52,977 nt of DNA from IMG/VR virus record IMGVR_UViG_3300048917_000597, positions 1 through 52,977 of that record. The stretch is one strand, 5' to 3'. Source of the stretch: a virus. Shown piece after piece: positions 1-52,977 of the stretch (the first letter of the stretch is position 1; each line of letters opens with the position of its first letter). The notes under the pieces were generated by a model, which saw nothing but the letters and a program-made list of their open reading frames with translations, did not search any database and was not told where the DNA came from. The translations under genes and the position numbers were made by a program.

Positions 1-127
1 CCGTTGCCGGCCCGCATCAGCTTCAGCTGGTTCGTCGGCTTCGTGCCGGAGCCGGAGTAGACCGGCGCCACCTTCTTCGAGGTGTTCTCCGGCAGGTAGT
101 AGATCGTCTTCTCCGGGCTGTGCCCGA
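1..127. repeat. Terminal direct repeat, copy 1 (identical to 52851..52977)
   Basis: Read directly: bases 1-127 (ccgttgccggcccgcatcag...ctccgggctgtgcccga) recur base for base as the last 127 bases of the window. This implies a circular or circularly permuted molecule with 52,850 unique bp. Confidence 0.97.
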
Positions 128-353
128 CCAGGCGGCCGCCGGTCAGGTAGAGCCCCGAGCTCTGGACGGCGAAGTCGGTGAGCGCGATCCGCTCCACCGG
201 GTGCAGCTGCTCGAGCAGGCGGTCCACCTCGGTGAGCGCCGCGGTCAGCTTGGCGTTGGCGTCGGTGAGCAGCGCGTCGACCTCGGTGCGCTCGTGCTGC
301 AGTGCGAGCTCGAGCTCGGCGAGGGCGTGGTCGGTGTCGTCTCGTGCGGTCAT
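1..353 (-). CDS. Tail fibre/tailspike-like protein, 5' portion (gene crosses the window break and continues at 52850..52193)
   Basis: ATG at 353 is preceded by AGGAG with a 5-nt spacer, right after the LamG gene stop (362-364). The N-terminus MTARDDTDHALAELELALQHERTEVDALLTDANAKLTAALTEVDRLLEQL looks coiled-coil. The frame runs open to base 1 and matches the frame of ORF 52193..52921 through the 127-bp identity (353+658=1011 nt, divisible by 3). Confidence 0.8.
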   Translation of the reverse strand, partial: MTARDDTDHALAELELALQHERTEVDALLTDANAKLTAALTEVDRLLEQLHPVERIALTDFAVQSSGLYLTGGRLVGHSPEKTIYYLPENTSKKVAPVYSGSGTKPTNQLKLMRAGN

Positions 354-361
354 GCCTGCTC

Positions 362-1060
362 CTAGATGAGCGAGTAGTGGTTGGCTACCTCGGTCGGGGT
401 CAGCACACGGGTCCACAGCGAGACCTCGTCGAGCGTGCCGCTCATGTCCCAGAAGTCCTGGTAGTCGTGAAGGTACACGGCCTGGCCGGAGTTCTTCAGG
501 TCTCCGGTCAGCGTGCCGGTCGCGACGACCGAGCCGTTGACGATGAGCTGCTGGGCTCCCGAGGTGTACGTGGCGATCACGTGGTACTGCGTGCCGATGG
601 CCCACGTCGGGCCGACGAGGTCTGTCGAACCGCCGGAGTCGTTGTACCAGCGCATCGACAGCTTGCCGCCGGTGTCGAACCACAGCAGCCAGTCGGGAGA
701 TCCGCCGAACCTGGCGACGATGCCGGAGTTGTTGGGGTTGCTGGCGTCGGGCTTGACGAGGCACTCGATGCTGAACGAGCTGGCGGCGTCGATCGCGTTG
801 GACATGGGGATGCTGCTACAGGTGACACGGGTGTTCATGCCGCGGCCGCCGATGGTGAGCAGGCCCGCGACGTCGACCTTGCCAGAGGAGTACACCGCGT
901 CGTAGGCGTGGCCGCTCGAGTCGGCACAGACGGTGGCAGCAGCCGACTCCTCGAACCGGAAGTAGGCCAGGGGCCCGTCCGCCAGGATCGTCGCCGGGTA
1001 GTCGAGGATCGGTGCTGAGCGGCGCGAGCTGAAGCCCCGGCGGCGTCGTGGCGTGGTCAC
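362..1060 (-). CDS. LamG / concanavalin-A-like lectin domain protein (probable receptor-binding accessory)
   Basis: The ORF track gives 362..1087. GTG at 1060 forms a GTGA overlap with the upstream stop and is the preferred start. The sequence ...DGPLAYFRFEE...LSMRWYNDSGG...YHVIATYTSGAQQLIVNGSVV...GTLDEVSLWTRVLTPTEVANHY matches the recalled Laminin_G_3 pattern (ending iDEv.lw.r.Lt..Ei..hy). Confidence 0.75.
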   Translation of the reverse strand: MTTPRRRRGFSSRRSAPILDYPATILADGPLAYFRFEESAAATVCADSSGHAYDAVYSSGKVDVAGLLTIGGRGMNTRVTCSSIPMSNAIDAASSFSIECLVKPDASNPNNSGIVARFGGSPDWLLWFDTGGKLSMRWYNDSGGSTDLVGPTWAIGTQYHVIATYTSGAQQLIVNGSVVATGTLTGDLKNSGQAVYLHDYQDFWDMSGTLDEVSLWTRVLTPTEVANHYSLI

Positions 1061-2088
1061 GTGGTCGTGTCTCCGGAGACGACCCACTCATCGGTGCCGA
1101 TCTTCTCGATCTGCACGTAGGTCCACTGGCCGTTGGACTTCAGCCCGTGAGCGCCGTGCACCGTGGTGCCGCCGGCTCCGACGAAGGTGACCTGGCCGGT
1201 GCCCGCGGTGAGCACGTTCAGCACGGTGCCGACCGGGAACGCGACGCTGGCGTTGGTCGGGATCGTGTAGGTCTGCGCCGAGCTGTTGGTCGCACGCACG
1301 CGGCGGTGCTTGTCGTTCATCACGAACGTGTAGGTCGTGCCGGTCTGCGGGTTCTCCGCGACCGGAGCGATGTCGGCGTCGGTCAGGCCGGTGACCGTCA
1401 GAGTGATTGTGTCGGCCCCATCGTTTACGGTGACGGTGAGGTTCGTCGACCCGACGAGGGCAGCACCGATCACGTCGCGGACCTGCTCGTCGGTGTAGCC
1501 GGCGCCGGGACTGGCCGCGATCGTCAGGGTTCCGGCCACGTCGTTGTAGGTGACGGTGACGTTGGTGCCGGCCACGATCATCGCGCCGACGGCGTCCTGC
1601 ACGCCCTCGAGGTCGAGACCGACCGGCAGCACCTTGGTGCCGTCGGCGTCGATGACGTCGCCGTCTCCGTCGAGGAGCGCGAAGCCCCCGGCCTCGCCGA
1701 CCTTGAAGGTGGCGACCTGCTTGGGCAGGAACGTGGAGAGGATGCACTCGCGCAGGTTGATCGGGTCGGCGTCGAACGGGACCTCGAGCACGTAGTTCTC
1801 GGTGGTGCCGTTGTCGAGGTGGACCTCGACGACCAGCTTCCAGCCCTCCTCGCTGATGTCCGGGTCGTTCGTGCTGGGCACGTCGACGGAGAAGGACGGC
1901 AGCAGGGTGTCGGTGATCTGCAGCTCGCCGCGGGCGAAGACCCCGGCGGGGATGATCACGTCGTCGGTGATCGAGGTGACGCGGGTCGGCACGGTCACCT
2001 TGTACTTGCCGCCCATGAGGTCGCCGGCCTGGGTCACCCAGGTTCCGTAGACCGGGACCTTGTCCCAGCTCGTCGGGGGAACGGTCAT
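1057..2088 (-). CDS. Minor tail / tail fibre protein
   Basis: 343 aa, ATG 2088 with GAGGAG 6 nt upstream. Repeated beta-strand modules (GTNVTVTYNDVAGTLTIAA, STNLTVTVNDGADTITLTV) are typical of actinophage minor tail proteins. It sits between the nozzle and the lectin genes. Confidence 0.7.
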   Translation of the reverse strand: MTVPPTSWDKVPVYGTWVTQAGDLMGGKYKVTVPTRVTSITDDVIIPAGVFARGELQITDTLLPSFSVDVPSTNDPDISEEGWKLVVEVHLDNGTTENYVLEVPFDADPINLRECILSTFLPKQVATFKVGEAGGFALLDGDGDVIDADGTKVLPVGLDLEGVQDAVGAMIVAGTNVTVTYNDVAGTLTIAASPGAGYTDEQVRDVIGAALVGSTNLTVTVNDGADTITLTVTGLTDADIAPVAENPQTGTTYTFVMNDKHRRVRATNSSAQTYTIPTNASVAFPVGTVLNVLTAGTGQVTFVGAGGTTVHGAHGLKSNGQWTYVQIEKIGTDEWVVSGDTTT

Positions 2089-2098
2089 CGTCGGCTCC

Positions 2099-5000
2099 TC
2101 ATGGTCGCGCCGTGTCGATCATAGGGACCGGCGTCCCGTTGGTGGTGATGGACTCGTAGCCGTAGGCCGCGCGCTGGTACTCGAAGGTCTCGACCGAGCC
2201 GTACTCGTAGCCCACGTTGACCGTGGTCGGGGTGTAGCGGTACTGGACCAGGTTGATCTGGCCCTGGAAGTGGCGCACGCCGTCGTCGATCTCGGAGGTC
2301 TCGGCGTAGAAGAACCACTCCTTCATGTCCCGCCGGATCTGGAGGTAGTCGTCGAAGTCCCACATCAGGTCGCCCGGCGGGTTGTTGTCGTTCACCAGCT
2401 TGCTGATGTCGACCCGCTTGCCGTGCACGTCAAGGCCGCGGATGCCGTAGCGGAGCTGGCCCTGGAAGTTGCCGAGGACGATGTTCAGCTGCTGCACGTG
2501 AGCCCAGGCGTCATGCGCACGGTTGGCGCCTTGGGTGTTGGTCTCGAGGCGGAACCGGATGTCGCGGGCGAAGAGCGACTCGCCGAGCTGAACGGTGTCG
2601 TCCTGGTAGTAGTACGGGTCGAGGTAGAAGATCCCGTCGGGCCGGATCACGCTCATGTAGATCTGGCCGCCGAACTCGATCTTCCGCAGGCTGTGAGCCT
2701 GGATGGTCCAGCGACTCCACGTCTGCGTGGTGGCGCCGGCATCCATGACCCAGATCTCGTTGCCGTGGCAGCCGGGCTCGACCGGCTCACCGTCAGGGTT
2801 GTTCACGATGTAGTAGAGCCGCTGGTCGTGGACCGAGGAGATGATGTGCTGCTTGGTGGCCAGCCGCTCCCAGACGTTCTGGATCTGGTCGGTCTGGCTC
2901 TTGTGGTTGATGTTGTACATCGTGGCCGTGCTCTTCATCAGCTGCTCGTCGAGCGGGTGGTAGAGCGCGTTGTTGAAGACCTCGACGCCGTACGGCGACG
3001 TGGTGCCGGGTGTGGCCGTGGTCTCCTCGAAGCCCATGACGTTGACGGTCTCGGACTGCGAGCTCACGCTGGCCGGCGCCATGTAGTAGCTGGTCGACAT
3101 CCCGTCGGTGCCGAGGCACAGGATCGTGATGGTGTCGGCGGACTGCGGGTTCTGCCACAGCTTCACCGCAGCGGGGATGAACAGGTTGCCGGACGTCAGG
3201 GTCTTGTAGCCGCCACCCTTGTTGGCGGTGAAGTCGGTGTAGTCGCCCTGGCGGTTCGACGTCCACCGGATCACCGCGGCGTTGTCCTTGTCGTAGACGA
3301 GGATCATCCGGTCGCTGCAGACCATGCCGTTGGCGGCCCGGCTCGGGTCGGAGTAGTTGAAGCGGTTGGCCGAGTTCGGGATGACCGAGACGTCGGAGGC
3401 CGTGTCGTTGACGACCGGCGTCATCCGCAGCCAGGAGTCGGCGCCGATGTCGGAGTCGGCGGCCAGGGACCGCTCGGCGATCTTCACTGCCGTGGTGGGC
3501 ACCGGGTCCTGGTCGGACCACGTGTACATGTACAGCGACCACGACGTGGCGCCGTTGGCCAGCGCGTCGGCGAACACGTCGGCCGGCATGGTGGCGACCA
3601 GCTGGTCGGCAGCGAGGTTCGGGTCGGAGATGTCGTTGCCAGACGGCTCGCCTGCGACGTTGGGTGACTCCCAGCGCCACTGGCTCCAGCCGCGCTGGGC
3701 CCGGATGGCAGTGACCCTGGACGCGGCGGACTCGCCCACCTCGTTGGCGATCGTGTAGAAGAAGGCGAAGTTGTAGACGTTGTCCGCGCTGGTGCTGCTG
3801 ATCAGCGTGTCGGCGGTCTTGGTCTCGGCCGGCGGCACGACCAGGCCGGTGGCGTAGATGACCTGGAGGCTGACGGTGCCGAACCAGGAGTTCACCCGCG
3901 TGCTGGTGTCGGCGGTGTCGCCGTCGAAGTAGGCGCCGGGGGTCGAGACTCCGGCCTCGAGCATGAGCCCGTCGATCAGGTGGTACTCGCCGCGCGGCAC
4001 GGCGGCGATCTGGATGTTGACCAGCACCTGCGTGGTCCCGGCGAAGCCCGTTGCGCCGGAGTCGTAGCGGGTCCACGAGCCGGAGGCGTCGGCACTGGGG
4101 GTCGAGGATCCGGAGCCGAGCAGACCGGCAGAGCCGAAGTACTGCGTCGTCATGGTGACGGTGCGGCCGGTCGCGCTCGAGCGGACGTAGCCGTTGAAGC
4201 TGTACGGCTGGTTGTTGGCCGGGCGGAGCGCACCGATCGCCACGGTCTTCGGCGGGTGGTACACGCTGGCGCTCGCGCCGGAGGTGCCGGTCCAGAAGTA
4301 GTTGGCGCCGCTGGCGCCGGTGAACATCGTGGTCGGCTCGTCGGACTGCGCCACGAGCACGTTGTGGAAGCGCCACTGCTGCGTGCCGGCGTTGTCGGTG
4401 GTGGCGGCGGGATACACCCGGAACTTCACGGCACCGGCAGGAGCCGTCACAGGGCCGGTGCTGCGCCGCCCTGTGCCGCTGCTGAGGGGCTGGTCGGTGT
4501 CAGAGCCCACCTGGGCGCCCGTAGAGCCGTAGAAGCGAAACCGGATCTTGAGCTTGTCGATGCCGCCGGACCGGCTCTGGACGTCGATGGTGGCCCGGTA
4601 GGTCTCACCGGCCACACACTCCATGGTGTCGACCATGTTGACGTAGCCGGTACGGACGGTCGGCCCTGGCGTGATCGTGGCCAGCAGCGCCCCGGAGTCA
4701 GCGATGATGGCGTCGGTGCCGGAGCCTTCGTTCCAGCCAGCGATCGAGGACGTGTGCAACGGCCGCGGCGCGAGGTTGGTGCGCTCGGGCATCGACTCGA
4801 TCCGCAGCGCCTTGGTGCCTGTTCCGGCGATCGCGGACGGCGCGGTGACTCTGGAGCTCTCGCCGTTGATGAGCCAGTCGTCACGGTTGGCCTCGAAGCT
4901 CGGGTTGGGCAGGACGTTGTACCGGTAGCCGGTGATGGTGCCGGAGTTCACCCAGGCAGCGTCCGGGTGTACGACGGTCAGCTTGTCGGCCAGTGTCCAC

Positions 5001-5569
5001 GACGGACGCTCGATCGCGTTGAGACGGCGTGCGCGCTTGTCGTTGCCGACGTAGAACAGGCGCATCGGCTCGCCCGCGTTGGAGAGCGCGAAGATCTTGT
5101 TGTCGATCTGCAGGTACTTCACGTAGGTCGTGGCGCTCGTGAAGTTCAGCAGGGGGTCGACCTCGAAGGCGATGCCCGGTGCGTCGAGCTCGTAGACGAC
5201 GGAGCCCGCGGTGTCGACGCGGAGCACCCGGAAGCCGACGGTGGCGTCGTCCTCGATCACAGCGAACAGGTACGCCTTGGAGCCGTCGTTGAGGTAGAAC
5301 GCCTCGTGCGTGCCGACCACCTGGTTCTGGATCGGCACAGCCCCGAGACCGGCGTCATCCGGTGCGGTGTCGTAGGACATGTAGCGAAGACCGGGACGGA
5401 GCCGCGCGGACCCGTCCCGGTTGATCATCACGTTCTCCATGATCCGGAGCGACGTGGGATCCGAGAGACCGGGCGGGTACGCCGTCGACCAGCCGGAGAA
5501 CTCGCGCAGGTAGGCGCGGCTCAGCGGCCGGTCAATGGGTGCCGGGACCTGGCCCTTCGGGGCGGGCAT
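2099..5569 (-). CDS. Nozzle / tail tubular protein B-like (T7 gp12-like) with carbohydrate-binding-module-like insertions
   Basis: 1156 aa with a TGATG junction to the upstream gene. The N-terminus (..SLRIMENVMINRDGSARLRPGLRY..) resembles the recalled T7 gp12-family start (N...dG...kRPG). The central region has jelly-roll/CBM4_9-like signatures (NVLPNPSFEANRDDWLING..., ...LMLEAGVSTPGAYFDGD). Confidence 0.65.
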   Translation of the reverse strand: MPAPKGQVPAPIDRPLSRAYLREFSGWSTAYPPGLSDPTSLRIMENVMINRDGSARLRPGLRYMSYDTAPDDAGLGAVPIQNQVVGTHEAFYLNDGSKAYLFAVIEDDATVGFRVLRVDTAGSVVYELDAPGIAFEVDPLLNFTSATTYVKYLQIDNKIFALSNAGEPMRLFYVGNDKRARRLNAIERPSWTLADKLTVVHPDAAWVNSGTITGYRYNVLPNPSFEANRDDWLINGESSRVTAPSAIAGTGTKALRIESMPERTNLAPRPLHTSSIAGWNEGSGTDAIIADSGALLATITPGPTVRTGYVNMVDTMECVAGETYRATIDVQSRSGGIDKLKIRFRFYGSTGAQVGSDTDQPLSSGTGRRSTGPVTAPAGAVKFRVYPAATTDNAGTQQWRFHNVLVAQSDEPTTMFTGASGANYFWTGTSGASASVYHPPKTVAIGALRPANNQPYSFNGYVRSSATGRTVTMTTQYFGSAGLLGSGSSTPSADASGSWTRYDSGATGFAGTTQVLVNIQIAAVPRGEYHLIDGLMLEAGVSTPGAYFDGDTADTSTRVNSWFGTVSLQVIYATGLVVPPAETKTADTLISSTSADNVYNFAFFYTIANEVGESAASRVTAIRAQRGWSQWRWESPNVAGEPSGNDISDPNLAADQLVATMPADVFADALANGATSWSLYMYTWSDQDPVPTTAVKIAERSLAADSDIGADSWLRMTPVVNDTASDVSVIPNSANRFNYSDPSRAANGMVCSDRMILVYDKDNAAVIRWTSNRQGDYTDFTANKGGGYKTLTSGNLFIPAAVKLWQNPQSADTITILCLGTDGMSTSYYMAPASVSSQSETVNVMGFEETTATPGTTSPYGVEVFNNALYHPLDEQLMKSTATMYNINHKSQTDQIQNVWERLATKQHIISSVHDQRLYYIVNNPDGEPVEPGCHGNEIWVMDAGATTQTWSRWTIQAHSLRKIEFGGQIYMSVIRPDGIFYLDPYYYQDDTVQLGESLFARDIRFRLETNTQGANRAHDAWAHVQQLNIVLGNFQGQLRYGIRGLDVHGKRVDISKLVNDNNPPGDLMWDFDDYLQIRRDMKEWFFYAETSEIDDGVRHFQGQINLVQYRYTPTTVNVGYEYGSVETFEYQRAAYGYESITTNGTPVPMIDTARP

Positions 5570-6366
5570 CAGCCGGGCCGTCGCTCATCGGCGTGCGGGT
5601 GGCCGTGGTACATGTAGTTGCCCAGGATGCCGTTCTGCACCGGGACGAAGAACTCGTTCTCGTAGGGGCTGTCGGTGTTGCGGTCGTCGCGCTCGATGAT
5701 CTGGTACATGAGGTCCTTGTACTGGGCCTCGAGCGTCTGGACCCTGGGCTGCATGATCGGGTCGGTCTGCGCGTAGAAGTAGGCGGCGCGCAGCACGACG
5801 AGGTCCGGGTAGCTGAAGTCGATCGGCTGGTTCCGCACGTCGTCGGGGATGACCGGCTCGGCGTCGGCCGGGCTCTCCGGTGTCGGGGGCAGCCGGAACT
5901 GCACGGGCTCGCGCATCACCGGCAGCTGGACGTCGAGCCCTGCCTCGAGCTCGGTGAACGGCCGGCTGAACTTCACCGTGGTGCGGGTGACCGCAGCCCA
6001 CAGCGCGCCACGACTGGCGTACTTGTAGATGGCGTCGCGCGGCAGGAAGTACGCCCACTCGACGGTGAAGCCGTCCTCATTGACCAGGCGGACCGCGTCG
6101 TCGTTGATGATGCGCGGACGCACGGTGGCGTCAATGTACATCTCGGAGTGACCCTCGACCGCGGGCCCAAGTGATGCGGTCGAGGAGTAGAAGGACCACT
6201 CGTGCTCGACCGCGAGCGATCGCATCGCGCGGTTCAGCTGGCGCGCAATGATCCGGTAGCGGTCGTACTCGGGGCTGTAGGTCAGGTCGAGTCCGGTGAG
6301 GAGCGCGAGCACCTCACCGACCGCGTCGTCGAGCGTGAACGTCAGCTCGGGGTTGATCTCGGTCAC
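5569..6366 (-). CDS. Probable head-tail adaptor / tail tubular protein A-like
   Basis: The start is taken at GTG 6366 (GTGA overlap with the upstream stop). The track ORF extends to 6516, but that extension is Arg/Pro/Ala-rich and overlaps the upstream gene. The call rests on position directly upstream of the nozzle gene and on size (265 aa). No motif was recognised. Confidence 0.45.
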   Translation of the reverse strand: MTEINPELTFTLDDAVGEVLALLTGLDLTYSPEYDRYRIIARQLNRAMRSLAVEHEWSFYSSTASLGPAVEGHSEMYIDATVRPRIINDDAVRLVNEDGFTVEWAYFLPRDAIYKYASRGALWAAVTRTTVKFSRPFTELEAGLDVQLPVMREPVQFRLPPTPESPADAEPVIPDDVRNQPIDFSYPDLVVLRAAYFYAQTDPIMQPRVQTLEAQYKDLMYQIIERDDRNTDSPYENEFFVPVQNGILGNYMYHGHPHADERRPG

Positions 6367-7397
6367 GTCTCCCACTTTCGCAGCGTGGCGCCCTCGGGCT
6401 TGGCCGGCGCGAGCGTGGTGAGCGTGGCGCCTCTGGAGTTGTCCGAGAGGTAGCCGTCGAACTGGGGTCGGCCTTCCCAGTTCTGGATCTTCGCGGGCGG
6501 GCCCGGGTCGCGCCATGCCTTGCCGGAGCCGACCTTGGCTCCGTGGAACGCCTGCGCGGCACCGGCCGCTGCATCGTGCTGCTTGGCCCGCGTCTTCTTG
6601 CTGGCGATCGCCTCGTTGGCCAGGCCGAGGAACTCAGCCTTCTGGCCGAGGGTGTTGCCGAGCTGGGTGTACGTGTCGTTCTTGCGGTCGTAGTAGTTGG
6701 TCCAGAGCAGGTCGCGGTTGGCCGAGTCCTGGTTGTAGCGGCTCAGCCGGGCATCGGCGGTGTCGCGGTTGAGGTCGGTGAGCGAGGAGTTCACGCTGCG
6801 CTGCGTGTCGAAGAACGAGCGGCTGATCTCGGACTGGTTGGCGTTCCAGTTGTGCAGCGCCATCTGCTGGGCGGCGAGCACGTCGGACTCGCCGGCACCG
6901 TTGGCGAACGCCTCACTGAGAGCGTTGGCTCGCTCGCGGCCCTTGTTGGACAGGTTCGCGTAGGACTGCGCGTCGGCCGACTTCTCGTTGTCGGTGGCCG
7001 CGCCCACGAGCGAGCCGAAGCGAGCGCGGTAGCCCGCCATCAGGTGACGGTCGTCGCGGCGCAGGCTGCGGTCGAGGTTGCCGAGCTTGATCTCGAGCGC
7101 CTGCCGGAAGCCCTCGGAGCTGAGCATCCCGCGCAGCGCGCGGATCTGGCCGTTCAGGTCCTTGGCGTCCTGCAGGTAGCGCTGGCTGGTGGCGACGTCG
7201 TCCTTGTGCTGCTGGGCCTTGGCCTGGGCCTGGGCCTTGGCGTAGGCATTGGCCTGGCTCGTGCCCGAGTTCGTCGAGGAGCTGCCGGTCTGCGTCGAGT
7301 CGCCACCGGTCTTCGTGCCACCAGTGGCCGGCGGCTTGTGGTGGTGACCGTGAGGAGTCTTCGGCGGGGTGTAGACGGTGCCGCTGGGGCTGGCCAT
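6363..7397 (-). CDS. Virion-block protein of unknown function (Gln/Asn/Ala-rich, coiled-coil-like)
   Basis: ATG 7397 lies 9 nt after GGAGG; the alternative is GTG 7403 (GTGA overlap). Composition is realistic, with a His-rich N-terminus (PHGHHHKPP) and AQAQAKAQ helices. Codon bias is consistent with its neighbours. Confidence 0.7.
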   Translation of the reverse strand: MASPSGTVYTPPKTPHGHHHKPPATGGTKTGGDSTQTGSSSTNSGTSQANAYAKAQAQAKAQQHKDDVATSQRYLQDAKDLNGQIRALRGMLSSEGFRQALEIKLGNLDRSLRRDDRHLMAGYRARFGSLVGAATDNEKSADAQSYANLSNKGRERANALSEAFANGAGESDVLAAQQMALHNWNANQSEISRSFFDTQRSVNSSLTDLNRDTADARLSRYNQDSANRDLLWTNYYDRKNDTYTQLGNTLGQKAEFLGLANEAIASKKTRAKQHDAAAGAAQAFHGAKVGSGKAWRDPGPPAKIQNWEGRPQFDGYLSDNSRGATLTTLAPAKPEGATLRKWET

Positions 7398-7399
7398 GC

Positions 7400-8758
7400 T
7401 CACTCGCCTCCAAGGTCGAACAGCTTCCGGACCTGCTGGGCGTTACGGTACTGCGTCGCCGGGTCGGTCCCGAGCGGCGTGCCGTACGTCTGCGCCTGCT
7501 TGGTGCGGGTGTCGATGTAGTTGACGAAGGCGTCGTACTGCTCGGGCGTGAAGGTGTTGGCGGCGTAGGCCAGGCCGACCTTCGGGTCGTTGGCCTTGTT
7601 GACCATGCCGTCGAAGACCTGCTGGAAGTTCGCCGACAGCGGGTCGTCGCCCCAGCCGGGCCGCGTGGGCAGCGAGTCGGACGGGATGCCGCCGAGCCGC
7701 CGCACATTGTCGGAGCCGACGTTCTGCACCGACCGGGCGAAGGTGGCCATCAGCTGGTTGCCCTTGGACAGCGCCTGCTGCAGCCGGGCGGTGTCGTTGG
7801 CCAGCGTGGCGCTGAGCTGGACCTGGTCGTTCTGCGGCTGGGTGATCTGCGCGATCGGGTTGGCCAGCTTGCCGAGGTCGTCAGCGCTGATCGCAGCACG
7901 GAGGTGGAGGAAGTCGTCGAGGTCTGCGTTCTGGTCGGTGAAGCCGATGGAGCGCAGGAGGCTGACGGTCTCGGGCGCGTAGGTCTTGGACCCGCGGCCC
8001 TCGCCGAACATGTTCTTGACCTCGTCCTTGTACTGGGTGCGCATGCCACCCTGCTTGTCGGCCTCGAGGTTCGCGCTGTAGGCCGCCTGGTTGTTCAGGT
8101 CCTTGCGGACGGCGGCGACCAGTGCGCCGTTGAAGTCGACGGCCGATCGCTGCTGCGGGGTGAGTGCGTCGTACTCGGCCTGCGTCATGTGCTGGGTCGA
8201 GCCGGGAGTGGTCGGTGTGCTCGCCTCGTCGGGCGGGCGCAGCATCGCGAGCCGGTCCTTGCGGTCGACCTGGCGCCGGCTGGCCTGGTACTCGTCCTTC
8301 GGCGGAGGAGTCGTGAGCTGCTGGTACTCGGCCATCGTGTGGTCGCTGGGACCGTGAGCGCCCCACGGGTCGGACGGGTGGAGCTGGGCGTACATGTACG
8401 CCTGCATCCGGTCGCCACCCTGCGACGCCGGGAGCGCGGTCATGCCGGTGCCGTGGCCCACGTCCTCGGGCTTCATGCCGAGGTTGGCGGCCGCCGGCAC
8501 AGCCTTGTCGGCTGCCTCACTGAGACCGGGCGTCGGGCTGAAGCGCGCCTGCAGCCAGGCGTTCTGGCCGGGCGTCATGTCCTGGCGGGTCGGAGCCTGC
8601 GGAAGCGGGTGGTTCCACGGGTTCAGACCCTGGGGGGCTGGTGACCCGGACCGGGTCGACGACGGAGCAGGCGTCGTCTCGGCACGGGGGTTTGCCTGAG
8701 CCCGCTGCAGCCGGGGCATGGGGGCCCGCTGCGTGTCCAGGTCACCAGCGCTCTGCAT
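7400..8758 (-). CDS. Virion-block protein of unknown function (452 aa)
   Basis: ATG 8758 has GGAGGAG 5 nt upstream. The track ORF extension to 8992 overlaps the upstream membrane-protein gene and was discarded. No motif was recognised. Confidence 0.7.
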   Translation of the reverse strand: MQSAGDLDTQRAPMPRLQRAQANPRAETTPAPSSTRSGSPAPQGLNPWNHPLPQAPTRQDMTPGQNAWLQARFSPTPGLSEAADKAVPAAANLGMKPEDVGHGTGMTALPASQGGDRMQAYMYAQLHPSDPWGAHGPSDHTMAEYQQLTTPPPKDEYQASRRQVDRKDRLAMLRPPDEASTPTTPGSTQHMTQAEYDALTPQQRSAVDFNGALVAAVRKDLNNQAAYSANLEADKQGGMRTQYKDEVKNMFGEGRGSKTYAPETVSLLRSIGFTDQNADLDDFLHLRAAISADDLGKLANPIAQITQPQNDQVQLSATLANDTARLQQALSKGNQLMATFARSVQNVGSDNVRRLGGIPSDSLPTRPGWGDDPLSANFQQVFDGMVNKANDPKVGLAYAANTFTPEQYDAFVNYIDTRTKQAQTYGTPLGTDPATQYRNAQQVRKLFDLGGE

Positions 8759-8760
8759 GG

Positions 8761-9039
8761 TTACTCCTCCGGGTTGAGCTGGGCGTAGCTCGGTGCCTTG
8801 TTGACCCCGAGCAGCCAACCGAAGCCGGGCCACACGTGCTCGGCCAAGAGGTTCACCACGAGATTGAACAGCCCGACCAGGATGGCGAAGGCGGCACCGG
8901 CGAGCACAAGCTGCGTGTTCTCGTCGATGTTGACCTCGATGCCGTGGTCGAGGAGCCACGAGAGTCCGGCCGTGATGAGCAGCGGCACCCACACCGAGCA
9001 GGCGGTGCGGATCGCTGCCACGATCTTGTCGTGGAGCAT
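8761..9039 (-). CDS. Small membrane protein (2 predicted TM helices); holin candidate
   Basis: 92 aa with hydrophobic stretches SVWVPLLITAGLSWLL and LVLAGAAFAILVGLFNLVVNLL. It is tightly coupled to the upstream gene (3-nt gap). Confidence 0.6.
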   Translation of the reverse strand: MLHDKIVAAIRTACSVWVPLLITAGLSWLLDHGIEVNIDENTQLVLAGAAFAILVGLFNLVVNLLAEHVWPGFGWLLGVNKAPSYAQLNPEE

Positions 9040-9042
9040 GGG

Positions 9043-9285
9043 CTACGCCGGGGTGTGGGTGTCGACACCAGCGGTGTCGTACCAGTGGGACGTGGGCGTG
9101 GCGCCGTTGGCCACGACGACCTTGTTGGTCGTCGAGTTCAGCACCATCTTGCCCTTGGCCTTGTTCTTGACGTTGATGGGATCCGTCGCAGTGGTGAGCT
9201 GCGTCGTGGTCGCCTGCGGCAGAACGAGGCTGGCCGAACCCCGGGACGTGTTGAGCCCCAGGTTCTTGCTGTTGAGGTCAGGCAT
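9043..9285 (-). CDS. Small structural-block protein (80 aa, Thr/Asn-rich)
   Basis: ATG 9285 has AAGGAG 7 nt upstream. The LVLPQATTTQLTTATDP...HWYD segment loosely recalls fibre-type l.lP.gtTaqR repeats. Confidence 0.6.
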   Translation of the reverse strand: MPDLNSKNLGLNTSRGSASLVLPQATTTQLTTATDPINVKNKAKGKMVLNSTTNKVVVANGATPTSHWYDTAGVDTHTPA

Positions 9286-9694
9286 TGTCTTGCTCCTTCT
9301 TCTCGAGGGCGGAGAGCCGCTCGTCTACTTCGGCAAGCGTCTCTTCGAGGCGCTCTCGGATCGGCCCGACCTCGGACAGATGAAGCGTGAGGTCAGTCCG
9401 GATGGAGCGGATGGTCTCAGCGTTCGTGCGCCCCTCGCGCATGTGCTGGGCCATCCACTCGGTGAGCCGGTCAACCGAGTCACCGAGGTTCTTGGAACCG
9501 TGGTTGGTGATGATGTTCGAGCTGATTGCCTGCGTCTCGGACCGGGTGTCCTTGACGACCTTGTTGTTCTCACGTGCGAGCTTGAGCATCTCGCCGCCGT
9601 ACTTCCACAGCAGCACGTAGATGCCGATGAAGAAGATGGCGGTGACTGCCCACACCGAGTCAGCGGCAGCAACCGCGTCGGCCAGATCACCCAT
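9278..9694 (-). CDS. Membrane-anchored coiled-coil protein (138 aa)
   Basis: ATG 9694 has AAGGGGA 7 nt upstream. It has an N-terminal TM helix (VWAVTAIFFIGIYVLLW) and a C-terminal helical region (ERLEETLAEVDERLSALEKKE). Confidence 0.7.
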   Translation of the reverse strand: MGDLADAVAAADSVWAVTAIFFIGIYVLLWKYGGEMLKLARENNKVVKDTRSETQAISSNIITNHGSKNLGDSVDRLTEWMAQHMREGRTNAETIRSIRTDLTLHLSEVGPIRERLEETLAEVDERLSALEKKEQDNA

Positions 9695-9716
9695 GACTGC
9701 GTCCCCTTGCTGTAGA

Positions 9717-9759
9717 GGACGCCAGCACCGATGGCTCCTGACCTACGGTGCTGGCGTCC
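9717..9759 (-). terminator. Hairpin downstream of the Gly/Pro-rich gene
   Basis: GGACGCCAGCACC-17 nt-GGTGCTGGCGTCC, a 13-bp perfect stem in the 9695-9772 gap. Confidence 0.45.
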
Positions 9760-9772
9760 ACGTCCGAGTGTG

Positions 9773-10024
9773 CTACTTGCCGCCCTCGGAGCGCTCCTTC
9801 TCGGGAGACTCCGCGGCCTCCTCCTGAGGTGATCCCTCGGGAGGACCGCCACCAGGCGGCGTGGCGCCCTCCGGCGGCTGCCCGCCACCGGGGTGACCGC
9901 CCGGCGGACCACCGGGGTGGCCACCGCCGCCGTGCTCGCCGCCACCACCAGCACCCTGGAGCGCGTCGATGGCGACACCGGCGAGATCCTGGATCTGCTT
10001 GAGCAGCTCGATGAGCTTGTCCAT
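9773..10024 (-). CDS. Gly/Pro-rich low-complexity small protein (83 aa)
   Basis: ATG 10024 has AGAAGGAG 6 nt upstream. The sequence is MDKLIELLKQIQDLAGVAIDALQGAGGGGEHGGGGHPGGPPGGHPGGGQPPEG... It is bracketed by two GC-rich hairpins just downstream of the capsid gene. Confidence 0.65.
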   Translation of the reverse strand: MDKLIELLKQIQDLAGVAIDALQGAGGGGEHGGGGHPGGPPGGHPGGGQPPEGATPPGGGPPEGSPQEEAAESPEKERSEGGK

Positions 10025-10058
10025 GTCGAACTCCTTCTGGTCGTACGGCCGAGCCTAT

Positions 10059-10089
10059 GCGGCGAGCGCCAGGTTGTGACGCTCGCCGC
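10059..10089 (-). terminator. Hairpin immediately downstream of the capsid gene
   Basis: GCGGCGAGCG-11 nt-CGCTCGCCGC, a 10-bp perfect stem, 7 nt after the capsid stop (10096). There is no U-tract. It may act as a partial terminator or an RNA-stabilising element. Confidence 0.45.
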
Positions 10090-10095
10090 GCGGGC

Positions 10096-11499
10096 TCACT
10101 GGCCGGACGAGTCCGTGGTGTCGTCGCCTGCGAGCAGCGGGTTGCGGTGAGCAACGTCGCCGGTCGCCTGGACGGTCAGCCCGGCGTCGAGAGCGGAGGT
10201 GCTCTCGTACGGGCTGGTGAACCACTCGGGCCGGCTCTTCTTCGTGACGGCGCCGGACAGCGGGTAGGTCACGGGGCTCACGCCGGTCTGGGCGCGGGCC
10301 GCGGCCACCTTGGCGGCGACGTTGGTGAAGGAGTCGGACACGACCTGGAGGCCGGAGATCGACGCCGGGAGGAACAGCGGCACGACGCCCTCGGACATCT
10401 GGTCGATGACCCAGCAGTCGTAGCTGAAGTCCTGCACGTACTCGGTGCCCTTGAAGCGGACACCACCGTCGGCCTGGCGACGCTCGCTGAAGTGCTCGTA
10501 CGTCTGGACCGAGTTCTTGTAGGCGGCGAGCGCGACGACCTGGCGCTTGGTGCGCGAGGCCGTGCCCGAGTCGGCGATCGGGTCGACCACGAGGGACGAG
10601 TCCGTGTAGACGCGGGGCAGGAACTCCGGGTGGATCTTGACCAGCTTCCACGACCCCTTCAGGGTGCCGAGGTAGCCGGCCGCGTTCGCACCGGAGATGT
10701 CGCCGTCCTTCAGCAGCTTGAACGCCGACTCCGTGCCAGCACCGGCGTCGATGAGCGCGTTGATGAACACGAGCTCGAGGGCGCTGGTGATGAGCAGGAA
10801 GCGCTCGTTGTTGCCGAAGTTGCTGTCGAACCAGTTGTCGCTGAACAGCAGGGTGAGGGCGTCGAGCGTGGACAGCGGGTCCGTGTCGTTGAGGTACATC
10901 CCCTTGATCGTGGCGAAGGACGGCTGGATCTGGTTGTCGTAGTCCTCGCCCGGCTCGGCGATCCACTTGTAGTCCTGCGCGTCACCGGTGTTGCTGATCC
11001 GGTAGGCGTCGGCGTTGGAGGGACCAGGCGTGTCGGCAGCGGTGCGGGGCACCAGCTTGCCGGTCATGTGGCCCAGGCACGCCGCGAGCAGGCAGTACTT
11101 GTCGTGGTCGCGGAGCACGGTGGTCTGCATCTTGCGACCGGTGTACTCCTGGACGATGTTCTTGATCGGCGAGTAGCGGAGCTGCTCGTCGAAGACGGTG
11201 AAGCCGAAGCTGCGGTGGCGGCTCATGGAGTAGGTGCGCCACTCGATGGGCGGCACGCCGTTCTTCCACTCGCCGGTGAACTCGCTGCCGGAGTAGTGCT
11301 CGGACCCGATGCGACCGAGCTCAGCGTCGACGATGTAGTCGTCGACCCGGATGTCGGGCACGCGGATCGACCGGGCGTTCGGGTTCGGCTTGATCTCCGA
11401 ACCGGTGAACATGCCGGCCACCGGCGACGTGATGCGAAGGTACGTGGCCAGAGCGACCTGGTAGTCGGTCAGGCTGTCCTTCTGGACTGGTGCGACCAT
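10096..11499 (-). CDS. Major capsid protein (by position and size)
   Basis: 467 aa, ATG 11499 with GAGGAGGGG upstream, 31 nt after the portal stop. A stable hairpin follows the stop. No sequence motif was verified. Confidence 0.6.
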   Translation of the reverse strand: MVAPVQKDSLTDYQVALATYLRITSPVAGMFTGSEIKPNPNARSIRVPDIRVDDYIVDAELGRIGSEHYSGSEFTGEWKNGVPPIEWRTYSMSRHRSFGFTVFDEQLRYSPIKNIVQEYTGRKMQTTVLRDHDKYCLLAACLGHMTGKLVPRTAADTPGPSNADAYRISNTGDAQDYKWIAEPGEDYDNQIQPSFATIKGMYLNDTDPLSTLDALTLLFSDNWFDSNFGNNERFLLITSALELVFINALIDAGAGTESAFKLLKDGDISGANAAGYLGTLKGSWKLVKIHPEFLPRVYTDSSLVVDPIADSGTASRTKRQVVALAAYKNSVQTYEHFSERRQADGGVRFKGTEYVQDFSYDCWVIDQMSEGVVPLFLPASISGLQVVSDSFTNVAAKVAAARAQTGVSPVTYPLSGAVTKKSRPEWFTSPYESTSALDAGLTVQATGDVAHRNPLLAGDDTTDSSGQ

Positions 11500-11530
11500 G
11501 TCGCCCCTCCTCGTGTGTTGGGCCTGAACC

Positions 11531-13537
11531 TCAGGCGCTTGCTGGCAGAACTGTAGGGGCGGCTGCCTCTACAGGTGCAACTGTTGGAGCACTTGTTGGC
11601 GAACCACTATTACTTCCCGGCTCCATCACACCTAGCTTCTGGAGCAACAGGCTCATGTTCTCCGCGAGCTGGGCCTGGCCAGCCTGCAGATGCTGGATCG
11701 CGGCACTGTTCATCTCGAGCTCGAGCTCGTTGCCGGAGGACATTCCCTCGATGCGACCCTCGAGGTCAGCGATGCGCTGGTCACGGGCCGACACCTCCTC
11801 GGTGTCGCCGTTCTTCCAGAGCAGGCCGAGCTCCTTGGCCGAGGCCGAGCCGGACAGCTCGATCTGCTTCTGGACGATGTAGGCCATGGCCCGCACCGCC
11901 TGCTGCATCATCTGCTGGTCACCGCTGTTGGCGATCGCCGGCATGGACTGGCTGAGCGGGATGAACAGCTGGTTCAGGATCCGCAGCTGCTTCTCGTCCT
12001 CGAGCTCGGTCAGGGATCCGGGGACGCAGCGGACGTAGTACTCGGTGGCCATGTCGCTGAAGTCCAGCTTCAGCGTGCCATCGTCGTCGAAGTCCTCCGG
12101 CGCCACTCCGGCCTCGAGCAGCTTCATGCGGGTGTCGCCGCTGGGCTGTACCTTCTGGACGCCCTTGAGCTCCTGGAAGTAGATGGTCAGCGCGTAGGAG
12201 CAGTAGTGGCTGAAGAAGGCTTCGATCGCCTTCTGGTAGTTGTTCGTGGTGATGTCGACCAGGGCGGTCTGAGCGTCCACACCCTGAGGTGTGTTGCTCA
12301 TGCCCTGGGCGTTGCCGGTGCCACCGCCAGCAGCCATCGCCATCTGCGGGTCGGCGCTTCCGACGAGGCCGACCATCGAGCCGAGGTTGTCCCGGCTGAT
12401 CTGGCTGTACTGCATCAGCGTCTGCGTGTTCACCTCGAACGCCTCGACCTTGGCGTTGGGGTTCGAGATCTGCGTGAACTTGCCGGGGCTCAGGTTCGGG
12501 ATCGAGTTGACGGTGCCGTAGCCGATGATGCTCGGGTTGATGTTGCGATACCAGAGCTTCATCGCACCGTTGAGCATCAGGTCCTGGAAGTCCTGGCGGC
12601 CGACGAGCAGCTCGACCTGGGACTTGCCGAGCGGCTGCTGGCTGTCCTTCTCGAGCACGAGGAAGTGGACGGGGTGCTGCTTGAGCGGGTGCTTGTTCTT
12701 CTCGATCCGGAGCAGCACCTTGGTGCTCTCGTGGAAGGTGAGGAACGGCTCGCCGGTGTCGGTGTAGAGGGTGATGATCTCGTAGCCCTCGGGGATCTGG
12801 TGGTGCTTCTTGGTCTGGTGGTCGACCGACTGCTGCTCGCGAGCACGCGGCGGGTTCTTCACCATCAGCCGCAGCGCCGCCGTGTCCCAGCCGGGCGCCT
12901 CGTCACGGATCAGTGCCATCGCCTCACCCTTGGTGAGATAGCGCCGGACGAACACCGAGGTGGCCAGGCGCACGTCCTTGCAGCCGGGCTCGGGGAACAC
13001 GTCGCGGTAGTGGATCGTGTCGTACTTCATGTACCAGGCGCCCTTGGCATCCTCGAGCAGCACCGGCAGCACGCAGTCGAACCCGAGCGTCAGCGCGGTC
13101 TTCGTGCTGGCAAACAGGTTCTGCTGCATGTCGTTGCTGTAGAGGTCGGAGCCGATGACCTTGGTGGTCAGCACGTGCCGGCTGAAGATGCCCTTCAGCG
13201 AGTCGTCGTCGAACTTGGAGACGACCTCGACGTTGGGCGCGTTCTGCACGAGGTTCCGGGCGATGCGCCGCACCAGGCCGGCGGTCTCGCCCGAGCTGAT
13301 GTTGGGCAGGTCCGGCTTCGGGGAGATGACCTCGCCGTCGGCCAGCTTCTCCAACGTCTCGTAGCGGGAGACGCGCATGTCCATCTCGCGCTTGAAGCGG
13401 TTGTACATGTGGTACACGTGGTCAGCGCAGGGCGCCATGGTCCGGAACTCGAGGCTCCCGTCACGCGGGTCGATGGTCCGGGAGTCGTACCACTGATCGA
13501 AGTCAGTGATGGGCTCATGCCCCGTCATTACTGCCAC
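11531..13537 (-). CDS. Portal protein
   Basis: 668 aa. GTG 13537 lies 8 nt after GAGGAAGG (alternative ATG 13528, TAATG junction), overlapping the giant ORF stop. The N-terminal ..NISSGETAGLVRRIARNLVQNAPN.. resembles the recalled T7 gp8-type portal N-terminal segment. The C-terminus is coiled-coil/acidic, and the gene lies directly upstream of the capsid gene. Confidence 0.8.
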   Translation of the reverse strand: MAVMTGHEPITDFDQWYDSRTIDPRDGSLEFRTMAPCADHVYHMYNRFKREMDMRVSRYETLEKLADGEVISPKPDLPNISSGETAGLVRRIARNLVQNAPNVEVVSKFDDDSLKGIFSRHVLTTKVIGSDLYSNDMQQNLFASTKTALTLGFDCVLPVLLEDAKGAWYMKYDTIHYRDVFPEPGCKDVRLATSVFVRRYLTKGEAMALIRDEAPGWDTAALRLMVKNPPRAREQQSVDHQTKKHHQIPEGYEIITLYTDTGEPFLTFHESTKVLLRIEKNKHPLKQHPVHFLVLEKDSQQPLGKSQVELLVGRQDFQDLMLNGAMKLWYRNINPSIIGYGTVNSIPNLSPGKFTQISNPNAKVEAFEVNTQTLMQYSQISRDNLGSMVGLVGSADPQMAMAAGGGTGNAQGMSNTPQGVDAQTALVDITTNNYQKAIEAFFSHYCSYALTIYFQELKGVQKVQPSGDTRMKLLEAGVAPEDFDDDGTLKLDFSDMATEYYVRCVPGSLTELEDEKQLRILNQLFIPLSQSMPAIANSGDQQMMQQAVRAMAYIVQKQIELSGSASAKELGLLWKNGDTEEVSARDQRIADLEGRIEGMSSGNELELEMNSAAIQHLQAGQAQLAENMSLLLQKLGVMEPGSNSGSPTSAPTVAPVEAAAPTVLPASA

Positions 13538-16500
13538 TGCTTCAGCCTTCCTCGCTCAGACCAGACTCTCTCACGCCGGACGTCTGCACGCCGGATGATC
13601 GGGTTCGTCGTGTTGATGAATGGGATGGAGTCGCCGTACGGAGCAATGGCGTGGGGAGGTGCGTACATCTTGTTGTAGTTCGGGTAGCCGCGGCTGGCGT
13701 AGCCACCGCCACCGCCGTAGCTGCGGTGGCCGTAGCCACTGCGGCTGTAACCCGAGGTGCCCTTGTTCTGGTAGGGCGTGTAGGGCGTGTACTGCTGCTT
13801 CGCCGCTTCCTTGATCGCATCCTCGATCGACTTGCCGATCTCGACGTCGGTCGGGGTGTAGCGGCTGTCATCGACGAGCTCGAGAGCTCGCATGCCGGTG
13901 TTGATCCGGTTGATGTAGTCGGTGGTGTTCAGGCGGCTGTCGGTGCCGGTGGAGCCCTTCTGGCCCGGGAAGCCCTGCTCGGAGGTGTAGAGCCGCTTCA
14001 CGGGCTGGATGCCGAGGGCGGTCATCAGGTTGCCGCGGGTGATGCCGGTGGCCCACGGCCGACCGTCAGGGCCCATCACGTAGGTGGTGTTGAGCTGGTT
14101 GTACGTGGCCATCGGCTGGTAGCTGATGTTCTTCGAGAAGAGGATGTCACCGAGGCCCTGGACCGAGGGGTCGGACGTTGGCCCGTACCAGAGCCGCTTC
14201 ATGCGGGCGGTGGCCTTGGTCTGGTCGAGGCCCATGTCGACGCCCTCTTGGATCAGCTCCTTCGTCCACTCCTTCGCGATCTCATCGCGCATGGTCATCG
14301 GGACGTAGATGCCGGCCAGGCTCGGGCTGTCGAGGGTGACGCTGTTCTTCATGATGCCCCAGTACACGGCGCGGGCACCGGCCTTGGTCAGCGCCTCGCG
14401 GCCAGCCTTGTCGATCACCGACAACGGCTCGACCGCGCCCTTCTGCTCCATGTACTTCTCGTGGGCGATCTTGTCGAGGTTGTTGTAGAGGTCCCAGTCC
14501 TTGGTGCGCATGGCCTGGCCCTTGAGGGCGTAGCGAATCTCGTCCTCGGTGATGAGCGGCTGGCCGCCCTGGTCGCCAGAGATCTTGCGGACCAGGCCCT
14601 CGACCTCCTCCTTGGTGGAGGGAGTCTTCGGGACCTCCTGGGTCTTGACCGGCATGTTCTTGCGGTAGTAGTCGTTCTGTCCGCCGGTCAGGCCGGTGAA
14701 CAGCGACATCGCGGTGGCCAGCGTGAAGCGGTTCTCGGTCAGCGCGTGCAACGTGCCGGACGCCGTGGAGCGGCCGAGGTAGCCCATCACGAGCTGGCCG
14801 GTCTCCGGGTCGACGTGCGGGGTCAGCGCAGTGTCCTGGCCGTACGGCTCGCCGACGATGTCCTTCTGGATCGTGCCGTCGCTGTCGGTCTGCGGCAGCT
14901 TGTACGGGTCACGGTCGTAGGCGTCCCAGCTGGTGTAGAGCTGGTTGACGAACGAGTTCTCGAAGAGCATCCGCTCGTACACACCGACGCCGTTGGTCAG
15001 CAGGGCCGCGGCCTTGACCATGTTGTGCGGCCCGCCGAGCGCAGCCTCGTCGTCGGCCATCGAGGCGAACTCGTGGGCGGTCTCGACCGCGTCGGACCAC
15101 ATCATCGTGTTGATCAGCGGGAACGAGCCGACGGCATCCTGGAAGCCCCAGGTGACCTGCTTGAAGTCGCCGGTCTCGTAGAAGCGCTCCATGCCGAGGA
15201 TCGGGCTGACGAACTGCTTGAGCGTCCAGTTCAGCCCGGCCATCGACCGGACGCCACCGGGCGCACTCGGGTCGCCGACCTGGAAGTAGGAGCCGAGACC
15301 GAACGGCAGCGAGTCGAGGAAGATCGAGTCGCTGTTGCGGAAGTCGTTCTCGACGGCGCGCGGGTCGTAGACGAACGGTGCACCCTGCAGCTTCGCCATC
15401 CGCCGGCGCTTCTTGGTCTCGTCGTCCTCACCGGACAGGCCGAGGCCACCGGCCATCATGCCCGCCATGAACAGGCCGGTGTGGGTGAGGCCGCCACGGA
15501 TGAAGGACCGGGACAGGTCGACACCCTCGAGGACGGTCGACATGTCGAAGTTGGCCTCGTCGTCGGGAGTGATCTCCTCGCCGTTGGCCTTGGCCTGCAG
15601 CCGGGACCAGAACGTCACCGGGTGCTTCAGCGCGTTCGTGCGGCCGTGCAGCACGGCGGCGGTGAAGTCGCTCATGCCCTGCATGCCGGTGATGGTGGTC
15701 ATCACGTTGAAGGCGTAGTTGGAGAACAGCAGCGGCATCTTCAGCAGCACGGTGCCGAGGAACGAGGTGGCGCTGTTGGTCGACTCGGACAGCGGCTCGT
15801 AGATCCCGCGCAGCGCCAGTGACAGCGGCGTCGCCTTGAGCGAGCGGAACTGCGCGATCGCGTTGGTGCCGGCCAGGTGGAGCTCGGGCGCGTTCTTCTG
15901 CAGCCACTGAGGATCCATCTGGAGGTTGTCCATCAGTGAGTCGATGGTGAGGTTGTGCTCGCCCGGCGAGAACGCGACCTCGTCCATGACGGCCTCGAAG
16001 TAGCGGCGGGCCAGGGTGTCGGACCGCATGCCCCACGTGGGGTCCTGCATCTTGGCGCCGAACTTGGCGTAGTTCTCGAGCCACTTCTCGACCTTGCCGA
16101 TGCCGTGCATCGACGGGCGCAGGTACATCAGGTCGCGGTAGACCATGGCCTTGAAGTCGTTACGCTGGCCGAGGACGGCGTAGACCTCCTTGGCCCGCTT
16201 GATCTGGTCGGGGCTGTAGCGGGCGGTGATGCCGAACTGCTCGGCGTACTGGCCGAGGCCGGTCTCGCTCAGCTTGGCCTCAGCCATCGCGAGCTTGCCC
16301 TGCGTGCTGTGGCCGACCAGCAGGTTCGCGGCACGGTCGAGGGTGCCGCGAACCCACTGCTCAGGTCCCATGGAGAACCACAGCGCGGGGTTGATCATGG
16401 CGGTGCCGACCCGGAGGTTGATCAGCATCCGCGCCAGGGCGTTGGTGTTCGTCGACATGTCGATGAACTTCTGCCCGTTCTTGCGCAGGTCCTTGACCGT

Positions 16501-19500
16501 GATGTCGAGCGGCATCGGGACGCCGTTCTCCTTGCGCCACTGGCGCATGGCCTCGCGGCGCTTGGCGATCACGGCGGTCGGAGCGTGCTTGGAGGTCTGC
16601 GGACCAGACACCCAGTTCTCGCCGGTGAGGTCGCCCATCGTGGCGCGGGTCGTGTCGAGCACGATCGGGTCACGGGTGAGCCGGTTCATCACATCGGAGA
16701 CCGAGGAGCGCAGCTGGATGTAGTCGTCGTTGGTCTGCGGGTCCAGCAGGAACATGGAGATCCGCGAGTCCATCGAGACCGGCAGGTTCAACAGCGACTC
16801 AGTCGCGGCCTGGTAGGTGTGCATGTGGCCGTCGAGCGCCAGCAGGAAGGCGGAGTCGAAGAGGTTGTCGCTGGTGAGCGCGCCACCGAGCGAGATCTCG
16901 ACGTAGTCGTCCCAGGTCTTGGCGATCTGAGACTTGGCCTCGAGCGAGGTGCGCAGAGCGAACGGCGTCAGCTTGTTCTGGTTCTCGGTGAAGATGATGC
17001 GCAGGTCGTTGACGTGCATCAGCGGGACCATGCCGCTGATCGTCGGCAGGTAGCCGTCCTTGACGTTGGCCAGCATGTCGTCGAGCGCGAGCAGCGCGTT
17101 CTTCTGCGTGATGCCGCGGCTGACCTCTGCGTCGGCGTCCATCGAGCTGGGCTGGCCGAGCAGCTGGCGGACCCAGAAGTCCACCATCGGTGCGTAGGAG
17201 TCGCGCAGGCCGAGCGCATGCACGACCTGGAGCCGCTTCGCCTTGTAGGAGTTGCGGCCGGCCTGGTCCCAGCCGTTGATGTCGTCGACCGGGATCTCCT
17301 GGCGGTACTGCACCATGGCGTCACGACCGTTGTGACGGCGAGCTGCCTCAGCCGGCATGTCGCGGCGCCAGCGGGTGCCGGCGTCGGCGTCGGCCAGGCG
17401 GTTCATCAGCCGCCAGACACCGCCGTCGACGACGTCCTCGTCGAAGCGCTCGAGGCCCTTGCCCTCGGTGAAGACCCTGGTCTTCGCCAGGTCACCGGCG
17501 TACGTGGTCTGAGCGCCGGTGGCGAGGTAGGCGATGGCCGCGCTGTGCGAGCTGACGGCGCCGTCCTGCATCTCGGAGAAGGCCATGCCGTTCTTGACCG
17601 GGTTGTCGCCGGAGGAGTGGACCTCGGCGATCTGCAGCCAGCCGGACAGGTTCTTCGTTGTGTCACCGGTGCCGGGTGTGGACTTGGCCGGCGCCACAGC
17701 GGCAGCGAACGCAGCGCCCTCAGCGGAGAGCACGTCGCTGTGGCGCGGCATCTCATAGCCGCTGTCGGTGGAGAGCGCCTCGGCGTAGCGCATCAGGTCA
17801 CGCGCGATGCCCTGCTTCTTCCACTTGTCGAGGATGTCGACGCTGATGATCTCGCCGTCGTTGGCGTCGTACCAGAAGTGGCCCATCGGCCACCGCTCGC
17901 CTTCCTTGTCGACGCGGAGCTTGACGATGGGGCGCTCGACACCGTCGACCATGTGGGCCTCGGTCGAGACGCCGACGGTCATGCCTCGGTCGGTGAACAG
18001 GCGCTCGGCCTCGTTCAGCGACATGACACCGGACTTGGCCGGCGTGCCCATGCGGATCTCGAGAGTGAAGTCTTCGGCCAGGCTGTAGCCCTCGCCGGGG
18101 TTGAACGGGCTGTTGTTGAACTGCTTGTTGAAGCGGCGGTTCATCTCCTTGCGCAGCTCGGAGCCGTGCGGGGCGAAGTCGAAGACCTGGGTGAACAGCC
18201 GCGGCATGAGGATCGACTGGCTGTCGGGCGTGGCGTTGTTGTCGTTGAAGCCGCCGGACTTCAGCACGTCGTCGACGCGGGCACCGGGCGTCATCAGGTA
18301 GAGCACCAGGGCCCGGGTGATCTGGGCCTCGGGGCTCTGCGGGTCTGCGATCTCGGAGACCCAGTCCTCGGTGGTGAGGTTGGCGCTGGCGTCAGCCACC
18401 GGCTTCAGCATCGCGGAGATCATGGCCGGGAACCGCGAGCTCGTCATCAGCTCGTCAGCGGCCTCGATCGTCAGGCTGTCGCGTCCGGTGGCGATCGCGT
18501 ACAGCAGCGCGCGGGCGTTGGCCGGCGAGGTCTTGAAGACCTTGGCCACGTCGGGCAGGAAGTCAGCACCGAAGATCGCGATGGCGTTGCGGTGGTTGTT
18601 GATGATCCCGTCGAACGCCTCCTTGCTGATCGTGTCGTGCTGGCTGACGATCATGTCGATGCCCCAGCCGGGGAAGAACCCGTGGTCGGGAAGCTTGATG
18701 CGCTCGCCCATCGGCGTGAGCATGTACTTCATCCCGTTCCACTCGACGACCTTCTTGTCGCCGAACTGCTGGAACGGAATGTTCATCTCCATGCTGAGGC
18801 CGTAGCCCGAGCGCGGGTTCACCGAGACGACCGTGCCGGTGTGGACGGTGGCCGCGTCCTCCGGGTCGGTCGGGAAGACCGCGATGTTGTGGGCGTCGGC
18901 CTTGTCCGGCATCGCGATCGACGTGAGCTTCTTGATCACGTCGTCCTTCGGCGCCTTGTAGCCGTGCCGGTACAGCACCACGTTGTGGTGGTTGTCGGTC
19001 AGCGGGATCATGTCGCCGATCTCGAACTGCTCACCCGGTGTCGGCAGCAGCGAGCCGGTGTTGGAGTCGATCCGCGCCATCAGCCGAGTCCAGGCGTGGT
19101 CGAAGTCGTCGTCGGCCTGCTGACGCTGCTTGCCCTTGAGGTGGCCGTTGGCCTGCTCCTTGAGGAGCTTCTGGCCGGCGGCGTCGTCGAGGCCCTTGAG
19201 GTGGGCGGCGACCTTGTCGACCTGGCTGGTGTTGCCGTACGACTCGACCGGCACGTTGAACCGGTAGAGGAAGTTGGACGGGATCAGGTCGACGCTGACA
19301 CCGATGGCGGACAGCCGCTCGTTGTTGGGCCGGACCCAGGCCGAGTTCTCCTCGATGTCCTTGTCGGCCACGTGAAGGATGGCGACCATGCTGCGCTTGG
19401 AGATGCCGCGCATCTCGGTCAGCGTGGAGACTCGGGCCCGCTGGTTCGCGTAGCGGCTGACCGAGGTGTTCGGCTGCATCACGTGGCCGGAGCCGGCCAT

Positions 19501-22500
19501 CCGCGAGTAGCCGAGGCCGTGGCCCTCGAGGTACTGCGAGAGCTCGGCTCGCATGTCACCGGTGCCGTCCGGTGAGGCCAGCACGATGATGGCTCCACGG
19601 TCGGCCAGGTAGTCGAGGCGCTTCTTCGCGGTCTCACGGTTGCCGCTGAAGGAGTCGAGCTCGACGACCACGATGTCGCCTGGGCTGACCCGGAAGCCCT
19701 TGCGGTCGTTGCCGAGGCTGTGCTCGTTGAGCTGGCCCTCGGGCATCTTCGCGTCGGACCAGCCCTCGCGGTAGACCCAGCCGGTACGGAAGCCATCGGC
19801 CTCGAGCATCGCGTCGACGTTCTGGATCATCATGCGACCGAGCATCGTCTCCTGCGGGTCGCGCATCCCGATGAAGGGGATGCCGGCGGCGATCCAGTCG
19901 AAGGCGATGTCCTCGGCGTGCAGGGCGTCCTCGCCCCGGGCGACGGCGGCCTGCAGGTTGCGCGACGGGTCGAAGCCGCCAGTGCCACGCTGCATCATCT
20001 CCGAGCGGTCGAGGTCGGACTGGATCCGTGCCTCGGCGTAGAACTTGATCCGGGCGTCGAACCGGTTGCGCTCGGCCTCCGACATCTGGCCGCGGACGGT
20101 GAGCATCGACTGCCGGGCGCGGTTGGCGATCCGGGTCTCGTCGAGGGTCTTCGTCTCACCGCTGACGCCCTTGATGAACCGGCCCAGCATGTCGGGCGTG
20201 ACGCCCCGGTAGCGCTTGACCTGAGTGATATCGGGCGTCAGCTGGTCGCCGAACAGGCGCTTGACGCCCTGGTCGCCGGTCTCACCGAGCATCGAGCGGA
20301 GCACGTCGTCGGACGGGATCCAGAGTGCGGCGTCGTTGAACGGCAGCGGCGCGCGGTTGCCGTCGGCGTCGGGCGGGTTGTTCCGCTGGAACTCCATGAC
20401 CTGCTCCGCCGACCACAGCACCGGGCTGCCGTTGGCGTCGGTGCCTCGCACGAAGTGCCGGATCTTCAGGCCCTTCAGGTGTGCGTTGTAGTACTCCGGG
20501 TCGAGCGTGCCGAAGCCGAGGTCGGTCTCGGTGAGGATGCGAGCCTTGGCCCGGAGCATGCCGGCGAAGTCGTCGGCCCACGTGCGCTCGATGGACTCGA
20601 CGGTCGCCTTGTCGGGGCCGGTGAAGTTCTGCAGCGCGGGCATGCCCAGCTTGCTGGCGTCCAGCGCCTGAGCCTGCGCGGTGGGGCTGATGCCGCCCGG
20701 CCGGAACCACAGCGTCTCGAGGAGGCCGTTGGCCGAGTCACCCGGCAGCTTGAAGCTGGTGCCCTCGAAGAAGAGGTTGTTCGCGAACTCGCCGTCGCTG
20801 GGCTGCGACTCGGGGTGGAAGAACTCCACCATGACACCGATGGAGTCCGGCTTCACCTTCTTGGCGTCGGCCAGGAACTCGACCGTGCGCTGGATGCGGG
20901 ACAGGTGCACAGCCTGGTAGCCGGTGGTCGACGCCTCCTCGACCGACCAGAACGGCACGCCGAGGTTCTGGTCGTACTTGAACAGGTCCTCCTGCGTCAC
21001 CTCGCCGGTCTCCGGGTCGACGAAGGTGGCGACCACACTGCGGGCGAAGCGGTTGTTCAGCATCGCCCGCGGCGTCGGGTTGTTCGTGCCGTCGGGCATC
21101 GTGACGTCGACCTCGTCGAAGTCGGAGCCGTTGGTCAGGTTGAACCAGGTGAGGCTGGTCTTCGACAGGTACGCCTCACCGGGATCGGTGTAGGACCGGC
21201 GCATCGCTGCAGCGATCGTGGCCTGGAGCTTCGGGCTGACACCGGCCTGGCTGATGGCCGGCTCGGCGGCGGCGGAGTCGAGGCGAGTGTTCGCCTCCAT
21301 CGACGCACGCGCCGTGTCCGGAGTCCAGCTGCCGAGGCTGTGCTCCTTGAACAGCGTCCGCCCCAGCACCTCGACGACCTGCTGGGGCACCTCGGTGTTC
21401 GTGCGCCCGGCACGAGCAGCGATCTCCATGCCTGCCTGGATCAGCGGGGAAGTCTGGTCCAGCAGAGGGTCTGCGATGTAGGAGAACGATGCGTCGAAGT
21501 AGCGCGCGTCGTACACGCCCTGGCTGGTGGAGACGTCGGGGAACGGCGGCGTGCTGATCCCCGGCGCCGTCATCGTGGTCGCGTCGGTGATGTAGACCGC
21601 GATCACCGCGCGACTGAGCTCGGCCCACTCGTCGTCGGACAGGTCCGGCTGGCCGGTGCGGGCCGAGTCGAGGATCTGGTAGGTGTACTTGTCGAGGGTC
21701 TTCTTGGACGCCATCATCGAGTCGACCCAGGCCAGGTGGCTCTGGATGAACGAGTGGATCGCGTCCTTCTTGGCCGCCGACTGGTCGGCCTCGCCCTTCT
21801 TGATGTTGAACATCGAGATCGCCCGGCCAGCCACACCGTCGGACTTGAGCAGGTCGACCCGCTCGACGAACCGGTCGTAGTCGGCCTGGAGTGCAGCGTG
21901 CTCCTTCTGGAGCTGGGCGACGGTGGCCGGGTCGCCAGCCAGCGCCGGGTCGATGCTCTCCGCTGCCTCGCGCTTCGCGTCCTCGAGCTGGATGGCCCGG
22001 GTGTCCAGCAGGTCCTGGATCATCGGGCCGAGCAGCGCCCGGTCCTCGGCCTTGATGCCGAGGTTGTCGGCGACCAGCATGTTGCGCTGCTGCAGTCCGA
22101 CGAGCCGGTGAACCGCGCGGAGCGGGTCGACGCCTGCGGTGGTGGGCGTCATCGCCAGCGAGGAGGCCGACTGCAGCGCGACCGCGAAGTCGTAGTAGGC
22201 GTCGCGGGTGAGCTGCTCGATCTCGTAGTTGGTGAGCTGGTGGTCGGCAGCCGAGGTGCGGGCGATCACCAGGTCGTTGACCGCGCGCTGCACTCCGAAG
22301 TGCGCCAGGTTGCCGCCGAACTTGCTGGCGCTGGACTCGACCAGCATCAGGTAGCGCATGGCCGCGTCGTACGACAGCCGGTCGTTCTTCGGGAACAGCT
22401 CCTTGTGGGAGTTGCCGTTGAGCAGGGACTTCAGGTCCTTGCCGACCAGGAGCTGGTTCGACAGGTAGCCGGCGGCGTTGGCCTCGAGGACCTGCGGGAA

Positions 22501-25500
22501 CAGGATGGCCCGGGCCAGCGGCCGGGTGTCGGCGTTCTTCAGCAGCTTGATCATCTGCTTGGCGTCGGGCTGCGTCCACTCCACGGTGCGACCCTCGTCG
22601 TCCATGGTGCGGACGCCGTCCTTCGCCAGCAGCGCCATGTTGCCCGACACGGCGTCGAGGTTGCTGGACGTCATCATCGCCATCAGCCGCTCGTAGTTCA
22701 CGGTGTAGCCGCGGGCGTCGCGCAGCGCGTCGAACATCCCGTTGAGCCGGACGTTCTCAGCGGTCTTGCCCTTGGTGTGGGACTGGGCGTTGAGCCCGCG
22801 CACCGCACCGATCGTCTGCAGGAGCATCTGCTGGCTGCCGACACCGACGATGTAGTCGTTGCTGTGCTCGATCGCCAGCACGAACTGCCGGTGGAGCTCC
22901 TCGTCACCGGCGTCGACCGCGACACTCGGGTCGTCGAGGTGGGCCAGCCACCGCTCGACCGCGCTGATCACCTGGAAGTCGGAGGCGATCGACGCCTTCT
23001 CGGTCGCCAGGTCGGAGACCAGGTTGTCGGCGGCCACTCGGAGACTGGAGATCGCCTCACGGAGCTCGGCCCCGTCGAGTGCGGTGGTCCAGCCGCCGTG
23101 GGCCTTGTCCTGGTCGAACTCCGCGACGTCGTCGACCCAGGCGGTCAGCGGCGCCTGGTTGCCCCGGACGCCCGGCGTCATGTTGACCCAGCGCATGAAC
23201 TCGCTCAGGTCGGTGGACTTCTCCATCTGCATGATGAACTGCTCGAGCATGAGGCCCTTGTCAGGGCTGGAGGACAGCGCGGAGACGATCCGGTGGATCC
23301 GGCGCGGCAGCCGGATGTTGTTGCGGCTGGCCTCACCCTCGGAGCCTTCGGACTTGCCCTGGTTGATGCCGAGGTAGTTGATCTCCGCACGCAGGATGTT
23401 GCGCCAGTAGTACATCTCCGCGTGCTTGGAGTCGGAGATCGCGAACATGTCGTAGACCCAGTTGGCGATGTGGAGGTTGTTCTCCTCGTCGACCCGGTAG
23501 ACCGAGTTGACCGCGGCGTCCGGGATCAGATCCAGCAGCTTGCGGGCGAAGTCGGGGTTCGCATCGAGCATCCGCTCGACGGTCTCGGCCGCGGTCTCGC
23601 CGTGCTTGCGCGGGGAGATCGCGATGAACTTGTTGAGCGCCGTCACGATCCGCTCGTGCGCGTTCTGGAACGAGTCGGAGATCCGGTCGCTGCGCTCGGC
23701 GAACTCGCCGGTCAGCTTGCCGGCCTTGTCGATCGTGAGCCGGTGGTGGCCGACCGCGAGGATCGAGTCGACCACCGCGCGGTAGGCGGTGATCTCTCCG
23801 GCCCGCATCTCCTCGAGACCGTAGGGGATGTTCTTGCTGCGCTTGCGACCGAGGTACTCGGCCTCACCCCGCAGCTCGGAGTCCATCAGGTAGCGGGTCT
23901 GCTCGGACGCACCGACGTAGGCGCGGGTGAACTGCTCGACGGTGAGCTGGGGGCCGAACACGTTGGCCGCCTCACCGAGCAGCGCGAACATCTGCTGGCT
24001 GCCGACGACCTCGACGAACGCGCGCTCAGCGTTGACCGGGTGGTCGGACCCACCGGGCCGGGTCATCGACTCGAGCGTGGCGTACCGGGCCTGCAGCTCC
24101 GGGCTCACCGCCAGGATGCTGGCCTTCTCGACACGGTCCTCGGCGATCGAGCGCTTCAGCAGCATCTGTGCCAGCGTGATCGTCTTCTTGCCGCCGACGA
24201 TGTTGCCCTTCGAGTCGTAGTCCCAGTCCGTGACGGCGGTGTTCGCCAGCACGGCCAGGGTCTCGGAGGCGTTGACGGTGTAGCCGAGCTTCGCGCTGAT
24301 CTGCTCGGCGCTGGACTCCGACAGCGCCAGGAGCTGGGCGTAGACCCGGGTGGTGATGTCGTCCTTGCCGCGGATGTCGTCGAGCGCGCTACGGGTGAGG
24401 CGCTGGCCCCACTCCTCGTAGATCGCGGCGAGCTCGGACAGCCGCTCCTGCGTGGGAGCCTGGTCGGCGCTGAGCACCGAAGCGAGCTGGCTGGCGTAGT
24501 GGAGCTTCTGGTCCTTGCGGAACATCGTGTCGCCCGCAGTGATCAGCCCGACCTCCTGGCCGATCGTGGCCGACCTGGCAGCGCGGCGCTCGCGCACCTC
24601 GTTGCTCTGCTGGTTCGGTGCCACGACGTCGGAGTTGGGCTGGGGGCTGATCATCGGGCGGTTGGCGGCGTAGTTGCCCTGGAACTCCTGGAAGCTGGTG
24701 CGCACCAGCTGGTCGATCCAGAGCCACTCGTTGCTGAGGTTGCCGTGGGCGAACTCGGTGATCTGTGTGCCGGCCTCGGACGCGAGCCCATCGAGCAGCG
24801 CGCTGCGTGCGCTCTTGACGTTGGACTCGACCGCGTCGTTGAAGTTGCGGAGGATCCGGTCGAGCACGACCTGGTCCACGACGTTGGCGTAGCGCCGGCG
24901 GATGCTCGCACCGATCTGCGTCAGCGTGGCGCTCGCGTACTTCTGGATCGCCTGGTTGCGACCAGTGAGCGCCTCGGACATGTAGTCGGTGATGAACTCC
25001 TCGTACTTGGGAGCGCCGACGTTCACGTGCTCACCGGCGCCGACGAAGTTCTGGCCGCTACGCCCGTTGGCGTACGACGCATCGTCGAGCACGAGCTGGG
25101 CGAGCTGGCGCACCTTGTCGCCGTCGTAGTCGCCACGCAGTGCAGGCAGCAGCGCGTGGGAGATCTGCACCACGTTGTCGCTTGAGTAGAGCGTGAGCTG
25201 CTCGGACGCCTGCGGCACGAGGATGTGGTAGGAGCCCGAGTCGGCGTGCGGGTCGCGGGCGAACACCAGGGACACGGCCTTGGCCAGATCGAGCTTGTCC
25301 TGGTCCGACATCGGCTCGGCCACGCCCTCGATGTCGACGCGGTCGAAGGCGTCCTGCAGGAACTGGTTCATGCTGCGGACCTCGGCGACGATCTCGGCCG
25401 GTGTCACACCGTCGGCGTGGATCCGCTGCAGCCGCTGCTCGATGTCGTCGTTGACGCGCTGGCTCCACACCAGCACGCGCTCGGTGTTGTCGAGCAGCAC

Positions 25501-27846
25501 CTGGGCCCGCGCGCCCTTGTCGATCAGGTCCTGGTTCGTCGGGTCGGTGGCCAGCGCCTTGGTGGCCTCGTCGACCTGGGCCTTGAGGTAGTCGCGCTGG
25601 ATGGCCAGACCGCGACCGTGGTTCAGGAGGTTGATCGCCAGCTGGCGGGCGCTGCTCCCCACGGCATCACCGCGCCAGCTGGCGTCCTCGAGCTGGATCA
25701 TCGCGAACGCACCATCGGTACGGCGGGTTCCGTGCTCGAGGTCTGCGGCCAGCTTGTTCTGGTAGGCGTCGTGCACCTTCTCGATGTGGACGACCGAGCC
25801 GGTCTGCCGCATCGCCATGTCGGAGCTGGCCTGCTTGTAGGCCGCCTTGAGACTCGAGGTCTCGATGGCGGAGAGCGCCGAGAGGGAGCGCTGCTGCACC
25901 TCGGTCATCGCGTTCCACTCGTCACGGCTGAGCTTCGCGCCACCGGTGCGCATCTCGTAGGCCGCGGCAGCCTGGCTGTAGGCCTGGGTCGCCGGGTCGA
26001 CCGCGTGGGCCTGGAACCCCAGCCCCATGCCGGCACCGGCCGCGAACCCGTAGAGCGCGCTGGTCCCGATGTCGGACAGGGAGATCGACTGGTTGTGGCT
26101 CAGGTTGTCGAAGACCGACTGCAGGCCCTCCTCGTAGCCCTCACCCATCGCGTTCACCACGATGGAGGTGAGGCGGCTGTCGCCCTGTGCCATGGACCGG
26201 GCCGCGCGGTAGAAGTCGTCGGCGCTGTAGGCACCGCCACGCTTGGCGGCCATCCGCATCCCGATGATCCGCGCGCTCACGTTGCCGAGCTGCTCGGACG
26301 GCGCCAGCAGCGCGAGGGTGGCCTTCTTGCCGGTGACGTTGCCCGCCTCGTCCAACGTCCACCGGACACCGACGTGCTCGAACTCGCGACCGGCCTCGGC
26401 ACCGGTGGCGTTCGCAGCGCCCTTGCGGAACATGTTCAGCTTGTTGCCGAACCGGCCGACGGCACCAAGGCCACCCTCGTAGACGGTCTGCTCGCCAGCA
26501 GCCCGCAGGCCGGAGTCGACCTTGCCGGCCAGGCCGTGGACCATCCCGAGCTGGACCGCGTCGATGCCGACCTTGCCGATGCCCGCAGCACCGGAGACCA
26601 GGTCGACGTGACCCTTGTCGTCGCGGAAGATGTTGTCGAACCCGCCGCGTGTGTAGTCGAAGGACTTGCCACCGGTGGCCGCGAGCTCGGTGACCTCGCC
26701 ACCGATCGTGCCCGCCATCTGCGTGGTGTAGAGCAGACGACCGACCGGGCTGCCGAACTGCAGCACGGAGTCGGCGACCGTGGCCCCGACGTCGGCCACC
26801 TGGAGCCACTTGCTCACCGTCCGGTCGCCCTTGTCGTCGAGCCGGTAGAACTCGGACTGACCGTCACCGGCATGCCCGAGATCCGCGACGCCCTGCGTCA
26901 CGTTGGAGATCGGGGACAGCAGCCGTCCACCGAAGCCGGACCACTGCTGCACCGCCGTGCCGACACCGGCGAGTGTGGAGTTCTCCTTGAAGCTCATGGA
27001 CGTGATCTCGGCAGCACGCGCGGCCTGCTGGTCGAGGGTGTCGCGGTTCAGCCAGGCACCGACGCCACCGACCGCGGAGCCGCCGAGGAACGCGACGCTG
27101 GTGGGGATCGCGTCCAGCGGCCCGAGCCAGGCGCCACCGACCGCGGTCACACCAGCAGCCAGCGTGCCGCCGGCCAGCGCGCCACCACCGACGATCGCAG
27201 CCTGGGACTTGCCCTCGGCGATCTCACCAGTGCGCCGGTCGACGTTCTCGTTGAACTCCTTGCTGGCCAGCATCTTGGGCACCTCGACGTTGTTCGTCTC
27301 GTGTGCCTGCTGGACCGCCGAGCTCAGAGCGGTGGTGGGATCGGAGTCGGCGTAGATGTGGGCCTTGGTCTTCGCGTCGAAGAGGATGTCGGCCATCATC
27401 AGGTTCGCAGTGGCCGGCTGGTTCTTGAACTCGTGGAAGACGTTGCCGACCTTCTTGCCGTTGTCGTAGATGTCTCCGAAGTGGAAGTCCTGGCCACTGC
27501 CGTCCGTCGCGGTGTGGTCCCAGGTCACGACACCCGTGGCGAACTGCGGCGTCTGGAACTGCTCGTTCAGCTTGCCCGCTTCGCCGGCCGCCTTGTTCGC
27601 CTCCATGGCGCGGGCCCAGAAGTCGGAGTCCCAGCCGTTGTTGGTGCCCTCGCGGTTCTGGCCGGTGTACCAGCTCTTCGCGGTGTAGGTCGTGGGATCG
27701 CCCGGATCGCTGCTCTGTCCGGGCGGCGCGTACGGGTCGTAGAGCCCGGAGTCCTGACGAGCCTTCGCGTCCTGCTGCAGACCGCTGGGGTTGGCGGGGT
27801 TGTTCGCCTGCTGGTTCGCGTACGGATCGTGCAGCTGCTGGGGCAC
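13528..27846 (-). CDS. Giant multidomain virion/ejection protein (4772 aa from GTG 27846; ORF open to 27951) with RNA-polymerase-like double-psi beta-barrel signatures
   Basis: This is a single uninterrupted ORF. GTG 27846 lies 7 nt after GAGGAGG. The N-terminus has Gly-zipper hydrophobic segments. GDYDGDKV is at ORF residues 940-947 (DYDGD = 941-945), preceded by RVDIEG and ARDP. GDKKVVEWNGMKYML starts at residue 3064. A GNAT-like stretch lies near residue 3378. A second hydrophobic Gly-rich segment lies near residue 4160. The C-terminal tail is Gly/Tyr/Ser/Arg-rich. Amino-acid composition is realistic, unlike the antisense shadow ORFs. Confidence 0.9.
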   Translation of the reverse strand: MPQQLHDPYANQQANNPANPSGLQQDAKARQDSGLYDPYAPPGQSSDPGDPTTYTAKSWYTGQNREGTNNGWDSDFWARAMEANKAAGEAGKLNEQFQTPQFATGVVTWDHTATDGSGQDFHFGDIYDNGKKVGNVFHEFKNQPATANLMMADILFDAKTKAHIYADSDPTTALSSAVQQAHETNNVEVPKMLASKEFNENVDRRTGEIAEGKSQAAIVGGGALAGGTLAAGVTAVGGAWLGPLDAIPTSVAFLGGSAVGGVGAWLNRDTLDQQAARAAEITSMSFKENSTLAGVGTAVQQWSGFGGRLLSPISNVTQGVADLGHAGDGQSEFYRLDDKGDRTVSKWLQVADVGATVADSVLQFGSPVGRLLYTTQMAGTIGGEVTELAATGGKSFDYTRGGFDNIFRDDKGHVDLVSGAAGIGKVGIDAVQLGMVHGLAGKVDSGLRAAGEQTVYEGGLGAVGRFGNKLNMFRKGAANATGAEAGREFEHVGVRWTLDEAGNVTGKKATLALLAPSEQLGNVSARIIGMRMAAKRGGAYSADDFYRAARSMAQGDSRLTSIVVNAMGEGYEEGLQSVFDNLSHNQSISLSDIGTSALYGFAAGAGMGLGFQAHAVDPATQAYSQAAAAYEMRTGGAKLSRDEWNAMTEVQQRSLSALSAIETSSLKAAYKQASSDMAMRQTGSVVHIEKVHDAYQNKLAADLEHGTRRTDGAFAMIQLEDASWRGDAVGSSARQLAINLLNHGRGLAIQRDYLKAQVDEATKALATDPTNQDLIDKGARAQVLLDNTERVLVWSQRVNDDIEQRLQRIHADGVTPAEIVAEVRSMNQFLQDAFDRVDIEGVAEPMSDQDKLDLAKAVSLVFARDPHADSGSYHILVPQASEQLTLYSSDNVVQISHALLPALRGDYDGDKVRQLAQLVLDDASYANGRSGQNFVGAGEHVNVGAPKYEEFITDYMSEALTGRNQAIQKYASATLTQIGASIRRRYANVVDQVVLDRILRNFNDAVESNVKSARSALLDGLASEAGTQITEFAHGNLSNEWLWIDQLVRTSFQEFQGNYAANRPMISPQPNSDVVAPNQQSNEVRERRAARSATIGQEVGLITAGDTMFRKDQKLHYASQLASVLSADQAPTQERLSELAAIYEEWGQRLTRSALDDIRGKDDITTRVYAQLLALSESSAEQISAKLGYTVNASETLAVLANTAVTDWDYDSKGNIVGGKKTITLAQMLLKRSIAEDRVEKASILAVSPELQARYATLESMTRPGGSDHPVNAERAFVEVVGSQQMFALLGEAANVFGPQLTVEQFTRAYVGASEQTRYLMDSELRGEAEYLGRKRSKNIPYGLEEMRAGEITAYRAVVDSILAVGHHRLTIDKAGKLTGEFAERSDRISDSFQNAHERIVTALNKFIAISPRKHGETAAETVERMLDANPDFARKLLDLIPDAAVNSVYRVDEENNLHIANWVYDMFAISDSKHAEMYYWRNILRAEINYLGINQGKSEGSEGEASRNNIRLPRRIHRIVSALSSSPDKGLMLEQFIMQMEKSTDLSEFMRWVNMTPGVRGNQAPLTAWVDDVAEFDQDKAHGGWTTALDGAELREAISSLRVAADNLVSDLATEKASIASDFQVISAVERWLAHLDDPSVAVDAGDEELHRQFVLAIEHSNDYIVGVGSQQMLLQTIGAVRGLNAQSHTKGKTAENVRLNGMFDALRDARGYTVNYERLMAMMTSSNLDAVSGNMALLAKDGVRTMDDEGRTVEWTQPDAKQMIKLLKNADTRPLARAILFPQVLEANAAGYLSNQLLVGKDLKSLLNGNSHKELFPKNDRLSYDAAMRYLMLVESSASKFGGNLAHFGVQRAVNDLVIARTSAADHQLTNYEIEQLTRDAYYDFAVALQSASSLAMTPTTAGVDPLRAVHRLVGLQQRNMLVADNLGIKAEDRALLGPMIQDLLDTRAIQLEDAKREAAESIDPALAGDPATVAQLQKEHAALQADYDRFVERVDLLKSDGVAGRAISMFNIKKGEADQSAAKKDAIHSFIQSHLAWVDSMMASKKTLDKYTYQILDSARTGQPDLSDDEWAELSRAVIAVYITDATTMTAPGISTPPFPDVSTSQGVYDARYFDASFSYIADPLLDQTSPLIQAGMEIAARAGRTNTEVPQQVVEVLGRTLFKEHSLGSWTPDTARASMEANTRLDSAAAEPAISQAGVSPKLQATIAAAMRRSYTDPGEAYLSKTSLTWFNLTNGSDFDEVDVTMPDGTNNPTPRAMLNNRFARSVVATFVDPETGEVTQEDLFKYDQNLGVPFWSVEEASTTGYQAVHLSRIQRTVEFLADAKKVKPDSIGVMVEFFHPESQPSDGEFANNLFFEGTSFKLPGDSANGLLETLWFRPGGISPTAQAQALDASKLGMPALQNFTGPDKATVESIERTWADDFAGMLRAKARILTETDLGFGTLDPEYYNAHLKGLKIRHFVRGTDANGSPVLWSAEQVMEFQRNNPPDADGNRAPLPFNDAALWIPSDDVLRSMLGETGDQGVKRLFGDQLTPDITQVKRYRGVTPDMLGRFIKGVSGETKTLDETRIANRARQSMLTVRGQMSEAERNRFDARIKFYAEARIQSDLDRSEMMQRGTGGFDPSRNLQAAVARGEDALHAEDIAFDWIAAGIPFIGMRDPQETMLGRMMIQNVDAMLEADGFRTGWVYREGWSDAKMPEGQLNEHSLGNDRKGFRVSPGDIVVVELDSFSGNRETAKKRLDYLADRGAIIVLASPDGTGDMRAELSQYLEGHGLGYSRMAGSGHVMQPNTSVSRYANQRARVSTLTEMRGISKRSMVAILHVADKDIEENSAWVRPNNERLSAIGVSVDLIPSNFLYRFNVPVESYGNTSQVDKVAAHLKGLDDAAGQKLLKEQANGHLKGKQRQQADDDFDHAWTRLMARIDSNTGSLLPTPGEQFEIGDMIPLTDNHHNVVLYRHGYKAPKDDVIKKLTSIAMPDKADAHNIAVFPTDPEDAATVHTGTVVSVNPRSGYGLSMEMNIPFQQFGDKKVVEWNGMKYMLTPMGERIKLPDHGFFPGWGIDMIVSQHDTISKEAFDGIINNHRNAIAIFGADFLPDVAKVFKTSPANARALLYAIATGRDSLTIEAADELMTSSRFPAMISAMLKPVADASANLTTEDWVSEIADPQSPEAQITRALVLYLMTPGARVDDVLKSGGFNDNNATPDSQSILMPRLFTQVFDFAPHGSELRKEMNRRFNKQFNNSPFNPGEGYSLAEDFTLEIRMGTPAKSGVMSLNEAERLFTDRGMTVGVSTEAHMVDGVERPIVKLRVDKEGERWPMGHFWYDANDGEIISVDILDKWKKQGIARDLMRYAEALSTDSGYEMPRHSDVLSAEGAAFAAAVAPAKSTPGTGDTTKNLSGWLQIAEVHSSGDNPVKNGMAFSEMQDGAVSSHSAAIAYLATGAQTTYAGDLAKTRVFTEGKGLERFDEDVVDGGVWRLMNRLADADAGTRWRRDMPAEAARRHNGRDAMVQYRQEIPVDDINGWDQAGRNSYKAKRLQVVHALGLRDSYAPMVDFWVRQLLGQPSSMDADAEVSRGITQKNALLALDDMLANVKDGYLPTISGMVPLMHVNDLRIIFTENQNKLTPFALRTSLEAKSQIAKTWDDYVEISLGGALTSDNLFDSAFLLALDGHMHTYQAATESLLNLPVSMDSRISMFLLDPQTNDDYIQLRSSVSDVMNRLTRDPIVLDTTRATMGDLTGENWVSGPQTSKHAPTAVIAKRREAMRQWRKENGVPMPLDITVKDLRKNGQKFIDMSTNTNALARMLINLRVGTAMINPALWFSMGPEQWVRGTLDRAANLLVGHSTQGKLAMAEAKLSETGLGQYAEQFGITARYSPDQIKRAKEVYAVLGQRNDFKAMVYRDLMYLRPSMHGIGKVEKWLENYAKFGAKMQDPTWGMRSDTLARRYFEAVMDEVAFSPGEHNLTIDSLMDNLQMDPQWLQKNAPELHLAGTNAIAQFRSLKATPLSLALRGIYEPLSESTNSATSFLGTVLLKMPLLFSNYAFNVMTTITGMQGMSDFTAAVLHGRTNALKHPVTFWSRLQAKANGEEITPDDEANFDMSTVLEGVDLSRSFIRGGLTHTGLFMAGMMAGGLGLSGEDDETKKRRRMAKLQGAPFVYDPRAVENDFRNSDSIFLDSLPFGLGSYFQVGDPSAPGGVRSMAGLNWTLKQFVSPILGMERFYETGDFKQVTWGFQDAVGSFPLINTMMWSDAVETAHEFASMADDEAALGGPHNMVKAAALLTNGVGVYERMLFENSFVNQLYTSWDAYDRDPYKLPQTDSDGTIQKDIVGEPYGQDTALTPHVDPETGQLVMGYLGRSTASGTLHALTENRFTLATAMSLFTGLTGGQNDYYRKNMPVKTQEVPKTPSTKEEVEGLVRKISGDQGGQPLITEDEIRYALKGQAMRTKDWDLYNNLDKIAHEKYMEQKGAVEPLSVIDKAGREALTKAGARAVYWGIMKNSVTLDSPSLAGIYVPMTMRDEIAKEWTKELIQEGVDMGLDQTKATARMKRLWYGPTSDPSVQGLGDILFSKNISYQPMATYNQLNTTYVMGPDGRPWATGITRGNLMTALGIQPVKRLYTSEQGFPGQKGSTGTDSRLNTTDYINRINTGMRALELVDDSRYTPTDVEIGKSIEDAIKEAAKQQYTPYTPYQNKGTSGYSRSGYGHRSYGGGGGYASRGYPNYNKMYAPPHAIAPYGDSIPFINTTNPIIRRADVRRERVWSERGRLKQWQ

Positions 27847-28089
27847 CGCTCTACCTCCTCGACCGGAGCAGTGGCGGCTCCTGAGGCGTGAGCGTACACA
27901 CACTTCGCGCCAACCGGTGCCACGACCCGGCGGGTCGTCACGTCCTTCCACCTAGCTTCTGGTGGCGCTTCTCGAAGCGTCAGCCAAACGGGGGTGCCCG
28001 ATTGGCGCTTTCCCCTCGGTCGGCATCGTCTGGAAGACCGAACCGAGTGCTTCAGACCAATCGAGTGCTTCGTTTGGCACGGATGTTGG

Positions 28090-28260
28090 GATAAGCAAAA
28101 AAGTTTCCGTCCAGTACGAATATATACATATAAAACAAACAACACATACTATACCCCCTATACATATATATGTATGGTATATAGGATCCATATTCGATAT
28201 GTAATAGGGATAACGTTGTGGAGTTTGTGTCAATCTGATTTTTGGATTGGTATGTGGATA
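28090..28260. promoter_or_regulatory. AT-rich island (candidate origin/DNA-unwinding element, early promoter cluster or genome-end region)
   Basis: There is an abrupt local drop in GC in an otherwise GC-rich genome (..gcaaaaaagtttccgtccagtacgaatatatacatataaaacaaacaacacatactata..). It contains the perfect palindrome ATACATATATATGTAT at 28160-28175 and lies between the divergent giant gene and the first plus-strand gene. Confidence 0.6.
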
Positions 28261-28304
28261 TCGGTCTAGCCGTAGCAGGCTTAGGACGTAAGGAGATGGT
28301 GGCC

Positions 28305-28547
28305 ATGGCCAACAGCTGGGTTGAGCAGCTCATGCTGCAGACGATCAGTGAGGATTCGGCGGAGACCAAGGTCGCGCTGAAGACTCTCGAGGATCGTCAC
28401 CTGGAGAAGCAGCAGGACTTGCGTGATCGCAAGGCACAGAGCATCGCTCTCTACGAGAAGATGCTCATGGAGGCTCAACGTCGTAAGGCGCGGCCGTCTG
28501 TGATCAACGCCTATGAGGCGTTGCTGGCACAGACGACGGCGGTCTGA
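28305..28547 (+). CDS. Small early protein, coiled-coil-like (80 aa)
   Basis: ATG 28305 lies 9 nt after AAGGAG. The track ORF starts at 28242, inside the AT-rich island. The protein is helical and charged (EDRHLEKQQDLRDRKAQSIALYEKMLMEAQRRKA). A canonical terminator follows. Confidence 0.6.
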   Translation: MANSWVEQLMLQTISEDSAETKVALKTLEDRHLEKQQDLRDRKAQSIALYEKMLMEAQRRKARPSVINAYEALLAQTTAV

Positions 28548-28553
28548 TTGCGG

Positions 28554-28598
28554 AGCTGTCATTAGTGCGTAAGCGCTAATGGCAGCTACTGCTTTTTT
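28554..28598 (+). terminator. Rho-independent terminator
   Basis: A roughly 15-bp stem (AGCTGTCATTAGTGC / GCGCTAATGGCAGCT with G-U pairs, GTAA-type loop) is followed by TTTTTT at 28593-28598, 7 nt after the stop at 28545-28547. Confidence 0.8.
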
Positions 28599-28794
28599 AC
28601 ATGCATGCATGCGGTGATGAGCAACAAAGAATAAAACAACCAGACACCTTCGCCTAGTCGCTCGACGCTTGCACCGCTGCTAAGCGGTGGCTAATCGTCA
28701 TAGGCCAAGGTGCGCATGCGTGCATGATTGTTTTAGCAGTAGCTGTCCATTGCGCTTGCGCAGTAGACAGCGAGCTGGCGCATAGCCTTATCTC

Positions 28795-28830
28795 GCTAGC
28801 GTCAGCTAGCGTTTTGCTAGCACAGCTAGC
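28795..28830. repeat. Phased array of four GCTAGC palindromes
   Basis: GCTAGC occurs at 28795, 28805, 28816 and 28825 (spacing 10, 11, 9 bp), in non-coding DNA. A fifth copy is at 29190. Confidence 0.7.
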
Positions 28831-28833
28831 ATT

Positions 28834-28886
28834 GTCCACTGGAACAGTGGACTACCGATGTGACAGTCGGTGACGAGCTGTCACAT
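28834..28886. promoter_or_regulatory. Two adjacent inverted repeats (8-bp stem/3-nt loop hairpin; 9-bp arms/11-nt spacer)
   Basis: GTCCACTG-gaa-CAGTGGAC at 28834-28852. ATGTGACAG(28858-28866)...CTGTCACAT(28878-28886). Confidence 0.6.
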
Positions 28887-28902
28887 ATGTGGGGTCAGCG
28901 CT

Positions 28903-29162
28903 GGTGTAGACACCTGCCAGGGTGTCTACACATAACCGCAGGTCAGCGCGCACTTAGGGGTGCTGTAGACATGTAGACACCCCTAAGTTTGAAACCTTTC
29001 TACCCAGCGAAGCGACAGATGAAGTAGGCACCCATGTGGGTGACTACACTTTTTTGCCCTGTCTACGTGTCTACATCCACCAGAACAGGCCTCTGACCTG
29101 GGCTTATGTGTAGACACGTGGGGGGTGACTACACCCTGTCTACATCAACGGGGGTGACTACC
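28903..29162. repeat. Motif array A: about 8 exact plus 3 variant copies of GTCTACA/TGTAGAC (extended GTGTCTACAC); paralogous to array B
   Basis: Contains GGTGTAGACACC-tgccag-GGTGTCTACAC (28903-28931), TGTAGACATGTAGACACCCC (28964-), TGTCTACGTGTCTACA (29060-29075), GGCCTCTGACCTG.G.TTATGTGTAGACACGTGGGGGGTGACTACAC (29088-29134), CTGTCTACA and GGGGGTGACTACC. It is collinear block by block with 51699-51927. Confidence 0.9.
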
Positions 29163-29276
29163 ATCTATGTGTGGCAAACCAGGCTGCTTGCTAGCAGGAG
29201 AAGCACGTCTGCTTCGGTCGTACGCTCACGACGTGGCTACGCTTAGCCACAAAGATTAGTGACTCTTTAGGGAATA

Positions 29277-29341
29277 GGGAGTGAGAGATTGGATTCCAAT
29301 GCATAAGCATTGGGAGTGAGAGAGATTAGGGAGTGAGTGTT
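29277..29341 (+). repeat. Three direct repeats of GGGAGTGAG(AGA)...TT (Shine-Dalgarno-like) flanking a 7-bp hairpin
   Basis: GGGAGTGAGAGATT at 29277-29290, GGGAGTGAGAGAGATT at 29312-29327, GGGAGTGAGTGTT at 29329-29341 (the last serves as the RBS for ATG 29342). Hairpin CCAATGC-ataa-GCATTGG at 29296-29313. Confidence 0.75.
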
Positions 29342-29776
29342 ATGACGCTAGTACTCACGAGTGTTGCGGTCGTTGTGATCGCAGCGTTCTTCATCGTCAC
29401 GCTGGTTCAGCGTGCGACGATCAAGCGGCAGGAGCGTGAGCTCATGTGCGAGCGCAGCCTGATCGACAACTGTGGCATCGCCTTGCAACAGGCCAGCCAC
29501 ACGATCGACGTGATGGTCGAGGACCACCACATGCTGATCAACCAGCGGCGCCGGCTCAGTGCGGACAACCTCGCGTTGACCGCGCAGAACAGGAACCTCG
29601 AGCGTTCCGTCGTGCTGCTGAGCAACGAGCTCGACAACATCAACGTGGACTACGCGAAGCAGGTCCTCGCTGCCACCTTGCTCGAGACGCAGCAGCCGCT
29701 GCTGCCGAGACATCGTGACGGCGAGACGCAGCAGCAGCAGCCGCTGCTGCCTCGCACGCCTTGGGACGGCGAGTGA
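29342..29776 (+). CDS. Early membrane-anchored coiled-coil protein (144 aa)
   Basis: ATG 29342 lies 8 nt after GGGAG. It has an N-terminal TM helix (TLVLTSVAVVVIAAFFIVTLV) followed by a helical region, and a duplicated QQPLLPR segment near the C-terminus. Confidence 0.7.
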   Translation: MTLVLTSVAVVVIAAFFIVTLVQRATIKRQERELMCERSLIDNCGIALQQASHTIDVMVEDHHMLINQRRRLSADNLALTAQNRNLERSVVLLSNELDNINVDYAKQVLAATLLETQQPLLPRHRDGETQQQQPLLPRTPWDGE

Positions 29777-30123
29777 TGTACGACTGGCTCGTGGCGTTGG
29801 CCATGCTCTGCTTCGTGTGGGCGCTGTGCGCCACCTGGGTTGCGATTGGCAACGCGCGTGAGCTGCGTTCACTCGAGGACGACTGGGCCAAGTACGTCAC
29901 GTTGGTCGCCGAGTTCTTCGGGCCCGACGAGGCCGCTGCGCTGGCGTTCGATCAGCACGTCTACGACGCGCTGCACCATGTGCAGCCGAAGCGGGCGCCG
30001 GACTACTCGATCAAGCTCGAGGATGCGCCGGCTCTGGCGCAGATCCTCCAGCTTGCGCTGGACAGTGACGGACCTGTGTCCGGCACGGTCGATGCGGACG
30101 GCAACGTCCACGTCGACAAGTAA
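29776..30123 (+). CDS. Early small membrane protein (115 aa)
   Basis: TGATG junction with the upstream gene. The hydrophobic N-terminus is MYDWLVALAMLCFVWALCATWVAIG. Confidence 0.65.
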   Translation: MYDWLVALAMLCFVWALCATWVAIGNARELRSLEDDWAKYVTLVAEFFGPDEAAALAFDQHVYDALHHVQPKRAPDYSIKLEDAPALAQILQLALDSDGPVSGTVDADGNVHVDK

Positions 30124-30160
30124 CGAGCGGACCAGCCGCTCACCTACATGGAGGTTTTCC

Positions 30161-30346
30161 ATGACGCATGACCAGCAGGCCCTGATGGCGCAGCTCCGCA
30201 CTTCTCACGACGCCTGGGCGTTGTACAAGAAGTTGCAGCTGCTCCATGGCACAGGGCATGTGGGGCAGGAGACCGTTGACGAGGCGCGCGACTTCGCGCG
30301 TCAGGTCAAGGTCGACCTGCTCAAGATGCTCGGGCTTCCAGGCTGA
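30161..30346 (+). CDS. Hypothetical small protein (61 aa)
   Basis: ATG 30161 lies 6 nt after GGAGG. The longer track ORF (29840..) overlaps the previous gene in another frame. Confidence 0.6.
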   Translation: MTHDQQALMAQLRTSHDAWALYKKLQLLHGTGHVGQETVDEARDFARQVKVDLLKMLGLPG

Positions 30347-30433
30347 GCGTCACCCGTGCTGCCGGAGAGACAACCGGCATGTGCGCTGCCGTCGACCACC
30401 ACTGGGGGGTGTGGTCGGCGGCGGCGCACTCTT

Positions 30434-30459
30434 CACTGCCAGCCTCGGGGCTGGCAGTG
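30434..30459 (+). terminator. GC-rich intergenic hairpin (no U-tract)
   Basis: CACTGCCAGC-ctcggg-GCTGGCAGTG, a 10-bp perfect stem in the 30347-30492 gap. Confidence 0.4.
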
Positions 30460-30492
30460 TGACCACCCACCAACAACCTGAAGGGTTGCAAC

Positions 30493-30801
30493 ATGAAGGA
30501 CACCACGAAGACGGTGACGCCCACGGGCAAGCTCGAGAAGCCCGAGAAGAAGACGCGCACCGTGCTCACGCCCGCGCAGCGGGTGGCCAAGATCGAGGCG
30601 GACCTGGCGGCAGCCAGGGCCAAGCTCGAGAGCAAGGACCGCTCGGCTCACGCCGACCTGCTCGGCAAGCGTGCCAAGCTGGTCGAGCGGCAGACCAAGA
30701 TCAACGGTGAGCTCTCGGCCATCAACGCCGAGATCGCCGCGATCGAGGAGCGTGTCGAGGACCTGTCCTCGACCGAGCCGTCGGCTCCGACCGACAGCTG
30801 A
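30493..30801 (+). CDS. Hypothetical Lys/Ala-rich coiled-coil protein (102 aa)
   Basis: It is the only long ORF in this interval with a realistic helical sequence (AQRVAKIEADLAAARAKLESKD...INAEIAAIEERVEDL). The RBS is weak (GAAGGG). Confidence 0.6.
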   Translation: MKDTTKTVTPTGKLEKPEKKTRTVLTPAQRVAKIEADLAAARAKLESKDRSAHADLLGKRAKLVERQTKINGELSAINAEIAAIEERVEDLSSTEPSAPTDS

Positions 30802-31598
30802 TGAACAGCGCGGCGACGCGCTGGACCATCGACGAGATCCGCAAGCAGCTGCGTGGGGAGCCGGTCTTCTTGGCCGGCTCCCTCGTGGCCGCGGATGTGC
30901 ACGGCCTCGCCGGTGCTTTCAGCGACGTTGACCTGTTCTGTCCGACAGGCAACGTGCTCATCTCCACAGGACAGAAGCTGCTCGGCCTGGGCTACAAGTT
31001 CGACGATCGCTTCGATCGTGTGTGGCACAGGTGGTTGCGCTACGGCTTCAAGACGTGGCACACCAACAGCCTGCGACTGACGTCGCCTGCTGGCATCGAG
31101 ACCAACCTGGTCTACAAGCTGACCGACGGGCACGCGACCACCTCGCTTGCGCAGGTGATCGAGTCGTTCGACTTCGGTCTGCTCGGAGCAGGCTGGGACC
31201 TGGAGTCCGACACGTTCCGTGACATGCGGCCGTACCTGTTCCCACAGTGGACAGGGTTGGACCCGATGGCTGCGTTGCCCATGATGCCGAACAAGGCGGA
31301 CAGCTGGGCGGGGGGATTCATCAGCCAGTACAACGGTCTCCGTGAGATCGGGCGCTACGCCAAGTACGTCGGCTACGGGTACGACATGTCGCTGGTGAAG
31401 AACCAGCTGGTGCAGGGCTACCGGATGGCGGACCTGTACCTGTCGAACCACTTCGACACCGAGAAGCAGCAGCTCGGCCAGATCTACTCGGCCATCGCTG
31501 CGCACATGGAGCTCGACCACGTCGATGAGCTGCGCCTTGCGGCGAAGACCATCGACTACAAGGACGGGCTCGACGTGATCATGGAGGCTCTCGAATGA
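30801..31598 (+). CDS. Pol-beta-superfamily nucleotidyltransferase (predicted)
   Basis: TGATG junction. The N-terminal VFLAGSLVAADVHGLAGAFSDVDLFCP fits the hG[GS]-x(9-13)-DhDh minimal NTase signature. A candidate third acidic residue lies in GIETNLVY or ESFDFGLL. Confidence 0.55.
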   Translation: MNSAATRWTIDEIRKQLRGEPVFLAGSLVAADVHGLAGAFSDVDLFCPTGNVLISTGQKLLGLGYKFDDRFDRVWHRWLRYGFKTWHTNSLRLTSPAGIETNLVYKLTDGHATTSLAQVIESFDFGLLGAGWDLESDTFRDMRPYLFPQWTGLDPMAALPMMPNKADSWAGGFISQYNGLREIGRYAKYVGYGYDMSLVKNQLVQGYRMADLYLSNHFDTEKQQLGQIYSAIAAHMELDHVDELRLAAKTIDYKDGLDVIMEALE

Positions 31599-31762
31599 AG
31601 CTGCTGCTGATCATCGAGGTGGACGACAACGTCGTCTACCCGCAGGAGGACGACCAGGTCGCAGTGGTCGTGTCTCCCGACTTCGTCGGGGACTGCGCGG
31701 CCGCAGGCGACACGGTCTTCATGGGCGAGGTCCTGCTCGGGACGGAGGTCGAGCCAACGTGA
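31595..31762 (+). CDS. Mini-protein (55 aa), paralogue of the next gene
   Basis: ATGA overlap with the NTase stop. It is below the ORF-track length cut-off. The sequence is MKLLLIIEVDDNVVYPQEDDQVAVVVSPDF... Confidence 0.5.
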   Translation: MKLLLIIEVDDNVVYPQEDDQVAVVVSPDFVGDCAAAGDTVFMGEVLLGTEVEPT

Positions 31763-31941
31763 GACTCCTGCTCAGCGTCGAGGTGACGCCCAACAACGGT
31801 GACGAGGACGCAGTCCTTCAGGAGCTGGTGCTCGCGAAGGGTGGCTTCGTCACCCTGATCATGAGCCACGGGATCCAGTGTGATCTCGAGGTGCATGACG
31901 TCGAGCGGGTTGGCCTGCCAACCCAGGAAGACGGTGAGTGA
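31759..31941 (+). CDS. Mini-protein (60 aa), paralogue of the previous gene
   Basis: GTGA overlap. The N-terminus (V/M)RLLLSVEVTPNNGDEDAVLQELVLAKG parallels MKLLLIIEVDDNVVYPQEDD. Confidence 0.5.
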   Translation: MRLLLSVEVTPNNGDEDAVLQELVLAKGGFVTLIMSHGIQCDLEVHDVERVGLPTQEDGE

Positions 31942-32135
31942 TGCAGTGTCCTGACTGCAAGGGCCGCGTCGTCGGCACGAACTGCTCCGCTTGCGGGGCA
32001 GTTGTGTCGGTGGCCGACGATACGCTGGACTCCATGGTCCAGGCGGGATCGGTCCCGAACTTGGCGGCTCTGTTCGCCAAGGCCAAGAAGAGCGGCGCTC
32101 TGGGCGCCGTGTCCGTGTACGGCGAGGGCGCGTAG
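31941..32135 (+). CDS. Zinc-ribbon mini-protein (64 aa)
   Basis: TGATG junction. The N-terminus MQCPDCKGRVVGTNCSACG carries CxxC-x9-CxxC. Confidence 0.55.
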   Translation: MQCPDCKGRVVGTNCSACGAVVSVADDTLDSMVQAGSVPNLAALFAKAKKSGALGAVSVYGEGA

Positions 32136-32180
32136 CCCTCGTACCACCATGCAACACCGAGGTTCTAGGAAGGAACCAAC

Positions 32181-32594
32181 ATGTCGTTCACCACTCAGAA
32201 GCTGGTCGGCCACCGTGTGCTCGTCACCGGGGCGGACATCCTCGGCAACGAGGGCAGCATGGTCCTCGACTCCACGCAGTGGGACGAGGTCAACGACCGC
32301 AAGGAGTTCAGCCAGGCGGAGGCTGACTTCGACGCCGCGGTCGAGGCGTTCTTCGCTCCGCTGAACGAGGCGGCCGACGCCGTCAAGGCAAAGCTGGAGA
32401 AGCCCGAGGACCCGACGTCCTACGTCGTGCTGTCCGAGGGCACCGAGGGCGTCAAGCCCGAGCCGGCCGTGCTCGTGCGGCTCAGCCCCGACAGCGTGGT
32501 GCTCCGCATCATCGAGTCGGGCAACACCGATCGCCTGGTGTGGGTGCTCGACCGTCTCGAGGTCCTCGAGACCGTCGCCGTCCAGGCGCCGTAG
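32181..32594 (+). CDS. Hypothetical acidic protein (137 aa)
   Basis: ATG 32181 with AGGAAGGAA upstream. A 12-bp hairpin follows. Confidence 0.65.
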   Translation: MSFTTQKLVGHRVLVTGADILGNEGSMVLDSTQWDEVNDRKEFSQAEADFDAAVEAFFAPLNEAADAVKAKLEKPEDPTSYVVLSEGTEGVKPEPAVLVRLSPDSVVLRIIESGNTDRLVWVLDRLEVLETVAVQAP

Positions 32595-32618
32595 CCGCCG
32601 CTGCGGTACAGCACCAGC

Positions 32619-32650
32619 GAGGGCGCCGGCCCACAACAGCCGGCGCCCTC
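32619..32650 (+). terminator. GC-rich intergenic hairpin (no U-tract)
   Basis: GAGGGCGCCGGC-ccacaaca-GCCGGCGCCCTC, a 12-bp perfect stem. Confidence 0.45.
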
Positions 32651-32685
32651 GTATCAGGCACTTCACACGAGACGAGGGTACATCC

Positions 32686-33648
32686 ATGCTCGAGCTGATT
32701 CTCAAGCTCTACACCATGGCAATGGTGGGTGACGTGAGGTCACCGATGCCGCACCTGTTCGGTCCGCCGGGGTGTGGCAAGTCCAGCGTGGTGCAGGAGG
32801 CTGCCGATCTGATCGGCTGCAAACTGCACATCATCAACGTGAGTCGGCTGTCACCACTCGAGCTCGAGGGTGTGCAGATGCCGACCACCAACGAGGACGT
32901 GCAGAAGCTACAGCTGCTGCTCGCTACGTTCTGGTCCAGCTTGGAAGATGGTGACATCGTCCTGCTGGATGAGTTCCTCCGTGGTTTCCCGGAGGTGTAC
33001 AACGGGCTGCTCGACATCCTCACCAGCCGTCAGGTTGGTGGGTTCGTGCTGCCCAAGGTCTTCATCATCGGTGCGTCCAACAGCACCGTGTCGTACGACA
33101 AGGCGCTCGAGGATCGGCTGCTGCATCTGCCGGTCCCGGACCCGCGCGTGAAGAAGCGCGTGAAGAAGGACTTGGCCAAGCGCATCGTCGATGCACTGGG
33201 CCTGCTGCCGGAGATGGTGGACAGCTACGAGATGACGAGCTTGCTCGACACCGAGGTGCTGCCCATGTACGAGATCCTCGACAGCTTGAAGAACAAGGCC
33301 AGCTCGCCGGCCATGCTCAAGGGCACCAGCCTGCGCAACCTGATCGGGCAGGCGCAGCTCCGCGAGGTGCAGGTTCCTGCACTCGCAGAGGTGCTGCAGA
33401 TGAACAACCAGAAGGCGATCACTGCAGCCAAGTGGCAGTACGTCTTCCTCACCACGGGTAAGAACGCTGACCCGAGGTACACCAAGGTGGCAGAGTCGCT
33501 CGTTGGTAACGAGAAGCTCACGCCAGTGCAGGCTCAGAACCTGAGCCTCAACCTTCAGCTCATCGAGATGGAGGCTATCCGCCATGCACGGGAAGGGAAT
33601 GAAGATGACGCAGTCAGCGACATCGTCGACGACGATGTCTTCAGCTGA
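32686..33648 (+). CDS. AAA+ ATPase, MoxR-like
   Basis: Walker A LFGPPGCGKSSV, Walker B DIVLLDEFLRG, followed by ..IIGASN.. (sensor-1-like). 320 aa, immediately followed by a vWA gene. Confidence 0.8.
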   Translation: MLELILKLYTMAMVGDVRSPMPHLFGPPGCGKSSVVQEAADLIGCKLHIINVSRLSPLELEGVQMPTTNEDVQKLQLLLATFWSSLEDGDIVLLDEFLRGFPEVYNGLLDILTSRQVGGFVLPKVFIIGASNSTVSYDKALEDRLLHLPVPDPRVKKRVKKDLAKRIVDALGLLPEMVDSYEMTSLLDTEVLPMYEILDSLKNKASSPAMLKGTSLRNLIGQAQLREVQVPALAEVLQMNNQKAITAAKWQYVFLTTGKNADPRYTKVAESLVGNEKLTPVQAQNLSLNLQLIEMEAIRHAREGNEDDAVSDIVDDDVFS

Positions 33649-34582
33649 GCTGAGCCGGTCGCTCGATCTCCTCGAGATCAAGCCCGGCAAGAAGTTCAGC
33701 GTGCAGGTTCTCAAGGACCTGCTGCCGGACGTCGAGACGGTGCTGTTCTTCGGCAAGGTCTACGAGCTGGACCACGTCCAGCTCAGCAACCTGTTGGCCA
33801 AGGTGGTCAACTCGCCGCTGACCAACGCGCTGTTCGGTGGGTCGCACAGCGAGGACCTGCAGGACTACCTGCTCGACATCGCCTACGACGCTGGCGTTCT
33901 CAACGCCGAGCCGTTGGCGTTCGACGCTGGCGTCGAGCCGCACGGCGAGATCCTCCCGCAGATGTGGGAGCAGCTCGAGGTCGAGGTCGCGACCAGCATC
34001 AAGGCTGTGGCCGAGAAGCTGGACAACGTGATCGGCATGCTGCCCGGGAAGCAGGGCAACATGGTGTTCAAGTCGATGATGCAGATGAACGCCAAGCGCC
34101 CGACCATGGGCGTGCACAAGGCGGCCATCGAGCACGCACCGCAGAAGCGGAACCTCGTGGTCCTCGACGTGTCGGGGTCCATGACCGCGAACACGGTGCG
34201 CGCGATCATCGAGGACGTGGTGGCCATGAGCTACAAGGCCGACGCTGCGTTCGCGTGTGTCAGCAACAACACGCACTACTGGGAGCCGGGCTCGTACTCG
34301 GTCGACGACATCCTGGCGAAGAGCCAGTTCGGCGGCACGCACTACGAGACGCTCGAGCCCCTGTTCGACAGGGACTGGGGCACGGTGATCACCGTCGCGG
34401 ACTACGACTCGTCGCTGTCCGCGAAGCAGCACCTGGCACGGACGTGTGTCGGCAAGATCGACACGCTGCTGGACATCAGCCTGGTCAACCAGACGACGTT
34501 CCTGGCCGAGTGCCTCGGTCAGTTCGCGTCGGAGGTGCGGCCGCTGTTGATCGGCAACAGCTCAGCGGTTCTGAACCGCTGA
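33584..34582 (+). CDS. von Willebrand factor A (vWA) domain protein
   Basis: MIDAS-type motif NLVVLDVSGSMT, then ..FACVSNNTH.. and ..GGTHYE.. The start is uncertain (ATG 33584 lies 9 nt after GGAGG; alternatives 33599, 33605, 33635). The gene overlaps the end of the ATPase gene. Confidence 0.75.
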   Translation: MHGKGMKMTQSATSSTTMSSAELSRSLDLLEIKPGKKFSVQVLKDLLPDVETVLFFGKVYELDHVQLSNLLAKVVNSPLTNALFGGSHSEDLQDYLLDIAYDAGVLNAEPLAFDAGVEPHGEILPQMWEQLEVEVATSIKAVAEKLDNVIGMLPGKQGNMVFKSMMQMNAKRPTMGVHKAAIEHAPQKRNLVVLDVSGSMTANTVRAIIEDVVAMSYKADAAFACVSNNTHYWEPGSYSVDDILAKSQFGGTHYETLEPLFDRDWGTVITVADYDSSLSAKQHLARTCVGKIDTLLDISLVNQTTFLAECLGQFASEVRPLLIGNSSAVLNR

Positions 34583-34592
34583 TCGGGGGAGT

Positions 34593-34626
34593 GCTCGGCT
34601 GCTGGTTGCAAGACCAGCAGCCGAGC
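34593..34626 (+). terminator. GC-rich hairpin (14-bp stem), preceded by a second hairpin at 34563-34581
   Basis: GCTCGGCTGCTGGT-tgcaag-ACCAGCAGCCGAGC. Upstream is CAGCGGTT-ctg-AACCGCTG, which spans the vWA stop codon. There is no U-tract. Confidence 0.5.
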
Positions 34627-34681
34627 TCCAGCCCCCGAGCTGAAGGTAGCGCCTCAGCATGAGACTTGCCTGGGTTTCAGA

Positions 34682-34702
34682 GAAAAACTTTTCGCGAATC
34701 CA
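34682..34702 (+). promoter_or_regulatory. Conserved intergenic motif GAAAAACTTTTCGCGAATCCA (copy 1)
   Basis: Nearly identical to 38932-38953 (GGAAAAACTTTCGCGACATCCA). It lies 44 nt upstream of the SSB start. A weaker relative occurs at 28096-28113. Confidence 0.55.
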
Positions 34703-34745
34703 GGCACGTAAGAAACCGAGACCCATCAAGTGAAAGGGGCCCACC

Positions 34746-35429
34746 GTGGCTCAGCCCAAGGAGAAGAACCCGAAGCTCGTGACGATCTACGGTCGTCTGA
34801 GCTTCCCGGTGTGGACCGCGCAGGCGGCCTACGACCGGAGCCAGAAGGGGAAGTACCCGGCAGCGGACGTCGCATCCGCGGCGCCGGACTTCAACCTGCT
34901 CGTCGAGCAGCCCCAGCTGGACAAGCTGACGAACCACATCAGCAGCGTGTTCCTGCCCTACTGCGTGGAGCAGGAGAAGGCGGGCGAGAAGCGCGACGCG
35001 CTGTCGGCCAAGGAGGCGAAGGACCTCGAGTCCCAGCTGAACGAGGCTGACTTCAGCGGGGTGTACAACATCCCGGTGAAGCCGGTGCCCGAGAAGACGG
35101 TGCCGCTGGCGCCAGAGGCCGTGGCTTCGGTCAAGGTCATCGGCAACAAGGGCGTCGACATCGAGCTGAAGGCGATCGTCAACGGCGAGGACGAGCTCCT
35201 CGTGCCGGACCCGGACCAGCTCACCTGGCCCGTGCTCAAGCCCATCGGGCAGACCGTGCACCAGATGTACGCGGGCTGCTACGTGGCGGTGACGATCAAC
35301 CTGTACGCCTACCACAACGGCAAGCTGCCCGGCTTCAGTGCCGGCGGCGCGGTTGCCGTGTTCAAGGCTGACGGTGACCGCATCGGCGGCGGCGTCAGCA
35401 TCGACGAGGACGAGATCTTCCTCGACTGA
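34746..35429 (+). CDS. Single-stranded DNA-binding protein, T7 gp2.5-like / DUF2815-like
   Basis: GTG 34746 lies 6 nt after GAAAGGGG. The N-terminal VTIYGRLSFPVW and the acidic C-terminal tail ending SIDEDEIFLD (acidic run plus aromatic residue) match the recalled gp2.5-type SSB architecture. Confidence 0.6.
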   Translation: MAQPKEKNPKLVTIYGRLSFPVWTAQAAYDRSQKGKYPAADVASAAPDFNLLVEQPQLDKLTNHISSVFLPYCVEQEKAGEKRDALSAKEAKDLESQLNEADFSGVYNIPVKPVPEKTVPLAPEAVASVKVIGNKGVDIELKAIVNGEDELLVPDPDQLTWPVLKPIGQTVHQMYAGCYVAVTINLYAYHNGKLPGFSAGGAVAVFKADGDRIGGGVSIDEDEIFLD

Positions 35430-35480
35430 GTCGGCCAGCGCTCCTCAGCCTTCGGGCTGATACAAGTCTGGCGCTCAACC

Positions 35481-35521
35481 GGTGGCCCCACCTCGGACTG
35501 CGTCCCCGGGGTGGGGCCACC
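35481..35521 (+). terminator. GC-rich intergenic hairpin (12-bp stem, 17-nt loop)
   Basis: GGTGGCCCCACC...GGTGGGGCCACC. It is preceded by TCAGCC-ttcg-GGCTGA at 35448-35463. Confidence 0.4.
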
Positions 35522-35549
35522 TTCATCCACCAACGTGAGGAAGAGACAG

Positions 35550-36263
35550 ATGCCTGAACGGTTCAGCGCCAGCGTTGCTGGCCGGCACATGGCGTGCCAC
35601 GCAAGCGCCAACCTGGAGCTGGCGATCCCGAACTACGTGCCGCCGGTCGAGGACCGGACGGTGGACAACGCGGCCAACCGCGGCACCAACATGCACGAGA
35701 TCCTGGCGAAAGCCGGTGAGCTCAGCACCCGTGACATGAACATGCTCGTCGAGGCGATGGCGTACGTCGCCATCCTGCGACGGGACCGCAGGTTCAAGGT
35801 GCTCAACGAGGTGAGCATGGTCGCCGACTGGCTGGCCACCAAGCCTCAGACCACGGCTGACGTGGTGCTCTACACGCAGGACGAGATCCACTTGATCGAC
35901 TACAAGACCGGGAAGATTCCGGTCGAGGTCAAGGAGAACGAGCAGCTGATGTACGGCGCCGTGACCTACGGTCACCTGGCACCGAAGGCCAAGGGCGTGA
36001 TGCTGCACATCGTGCAGCCGTGGGCCGACAACTGTGAGTCGTGGTTCGCGGACGCGACCAGGCTCAAGGTGTTCATGGACGACGCTCTCGCAGCAGAGGC
36101 TGCGATCGCAGCGGGTGATACGACCTTCGGGCCGAGTGACCACTGCAAGTTCTGCCCGGCCAACCCGCACAGCCGTGGGCTGAAGGGCAGGCCGTTGTGC
36201 CCAGCACTGATGGGCATGCTCTATCCGGACAAGACCGACGAAGCTGAGATCTTCAGCCTGTGA
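35550..36263 (+). CDS. PD-(D/E)XK nuclease, Cas4/RecB-like with probable Fe-S cluster
   Basis: ATG 35550 follows GAGGAAGAG. Motifs are ..DVVLYTQDEIHLIDYKTGK.. (D..D/ExK), QLMYGAV (QhxxY), a Cys in the N-terminal MACHAS, and the C-terminal CKFCPANPHSRGLKGRPLCP. Confidence 0.7.
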   Translation: MPERFSASVAGRHMACHASANLELAIPNYVPPVEDRTVDNAANRGTNMHEILAKAGELSTRDMNMLVEAMAYVAILRRDRRFKVLNEVSMVADWLATKPQTTADVVLYTQDEIHLIDYKTGKIPVEVKENEQLMYGAVTYGHLAPKAKGVMLHIVQPWADNCESWFADATRLKVFMDDALAAEAAIAAGDTTFGPSDHCKFCPANPHSRGLKGRPLCPALMGMLYPDKTDEAEIFSL

Positions 36264-36273
36264 AGGAGATGCA

Positions 36274-38385
36274 ATGCCGAACATGATCGGTCTTGACTTC
36301 GAGACCTACGGCGCGGTGAACCTGCCGCGGCACGGGCTCGCTCGCTACGTGAGCGACCCGTCGTTTCAAGCGCTGATCGGTAGCGTGAAGTTCCGCAACC
36401 AGCACGGGTTGCTGGACGGTGAACGGTTCAACTTCGTGCACTACAAAGACCAGCACACCGAGCTGCTGCAGAGGTACATCGGTGACAAGGTGATCGTGGC
36501 GCACAACGCCGGCTTCGAGCAGGCGGTGCTGCACTGGCTCGGGTTGGACTACCCGAGCTCGAGGTTCATCGACTCTGCAGTCGTGGCTCGTGGCGCGGGC
36601 TTCGGCAGCGGGCTCGAGGCTGCTGCTCCGCAGATCCTCGGCATGGACAAGATGGCTGCGGGCAAGGACCTGATCAAGTTGTTCTCGATCCCGGGTCCGT
36701 ACCAGGTGGCAAGCGGGTGCACCGACTTCGACCCGCAGATCATCGAGGATCATCCAGCAGAGTGGGCTCAGTTCGCTAACTACTGCGAGCTGGATGCGGA
36801 CCAGGGTCTGCTGATTGCCGAGGATCGGCTGTCGTTCCTGGGCCCGCAGGAGATGGCTTACCAGGCAGTGACGATGGACATGAACCGGCAGGGCTGGGTC
36901 GTGGACATCGAGAAGGTCGAGGAGATGCAGCGCCGCTACCACGAGAACATGGATGCGGCGCTGGCCAAGTTCCACCTGACCTGGCTTGGGCCTGGCGAGG
37001 AGCTCAACCTCAACAGCCTGAAGCAGATGAAGGAGTGGTGTGCCGAGCGGGGTGTGAAGTGCACGAGCTTCGACGAGAAGCACGTGGCCAAGTACCTGCG
37101 CCTGGTGGACCAGAAGCTGTTCGACGTGACTCTGTCGGAGGACCAGCGCATCGCCTACCTGGGTGTGTACGACCTGCTCGAGACCAAGCAGATCCTGGGT
37201 GGCAGCAGCTTGAAGAAGCTGCAGGTCATCCTCGACACGGTGGTCGAAGAGGATGGCGTGTACCGGTTGAAGGACCAGTACGTCCACGTGGGTGCTGGCC
37301 AGTCGGCACGCACCACGGGCCGGTCGGTTCAGATGCAGAACCTGAAGCGGCTGGCTCAGCCTGCTGACATGGACGAGCTCGACGATCTCGAGAGCGAGTG
37401 GAGCAACGGCAAGCTGGCGGAGAACATGCGCCAGGTCTTCACGGCCAGCGAGGTGACCGGCGAGTTGATCGTCGGTGACTTCAAGTCCGTGGAGTCCCGT
37501 GGCCTGGGCTGGCTGGCGAGCGAGACCTACAAGCTCGCGGCCTACGAGCGTGGCCAGGATCTGTACAAGGTGCTGGCGTCCACGATCTACAGCGTGGACT
37601 ACGACGACGTGACCAAGGAACAGCGGCAGACCGGCAAGGTCGGTGAGCTGAGCTGTGGTTACGGCGCCGGCGCTGGTGCGGTGGTGTCGTTCGCCGAGGG
37701 CATGGGTGTGAAGATGACCGAGGCCGAGGCAGCGAAGCTGGTGGCGGACTGGCGGTACGCCAACCCGAAGATCGTGGAGCTGTGGGACTGGCTCAACGAT
37801 GCGCTGCACCGATGCATCAGCAGCGGTGGGGTGCCGGAGACGCTCCTCGTTCGTGACGGCTACAAGGTCGTGATCGAGGGCTCGCCTACGCCTGCGTCGT
37901 TGGGCAAGCAGCACCCTGGTTCGATGTCCATCCGGTTGAGCATGATCGACAAGAACAACCGCGCGCTCCTCAAGCGGTACTTCCACGGGTGCTACCGCCG
38001 TGGCGGGAACATCGGCTACTACAAGCCGAGCGACCGCAAGACCGGGGATCTGTGGAAGAACCACTTCACGGATCCGAAGACCAAGCAGCTCAGGTTCTAC
38101 GAGCTGTACGGCGGCAAGCTGGCCGGCATCCTGACGCAGTCGTTGTGCCGGGAGATCTTCATGCGAGTGCTGCTGCAGACGCAGCATGCCTTCGCCGGCC
38201 GCTCGGAGGTCAACCTCGTCGGTCAGTTCCACGACGAGATCGTGCTGGACTGGAAGCCCAGCACGCTGGGCTCCGGGTTGAGCAACACGATGGCCCGGCT
38301 CGACGAGCTGATGTCGGACCGCGGCGATATGGTCAGCTTCCCGCTGGAGGCTGACATCAAGCACGACTACCGCTACACGAAGTGA
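36274..38385 (+). CDS. DNA polymerase, family A (Pol I-like) with 3'-5' exonuclease domain
   Basis: ATG 36274 follows GAAGGAG. Exo I IGLDFETYG, Exo II VAHNAGFEQAVL, Exo III YCELDAD. Pol motif A IVGDFKSVESR, motif B RQTGKVGELSCGYGAG, motif C GQFHDEIVLD. Confidence 0.9.
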   Translation: MPNMIGLDFETYGAVNLPRHGLARYVSDPSFQALIGSVKFRNQHGLLDGERFNFVHYKDQHTELLQRYIGDKVIVAHNAGFEQAVLHWLGLDYPSSRFIDSAVVARGAGFGSGLEAAAPQILGMDKMAAGKDLIKLFSIPGPYQVASGCTDFDPQIIEDHPAEWAQFANYCELDADQGLLIAEDRLSFLGPQEMAYQAVTMDMNRQGWVVDIEKVEEMQRRYHENMDAALAKFHLTWLGPGEELNLNSLKQMKEWCAERGVKCTSFDEKHVAKYLRLVDQKLFDVTLSEDQRIAYLGVYDLLETKQILGGSSLKKLQVILDTVVEEDGVYRLKDQYVHVGAGQSARTTGRSVQMQNLKRLAQPADMDELDDLESEWSNGKLAENMRQVFTASEVTGELIVGDFKSVESRGLGWLASETYKLAAYERGQDLYKVLASTIYSVDYDDVTKEQRQTGKVGELSCGYGAGAGAVVSFAEGMGVKMTEAEAAKLVADWRYANPKIVELWDWLNDALHRCISSGGVPETLLVRDGYKVVIEGSPTPASLGKQHPGSMSIRLSMIDKNNRALLKRYFHGCYRRGGNIGYYKPSDRKTGDLWKNHFTDPKTKQLRFYELYGGKLAGILTQSLCREIFMRVLLQTQHAFAGRSEVNLVGQFHDEIVLDWKPSTLGSGLSNTMARLDELMSDRGDMVSFPLEADIKHDYRYTK

Positions 38386-38388
38386 GAG

Positions 38389-38423
38389 GAGCCGGGCCCG
38401 TCACGGGGTAACGGGCCCGGCTC
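38389..38423 (+). terminator. GC-rich intergenic hairpin (13-bp stem)
   Basis: GAGCCGGGCCCGT-cacggggta-ACGGGCCCGGCTC, immediately after the polymerase stop. There is no U-tract. Confidence 0.5.
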
Positions 38424-38449
38424 TGATCTCCCACCAAGGAAGGAACACC

Positions 38450-38929
38450 ATGCAGGATACACAGGTGGTCGGGATCGACCCCGGATTGGTGCACACCGGG
38501 CTGGTGTCGATGACGTTCCAGCCGGCACTGCGTGAGATTCATCTGATGGACCGAGTCATCCTCGGGCCCGATGGTCCGGCAACCCAGGCAGCGATCCCGC
38601 TGAGTGGGCTGCAGCCCCACAAGTTCATCGAGGGCTACCGCCCGAGGTCGAACTTCCAGGGCGACAACCGCATGGTCAAGGCGGTTGATCACATCAAGGT
38701 GGCGACGCACGGGACCGTGCTGCTCAACACCGGTGTGAAGAAGGTGGTGCGGCAGCCCTTGATGGAGCTGCTGGGCGTGTGGCGATTCGCCACGAAGACA
38801 CACCACGACGACCTACGATCGGCTGCACGCATCGCGATCTTCGGGATGCTGAAGGACGAGCAGCTCAACAGCCTGGTGGCCCAGGTGGTCAGCGACCACC
38901 TCGAGGGCAACACCTGGGCTGTGCACTGA
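38450..38929 (+). CDS. RuvC-like Holliday junction resolvase
   Basis: The N-terminal VVGIDPGLVHTGLVSM is a RuvC-type first catalytic Asp motif. The C-terminal THHDDLRSAARIAIFG is D..DA-like. Confidence 0.7.
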   Translation: MQDTQVVGIDPGLVHTGLVSMTFQPALREIHLMDRVILGPDGPATQAAIPLSGLQPHKFIEGYRPRSNFQGDNRMVKAVDHIKVATHGTVLLNTGVKKVVRQPLMELLGVWRFATKTHHDDLRSAARIAIFGMLKDEQLNSLVAQVVSDHLEGNTWAVH

Positions 38930-38931
38930 CA

Positions 38932-38953
38932 GGAAAAACTTTCGCGACATCCA
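38932..38953 (+). promoter_or_regulatory. Conserved intergenic motif GGAAAAACTTTCGCGACATCCA (copy 2)
   Basis: Matches 34682-34702 apart from one deleted T and one inserted C. It starts 3 nt after the RuvC stop, 18 nt before ATG 38971. Confidence 0.55.
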
Positions 38954-38970
38954 CCAAGGAAGCAGGAGCT

Positions 38971-39282
38971 ATGGCAGAGCACAGAGATGGGACCGTCGGT
39001 GAGGTCATCGACGGGAGGCGCGGTGTCTACGGTGAACCGACCAACACCTTCCCGCGGATCGCGGAGGTGTGGTCCGGGATCATCGGCCACCACGTCAACG
39101 CGGTCGACGTACCGCTCATGCTGATGGGACTGAAGATCGTGCGCACCCAGGTGTGCCCGGACTACAGCGACAACAGCGACGACATCGAGGGGTTCCTCGA
39201 CATCTTCCGTGAGCTCGTGGGTGAGGACATGGTCCACGCCCGCCTGGTCTCGGAGTATCTCGAGATCAAGGCGGCCCGCTGA
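38971..39282 (+). CDS. Hypothetical protein (103 aa), DUF6378-like pattern
   Basis: ATG 38971 follows AGCAGGAG. RRGVYGEPTNTFPRIAEVWSGI...DVPLMLMGLKIVR...PDYSDNSDDIEGF resembles a recalled conserved phage family pattern. The track ORF start (38779) overlaps the RuvC gene. Confidence 0.6.
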   Translation: MAEHRDGTVGEVIDGRRGVYGEPTNTFPRIAEVWSGIIGHHVNAVDVPLMLMGLKIVRTQVCPDYSDNSDDIEGFLDIFRELVGEDMVHARLVSEYLEIKAAR

Positions 39283-39575
39283 TGAACGAGAGGGCGGAGC
39301 ACTGGTACACCGCCGAGTTCCTCGAGGAAGTACTGCGTGATCGACTGCTGTTTGCCGAAGACCGGCAGCGGATGTTCCACCGTCGGGCAACCGACGAGTA
39401 CTGCATCCCGCGTGACGTGGTGAAGAGGCTGGGTCTGCCTGTGGGCAGGGTCGAGCCGTACCACACGGACTCGCCTGAGGGACAGCGGCTCATCTCGCGA
39501 ACGCTGAAGAAGCCCAACGACCGTGGCGTCGTCACGTACCTGGCGGGCGTTGCTCGTCAGGCGGTGCCGGCATGA
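39282..39575 (+). CDS. Hypothetical protein (97 aa)
   Basis: TGATG junction, consistent codon bias, no motif. Confidence 0.6.
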   Translation: MNERAEHWYTAEFLEEVLRDRLLFAEDRQRMFHRRATDEYCIPRDVVKRLGLPVGRVEPYHTDSPEGQRLISRTLKKPNDRGVVTYLAGVARQAVPA

Positions 39576-39775
39576 GTGGCAGCCACGAGTCGATCAAGCT
39601 GAAGCGTCGACTCGAGAAGGCCGGCTTCACCGTGGAGCGCACGGGCGGCGGGAACTGGAAGGCGAGCAAGCCGGGTCGTACCGGCTTCGTCATCTTCGGG
39701 TTCACCGACTCCGGGCACAACACGTGGGCCAAGACCATCAAGCGCCTGCGGGCGCTCGGATACAAGGGGGACTGA
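39572..39775 (+). CDS. Small basic protein, HicA-like fold suspected (67 aa)
   Basis: ATGA overlap. LKRRLEKAGFTVERTGGGNWKASKP resembles the recalled HicA/YcfA pattern (L...Gf.......gsH....). No partner antitoxin gene is evident. Confidence 0.35.
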   Translation: MSGSHESIKLKRRLEKAGFTVERTGGGNWKASKPGRTGFVIFGFTDSGHNTWAKTIKRLRALGYKGD

Positions 39776-39776
39776 G

Positions 39777-39866
39777 ATGCACAAGTGCTACCTGTGTGGC
39801 TACCGGTTCGAGGACCGGCAGAGTCTCCTCGCTCACGAGGAGGCGTGCGATGGAGACGGTGCGTGA
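39777..39866 (+). CDS. C2HC zinc-finger mini-protein (29 aa)
   Basis: Below the ORF-track cut-off. The sequence is MHKCYLCGYRFEDRQSLLAHEEACDGDGA (CxxC-x12-H-x4-C). It starts 1 nt after the upstream stop. Confidence 0.4.
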   Translation: MHKCYLCGYRFEDRQSLLAHEEACDGDGA

Positions 39867-40155
39867 GCCGGCGTGGCTCGTGGCCATGGCGGATCAGCGC
39901 CTGGCTCTCATGGCGGAGAAGGTCTCGGCTTCGTCGCTGAAGCTCTACGGTCCGGAGATCATCATGACTCCGCTGACCGAGCCTGCGGAGAACGCGAGCA
40001 ACATGGAGCGCACCCGGTGGGAGCGGTCGTGCGACAACTGCGGCCGCTACTGCAAGAAGGGCACGTTCATCACCGGGCACGTGATGCGTCAGCTCCACGG
40101 CCACGCCGTGCTGATGACGTTCGGCATGTGCCCCGAGTGCAAGGAGCTGATATGA
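39850..40155 (+). CDS. Zinc-ribbon protein (about 101 aa)
   Basis: ATG 39850 (alternative 39886). Contains CDNCGRYC...CPEC. The upstream part of the track ORF (from 39523) overlaps other genes. Confidence 0.55.
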   Translation: METVREPAWLVAMADQRLALMAEKVSASSLKLYGPEIIMTPLTEPAENASNMERTRWERSCDNCGRYCKKGTFITGHVMRQLHGHAVLMTFGMCPECKELI

Positions 40156-40376
40156 GCAGGCACACCGCCGAGAAAGAAGCACCCGGCAAGGTCGTCCTGT
40201 GGTGGCGGCGCTTCTGGGATCGACACGACGACGGAACCAAGCACCACTGGTCGAAGATCGAGCAGACCGTCAACGCTCACTGGTGCGAGTGGGACTACTG
40301 CCGGTGCTTCTGGCAGCGGTGCGGCGTCTGCGGTGAGCGGCGTATCTACAGCGCCGGGTCCGAGGAAGTCCGATGA
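40152..40376 (+). CDS. Cys/Trp/His-rich small protein (74 aa)
   Basis: ATGA overlap. HWCEWDYCRCFWQRCGVCGERR suggests metal binding. Confidence 0.55.
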   Translation: MSRHTAEKEAPGKVVLWWRRFWDRHDDGTKHHWSKIEQTVNAHWCEWDYCRCFWQRCGVCGERRIYSAGSEEVR

Positions 40377-40422
40377 CCACCCGCGTCATTCCGCCCGGTT
40401 TGACTGACACTGAGGAGCTGCC

Positions 40423-41610
40423 ATGAACGAGCTCCTCAACACGTTGCAGGCCAGGGCTGGTGTCAGGTTCTTCGACTACCAGCTCGAGGCGCTGGCTCGT
40501 GCTGCACAGCAGACGGGTGATCTACGGCGCTGCCTGTTCTACAAGACCGGCGCCGGCAAGAGCCTGACCGGGCTGAGCATGATGGCCCAGTGGGGGGTGA
40601 ACGACGTCGTGGTGATCACGCCGCCGTCCACGTTCGAGCAGTGGGTGGTGCTGGGTCTGCGGCTCGGTGTCAAGGTGACGCCGATGTCGCATGCCAAGTA
40701 CCGCATGAAGGACACGCGGCTCAGCCGCAGCCAGGCTGTGATCGTCGACGAGTTCCATCTGCTCGGCGGTCACGGCAAGCAGGGCTGGAAGAAGCTGGAC
40801 ACCATGGCACGGCACCTGAAGGCACCGCTCCTGGTGATGTCGGCGACGCCGAACTACAACGACGCGGAGCGGGTGTACTGCATCCAGCACGTGATCGCGC
40901 CGCACACGGCGAAGGGCGGCTACCTCGAGTTCCTCTACAAGCACTGCGAGACAGAGGCCAGCGCCTTCGGCGTGGAGCCGATCGTGCTGGGCTTCAGGCA
41001 GTACCCGGACGCCGCGGCGTACCTCGCTGCGCTGGACAACGTGGACTACCTGCCCGACGACTTGGTCTATCAGATCAAGGACATCGACATTCCGGTGGTG
41101 AACCCGCCGGAGTTCAGCAGGTACGGGCTCAACCGGAGGACCGGTCGCATCATCGCTTCTCAGATCGAGGAGCGGCACGCGATCGTCAACCTGTCGTTGA
41201 TCGGTGACGACGGCTACATCCGGCAGGACGTGTACGACCTGCTGGCTCAGCTGATCGGTGAGGCAACGACACCAGTCCTGGTGTTCGCTGCACACTCGAC
41301 GGTGGCTGACGCCCTGGACAAGATGCTCGCGTTCATGGGTGTGAAGTCAGCAACGGTGACCGGCAGCACGCCGGCCAAGAAGAAGCAGGCACGCATCGAA
41401 GCCTTCAAGGATGGAGTGCTCGACGTGCTCGTTGGTACAGCAACGCTGGCCACCGGCACGGACGGGCTCGACAAGATGTGTGACTACCTACTGATCCTCG
41501 ATGACACCGACGACGCAAGCCTGCGCCGTCAGCTCATCGGTCGCATCATGCCGCGCGGTGAAGACACCGACGCCAGCGGCAAGCATGTGTTCCGCCTTCT
41601 GCTCACGTGA
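40423..41610 (+). CDS. Superfamily 2 helicase (DEAD/DEAH-box-like)
   Basis: Motif I FYKTGAGKSLTG, motif II VIVDEFHLLG, motif III VMSATPN. The C-terminal domain has VGTATLATGTDG. Confidence 0.8.
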   Translation: MNELLNTLQARAGVRFFDYQLEALARAAQQTGDLRRCLFYKTGAGKSLTGLSMMAQWGVNDVVVITPPSTFEQWVVLGLRLGVKVTPMSHAKYRMKDTRLSRSQAVIVDEFHLLGGHGKQGWKKLDTMARHLKAPLLVMSATPNYNDAERVYCIQHVIAPHTAKGGYLEFLYKHCETEASAFGVEPIVLGFRQYPDAAAYLAALDNVDYLPDDLVYQIKDIDIPVVNPPEFSRYGLNRRTGRIIASQIEERHAIVNLSLIGDDGYIRQDVYDLLAQLIGEATTPVLVFAAHSTVADALDKMLAFMGVKSATVTGSTPAKKKQARIEAFKDGVLDVLVGTATLATGTDGLDKMCDYLLILDDTDDASLRRQLIGRIMPRGEDTDASGKHVFRLLLT

Positions 41611-41618
41611 CCTGGGGG

Positions 41619-41639
41619 GATCGGGTGCAACACCCGATC
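41619..41639 (+). terminator. Intergenic hairpin, 9-bp stem with 3-nt loop
   Basis: GATCGGGTG-caa-CACCCGATC, 9 nt after the helicase stop. There is no U-tract. Confidence 0.4.
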
Positions 41640-41657
41640 ACGAGAGAAGGAGGACCG

Positions 41658-41783
41658 ATGGCTGACGCTATCGAGGGACGCATCGAGCGACTGCTGGATC
41701 AGCTAGAACGACCGGACCTGAACGACTCGGAGATCGAGCAGATCAAGGAGAAGATCAGGTTCTTGCGGGAGCAGCAGTCGTGA
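41658..41783 (+). CDS. Helical mini-protein (41 aa)
   Basis: Below the track cut-off. There is a strong RBS GAAGGAGG 6 nt upstream. The sequence is MADAIEGRIERLLDQLERPDLNDSEIEQIKEKIRFLREQQS. Confidence 0.55.
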   Translation: MADAIEGRIERLLDQLERPDLNDSEIEQIKEKIRFLREQQS

Positions 41784-41793
41784 CCAACGTGGG

Positions 41794-41822
41794 GGCGGTG
41801 CCGGTTATTAGCCGGCGCCGCC
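41794..41822 (+). terminator. GC-rich intergenic hairpin (11-bp stem with one G-U pair)
   Basis: GGCGGTGCCGG-ttattag-CCGGCGCCGCC. Confidence 0.4.
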
Positions 41823-41847
41823 TCCACCCACCAAGGAAGAGGAGCTC

Positions 41848-43239
41848 ATGCTTGAGCTGAAGACCAAGAAGGAGCTGGCCACCGAAGCCTTCAAGCTGGG
41901 GCAAGGGCACCAGCTCGTGCGGTATCGCAGCGTGACCTACATCCCTGCGGACTTCGAGACCAGAGACGCATCCGTGACACCGGACGCCGACCGTACGATC
42001 TGGCTGCCGCTCACGCGGAAGCAGATCCAGCGGCTGGCGGCTGATCAGTTCAACACGCTCTTCGGCAGTGACGGGGAGCTGAGTGCGTTCGACTTCATGG
42101 TGGCGCAGACAGCCACCAACATCGACACCGACATCACCTCGCTGCTCGTGCGCACCGAGCAAGGGCTGATGGAGCTGGACGACACCGGCACGCTGGTGCC
42201 GAACAGCGGGGAGTTCAGACCCAACACTCTGGTGCCGATGCTCAACCCGGACCCGGTCGAGAAGGACCGGGTCTTTGCTGTGATCAGCGGCTGGCTCGAC
42301 TCCGACGAGGAGGCCGAGTCGTTGCTGGCTCACCTGGCCTCGGCGCTGGCGCCTGGCTGGTCGGCAGTGAAGTACGTGCTGCTGCTGGGTGAGGGGCGCA
42401 ACGGCAAGAGCCTGCTGCTGAAGATGCTGCACGGTGTGTTCGGCGCCCACAACGTGAGCGACGTGACCCGGCAGGACATCAGCGAGGGCAGCGCCGTGGT
42501 GACCGAGCTCAATGGCAAGCTGCTGAACATCGTCTTCGACGGGCAGGCCGTGTACCTGAAGGACAGTGGCCGGGAGAAGTCGCTGATCGCTGGCGAGCCG
42601 GCGCCCATCCGTCGTCTCTACGAGTCGACGGCGACGACGGTGCAGACCAACGCACTGTTCATCGAGGGTCTGCAGCGGGAGCCGAAGACCAGCGACAAGT
42701 CGACCGCCTTGCAGAAGCGGTTGGTGAGGTTCCAGTTCCCGAACGTCTACGCGCTGAGCCACAAGTTCGAGCGCGAGATGCTGACCGAGGCCAGCCTCGG
42801 TGCGTTCCTGTCCCTGCTTGTCGACAGGTACGTGCTCGAGGATCACGTGGCCGAGAGGCTGGCGCCGACACACAAGGCGATCGAGCTTCAGCTGGAGCAG
42901 ATGTTCGTCAACAGCATGGGTCTGCAGTTCATCAAGTTCAGCGAGGAGACCGAGCCCATGGGTGTGGGCGCGTACCTCGGCAAGCCAGTGGGCGAGCTCG
43001 TCAAGGCGTTCCAGTCCTGGCGGCTGAAGGAGATGGACATGAGCAACTGGGCGGAGCCGGATGTGCTGGCGCTGTTCGGTCCGCTGATCAACACCGACCG
43101 GAAGTCCGAGAGGGCGGCCGGCAAGGTGCGCAAGGTTCGCGTCGTGACCTCGTTCAAGCAAGAGGCCACGGCTTTCATCGACACACTGAAGGGAGATCCA
43201 GATGACGCCGAGCTCCTCGCTGCCTTGGTGGAGGACTGA
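41848..43239 (+). CDS. D5/P4-family primase-helicase (SF3 NTPase)
   Basis: ATG follows AAGGAAGAGGAG. Walker A LLLGEGRNGKSLLLKML, then LNIVFDG, then ..ALQKRLVRFQFPN.. as in the recalled phage/plasmid primase P4-family C-terminal domain. Confidence 0.75.
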   Translation: MLELKTKKELATEAFKLGQGHQLVRYRSVTYIPADFETRDASVTPDADRTIWLPLTRKQIQRLAADQFNTLFGSDGELSAFDFMVAQTATNIDTDITSLLVRTEQGLMELDDTGTLVPNSGEFRPNTLVPMLNPDPVEKDRVFAVISGWLDSDEEAESLLAHLASALAPGWSAVKYVLLLGEGRNGKSLLLKMLHGVFGAHNVSDVTRQDISEGSAVVTELNGKLLNIVFDGQAVYLKDSGREKSLIAGEPAPIRRLYESTATTVQTNALFIEGLQREPKTSDKSTALQKRLVRFQFPNVYALSHKFEREMLTEASLGAFLSLLVDRYVLEDHVAERLAPTHKAIELQLEQMFVNSMGLQFIKFSEETEPMGVGAYLGKPVGELVKAFQSWRLKEMDMSNWAEPDVLALFGPLINTDRKSERAAGKVRKVRVVTSFKQEATAFIDTLKGDPDDAELLAALVED

Positions 43240-44065
43240 CGACTACGACGGCGCCACCCGTGACGCAACGATTGCGTCGTTCGCCGGGCCCAAGGGAATG
43301 GCTCTGGTGAGGGCGTGGCCTGATGGTCGCACCGATCCAGGCTGGGGCCTTACGTCACCGAGTGGCGACGGCTTCATGCTGCGCTACATGCGTGGCGAGT
43401 TCAATGAGCGGCGCGTGCTGTACGGCTACGTCCGTGACAAGTGGGCGTTCGCCTACGTGATGCGCTCGCTGAAGCTGGTGGTCGTCGACATCGACGGCAA
43501 GAACGGTGGGCTCGAGCACGCCAAGAAGCTCGGCATGCTGCCGCCCACCATGGCGGAGACGTCCAAGAGCGGGAACGGGTATCACCTGTTCTACGAGCAC
43601 GACGAGCCCTGGGACAACGACAAGGGCTTCGGTGCCCTGAGCGACCGCATTGGGATCGAGCAGGGGGTGGACATCCGGGCGACCGGCTGTGTCTACCACC
43701 ACAAGCAGCAGCGCTGGAACGACCGTCGGGTGGCGAAGCTGCCCGAGTTCCTGCGTGACCTGTTGTCGCACCGTGAGCAGAAGCTCGCGGCCACACATGC
43801 CAGGATCGACACGATCCTGGCTGACCATGATGAGCTGGAGGTTCTCATGCTGCACGACGAGATCATGACGGAGCTGAAGAAGCCGATCCCCTCGGGGAAG
43901 CGGAACGTGACGCTCTTCGCGATCGGCAACCAGATGCGCCAGGCGCAGATCCCGGGCTGGGAGCAGTTGGTCACCGACCGGGCCACGGCCGTGGGGCTGC
44001 CGGCGGACGAGACGCTGAAGCTGATCAGCAACATCAATCACTACGGCTCGCCGGTCACGCCGTGA
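43202..44065 (+). CDS. Bifunctional primase-polymerase (prim-pol) domain protein
   Basis: ATG 43202 lies 6 nt after GGGAG, with a 38-nt overlap on the upstream gene. Contains LKLVVVDIDGKNGG (DxD) and SGNGYHLFY (sGxGxHhyf). Confidence 0.7.
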   Translation: MTPSSSLPWWRTDDYDGATRDATIASFAGPKGMALVRAWPDGRTDPGWGLTSPSGDGFMLRYMRGEFNERRVLYGYVRDKWAFAYVMRSLKLVVVDIDGKNGGLEHAKKLGMLPPTMAETSKSGNGYHLFYEHDEPWDNDKGFGALSDRIGIEQGVDIRATGCVYHHKQQRWNDRRVAKLPEFLRDLLSHREQKLAATHARIDTILADHDELEVLMLHDEIMTELKKPIPSGKRNVTLFAIGNQMRQAQIPGWEQLVTDRATAVGLPADETLKLISNINHYGSPVTP

Positions 44066-44367
44066 CGACGCGGCTGGTCACCGTCGAGTTCGTGCCCGGG
44101 TTCGAGGGCATCGGTGAGCGCGTCACCACCGACGACGGCTACAAGCGTGGCGGCTGGCGCTACCAGTGCGACGGCATGCCGAGCCTTGCCGGTTGCCACA
44201 GCGAGATCGTAGTGCCCCGGCGCTACGTGCGGTTCGGCATCAAGCCCTCGGGCTGGTGGGTGACGTGGGGTGAGGACGAGGACTGGAAGCCGGACAAGGA
44301 CCTGGTCCTGACCTTCTGCCCGCGATGCACCGCGATCATCCGGGGCGAGAAGATCCCGGTGCGTTGA
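44062..44367 (+). CDS. Hypothetical protein (101 aa) with Cys pairs
   Basis: GTGA overlap. YQCDGMPSLAGCH...FCPRC suggests a zinc ribbon. Confidence 0.55.
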   Translation: MTTRLVTVEFVPGFEGIGERVTTDDGYKRGGWRYQCDGMPSLAGCHSEIVVPRRYVRFGIKPSGWWVTWGEDEDWKPDKDLVLTFCPRCTAIIRGEKIPVR

Positions 44368-44368
44368 G

Positions 44369-44413
44369 AGAGCAGGGCTCGCGACCTTCGGGTTGCGGGT
44401 CCTGCTCTTTTTT
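44369..44413 (+). terminator. Rho-independent terminator
   Basis: 18-bp stem AGAGCAGGGCTCGCGACC-ttcg-GGTTGCGGGTCCTGCTCT (3 G-U pairs, TTCG tetraloop) running into TTTTTT (44408-44413). It starts 2 nt after the stop. Confidence 0.85.
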
Positions 44414-44419
44414 CCGGGT

Positions 44420-44425
44420 TAGGAT
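44420..44425 (+). promoter_or_regulatory. Candidate -10 element (TAGGAT) for a leaderless transcript starting at ATG 44432
   Basis: TAnnnT hexamer, then 6 nt, then the A of the ATG. There is no Shine-Dalgarno sequence between the terminator and the ATG. This pattern is known for actinobacterial leaderless mRNAs. Confidence 0.35.
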
Positions 44426-44431
44426 GCGCTC

Positions 44432-44977
44432 ATGGCCAAGGACCTGAGCGCGGGGGAGAGCTTGCTCTCCGAGGTGGAGATTCTGCTGAGGAAGAGGTTC
44501 GAGGCGGGGGAAGTGTCTCGGTCGCGCCTGCCGTCGCACGCGCGACCGGCCGCCGGGTCCGAGCGGATCGACCAGCTGACTCTCCCGGATTCGGAGAGAA
44601 GCAAGATGCCCTTCACCAAGGACAAGTTCCTGGTGCGCGAGAACCCTCACCTGGTCCAGTGGGAGCGTGAGGTCCGCAAGTTCCTGCGCAACCTGTCACC
44701 GACGCACGGGCACCGTGTCGCCGCGGTGATGATCTACGAGTGGGCCACCGGGATCCGGGTAGCGGACCTGATGGCCGAGGGCGGGTCGGCACAGGCTGAC
44801 CTCCGCAAGATCAACCAGGTGCTGCGGTTCTACTTCGACAAGCCGTACATGACCTACATCGCGGGTCGCAAGATCCCGAAGGCTTATCGGGTGCGGCCGG
44901 GGTACTACATCCGCCGGCACCGGCCGCTCACGCTCACGCTCTACGCGGAGTACTGCGAGGGCACGCTGTACCCGTGA
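44432..44977 (+). CDS. Hypothetical basic protein (181 aa), possible DNA-binding regulator
   Basis: It is the first ORF after the strong terminator. The basic C-terminal half (RKINQVLRFYFDKPYMTYIAGRKIPKAYRVRPGYYIRRHR) carries no verified motif. Confidence 0.5.
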   Translation: MAKDLSAGESLLSEVEILLRKRFEAGEVSRSRLPSHARPAAGSERIDQLTLPDSERSKMPFTKDKFLVRENPHLVQWEREVRKFLRNLSPTHGHRVAAVMIYEWATGIRVADLMAEGGSAQADLRKINQVLRFYFDKPYMTYIAGRKIPKAYRVRPGYYIRRHRPLTLTLYAEYCEGTLYP

Positions 44978-45324
44978 GCACCAACGGCAAGTTCCGGGTC
45001 GAGCCGGACGGGACGCACGTCTACAAGGACTACCACCGCTACAAGCCGGTGCCCTTGGAGGATCGGAAGTACGCCGTGAGGCGTCCGGACGACCCCCGGG
45101 CGGTCAGGTTCCACGGTCAGTGGTTCCTACCCCTGGACGTGCTGCCCGACGAGAGGCGCTGTATGCCCCTCACAGCGCCTGACAGCGAGACGCTGACACA
45201 TCGGGCCAGGTGCACCTGTGAAGTCTGCCGTAGGCCCGCTGCTGCGGCGCTGTGGGCCCGGAAAGCCCGGCAGCTCGAGCCGGTCACACGTGCAGGGTTC
45301 GTTCCTGGACCTGCTCGTCGCTGA
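44974..45324 (+). CDS. Hypothetical protein (116 aa)
   Basis: GTGA overlap. Its 3' end overlaps the convergent minus-strand gene by 41 nt. Confidence 0.45.
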   Translation: MSTNGKFRVEPDGTHVYKDYHRYKPVPLEDRKYAVRRPDDPRAVRFHGQWFLPLDVLPDERRCMPLTAPDSETLTHRARCTCEVCRRPAAAALWARKARQLEPVTRAGFVPGPARR

Positions 45325-45565
45325 TCGCACCGCCCTCGAGGCGCTGAAAGATCAGCGAGATCGACTCGAGGTCCTTGGCCAAGATCGCCTGGAGGAACAG
45401 CGTTGCGGCGGTGTGGTCCAGCACGTCAGGGCTGTCCTTCCAGATCATCTGGATGGTTCCAAACCGCTGGTTCCACAGCCACAGGATGCGCGTGTCGAGG
45501 CTGCCTCGGTGTGAGTCGGGGATCTGCGAGCGGAACTTCCGCTGGACCGGGACTAGGGCTCCCAT
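45284..45565 (-). CDS. Hypothetical protein (93 aa)
   Basis: ATG 45565 lies 6 nt after GGAGG. The track ORF N-terminal extension (to 45631) is Arg-rich and overlaps the upstream gene. Confidence 0.5.
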   Translation of the reverse strand: MGALVPVQRKFRSQIPDSHRGSLDTRILWLWNQRFGTIQMIWKDSPDVLDHTAATLFLQAILAKDLESISLIFQRLEGGAISDEQVQERTLHV

Positions 45566-45774
45566 AGCTGGCCTCCGCCTGCTCCGAAGAAGATGACGCT
45601 GCCGAAGAGGTAGAGCACGTAGCCCAGGCACACGGAAGCGATGAAGAGGGCGATGCCCATGGTGATGTAGCGCAGCCAGTCGACCCGTCGGATCTTCTCG
45701 CTCGACAGGTAGATGGCGGTGCCGGCCACGATGGTCAGGGCCATGGCGATCTGGATGATCTGGGACCAGTTCAT
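45553..45774 (-). CDS. Small membrane protein (2 TM); holin candidate
   Basis: ATGA overlap at 45774. Hydrophobic stretches are IIQIAMALTIVAGTAIYL and ITMGIALFIASVCLGYVLYLFGSVIFF. Confidence 0.6.
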   Translation of the reverse strand: MNWSQIIQIAMALTIVAGTAIYLSSEKIRRVDWLRYITMGIALFIASVCLGYVLYLFGSVIFFGAGGGQLWEP

Positions 45775-45950
45775 CCGATCCACCTCTGCAGCTTCACAGC
45801 GGCCGGGCCCTCGACGAAGACGATGAGGCTCTCGTCTCGGCCGGAGGCCATGAAGTCGCCGAGCTGGAGGAGCTGGTCGAGATCCTCGGTCGGTAGCCCG
45901 AGGTCGACTGTCTCATCCAGCAGCTGGCTGTACGCCTTCAGCTGGCTCAT
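45771..45950 (-). CDS. Hypothetical acidic mini-protein (59 aa)
   Basis: ATG 45950 lies 8 nt after GGAGG (the track starts at GTG 45959). Confidence 0.5.
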   Translation of the reverse strand: MSQLKAYSQLLDETVDLGLPTEDLDQLLQLGDFMASGRDESLIVFVEGPAAVKLQRWIG

Positions 45951-46233
45951 CGAGCTCACCTCCTGTCAGATCTACGAAGTCCACCTGGATGTCGTTGCGT
46001 GTGGCCGGGTGGCTGCCGGCACGGCGCCGGCCGACGAGCCGGTCCATGATCATTCTGCGCGCCTTGTTCGCACGGACCAGGCTGCCACGCACGTTCTGAT
46101 CGGGGCGGTTGGCGATGTCGAACAGCGCGCGGGCGACCAGCTCGTGGGCCGGGTGCTGGATCACCTCGTCGTCGACGGGCCGCGGGTAGTCGGCCACGTT
46201 CTGCAACGCGGCTCGGATGCTGACGGGCTTCAT
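45913..46233 (-). CDS. Hypothetical protein (106 aa) translationally coupled to the large terminase
   Basis: ATGA overlap with the terminase stop. The track ORF extension to 46449 lies inside the terminase gene. The helix ..RGSLVRANKARRMIMDRLVGRR.. loosely recalls small-terminase/HTH helices; no call is made on that basis. Confidence 0.55.
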   Translation of the reverse strand: MKPVSIRAALQNVADYPRPVDDEVIQHPAHELVARALFDIANRPDQNVRGSLVRANKARRMIMDRLVGRRRAGSHPATRNDIQVDFVDLTGGELDEPAEGVQPAAG

Positions 46234-47693
46234 CTGGCCCACACTCCTGAGTAGTCCTGCACGTAGTCGGTGCTGGTGTTGGTCACGCCCGGCTGCTCGA
46301 AGAAGACACCGCCGAAGAACTGCAGCTCCTTGACCGCCTGGTCCGCGTAGCGCAGGGCGTCCATCATGTGGCTGAAGCGATCGTGCAGGGGCTTGTCGGT
46401 CCACTGCTGCAGCTTGTGGCTGAACTCGTACTTGTAGTTCTCGAGGCACTCGAGGATCCAGTCGCAGTTCTCGCTGTGGATCACCGTGTTGTAGAGCTCC
46501 ATGCGGGTCTGCTGGATGTCGGTCACGATGTCGTAGTCACCCTGGCGGGAGCCAGGGATCTTGAACGCCTTGTTCGACTTGGCCAGCACCGAGACGTTGG
46601 GGAACTTGGTGCGCATCATGTCGGCCGGCGTGGTGTTCACGGCCTTCTCGTGGTGGTCACCGTCCCAGGGCAGGATGATCTGGGCGATCTTGTTGAACCA
46701 GGGCTTCTCCCGCAGCACGTCGACGTACTCGGGCAGGGCCTTGCCGTGGCCCTCGCCGCAGTCGTAGAGGAACTTCCGGCCGTTGATCCACTGGAAGGCG
46801 ATCCACGCTGTGGCATCGGAGTGCATGCCGGAGGAGCCGATGTCGAAGACCACGTAGATCGGGTGCGCGGTGTTGATGTTGAAGATGTGTGACCGGCCCT
46901 CGGCCAGCAGCTTCATGTACGCCTCGCCGTAGACGGCGGCGGCATCCATCTCCTCGAACGAGCAGTAGTACTCCTGCTCGAACATCCGGTCGTTGCCGAA
47001 CCGCTTGCGGTAGGAGTCGCGGTCCTCCTCGAGCGTGGCCTCGCTGCGGACGAGCGGCAGGCCCTCGCGCCGCATCATCTCGTTCAGGTCGTCGATCGTG
47101 CGGATGATGACCTGGAAGTTGTCGTTGCCCTTCTGGGCTTCCATCAGCTGCCACAGTGGGTTCTTCCGCTTACCACGTGGCGTGCTCACGACCATGAGCC
47201 GCTTGTCCTCGGCCTCGTTGCTGATGATCGGCATGAGCCGGGGCAGCGGGTCCTCGCGTGTGAACAGCGCAAGCTCGGTGAAGGCGTAGTCCTGGAAGGA
47301 CGTGCCGACACCGTTGTTGTCCTTGCCGGACTGGAAGTAACCCTGCAGCTTGAGCCGGCTCTTGTTGGTGAACCGGCCCTCCATGACCGTGTCCTTCCAA
47401 GCGACCAGCTCGGACGGCACGTTGTCCTGCAGGGCCTGGATGTAGTGGCCGCTGTCAGGGTCGTAGTAGGTCTTGTCCCACAGGATGTCGCGGATGACGG
47501 GGTTGTTCAGGGAGACGTAGACACCGGTGGTCTTCGGTGTGCGCAGCCGGCGGCCGCACATCTCCATGCTCATGGCCACGTCCTTGCCCGACTGCCGGGG
47601 AAGGACGGCGACGCCGATGCGGCGCCGAGCCCACATCTTGTGGAGCTCCTCTTGGTAGGGCCGTGGTCGGTAGTGGACAGGGAACGTGGCCAT
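46230..47693 (-). CDS. terL: Terminase large subunit
   Basis: 487 aa. Walker A-like VLPRQSGKDV, then MVVSTPRG, then a nuclease-domain Asp in YVVFDIGSSG. Confidence 0.85.
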   Translation of the reverse strand: MATFPVHYRPRPYQEELHKMWARRRIGVAVLPRQSGKDVAMSMEMCGRRLRTPKTTGVYVSLNNPVIRDILWDKTYYDPDSGHYIQALQDNVPSELVAWKDTVMEGRFTNKSRLKLQGYFQSGKDNNGVGTSFQDYAFTELALFTREDPLPRLMPIISNEAEDKRLMVVSTPRGKRKNPLWQLMEAQKGNDNFQVIIRTIDDLNEMMRREGLPLVRSEATLEEDRDSYRKRFGNDRMFEQEYYCSFEEMDAAAVYGEAYMKLLAEGRSHIFNINTAHPIYVVFDIGSSGMHSDATAWIAFQWINGRKFLYDCGEGHGKALPEYVDVLREKPWFNKIAQIILPWDGDHHEKAVNTTPADMMRTKFPNVSVLAKSNKAFKIPGSRQGDYDIVTDIQQTRMELYNTVIHSENCDWILECLENYKYEFSHKLQQWTDKPLHDRFSHMMDALRYADQAVKELQFFGGVFFEQPGVTNTSTDYVQDYSGVWAR

Positions 47694-47702
47694 GAGCAGG
47701 AG

Positions 47703-47864
47703 TCACTTACCGCTCTTGGCGGTGGTCTTCTTGGCCGCCGTCTTCTTGGCGGCAGGCTTGGACTCGGACTTCGACTTCGACTTGGACGAGCCGTCGTCGT
47801 CGACGTGGCCGAGCTCGATCCCCGCGTACTCGCGGAACTGCTCGGCAGCGCTGTCGGTGGGCAT
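47703..47864 (-). CDS. Small Lys-rich protein (53 aa)
   Basis: Below the track cut-off. ATG 47864 lies 5 nt after GAGAGGAGG. The sequence is MPTDSAAEQFREYAGIELGHVDDDGSSKSKSKSESKPAAKKTAAKKTTAKSGK. It ends 9 nt before the terminase start. Confidence 0.55.
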   Translation of the reverse strand: MPTDSAAEQFREYAGIELGHVDDDGSSKSKSKSESKPAAKKTAAKKTTAKSGK

Positions 47865-47875
47865 GGATCCTCCTC

Positions 47876-48448
47876 TCAGCTGTAGCGCTTCTTGGACTTG
47901 AGGAAGGCCCGGCGGGTCTTCGCCGCTGCGATCTTCTCACGCCAGGTCTTGATCCGGGCGTTGATGCCCTTGACCTTCGTGTCGAGGACCTGGTCGTTCA
48001 GGTACGCCTTGTAGCTGAACGGGTCGGGGATCGGCTTGGGCCGCCAGGGGTCGATGTCCCGACCGTGGTCGGACAGGCCGTCCTTGCCCACGAGCCAGTC
48101 CTCGGTCTGGCGCTGGGCCTCCGGGTCGAGGCCGTGGCCGGTGCCACGCAGGATCGCGTGGATGTGCTCGGGCCACACGCCCGGCCGGGCACGACGGTGG
48201 TAGGCGGAGAAGCCGAGCTCGTCGAGCACGCGCACCTTGCGCTTGGCGTCGAACGGCGACAGGTCGACGACGCCGGTGCCCTTGTGGGTGTTGGAGCTGA
48301 CGCTGCTCTCGCCGGGGTCGTGACCCTTGATCACCGTGAGGTTGTAGCCCAGCCGCTGCTCGGCGACGTGCAGAGCAGCGGCTGTGCGGCGGTCGACGGT
48401 CGCGCCGCCCGGCCAGGTGATGTACTCGCTCGGGTCGTTGATGGTCAT
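47876..48448 (-). CDS. Endolysin, zinc peptidase M15/VanY-like
   Basis: ATG 48448 (ATGA overlap, GGAGGAAG upstream). The track ORF extension to 49096 lies inside the upstream gene. Motifs are SSNTHKGTGVVDLS (H-x6-D) and WPEHIHAIL (HxH). Confidence 0.7.
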   Translation of the reverse strand: MTINDPSEYITWPGGATVDRRTAAALHVAEQRLGYNLTVIKGHDPGESSVSSNTHKGTGVVDLSPFDAKRKVRVLDELGFSAYHRRARPGVWPEHIHAILRGTGHGLDPEAQRQTEDWLVGKDGLSDHGRDIDPWRPKPIPDPFSYKAYLNDQVLDTKVKGINARIKTWREKIAAAKTRRAFLKSKKRYS

Positions 48449-49215
48449 GGCTTCCTCCGCTTGATGCTGAACTCGCCTTCGACGAGGTAGTGGTCGCTGT
48501 TGAGAGAGAACTCCGAGTCGTCGAACGCCTGGATCCGCAGGCCCTTGACTCGGTGGTCGTGGTCGTACGACGCGATCACGTCGATGTTGCCGTGACCGGT
48601 GTTCTCGTAGTGGCCGAGCTCGTCCCACAGCGAGGTGAACGGCTCGCCGAGGAACGTGTCCTCCTTGCGGTCGATGATGTTCTGGTCGCCGCCGTAGAAC
48701 ACCAGCCGGGAGCCGAGACCGTGGAGCCGGCCGAGGCGCCCGATCGCACGGGCGATCTTCTGGTTGGCCAGCTGGCGCTCGTCGGCTCGCTTGTTGAGCG
48801 GACCGGGAGCACCGTGGGTGACGTAGTGCGCGGCGAGGATCGTCAGGTCCGCACCGACCATCGGGCAGTGGCCGGTGACGCGCAGCACGCCGCGCGGCTC
48901 CCACTTCTTGGCCTGGCCCGGGACGACCTCGACCCACTCGGTGTCGACCGGGCCGTCGAAGAGGTCCTGTCGGTGGACGATCCACACGTCGCTGCCCTGG
49001 TGGAAGGACAGGCCGTTGACCTTGGCCCGGTCCTTCCACGCGGCAGCGAGGTGGGACTGGCTGTTGACCGCCTCGGTCCCGGTGAGCCAGCGCCACTGGC
49101 GCTTCTTCATCCGGGTGATCAGACGCATCACGTCGTACGTCTGCTGAGCGGTCGTGTCCGTCCGCTGCCCGCTGCTGTGGGCACAGCGGACAACGACCCC
49201 CTTGGTGTTGAACAT
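48445..49215 (-). CDS. Endonuclease/exonuclease/phosphatase (EEP, DNase I-like) family protein
   Basis: Ordered EEP signatures: WLTGTEAV (catalytic Glu), ILAAHYV, LVFYGGDQNI (GDxN), NIDVIASY, NSDHYLVEGEF (SDH). Confidence 0.7.
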   Translation of the reverse strand: MFNTKGVVVRCAHSSGQRTDTTAQQTYDVMRLITRMKKRQWRWLTGTEAVNSQSHLAAAWKDRAKVNGLSFHQGSDVWIVHRQDLFDGPVDTEWVEVVPGQAKKWEPRGVLRVTGHCPMVGADLTILAAHYVTHGAPGPLNKRADERQLANQKIARAIGRLGRLHGLGSRLVFYGGDQNIIDRKEDTFLGEPFTSLWDELGHYENTGHGNIDVIASYDHDHRVKGLRIQAFDDSEFSLNSDHYLVEGEFSIKRRKP

Positions 49216-49218
49216 GGC

Positions 49219-50244
49219 TCAGATCCTCAGGTTGGGCAGGCCGATGGTGCCGAACAGGGTCGAGAAGTCCTCGGCCTGGTCGCCGCTGCCGGCCTTGCTC
49301 TGGATGCCCGCCTGCGGTGGGTCGGCGGGAGGAGCAGCCGCAGCAGGAGCGGCGGGGGTCGAAGCCGCCTCCCCCGCTGCGGGCGTCGCGCGCTCGGCCA
49401 CGAGCTGGGCTCGGAGCTGAGCGATGATCGGCTGCACGGGGATCGAGTAGCCCTGCAGCTTGCCCTCGACGCGGAGCTCGTACGGCTCGGCCAGTGTGGC
49501 GAACCGGTCGGCGAGGTCCTTGTCGAAGCCGGGTGCGTTGGGCACCAGGTCCGGGTTGTTCTGGAACAGCTCGATCGAGGCGTGGACGGTGGAGAGGAAG
49601 TCGCTGTTGTCGTCCATGGCACGTGACGCACGGTCACGGACCTCGGCCGCCAGCAGGGACTTCACGGCGTCCTGCCACTCACGGGCGTCGTCGGTGTCGC
49701 GCAGGACCTCCATGCCCTCGCGGCCGATGGCCGGCACCTCCTGGCCGACCAGCAGCCGCGGGTGCTGCTCGAGGGCCTGGAAGTACTGGGCGTGCTCGGT
49801 CTTCACCTCGTCGATCGCGGCCTGCTGGTAGGCTCCGGCGACCTTCTCCTCGAGTGCGGTGCTCAGTGCTCCGAAGTCGGGAACGTCCCCAGCAGGGACT
49901 TGAGCTGATCCTCCGCCGGTGGCAGGGGCTCCAGCTCCTCCGGCGTCGGCGGCGGCAGCTCGGTCACCGGCCGATTCTCCGGCAACAGGAGTCGCTGCTG
50001 CAGCTCCAGCTCCGGATCCGGCATCACCTGGGGTGGCTGGAGCAGCGGGTGTAGCGACTGCTCCGCCCTCACCAGGTGCAGGCGCTGCTGGTGCGCCAGC
50101 TCCAGCAGCATCTCCAGCTTCCGAGCCGACCGCAGCACCTTCCGCTGCTTCCGGCTCTGGCGCAAGAGCATCCATGAGTGACGAAAACGCAGAGTCGCCA
50201 CGTGGAAGCTCGATCGACTCCGGCTCAGCAGGCTGCTCACTCAT
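49219..50244 (-). CDS. Ala/Gly/Pro-rich protein, scaffold-like (341 aa)
   Basis: ATGA overlap at 50244. The N-terminal third is low-complexity (AEGAAVGSEAGDAAGAGAPAAPAPGEGG...). The middle is helical, the C-terminus is again low-complexity, and the protein ends GTIGLPNLRI. The function is inferred only from composition and from the lack of a scaffold gene between portal and capsid. Confidence 0.4.
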   Translation of the reverse strand: MSEQPAEPESIELPRGDSAFSSLMDALAPEPEAAEGAAVGSEAGDAAGAGAPAAPAPGEGGAVATPAAPATPGDAGSGAGAAAATPVAGESAGDRAAAADAGGAGAPATGGGSAQVPAGDVPDFGALSTALEEKVAGAYQQAAIDEVKTEHAQYFQALEQHPRLLVGQEVPAIGREGMEVLRDTDDAREWQDAVKSLLAAEVRDRASRAMDDNSDFLSTVHASIELFQNNPDLVPNAPGFDKDLADRFATLAEPYELRVEGKLQGYSIPVQPIIAQLRAQLVAERATPAAGEAASTPAAPAAAAPPADPPQAGIQSKAGSGDQAEDFSTLFGTIGLPNLRI

Positions 50245-50825
50245 CGGCCCGCCTCATCGCGTACGGCCTCGAGGGCTTCCGCGAGGTTCGCCTGGTCCTG
50301 GTCGGTGAACTCGAACTTGATGTTGTCCAGGAACGTGGCGATGCCCGTCTGGCTGAAGAACATCCGGTGGACCTCGGACGTGGCGGCGAGCTCGACGGCG
50401 GCGAGCGGGTCCTGGCAGTCCCAGGCCATCTCCCACCGGAGGAACTGGATCTGCCAGTCGCGCAGGAGGTTGAGGTAGTGGCCGCTGTTCTCCTCGACGT
50501 CCTCCTCCGGCGTGGTGTACGACAGGCAGTCGTCGTCGGTGGCGATCTCGTCGAGGAGGATCTGCTCGAGCTTGGCGAGCTTGCCGAAGAACAGCTCACG
50601 GAAGTCGAGCATGTCCTTGAACGTCAGGTGGAGGTGGCCGCCGATGATGCGGGTGGCCCACTGCGGCGTGATCGGCGCGTTGAGCTCCGCCTGTGCGGGC
50701 TTGAGCACCTCGCGCCACACCTGAAGGATCGGGTGGAAGTCCGGCTGCTGGCCGTCGGGCGCGATGCCCATGCCGGCCAGGTCGGCGACGTCCTGCTCGG
50801 ACAGCTCGATCTCGGGGACGCTCAT
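50241..50825 (-). CDS. Hypothetical acidic protein (194 aa)
   Basis: ATG 50825 lies 1 nt after the upstream stop. The track extension to 50900 overlaps the upstream gene. Confidence 0.6.
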   Translation of the reverse strand: MSVPEIELSEQDVADLAGMGIAPDGQQPDFHPILQVWREVLKPAQAELNAPITPQWATRIIGGHLHLTFKDMLDFRELFFGKLAKLEQILLDEIATDDDCLSYTTPEEDVEENSGHYLNLLRDWQIQFLRWEMAWDCQDPLAAVELAATSEVHRMFFSQTGIATFLDNIKFEFTDQDQANLAEALEAVRDEAGR

Positions 50826-50826
50826 G

Positions 50827-51615
50827 TCAGTCGACCTTTCCTGCCAGCTGCAGCTGGCGGTACTCCGCTTGGATGGCGCGCACGGTCGTGCGCATGTCAT
50901 AGGCCAGCACGTTCTCGATGTAGACGCGCTTGACCTCGTCGGGCACCAGCTCGGGCCCGCCGTAGTACTCCTGCACCTCGAACAGATCGAAGGCGGCCTG
51001 TCCGTTGTAGGTGTGGATCTTGAAGGGGAAGCGCGGGTCGCGGTAGATGCCGACCTGGTAGGACGGCAGGGTGATCTTCACCTCGGCCGGGCGTGCCGGC
51101 TGGTCACCGGAGACCTCGAAGGTCTCGGTGTACTCGCCGGACTTCACCGTCTGCTCCTTGACTCCGGTCTCGAGGTAGGTCAGCACGCGGCGTGCCCGCG
51201 GCTTGGGGAACGCGGGCTTGAGGATCTCCTCCTGCAGCCAGGCTCGACCTTCGTCGTCGATGCGGATGATCTCGTCGTCGGCCTTCTGGTTCAGCCGCTG
51301 GCCGGCGAACTCGTTGGGGTCGCGCGGCTGGCGTACAGGCGCCGGGTGGGCCGCGGCCTCGGCCTGGTCGGCGAGCGTGGCCATGTCGAACGGCGGGATC
51401 ACCGGCGCCTGCTGCACCGGCGGGTCGTACGGAGGAGGAGCGGGCGGCTCGGACTGCGGCGTGGGCTCCTCGAAGACCAGCGGCGGGGCGTCGTCGCCGA
51501 GGCCCTCGTACGCCTTGCGCAAGTCCTCGGTGCTGTACTCGCGGTAGTGGTGATCGAAGGTCACCCCCGCCGTCTTCAGCGCCTGGTAGTAGACGCTCTT
51601 CTCCGACTGGCTCAT
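50827..51615 (-). CDS. Hypothetical protein (262 aa), first gene of the minus-strand block next to motif array B
   Basis: ATG 51615 lies 4 nt after GGAG. It has a Pro-rich linker (EPTPQSEPPAPPPYDPPVQQAP). No motif was recognised. Confidence 0.65.
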   Translation of the reverse strand: MSQSEKSVYYQALKTAGVTFDHHYREYSTEDLRKAYEGLGDDAPPLVFEEPTPQSEPPAPPPYDPPVQQAPVIPPFDMATLADQAEAAAHPAPVRQPRDPNEFAGQRLNQKADDEIIRIDDEGRAWLQEEILKPAFPKPRARRVLTYLETGVKEQTVKSGEYTETFEVSGDQPARPAEVKITLPSYQVGIYRDPRFPFKIHTYNGQAAFDLFEVQEYYGGPELVPDEVKRVYIENVLAYDMRTTVRAIQAEYRQLQLAGKVD

Positions 51616-51698
51616 AACGCTCCGTAGGTAGGTTGGCTAGAGGATCGAGCGAACAGTAGCACCAGCATGGCGCCCTGGCGCCTAACCCCGGCTCGTGG

Positions 51699-51927
51699 CG
51701 TGTAGACACCTTGCGGGTGTCTACAGGGTGTCTACACGTTTGCCCAGGTCAGAGGCGGTTTTCAGCCGATGTAGACATGTAGACACCCCCTTCTTTGAAA
51801 CCGGTAACAGGATGTGAACAGCGGTTGAAAAGTTTGGGGGTGTCTACGTGTCTACAACGGACGAAAAGGGCCTCTGACCTGCGGTTATGTGTAGACACCT
51901 GGGGGGTGTCTACAGGGGTGACTACAC
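51699..51927. repeat. Motif array B: about 9 exact plus 1 variant copies of GTCTACA/TGTAGAC; paralogous to array A
   Basis: Contains GTGTAGACACC-ttgcg-GGTGTCTACAGGGTGTCTACAC (51700-51737), TGTAGACATGTAGACACCCCC..TTTGAAACC (51770-51802), GGGGGTGTCTACGTGTCTACA (51836-51856) and GGCCTCTGACCTGCGGTTATGTGTAGACACCTGGGGGGTGTCTACAGGGGTGACTACAC (51869-51927). Confidence 0.9.
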
Positions 51928-52025
51928 ATCGGGACGTCCGGCGGTGTTTCGACACGCCGATCGGGGGTAACCTGGAGAGGGTCTCGGACCCGTAACGGCT
52001 GGCTGCCCCTGGCCGTTGGAAGGTG

Positions 52026-52196
52026 GTGACCACCACCGTGCACGTTCTCTATCTCGTCCTGCTCGTGCTCTCAGCCGCGTGCTTCCTGATCGCGGCGTGT
52101 GGCTGCGTGCGCCATCCGGAGCGGATCCACCTGATCCCGCTCGGTCTGTTCTTCGGCGTGATGGTGCCGCTGATCCAGCACTGGCGCGGCCTCTAG
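52026..52196 (+). CDS. Small membrane protein (56 aa, 2 TM), isolated plus-strand gene
   Basis: Below the track cut-off. GTG 52026 directly follows GGAAGGTG; an in-frame alternative is GTG 52038, 9 nt further downstream. The sequence is VTTTVHVLYLVLLVLSAACFLIAACGCVRHPERIHLIPLGLFFGVMVPLIQHWRGL. GC3 bias is strong. The stop shares the palindrome CTAG with the convergent fibre gene stop. Confidence 0.5.
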   Translation: MTTTVHVLYLVLLVLSAACFLIAACGCVRHPERIHLIPLGLFFGVMVPLIQHWRGL

Positions 52197-52977
52197 CCGG
52201 TGTGCACGACCTGGAGCTTGGTCGGGTCGGCGCTGACATCCTTGCCCTCGAGGTACAGGCGGATGTCGGTGTCGCGCATCGTGTTGGTCTTGCCCGGGTA
52301 GGTCCGAACCTTCAGCGGCCAGCTGTCGACGATCGGGTCCTTGAAGGTCAGCCACGGTGTGGCGCCGGTTCCGATCGCAGAGACCTGCGCGACGTACGGC
52401 GCCTTGGTGCCGCGGAAGTCACAGCGGTCGAAGAGGTAGTCGGCCTGCAGCGACTGCTCGATGTTGACCGCCTTGCGGCTGTTGACGTAGGAGCAGCCGG
52501 TGAACTTGTACGTGCCGGCGCACTGGAACATCGCGAGCGCGAAGCCGAACACGGCACCGTCGTAGACCGAGTCGAGGTCGGTGTGGTCACCAGTGGTGTA
52601 GTTGTAGCCGAGCAGCGTGGCGGCCACGCCACCGCCGGTGAGCTTGAGCCGCTCGAGGCGCGCGCTGATGCAGCGCAGCAGCGCAGCGGAGAACGTCTCT
52701 CCCGGCGGGCCCGAGTCGTTGCCGGGGATCGAGTCGGCCCACATGTCATGGACGTAATGGCCGGTGCCGGCGCCCAGGCCGAGACCGCCGTAGTACGGCG
52801 TCGGCTGCTTGGTGCCCTGCAGGGTGAAGTTGCCGAGCTCGACGGGCTGGCCGTTGCCGGCCCGCATCAGCTTCAGCTGGTTCGTCGGCTTCGTGCCGGA
52901 GCCGGAGTAGACCGGCGCCACCTTCTTCGAGGTGTTCTCCGGCAGGTAGTAGATCGTCTTCTCCGGGCTGTGCCCGA
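52193..52977 (-). CDS. Tail fibre/tailspike-like protein, 3' portion (continuation of 353..1 across the window break; 52851..52977 duplicates 1..127)
   Basis: The frame is open from the window end to stop 52193. The joined gene is 336 aa. The C-terminal part (..LKLTGGGVAATLLGYNYTTGDHTDLDSVYDGAVFGFALAMFQCAGTYKFTGCSYVNSRKAVNIEQS..) suggests a short right-handed beta-helix/pectate-lyase-like fold (inference). Confidence 0.75.
   Translation of the reverse strand, partial: GHSPEKTIYYLPENTSKKVAPVYSGSGTKPTNQLKLMRAGNGQPVELGNFTLQGTKQPTPYYGGLGLGAGTGHYVHDMWADSIPGNDSGPPGETFSAALLRCISARLERLKLTGGGVAATLLGYNYTTGDHTDLDSVYDGAVFGFALAMFQCAGTYKFTGCSYVNSRKAVNIEQSLQADYLFDRCDFRGTKAPYVAQVSAIGTGATPWLTFKDPIVDSWPLKVRTYPGKTNTMRDTDIRLYLEGKDVSADPTKLQVVHTG
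52851..52977. repeat. Terminal direct repeat, copy 2 (identical to 1..127)
   Basis: Same 127-base string as the window start. It lies inside a coding region, so it is most simply an assembly overlap of a circular contig rather than a biological terminal repeat. Confidence 0.97.

Follow-up and report, generated by a model that had tools for sequence, protein, structure and literature searches.

A mirror-symmetric iteron array, duplicated in one clade of EK/Burro-related podoviruses, as a candidate second replication origin

The window, which is the whole stretch of 52,977 nucleotides that was analysed (IMG/VR virus record IMGVR_UViG_3300048917_000597), contains a 226-bp array at positions 51701-51926 that consists of ten iterons of 8-9 bp arranged in mirror symmetry. 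This array is referred to as array B. A related array at positions 28905-29144 is referred to as array A. We judge the chances to be about even that array B is a second copy of the iteron-type replication origin of this actinobacterial phage, and that this copy was duplicated within one clade of its family. Binding, melting and origin activity at array B are what we infer from the features described below.

The preliminary description of this DNA had placed array B at 51699-51927, which is confirmed from the window sequence. The 8-mer TGTAGACA occurs in array B in eight exact copies and two copies with one mismatch (CGTAGACA at 51841 and TGTAGTCA at 51919). The earlier count of about nine exact cores and one variant is obtained with the 7-mer TGTCTAC, which gives nine exact copies and one variant. 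The word GTGTCTACA occurs 12 times exactly in the window where 0.21 occurrences are expected, and none of 100 shuffles reached 12. The exact copies of this word are confined to the two arrays, with five in array A (28905-29117) and seven in array B (51701-51914).

Array B begins on the left with three repeats (one forward and two reverse), which are followed by a second motif CAGGTCAGAGGC, a forward tandem pair and a centre of 53 nt. The right of the centre consists of a reverse tandem pair, the motif GCCTCTGACCTG, and again three repeats (one forward and two reverse). No strand is assigned to either array as a whole, nor to the outer blocks and the centre of array B. The outer-left block (51701-51736) contains TGTAGACAC at 51701-51709 on the plus strand and GTGTCTACA at 51717-51725 and 51728-51736. 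Its first two repeats form a palindrome with a 10-bp stem, and the block has invariant columns in eight relatives. The left copy of the second motif (51745-51756, plus strand) is mirrored by the right copy (51870-51881, minus strand). This motif also occurs twice in array A, and its exact occurrences in the window, in either form, are restricted to arrays A and B. The inner-left tandem pair TGTAGACATGTAGACAC (51770-51786, plus strand) and the inner-right tandem pair GTGTCTACGTGTCTACA (51840-51856, minus strand) are both directed to the centre. The centre (51787-51839, 53-55 nt) contains the words TTTGAAAC / GAAAAGTTT and is the proposed melting region. The outer-right block (51890-51926) contains TGTAGACAC at 51890-51898, GTGTCTACA at 51906-51914, and the variant GTGACTACA at 51918-51926. 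Five repeats lie on each side of the centre, and the two innermost tandem pairs face each other. The mirror is near-complete: it extends over the inner elements and breaks down just at the outermost repeat of either side. The mirror is complete in relatives that have extra outer copies. It had been claimed that array B carries one extra unit relative to array A in both its first and its last block. This holds for the first block (three repeats in B, two in A) and fails for the last block, which has three repeats in both arrays.

The GC content of array B is 0.53, compared with 0.65-0.68 for its flanks and 0.65 for the genome. The centre has a GC content of 0.51, which is among the lowest 1.5% of the 55-nt windows of the genome. 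The origins of SaPIs have 6-12 short iterons, a central AT-rich region, and at least two opposed iterons on each side (PMC9371898). Array B has ten short repeats in 226 bp that are halved around a low-GC centre by opposed tandem pairs. This design fits the SaPI origins and argues for array B being an origin, while the centre is merely relatively AT-rich, which counts against it.

Array B as a whole is one large imperfect dyad with arms of 64 nt that are 83% complementary and are separated by 45 nt. Its single-stranded DNA fold has a free energy of -77 kcal/mol (z = -13), and its outer pairs form 10-bp stems. The single large dyad, the mirrored second motif and the low-GC centre were all missed in the preliminary description. 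Such a strong dyad is what would be expected if the arrays acted as DNA hairpins or cruciforms, or as RNA hairpins, that serve for entry or promotion by a virion RNA polymerase as in N4, or for processing or termination. The giant virion protein also has an invariant D-x-DGD motif that keeps its relative position in all the relatives that were checked, and a virion RNA polymerase of such a kind is fused to a giant protein in P23-45 (PMC10770324). We consider hairpins rather improbable nonetheless. What is conserved is the 8-mer, which occurs in many spacings and orientations that include tandem copies unable to pair. Pairing is not conserved, and the spacer positions exhibit no covariation. 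The search of array B against Rfam 15 gave no family at the gathering score, with matches to microRNA hairpins at 23-33 bits where 68-100 are required. The P23-45 virion polymerase uses AT-rich promoters (PMC10770324), and a suitable conserved AT-rich element lies at 28119-28185 instead.

The D-x-DGD motif of the giant protein suggests, from its sequence, a two-barrel virion RNA polymerase. The search of the PDB by sequence with the region of this motif gave no match. Instead of, or besides, being sites of helicase loading, the arrays could serve the injected giant protein as sites of entry or start. The repeat pairs would then extrude as hairpins on supercoiled or freshly injected DNA, the polymerase would recognise these hairpins, and the first transcription would be coupled to replication priming at the same sites. 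We hold this to be quite improbable. If true, promoter and origin would follow a logic that is new for actinobacteriophages.

The gene content of the window is that of a lytic podovirus, and the window is related to the Microbacterium EK/Burro podoviruses. Its closest cultured relatives by protein are Arthrobacter phage MissAmericana and Microbacterium phages Araxxi, Burro and Akoni, which have terminase identities of 60-74% to the window. The EK/Burro-type relatives are circularly permuted podoviruses with a virion-associated gene of more than 13 kb, and they are lytic with no repressor reported (PMC7302621). The scan of IMG/VR with two repeat patterns identified about 25 related contigs with arrays of 8-11 copies, and the scan with the variant word identified 14 further stretches. 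About 30 metagenomic relatives have the same array in the same two places, and several contigs carry an A-type and a B-type array together. Many metagenomic contigs of the family break off a few hundred bases or less from an array, which is most simply explained by assembly breakage at the repeats. BLASTN of the region against GenBank phages gave no match. The motif words were absent from the literature searched, and neither PMC7302621 nor PMC8281081 mentions such arrays for cluster EK or for Burro.

The cultured relatives have the A-position array alone, with the same construction and different 8-mers. The A-position word is AGGTAACG in Burro (nine copies) and Araxxi (11 copies), GGTTACGC in Akoni (seven copies), and TCGTTACA in MissAmericana. 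The arrays of Burro and Araxxi exhibit a clear layout of a tandem pair, a centre of 53-54 nt (GC 0.34-0.39) and an inverted tandem pair. The arrays of Akoni and MissAmericana are less regular. Across the relatives the centres have GC contents of 0.34-0.63. Centre lengths are mostly 45-46 or 53-55 nt, which is one helical turn apart, and range over 50-80 nt in array A and several relatives. The prevailing spacing by one helical turn is consistent with an origin. Judged by this distribution, array A is the copy of the whole family and array B was added within one clade.

The alignment of array A with array B gives identities of 65% (direct orientation) and 58% (inverted). The former agrees with the earlier proposal that B duplicates A. 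It had also been proposed that a single factor acts at both arrays, which is probable as the repeat variant is identical in A and B wherever both were seen. In many members TGTAGTCA replaces TGTAGACA in every copy of both arrays of a genome; L166 and L174, which are the two arrays of one contig, are matched in this variant. A family-wide element of which the word changes in concert again argues for an origin. A further suggestion was that recombination between the two arrays could split the genome into two circles. The longest exact runs common to A and B are merely 20 nt in direct and 26 nt in inverted orientation, and the arrays are therefore likely to be poor substrates for homologous recombination.

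The alignment of eight B arrays has 68 invariant columns and a mean column identity of 53%. Iterons account for 56 of the 68 invariant columns and the second motif for six (hand count), while the repeats make up about one third of the columns of the alignment. The comparison indicates that the repeats are near-invariant while the spacers drift and that the repeats are under selection, which is a further argument for an origin. The position of array B is also conserved although the flanking proteins of the relatives are just 50-60% identical.

These observations bear on whether array B could be a MITE-like selfish palindrome that inserted here, or a neutral copy of array A that has no function itself. 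Its absence from the cultured relatives would agree with this, and so would its palindromic and non-coding nature, its length of 226-300 bp, and its variable surroundings, where the window has extra genes and relatives have small accessory ones. The constancy of its position between diverged neighbours, the invariance of the repeats beside drifting spacers, and the match of its repeat variant to that of array A all speak against it, and no target-site duplication was seen by eye in the flanks. We regard this explanation as very improbable.

Array B lies within a long series of structural genes. The minus-strand super-block starts with the 4807-aa gene (13528-27951) and continues through the structural genes. 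On the circular map, it crosses the ends of the window and proceeds through 52921-52193, array B and 51615-45284. The large terminase gene (46230-47693) is inside the block 51615-45284. The 262-aa gene 3' of array B (50827-51615, minus strand) is kept beside the B-type arrays in relatives. The distances to the neighbours are close to those given before, with 86 nt from the ATG of this gene to the array and 96-99 nt from the array to a small plus-strand ORF. The relatives run from the homologue of the 1156-aa 'nozzle' gene (2099-5569 in the window) through the array to the homologue of the 262-aa gene on one strand. In the window, three additional genes separate the nozzle gene from array B. 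Pfam and PHROGs recognised the large terminase alone among the genes around array B.

The preliminary description regarded array B as lying at a divergent strand switch and controlling a terminase/lysis block. Neither claim is upheld. The flanking genes 52193-52921 and 50827-51615 are both on the minus strand, and the sole plus-strand feature is an ORF of 57 aa. No sigma-70-like promoter was found in 51400-52400, and no lysis genes were detected in the block by Pfam or PHROGs. MissAmericana, Burro, Araxxi and Akoni express the block without array B, and the homologous genes in these cultured relatives are 67-154 bp apart or are split just by small genes, with no array between them. By this gene order, array B lies between two co-directional structural genes and is not needed as a promoter for the downstream block, because the same genes abut in cultured relatives that have no array. 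Expression that does without array B also favours an origin. The annotation is corrected in that the terminase-containing block belongs to a single long structural operon, and array B does not switch it separately.

The 57-aa ORF (52023-52196, plus strand) has a GTG start at 52023 and a two-helix, membrane-like product. One weak homologue (45% identity over 44 aa, BLASTP E = 0.039) occupies the equivalent position in the closest relative, and no homologue was found in the remaining relatives compared. A second relative carries a different small gene, also on the plus strand, on the opposite side of the array. Going by these matches, the 57-aa ORF is probably a real small accessory gene that is outside the conserved element.

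In the window, L160 and L161, small plus-strand genes lie beside array B and would depend on a local promoter. This touches on the explanation that the arrays are operators at which one repeat-binding regulator times the flanking blocks, for instance by stopping read-through to the packaging genes or by driving the small gene. Both arrays lie in non-coding gaps between gene blocks. The palindromic pairs TGTAGACAC-N7-GTGTCTACA are typical of dimeric regulators, and relatives encode WhiB or ribbon-helix-helix proteins. We nevertheless regard operators as unlikely. The promoter search and the abutting genes of the cultured relatives described above both weigh against them. Both arrays are located within co-directional units: array A lies between the plus-strand gene 28242-28547 and the plus-strand gene that starts at 29333, one gene inside the early unit and outside the true divergent gap (27951-28242). 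The mirror design is unchanged across different transcriptional contexts. Pfam (E <= 1) gave no helix-turn-helix or other regulator domain in 20 small proteins of the window, and the relatives are lytic with no repressor reported (PMC7302621).

The location of array B upstream of the block that ends in the large terminase gene also raises a packaging role, in which array B would be a pac site read by a small terminase from the block just downstream. Pac sites can hold repeated boxes, as in phage SPP1. The cultured relatives are circularly permuted headful packagers (PMC7302621), and they package without array B. The family-wide copy is array A, which is in the early region at 17-23 kb from the terminase gene. 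Two pac sites in one genome would be unusual, and no small terminase was recognised beside array B by Pfam and PHROGs. A pac site is given very little credence here. By comparison of the relatives, both the pac site and the selfish or neutral insertion fit the data poorly.

The candidate reader of the repeats is encoded in the replication module, which is the plus-strand block 29333-45324. This module contains a MoxR-type AAA protein, a gp2.5-like single-stranded DNA-binding protein, an exonuclease, a family A polymerase, a SNF2-type helicase, a DUF5906/D5-like SF3 helicase of 463 aa (41848-43239, plus strand), and a Prim-Pol primase (43202-44065, plus strand) that is the partner of the helicase. 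The DUF5906 helicase is the proposed initiator. Its AlphaFold model has a mean pLDDT of 80 and exhibits at the C-terminus two helices (381-394 and 403-410) that are followed by a beta-hairpin (414-436). The best full-length PDB match of this model by Foldseek is the SaPI5 primase-helicase PriRep5 (7ola/7om0, TM 0.59-0.65), and the next structural matches are ASFV PrimPol and poxvirus D5/E5. The Pfam assignment to DUF5906 and the model together predict a C-terminal winged-helix-like domain on the SF3 helicase of the window. The fit of the model to the SaPI5 primase-helicase supports an origin at the arrays. The P4 alpha protein and the pRN1 replication protein have primase, SF3 helicase and winged helix in that order (PMC2777425).

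The C-terminus of the helicase appears to co-diverge with the repeat word. The ratio of C-terminus identity to core identity was compared among seven sequences from about four lineages. This ratio is 0.88-0.97 for pairs with the same word at a core identity of about 0.5, 0.33-0.65 for pairs with different words, and intermediate (0.78-0.80) for pairs with a common GTAACG core. The ratio between the window and L022, which have the same word, is held even at 50% core identity. The helicases of the window and MissAmericana have identities of 0.52 in the core and 0.27 in the C-terminus. In these seven sequences, the C-terminal 80 residues of the helicase appear to behave like a specificity determinant. 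In a scan of all shared proteins for class specificity, two regions scored above the helicase C-terminus, which took third rank at about 2.3 sd. These are the exonuclease, which differs over the greater part of its length, and the C-terminal portion of the single-stranded DNA-binding protein. No clean covariation was found between the A/T switch at repeat position 6 and the C-terminal residues of the helicase. The podovirus family that comprises Microbacterium EK/Burro, Arthrobacter MissAmericana and numerous genomes from soil metagenomes is abundant, and the search for helicase homologues found 762 sequences.

Araxxi and Akoni have a common host and different repeat words, which points to a phage-encoded reader of the repeats and not a host factor. 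Host DnaA was rejected as the reader. The repeat fits seven of the nine positions of TTGTCCACA / TTATCCACA, with T at position 6 where the consensus is C. No exact DnaA box occurs in the window, and its five matches with one mismatch are at chance level and outside both arrays. Phages that infect the same host also have different repeat words. The AAA protein of the replication module (32686-33648) was rejected as a DnaA-like initiator, as it is MoxR/midasin-like instead.

Arrays of the same 8-mer were also identified directly 3' of SF3 primase-helicase genes in four unrelated elements (L028, L030, L031 and L035). The C-termini of these helicases are unrelated to that of the window, and their repeats are oriented differently. 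We read these arrays as analogues that were thrown up by very large collections and that still show the usual nature of such arrays; as such, their place beside primase-helicase genes favours an origin. The arrays of low-GC contigs with the same 8-mer are likewise treated as analogues, because the search for proteins that these contigs have in common with the window gave PolA alone (26% identity). The scan of bacterial genomes for tandem TGTAGACA gave mostly chance single matches and few true arrays.

Comparison with known systems suggests that array B is best filed as a hitherto undescribed member of the iteron-origin kind. The SaPI/PICI origins are similar in their split short iterons, their opposed pairs, and an SF3-like helicase with a C-terminal winged helix, which is predicted here. 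The reader of SaPI origins is a self-loading helicase, which recognises them through its C-terminal winged-helix domain and of which probably one hexamer is loaded on each side (PMC9371898). The differences are that SaPI repeats are 5-6 bp long and those of the window are 8-9 bp, that the window has an extra mirrored motif CAGGTCAGAGGC and two copies of the array per genome, and that SaPI is a satellite whereas the window is a lytic podovirus with its own DNA polymerase. The SaPI origin is also directly 3' of rep, whereas arrays A and B (at 28.9 and 51.7 kb) are not directly 3' of the proposed initiator gene.

Phage P4 reportedly has an ori/crr layout with the repeat TGTTCACC. Its likeness to the phage of the window lies in octamer repeats, two clusters, a small genome, and one primase-helicase with a C-terminal winged helix, which is the proposed reader here. 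It differs in that alpha is a DnaG-type primase fused to a helicase, whereas the Prim-Pol of the window is a separate gene, and in that ori and crr of P4 are not mirror-symmetric palindromes. Inverted sites for an initiator-helicase also flank an AT-rich centre in herpes simplex oriL/oriS, SV40 and papillomavirus, where several copies of the origin per genome and head-to-head loading of helicases are found. Their sequences and initiators are unrelated to those of the window (UL9 is an SF2 helicase), and the likeness is an analogy only. Short conserved intergenic repeats have been reported in other Microbacterium clusters (EC, EF, EG and EI) (PMC7302621). Those are single motifs upstream of many start codons, whereas array B is a dense cluster of ten sites in one or two places.

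If array B is an origin, the SF3 helicase-initiator (41848-43239) would bind the 8-9-bp repeats TGTAGACA(C) through its C-terminal winged-helix-like domain. Two helicase rings would load head to head at the facing tandem pairs and open the low-GC centre of 53 bp, and the Prim-Pol primase and the family A DNA polymerase would start bidirectional synthesis. Array B would have arisen when the array was duplicated, in this clade, into the space that separates the nozzle gene from the 262-aa gene, and selection would have retained it. Several observations stand against an origin. Both arrays are distant from the helicase gene (8.5 and 13 kb), unlike in SaPI. GC skew is positive across the whole window, with no sign change at array A or B. 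A second conserved motif CAGGTCAGAGGC is present besides the iterons, and the conserved words TTTGAAAC of the centre suggest another specific contact. The distant helicase gene, the skew that does not switch at the arrays, the extra conserved words, and the A/T variant that the helicase residues do not track are the reasons why we place the origin at even chances.

If the arrays are origins, they would provide a defined pair of initiator and site for a lytic actinobacteriophage. The repeat words of the family, of which there are at least four, would be a natural series of altered specificities for the reading of DNA by a winged helix. The arrays could also supply small parts for shuttle replicons in Microbacterium and Arthrobacter. 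The second copy, which is specific to this clade, would permit a direct test of the effect of an extra origin in a 53-kb phage.

The site that array A (28905-29144) occupies in the window, flanked by the first plus-strand gene (28242-28547) and the gene that begins at 29333, also bears an array in the nearest cultured relatives. These arrays were identified in the Microbacterium phages Burro (L154 17916-18140), Araxxi (L155 18523-18767), and Akoni (L156 16470-16792), and in the Arthrobacter phage MissAmericana (L032 17802-18072). They are built from 8-mers other than those of the window, and palindromes similar to TTCCCATGGGAGACATGGGAA separate the outer repeats from the inner repeats in Burro, Araxxi, and Akoni. 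The arrays at this position in these published cultured phages are previously undescribed.

The repeat word also differs in a sub-group of relatives, where TGTAGTCA replaces TGTAGACA in all of the approximately 10 copies. The arrays with the variant word are found at L157 18485-18781, L161 19784-20017, and L162 19565-19784, and also in L166 and L174. Both arrays of one genome carry the variant, and the exchange of TGTAGACA for TGTAGTCA is a concerted change of the repeat set. The window itself has three occurrences of TGTAGTCA. Arrays of the identical 8-mer TGTAGACA were also identified in four unrelated elements (L028 56-273, L030 2599-2857, L031 10868-11105, and L035 3064-3415), in each case directly 3' of a gene for an SF3 primase-helicase that is either Prim-Pol plus DUF3987 or VapE-like. 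One of these elements is a 7-kb contig of Limosilactobacillus pulli with very high coverage.

Further repeat families flank array A at 28790-28835 and 29265-29335. Words containing GCTAGC (ctcgctagcgtcagctagcgttttgctagcacagctagc) are repeated in this neighbourhood, and GGGAGTGAGAG repeats immediately precede the gene at 29333. The true divergent gap, which separates the start of the giant gene from the first plus-strand gene, holds an AT-rich stretch (TATACATATATATGTATGG..., 28119-28185) that is a candidate promoter region. This stretch exhibits 85-89% identity in L002 and L026, and MissAmericana has a similar TATATACATATATATATGTATA.

In this family, contigs frequently terminate at a distance of 50-700 bp from an array (L002, L007, L009, L012, L013, L021, L167, L168, L170-L173, and L175), and the window, with its ends at 1 and 52977, starts approximately 1 kb from array B (51701-51926). 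Such ends probably reflect assembly breakage at the repeats, and they may instead be real DNA ends. The block from the terminase gene to array B is a region of variable cargo. In the relative L161, this block includes a gene (15894-16148) with an Acb2/Tad1 hairpin domain (anti-CBASS/Thoeris sponge family). Over the whole length of the window, the plus-strand GC skew is positive everywhere, independent of gene strand, while the AT skew switches sign with gene strand. No tRNA genes were found in the whole window.

The giant virion protein of 4807 aa, encoded on the minus strand (13528-27951), carries GDYDGDK at residue 941. This D-x-DGD motif, set within QV(S/G)H..L....GDxDGD(K/T), shows no variation at the corresponding position in MissAmericana, Burro, Araxxi, Akoni, L002, and L009; these giant proteins and that of the window are less than 35% identical, yet the motif is kept. 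A 2020 study of these phages (PMC7302621) set the giant protein only against the N4 virion RNA polymerases and reported no similarity. In phage P23-45, a two-barrel RNA polymerase is fused to a tape-measure protein of 5002 aa (PMC10770324). The D-x-DGD motif borne by the giant virion protein of the window is the signature of the catalytic site in two-barrel RNA polymerases.
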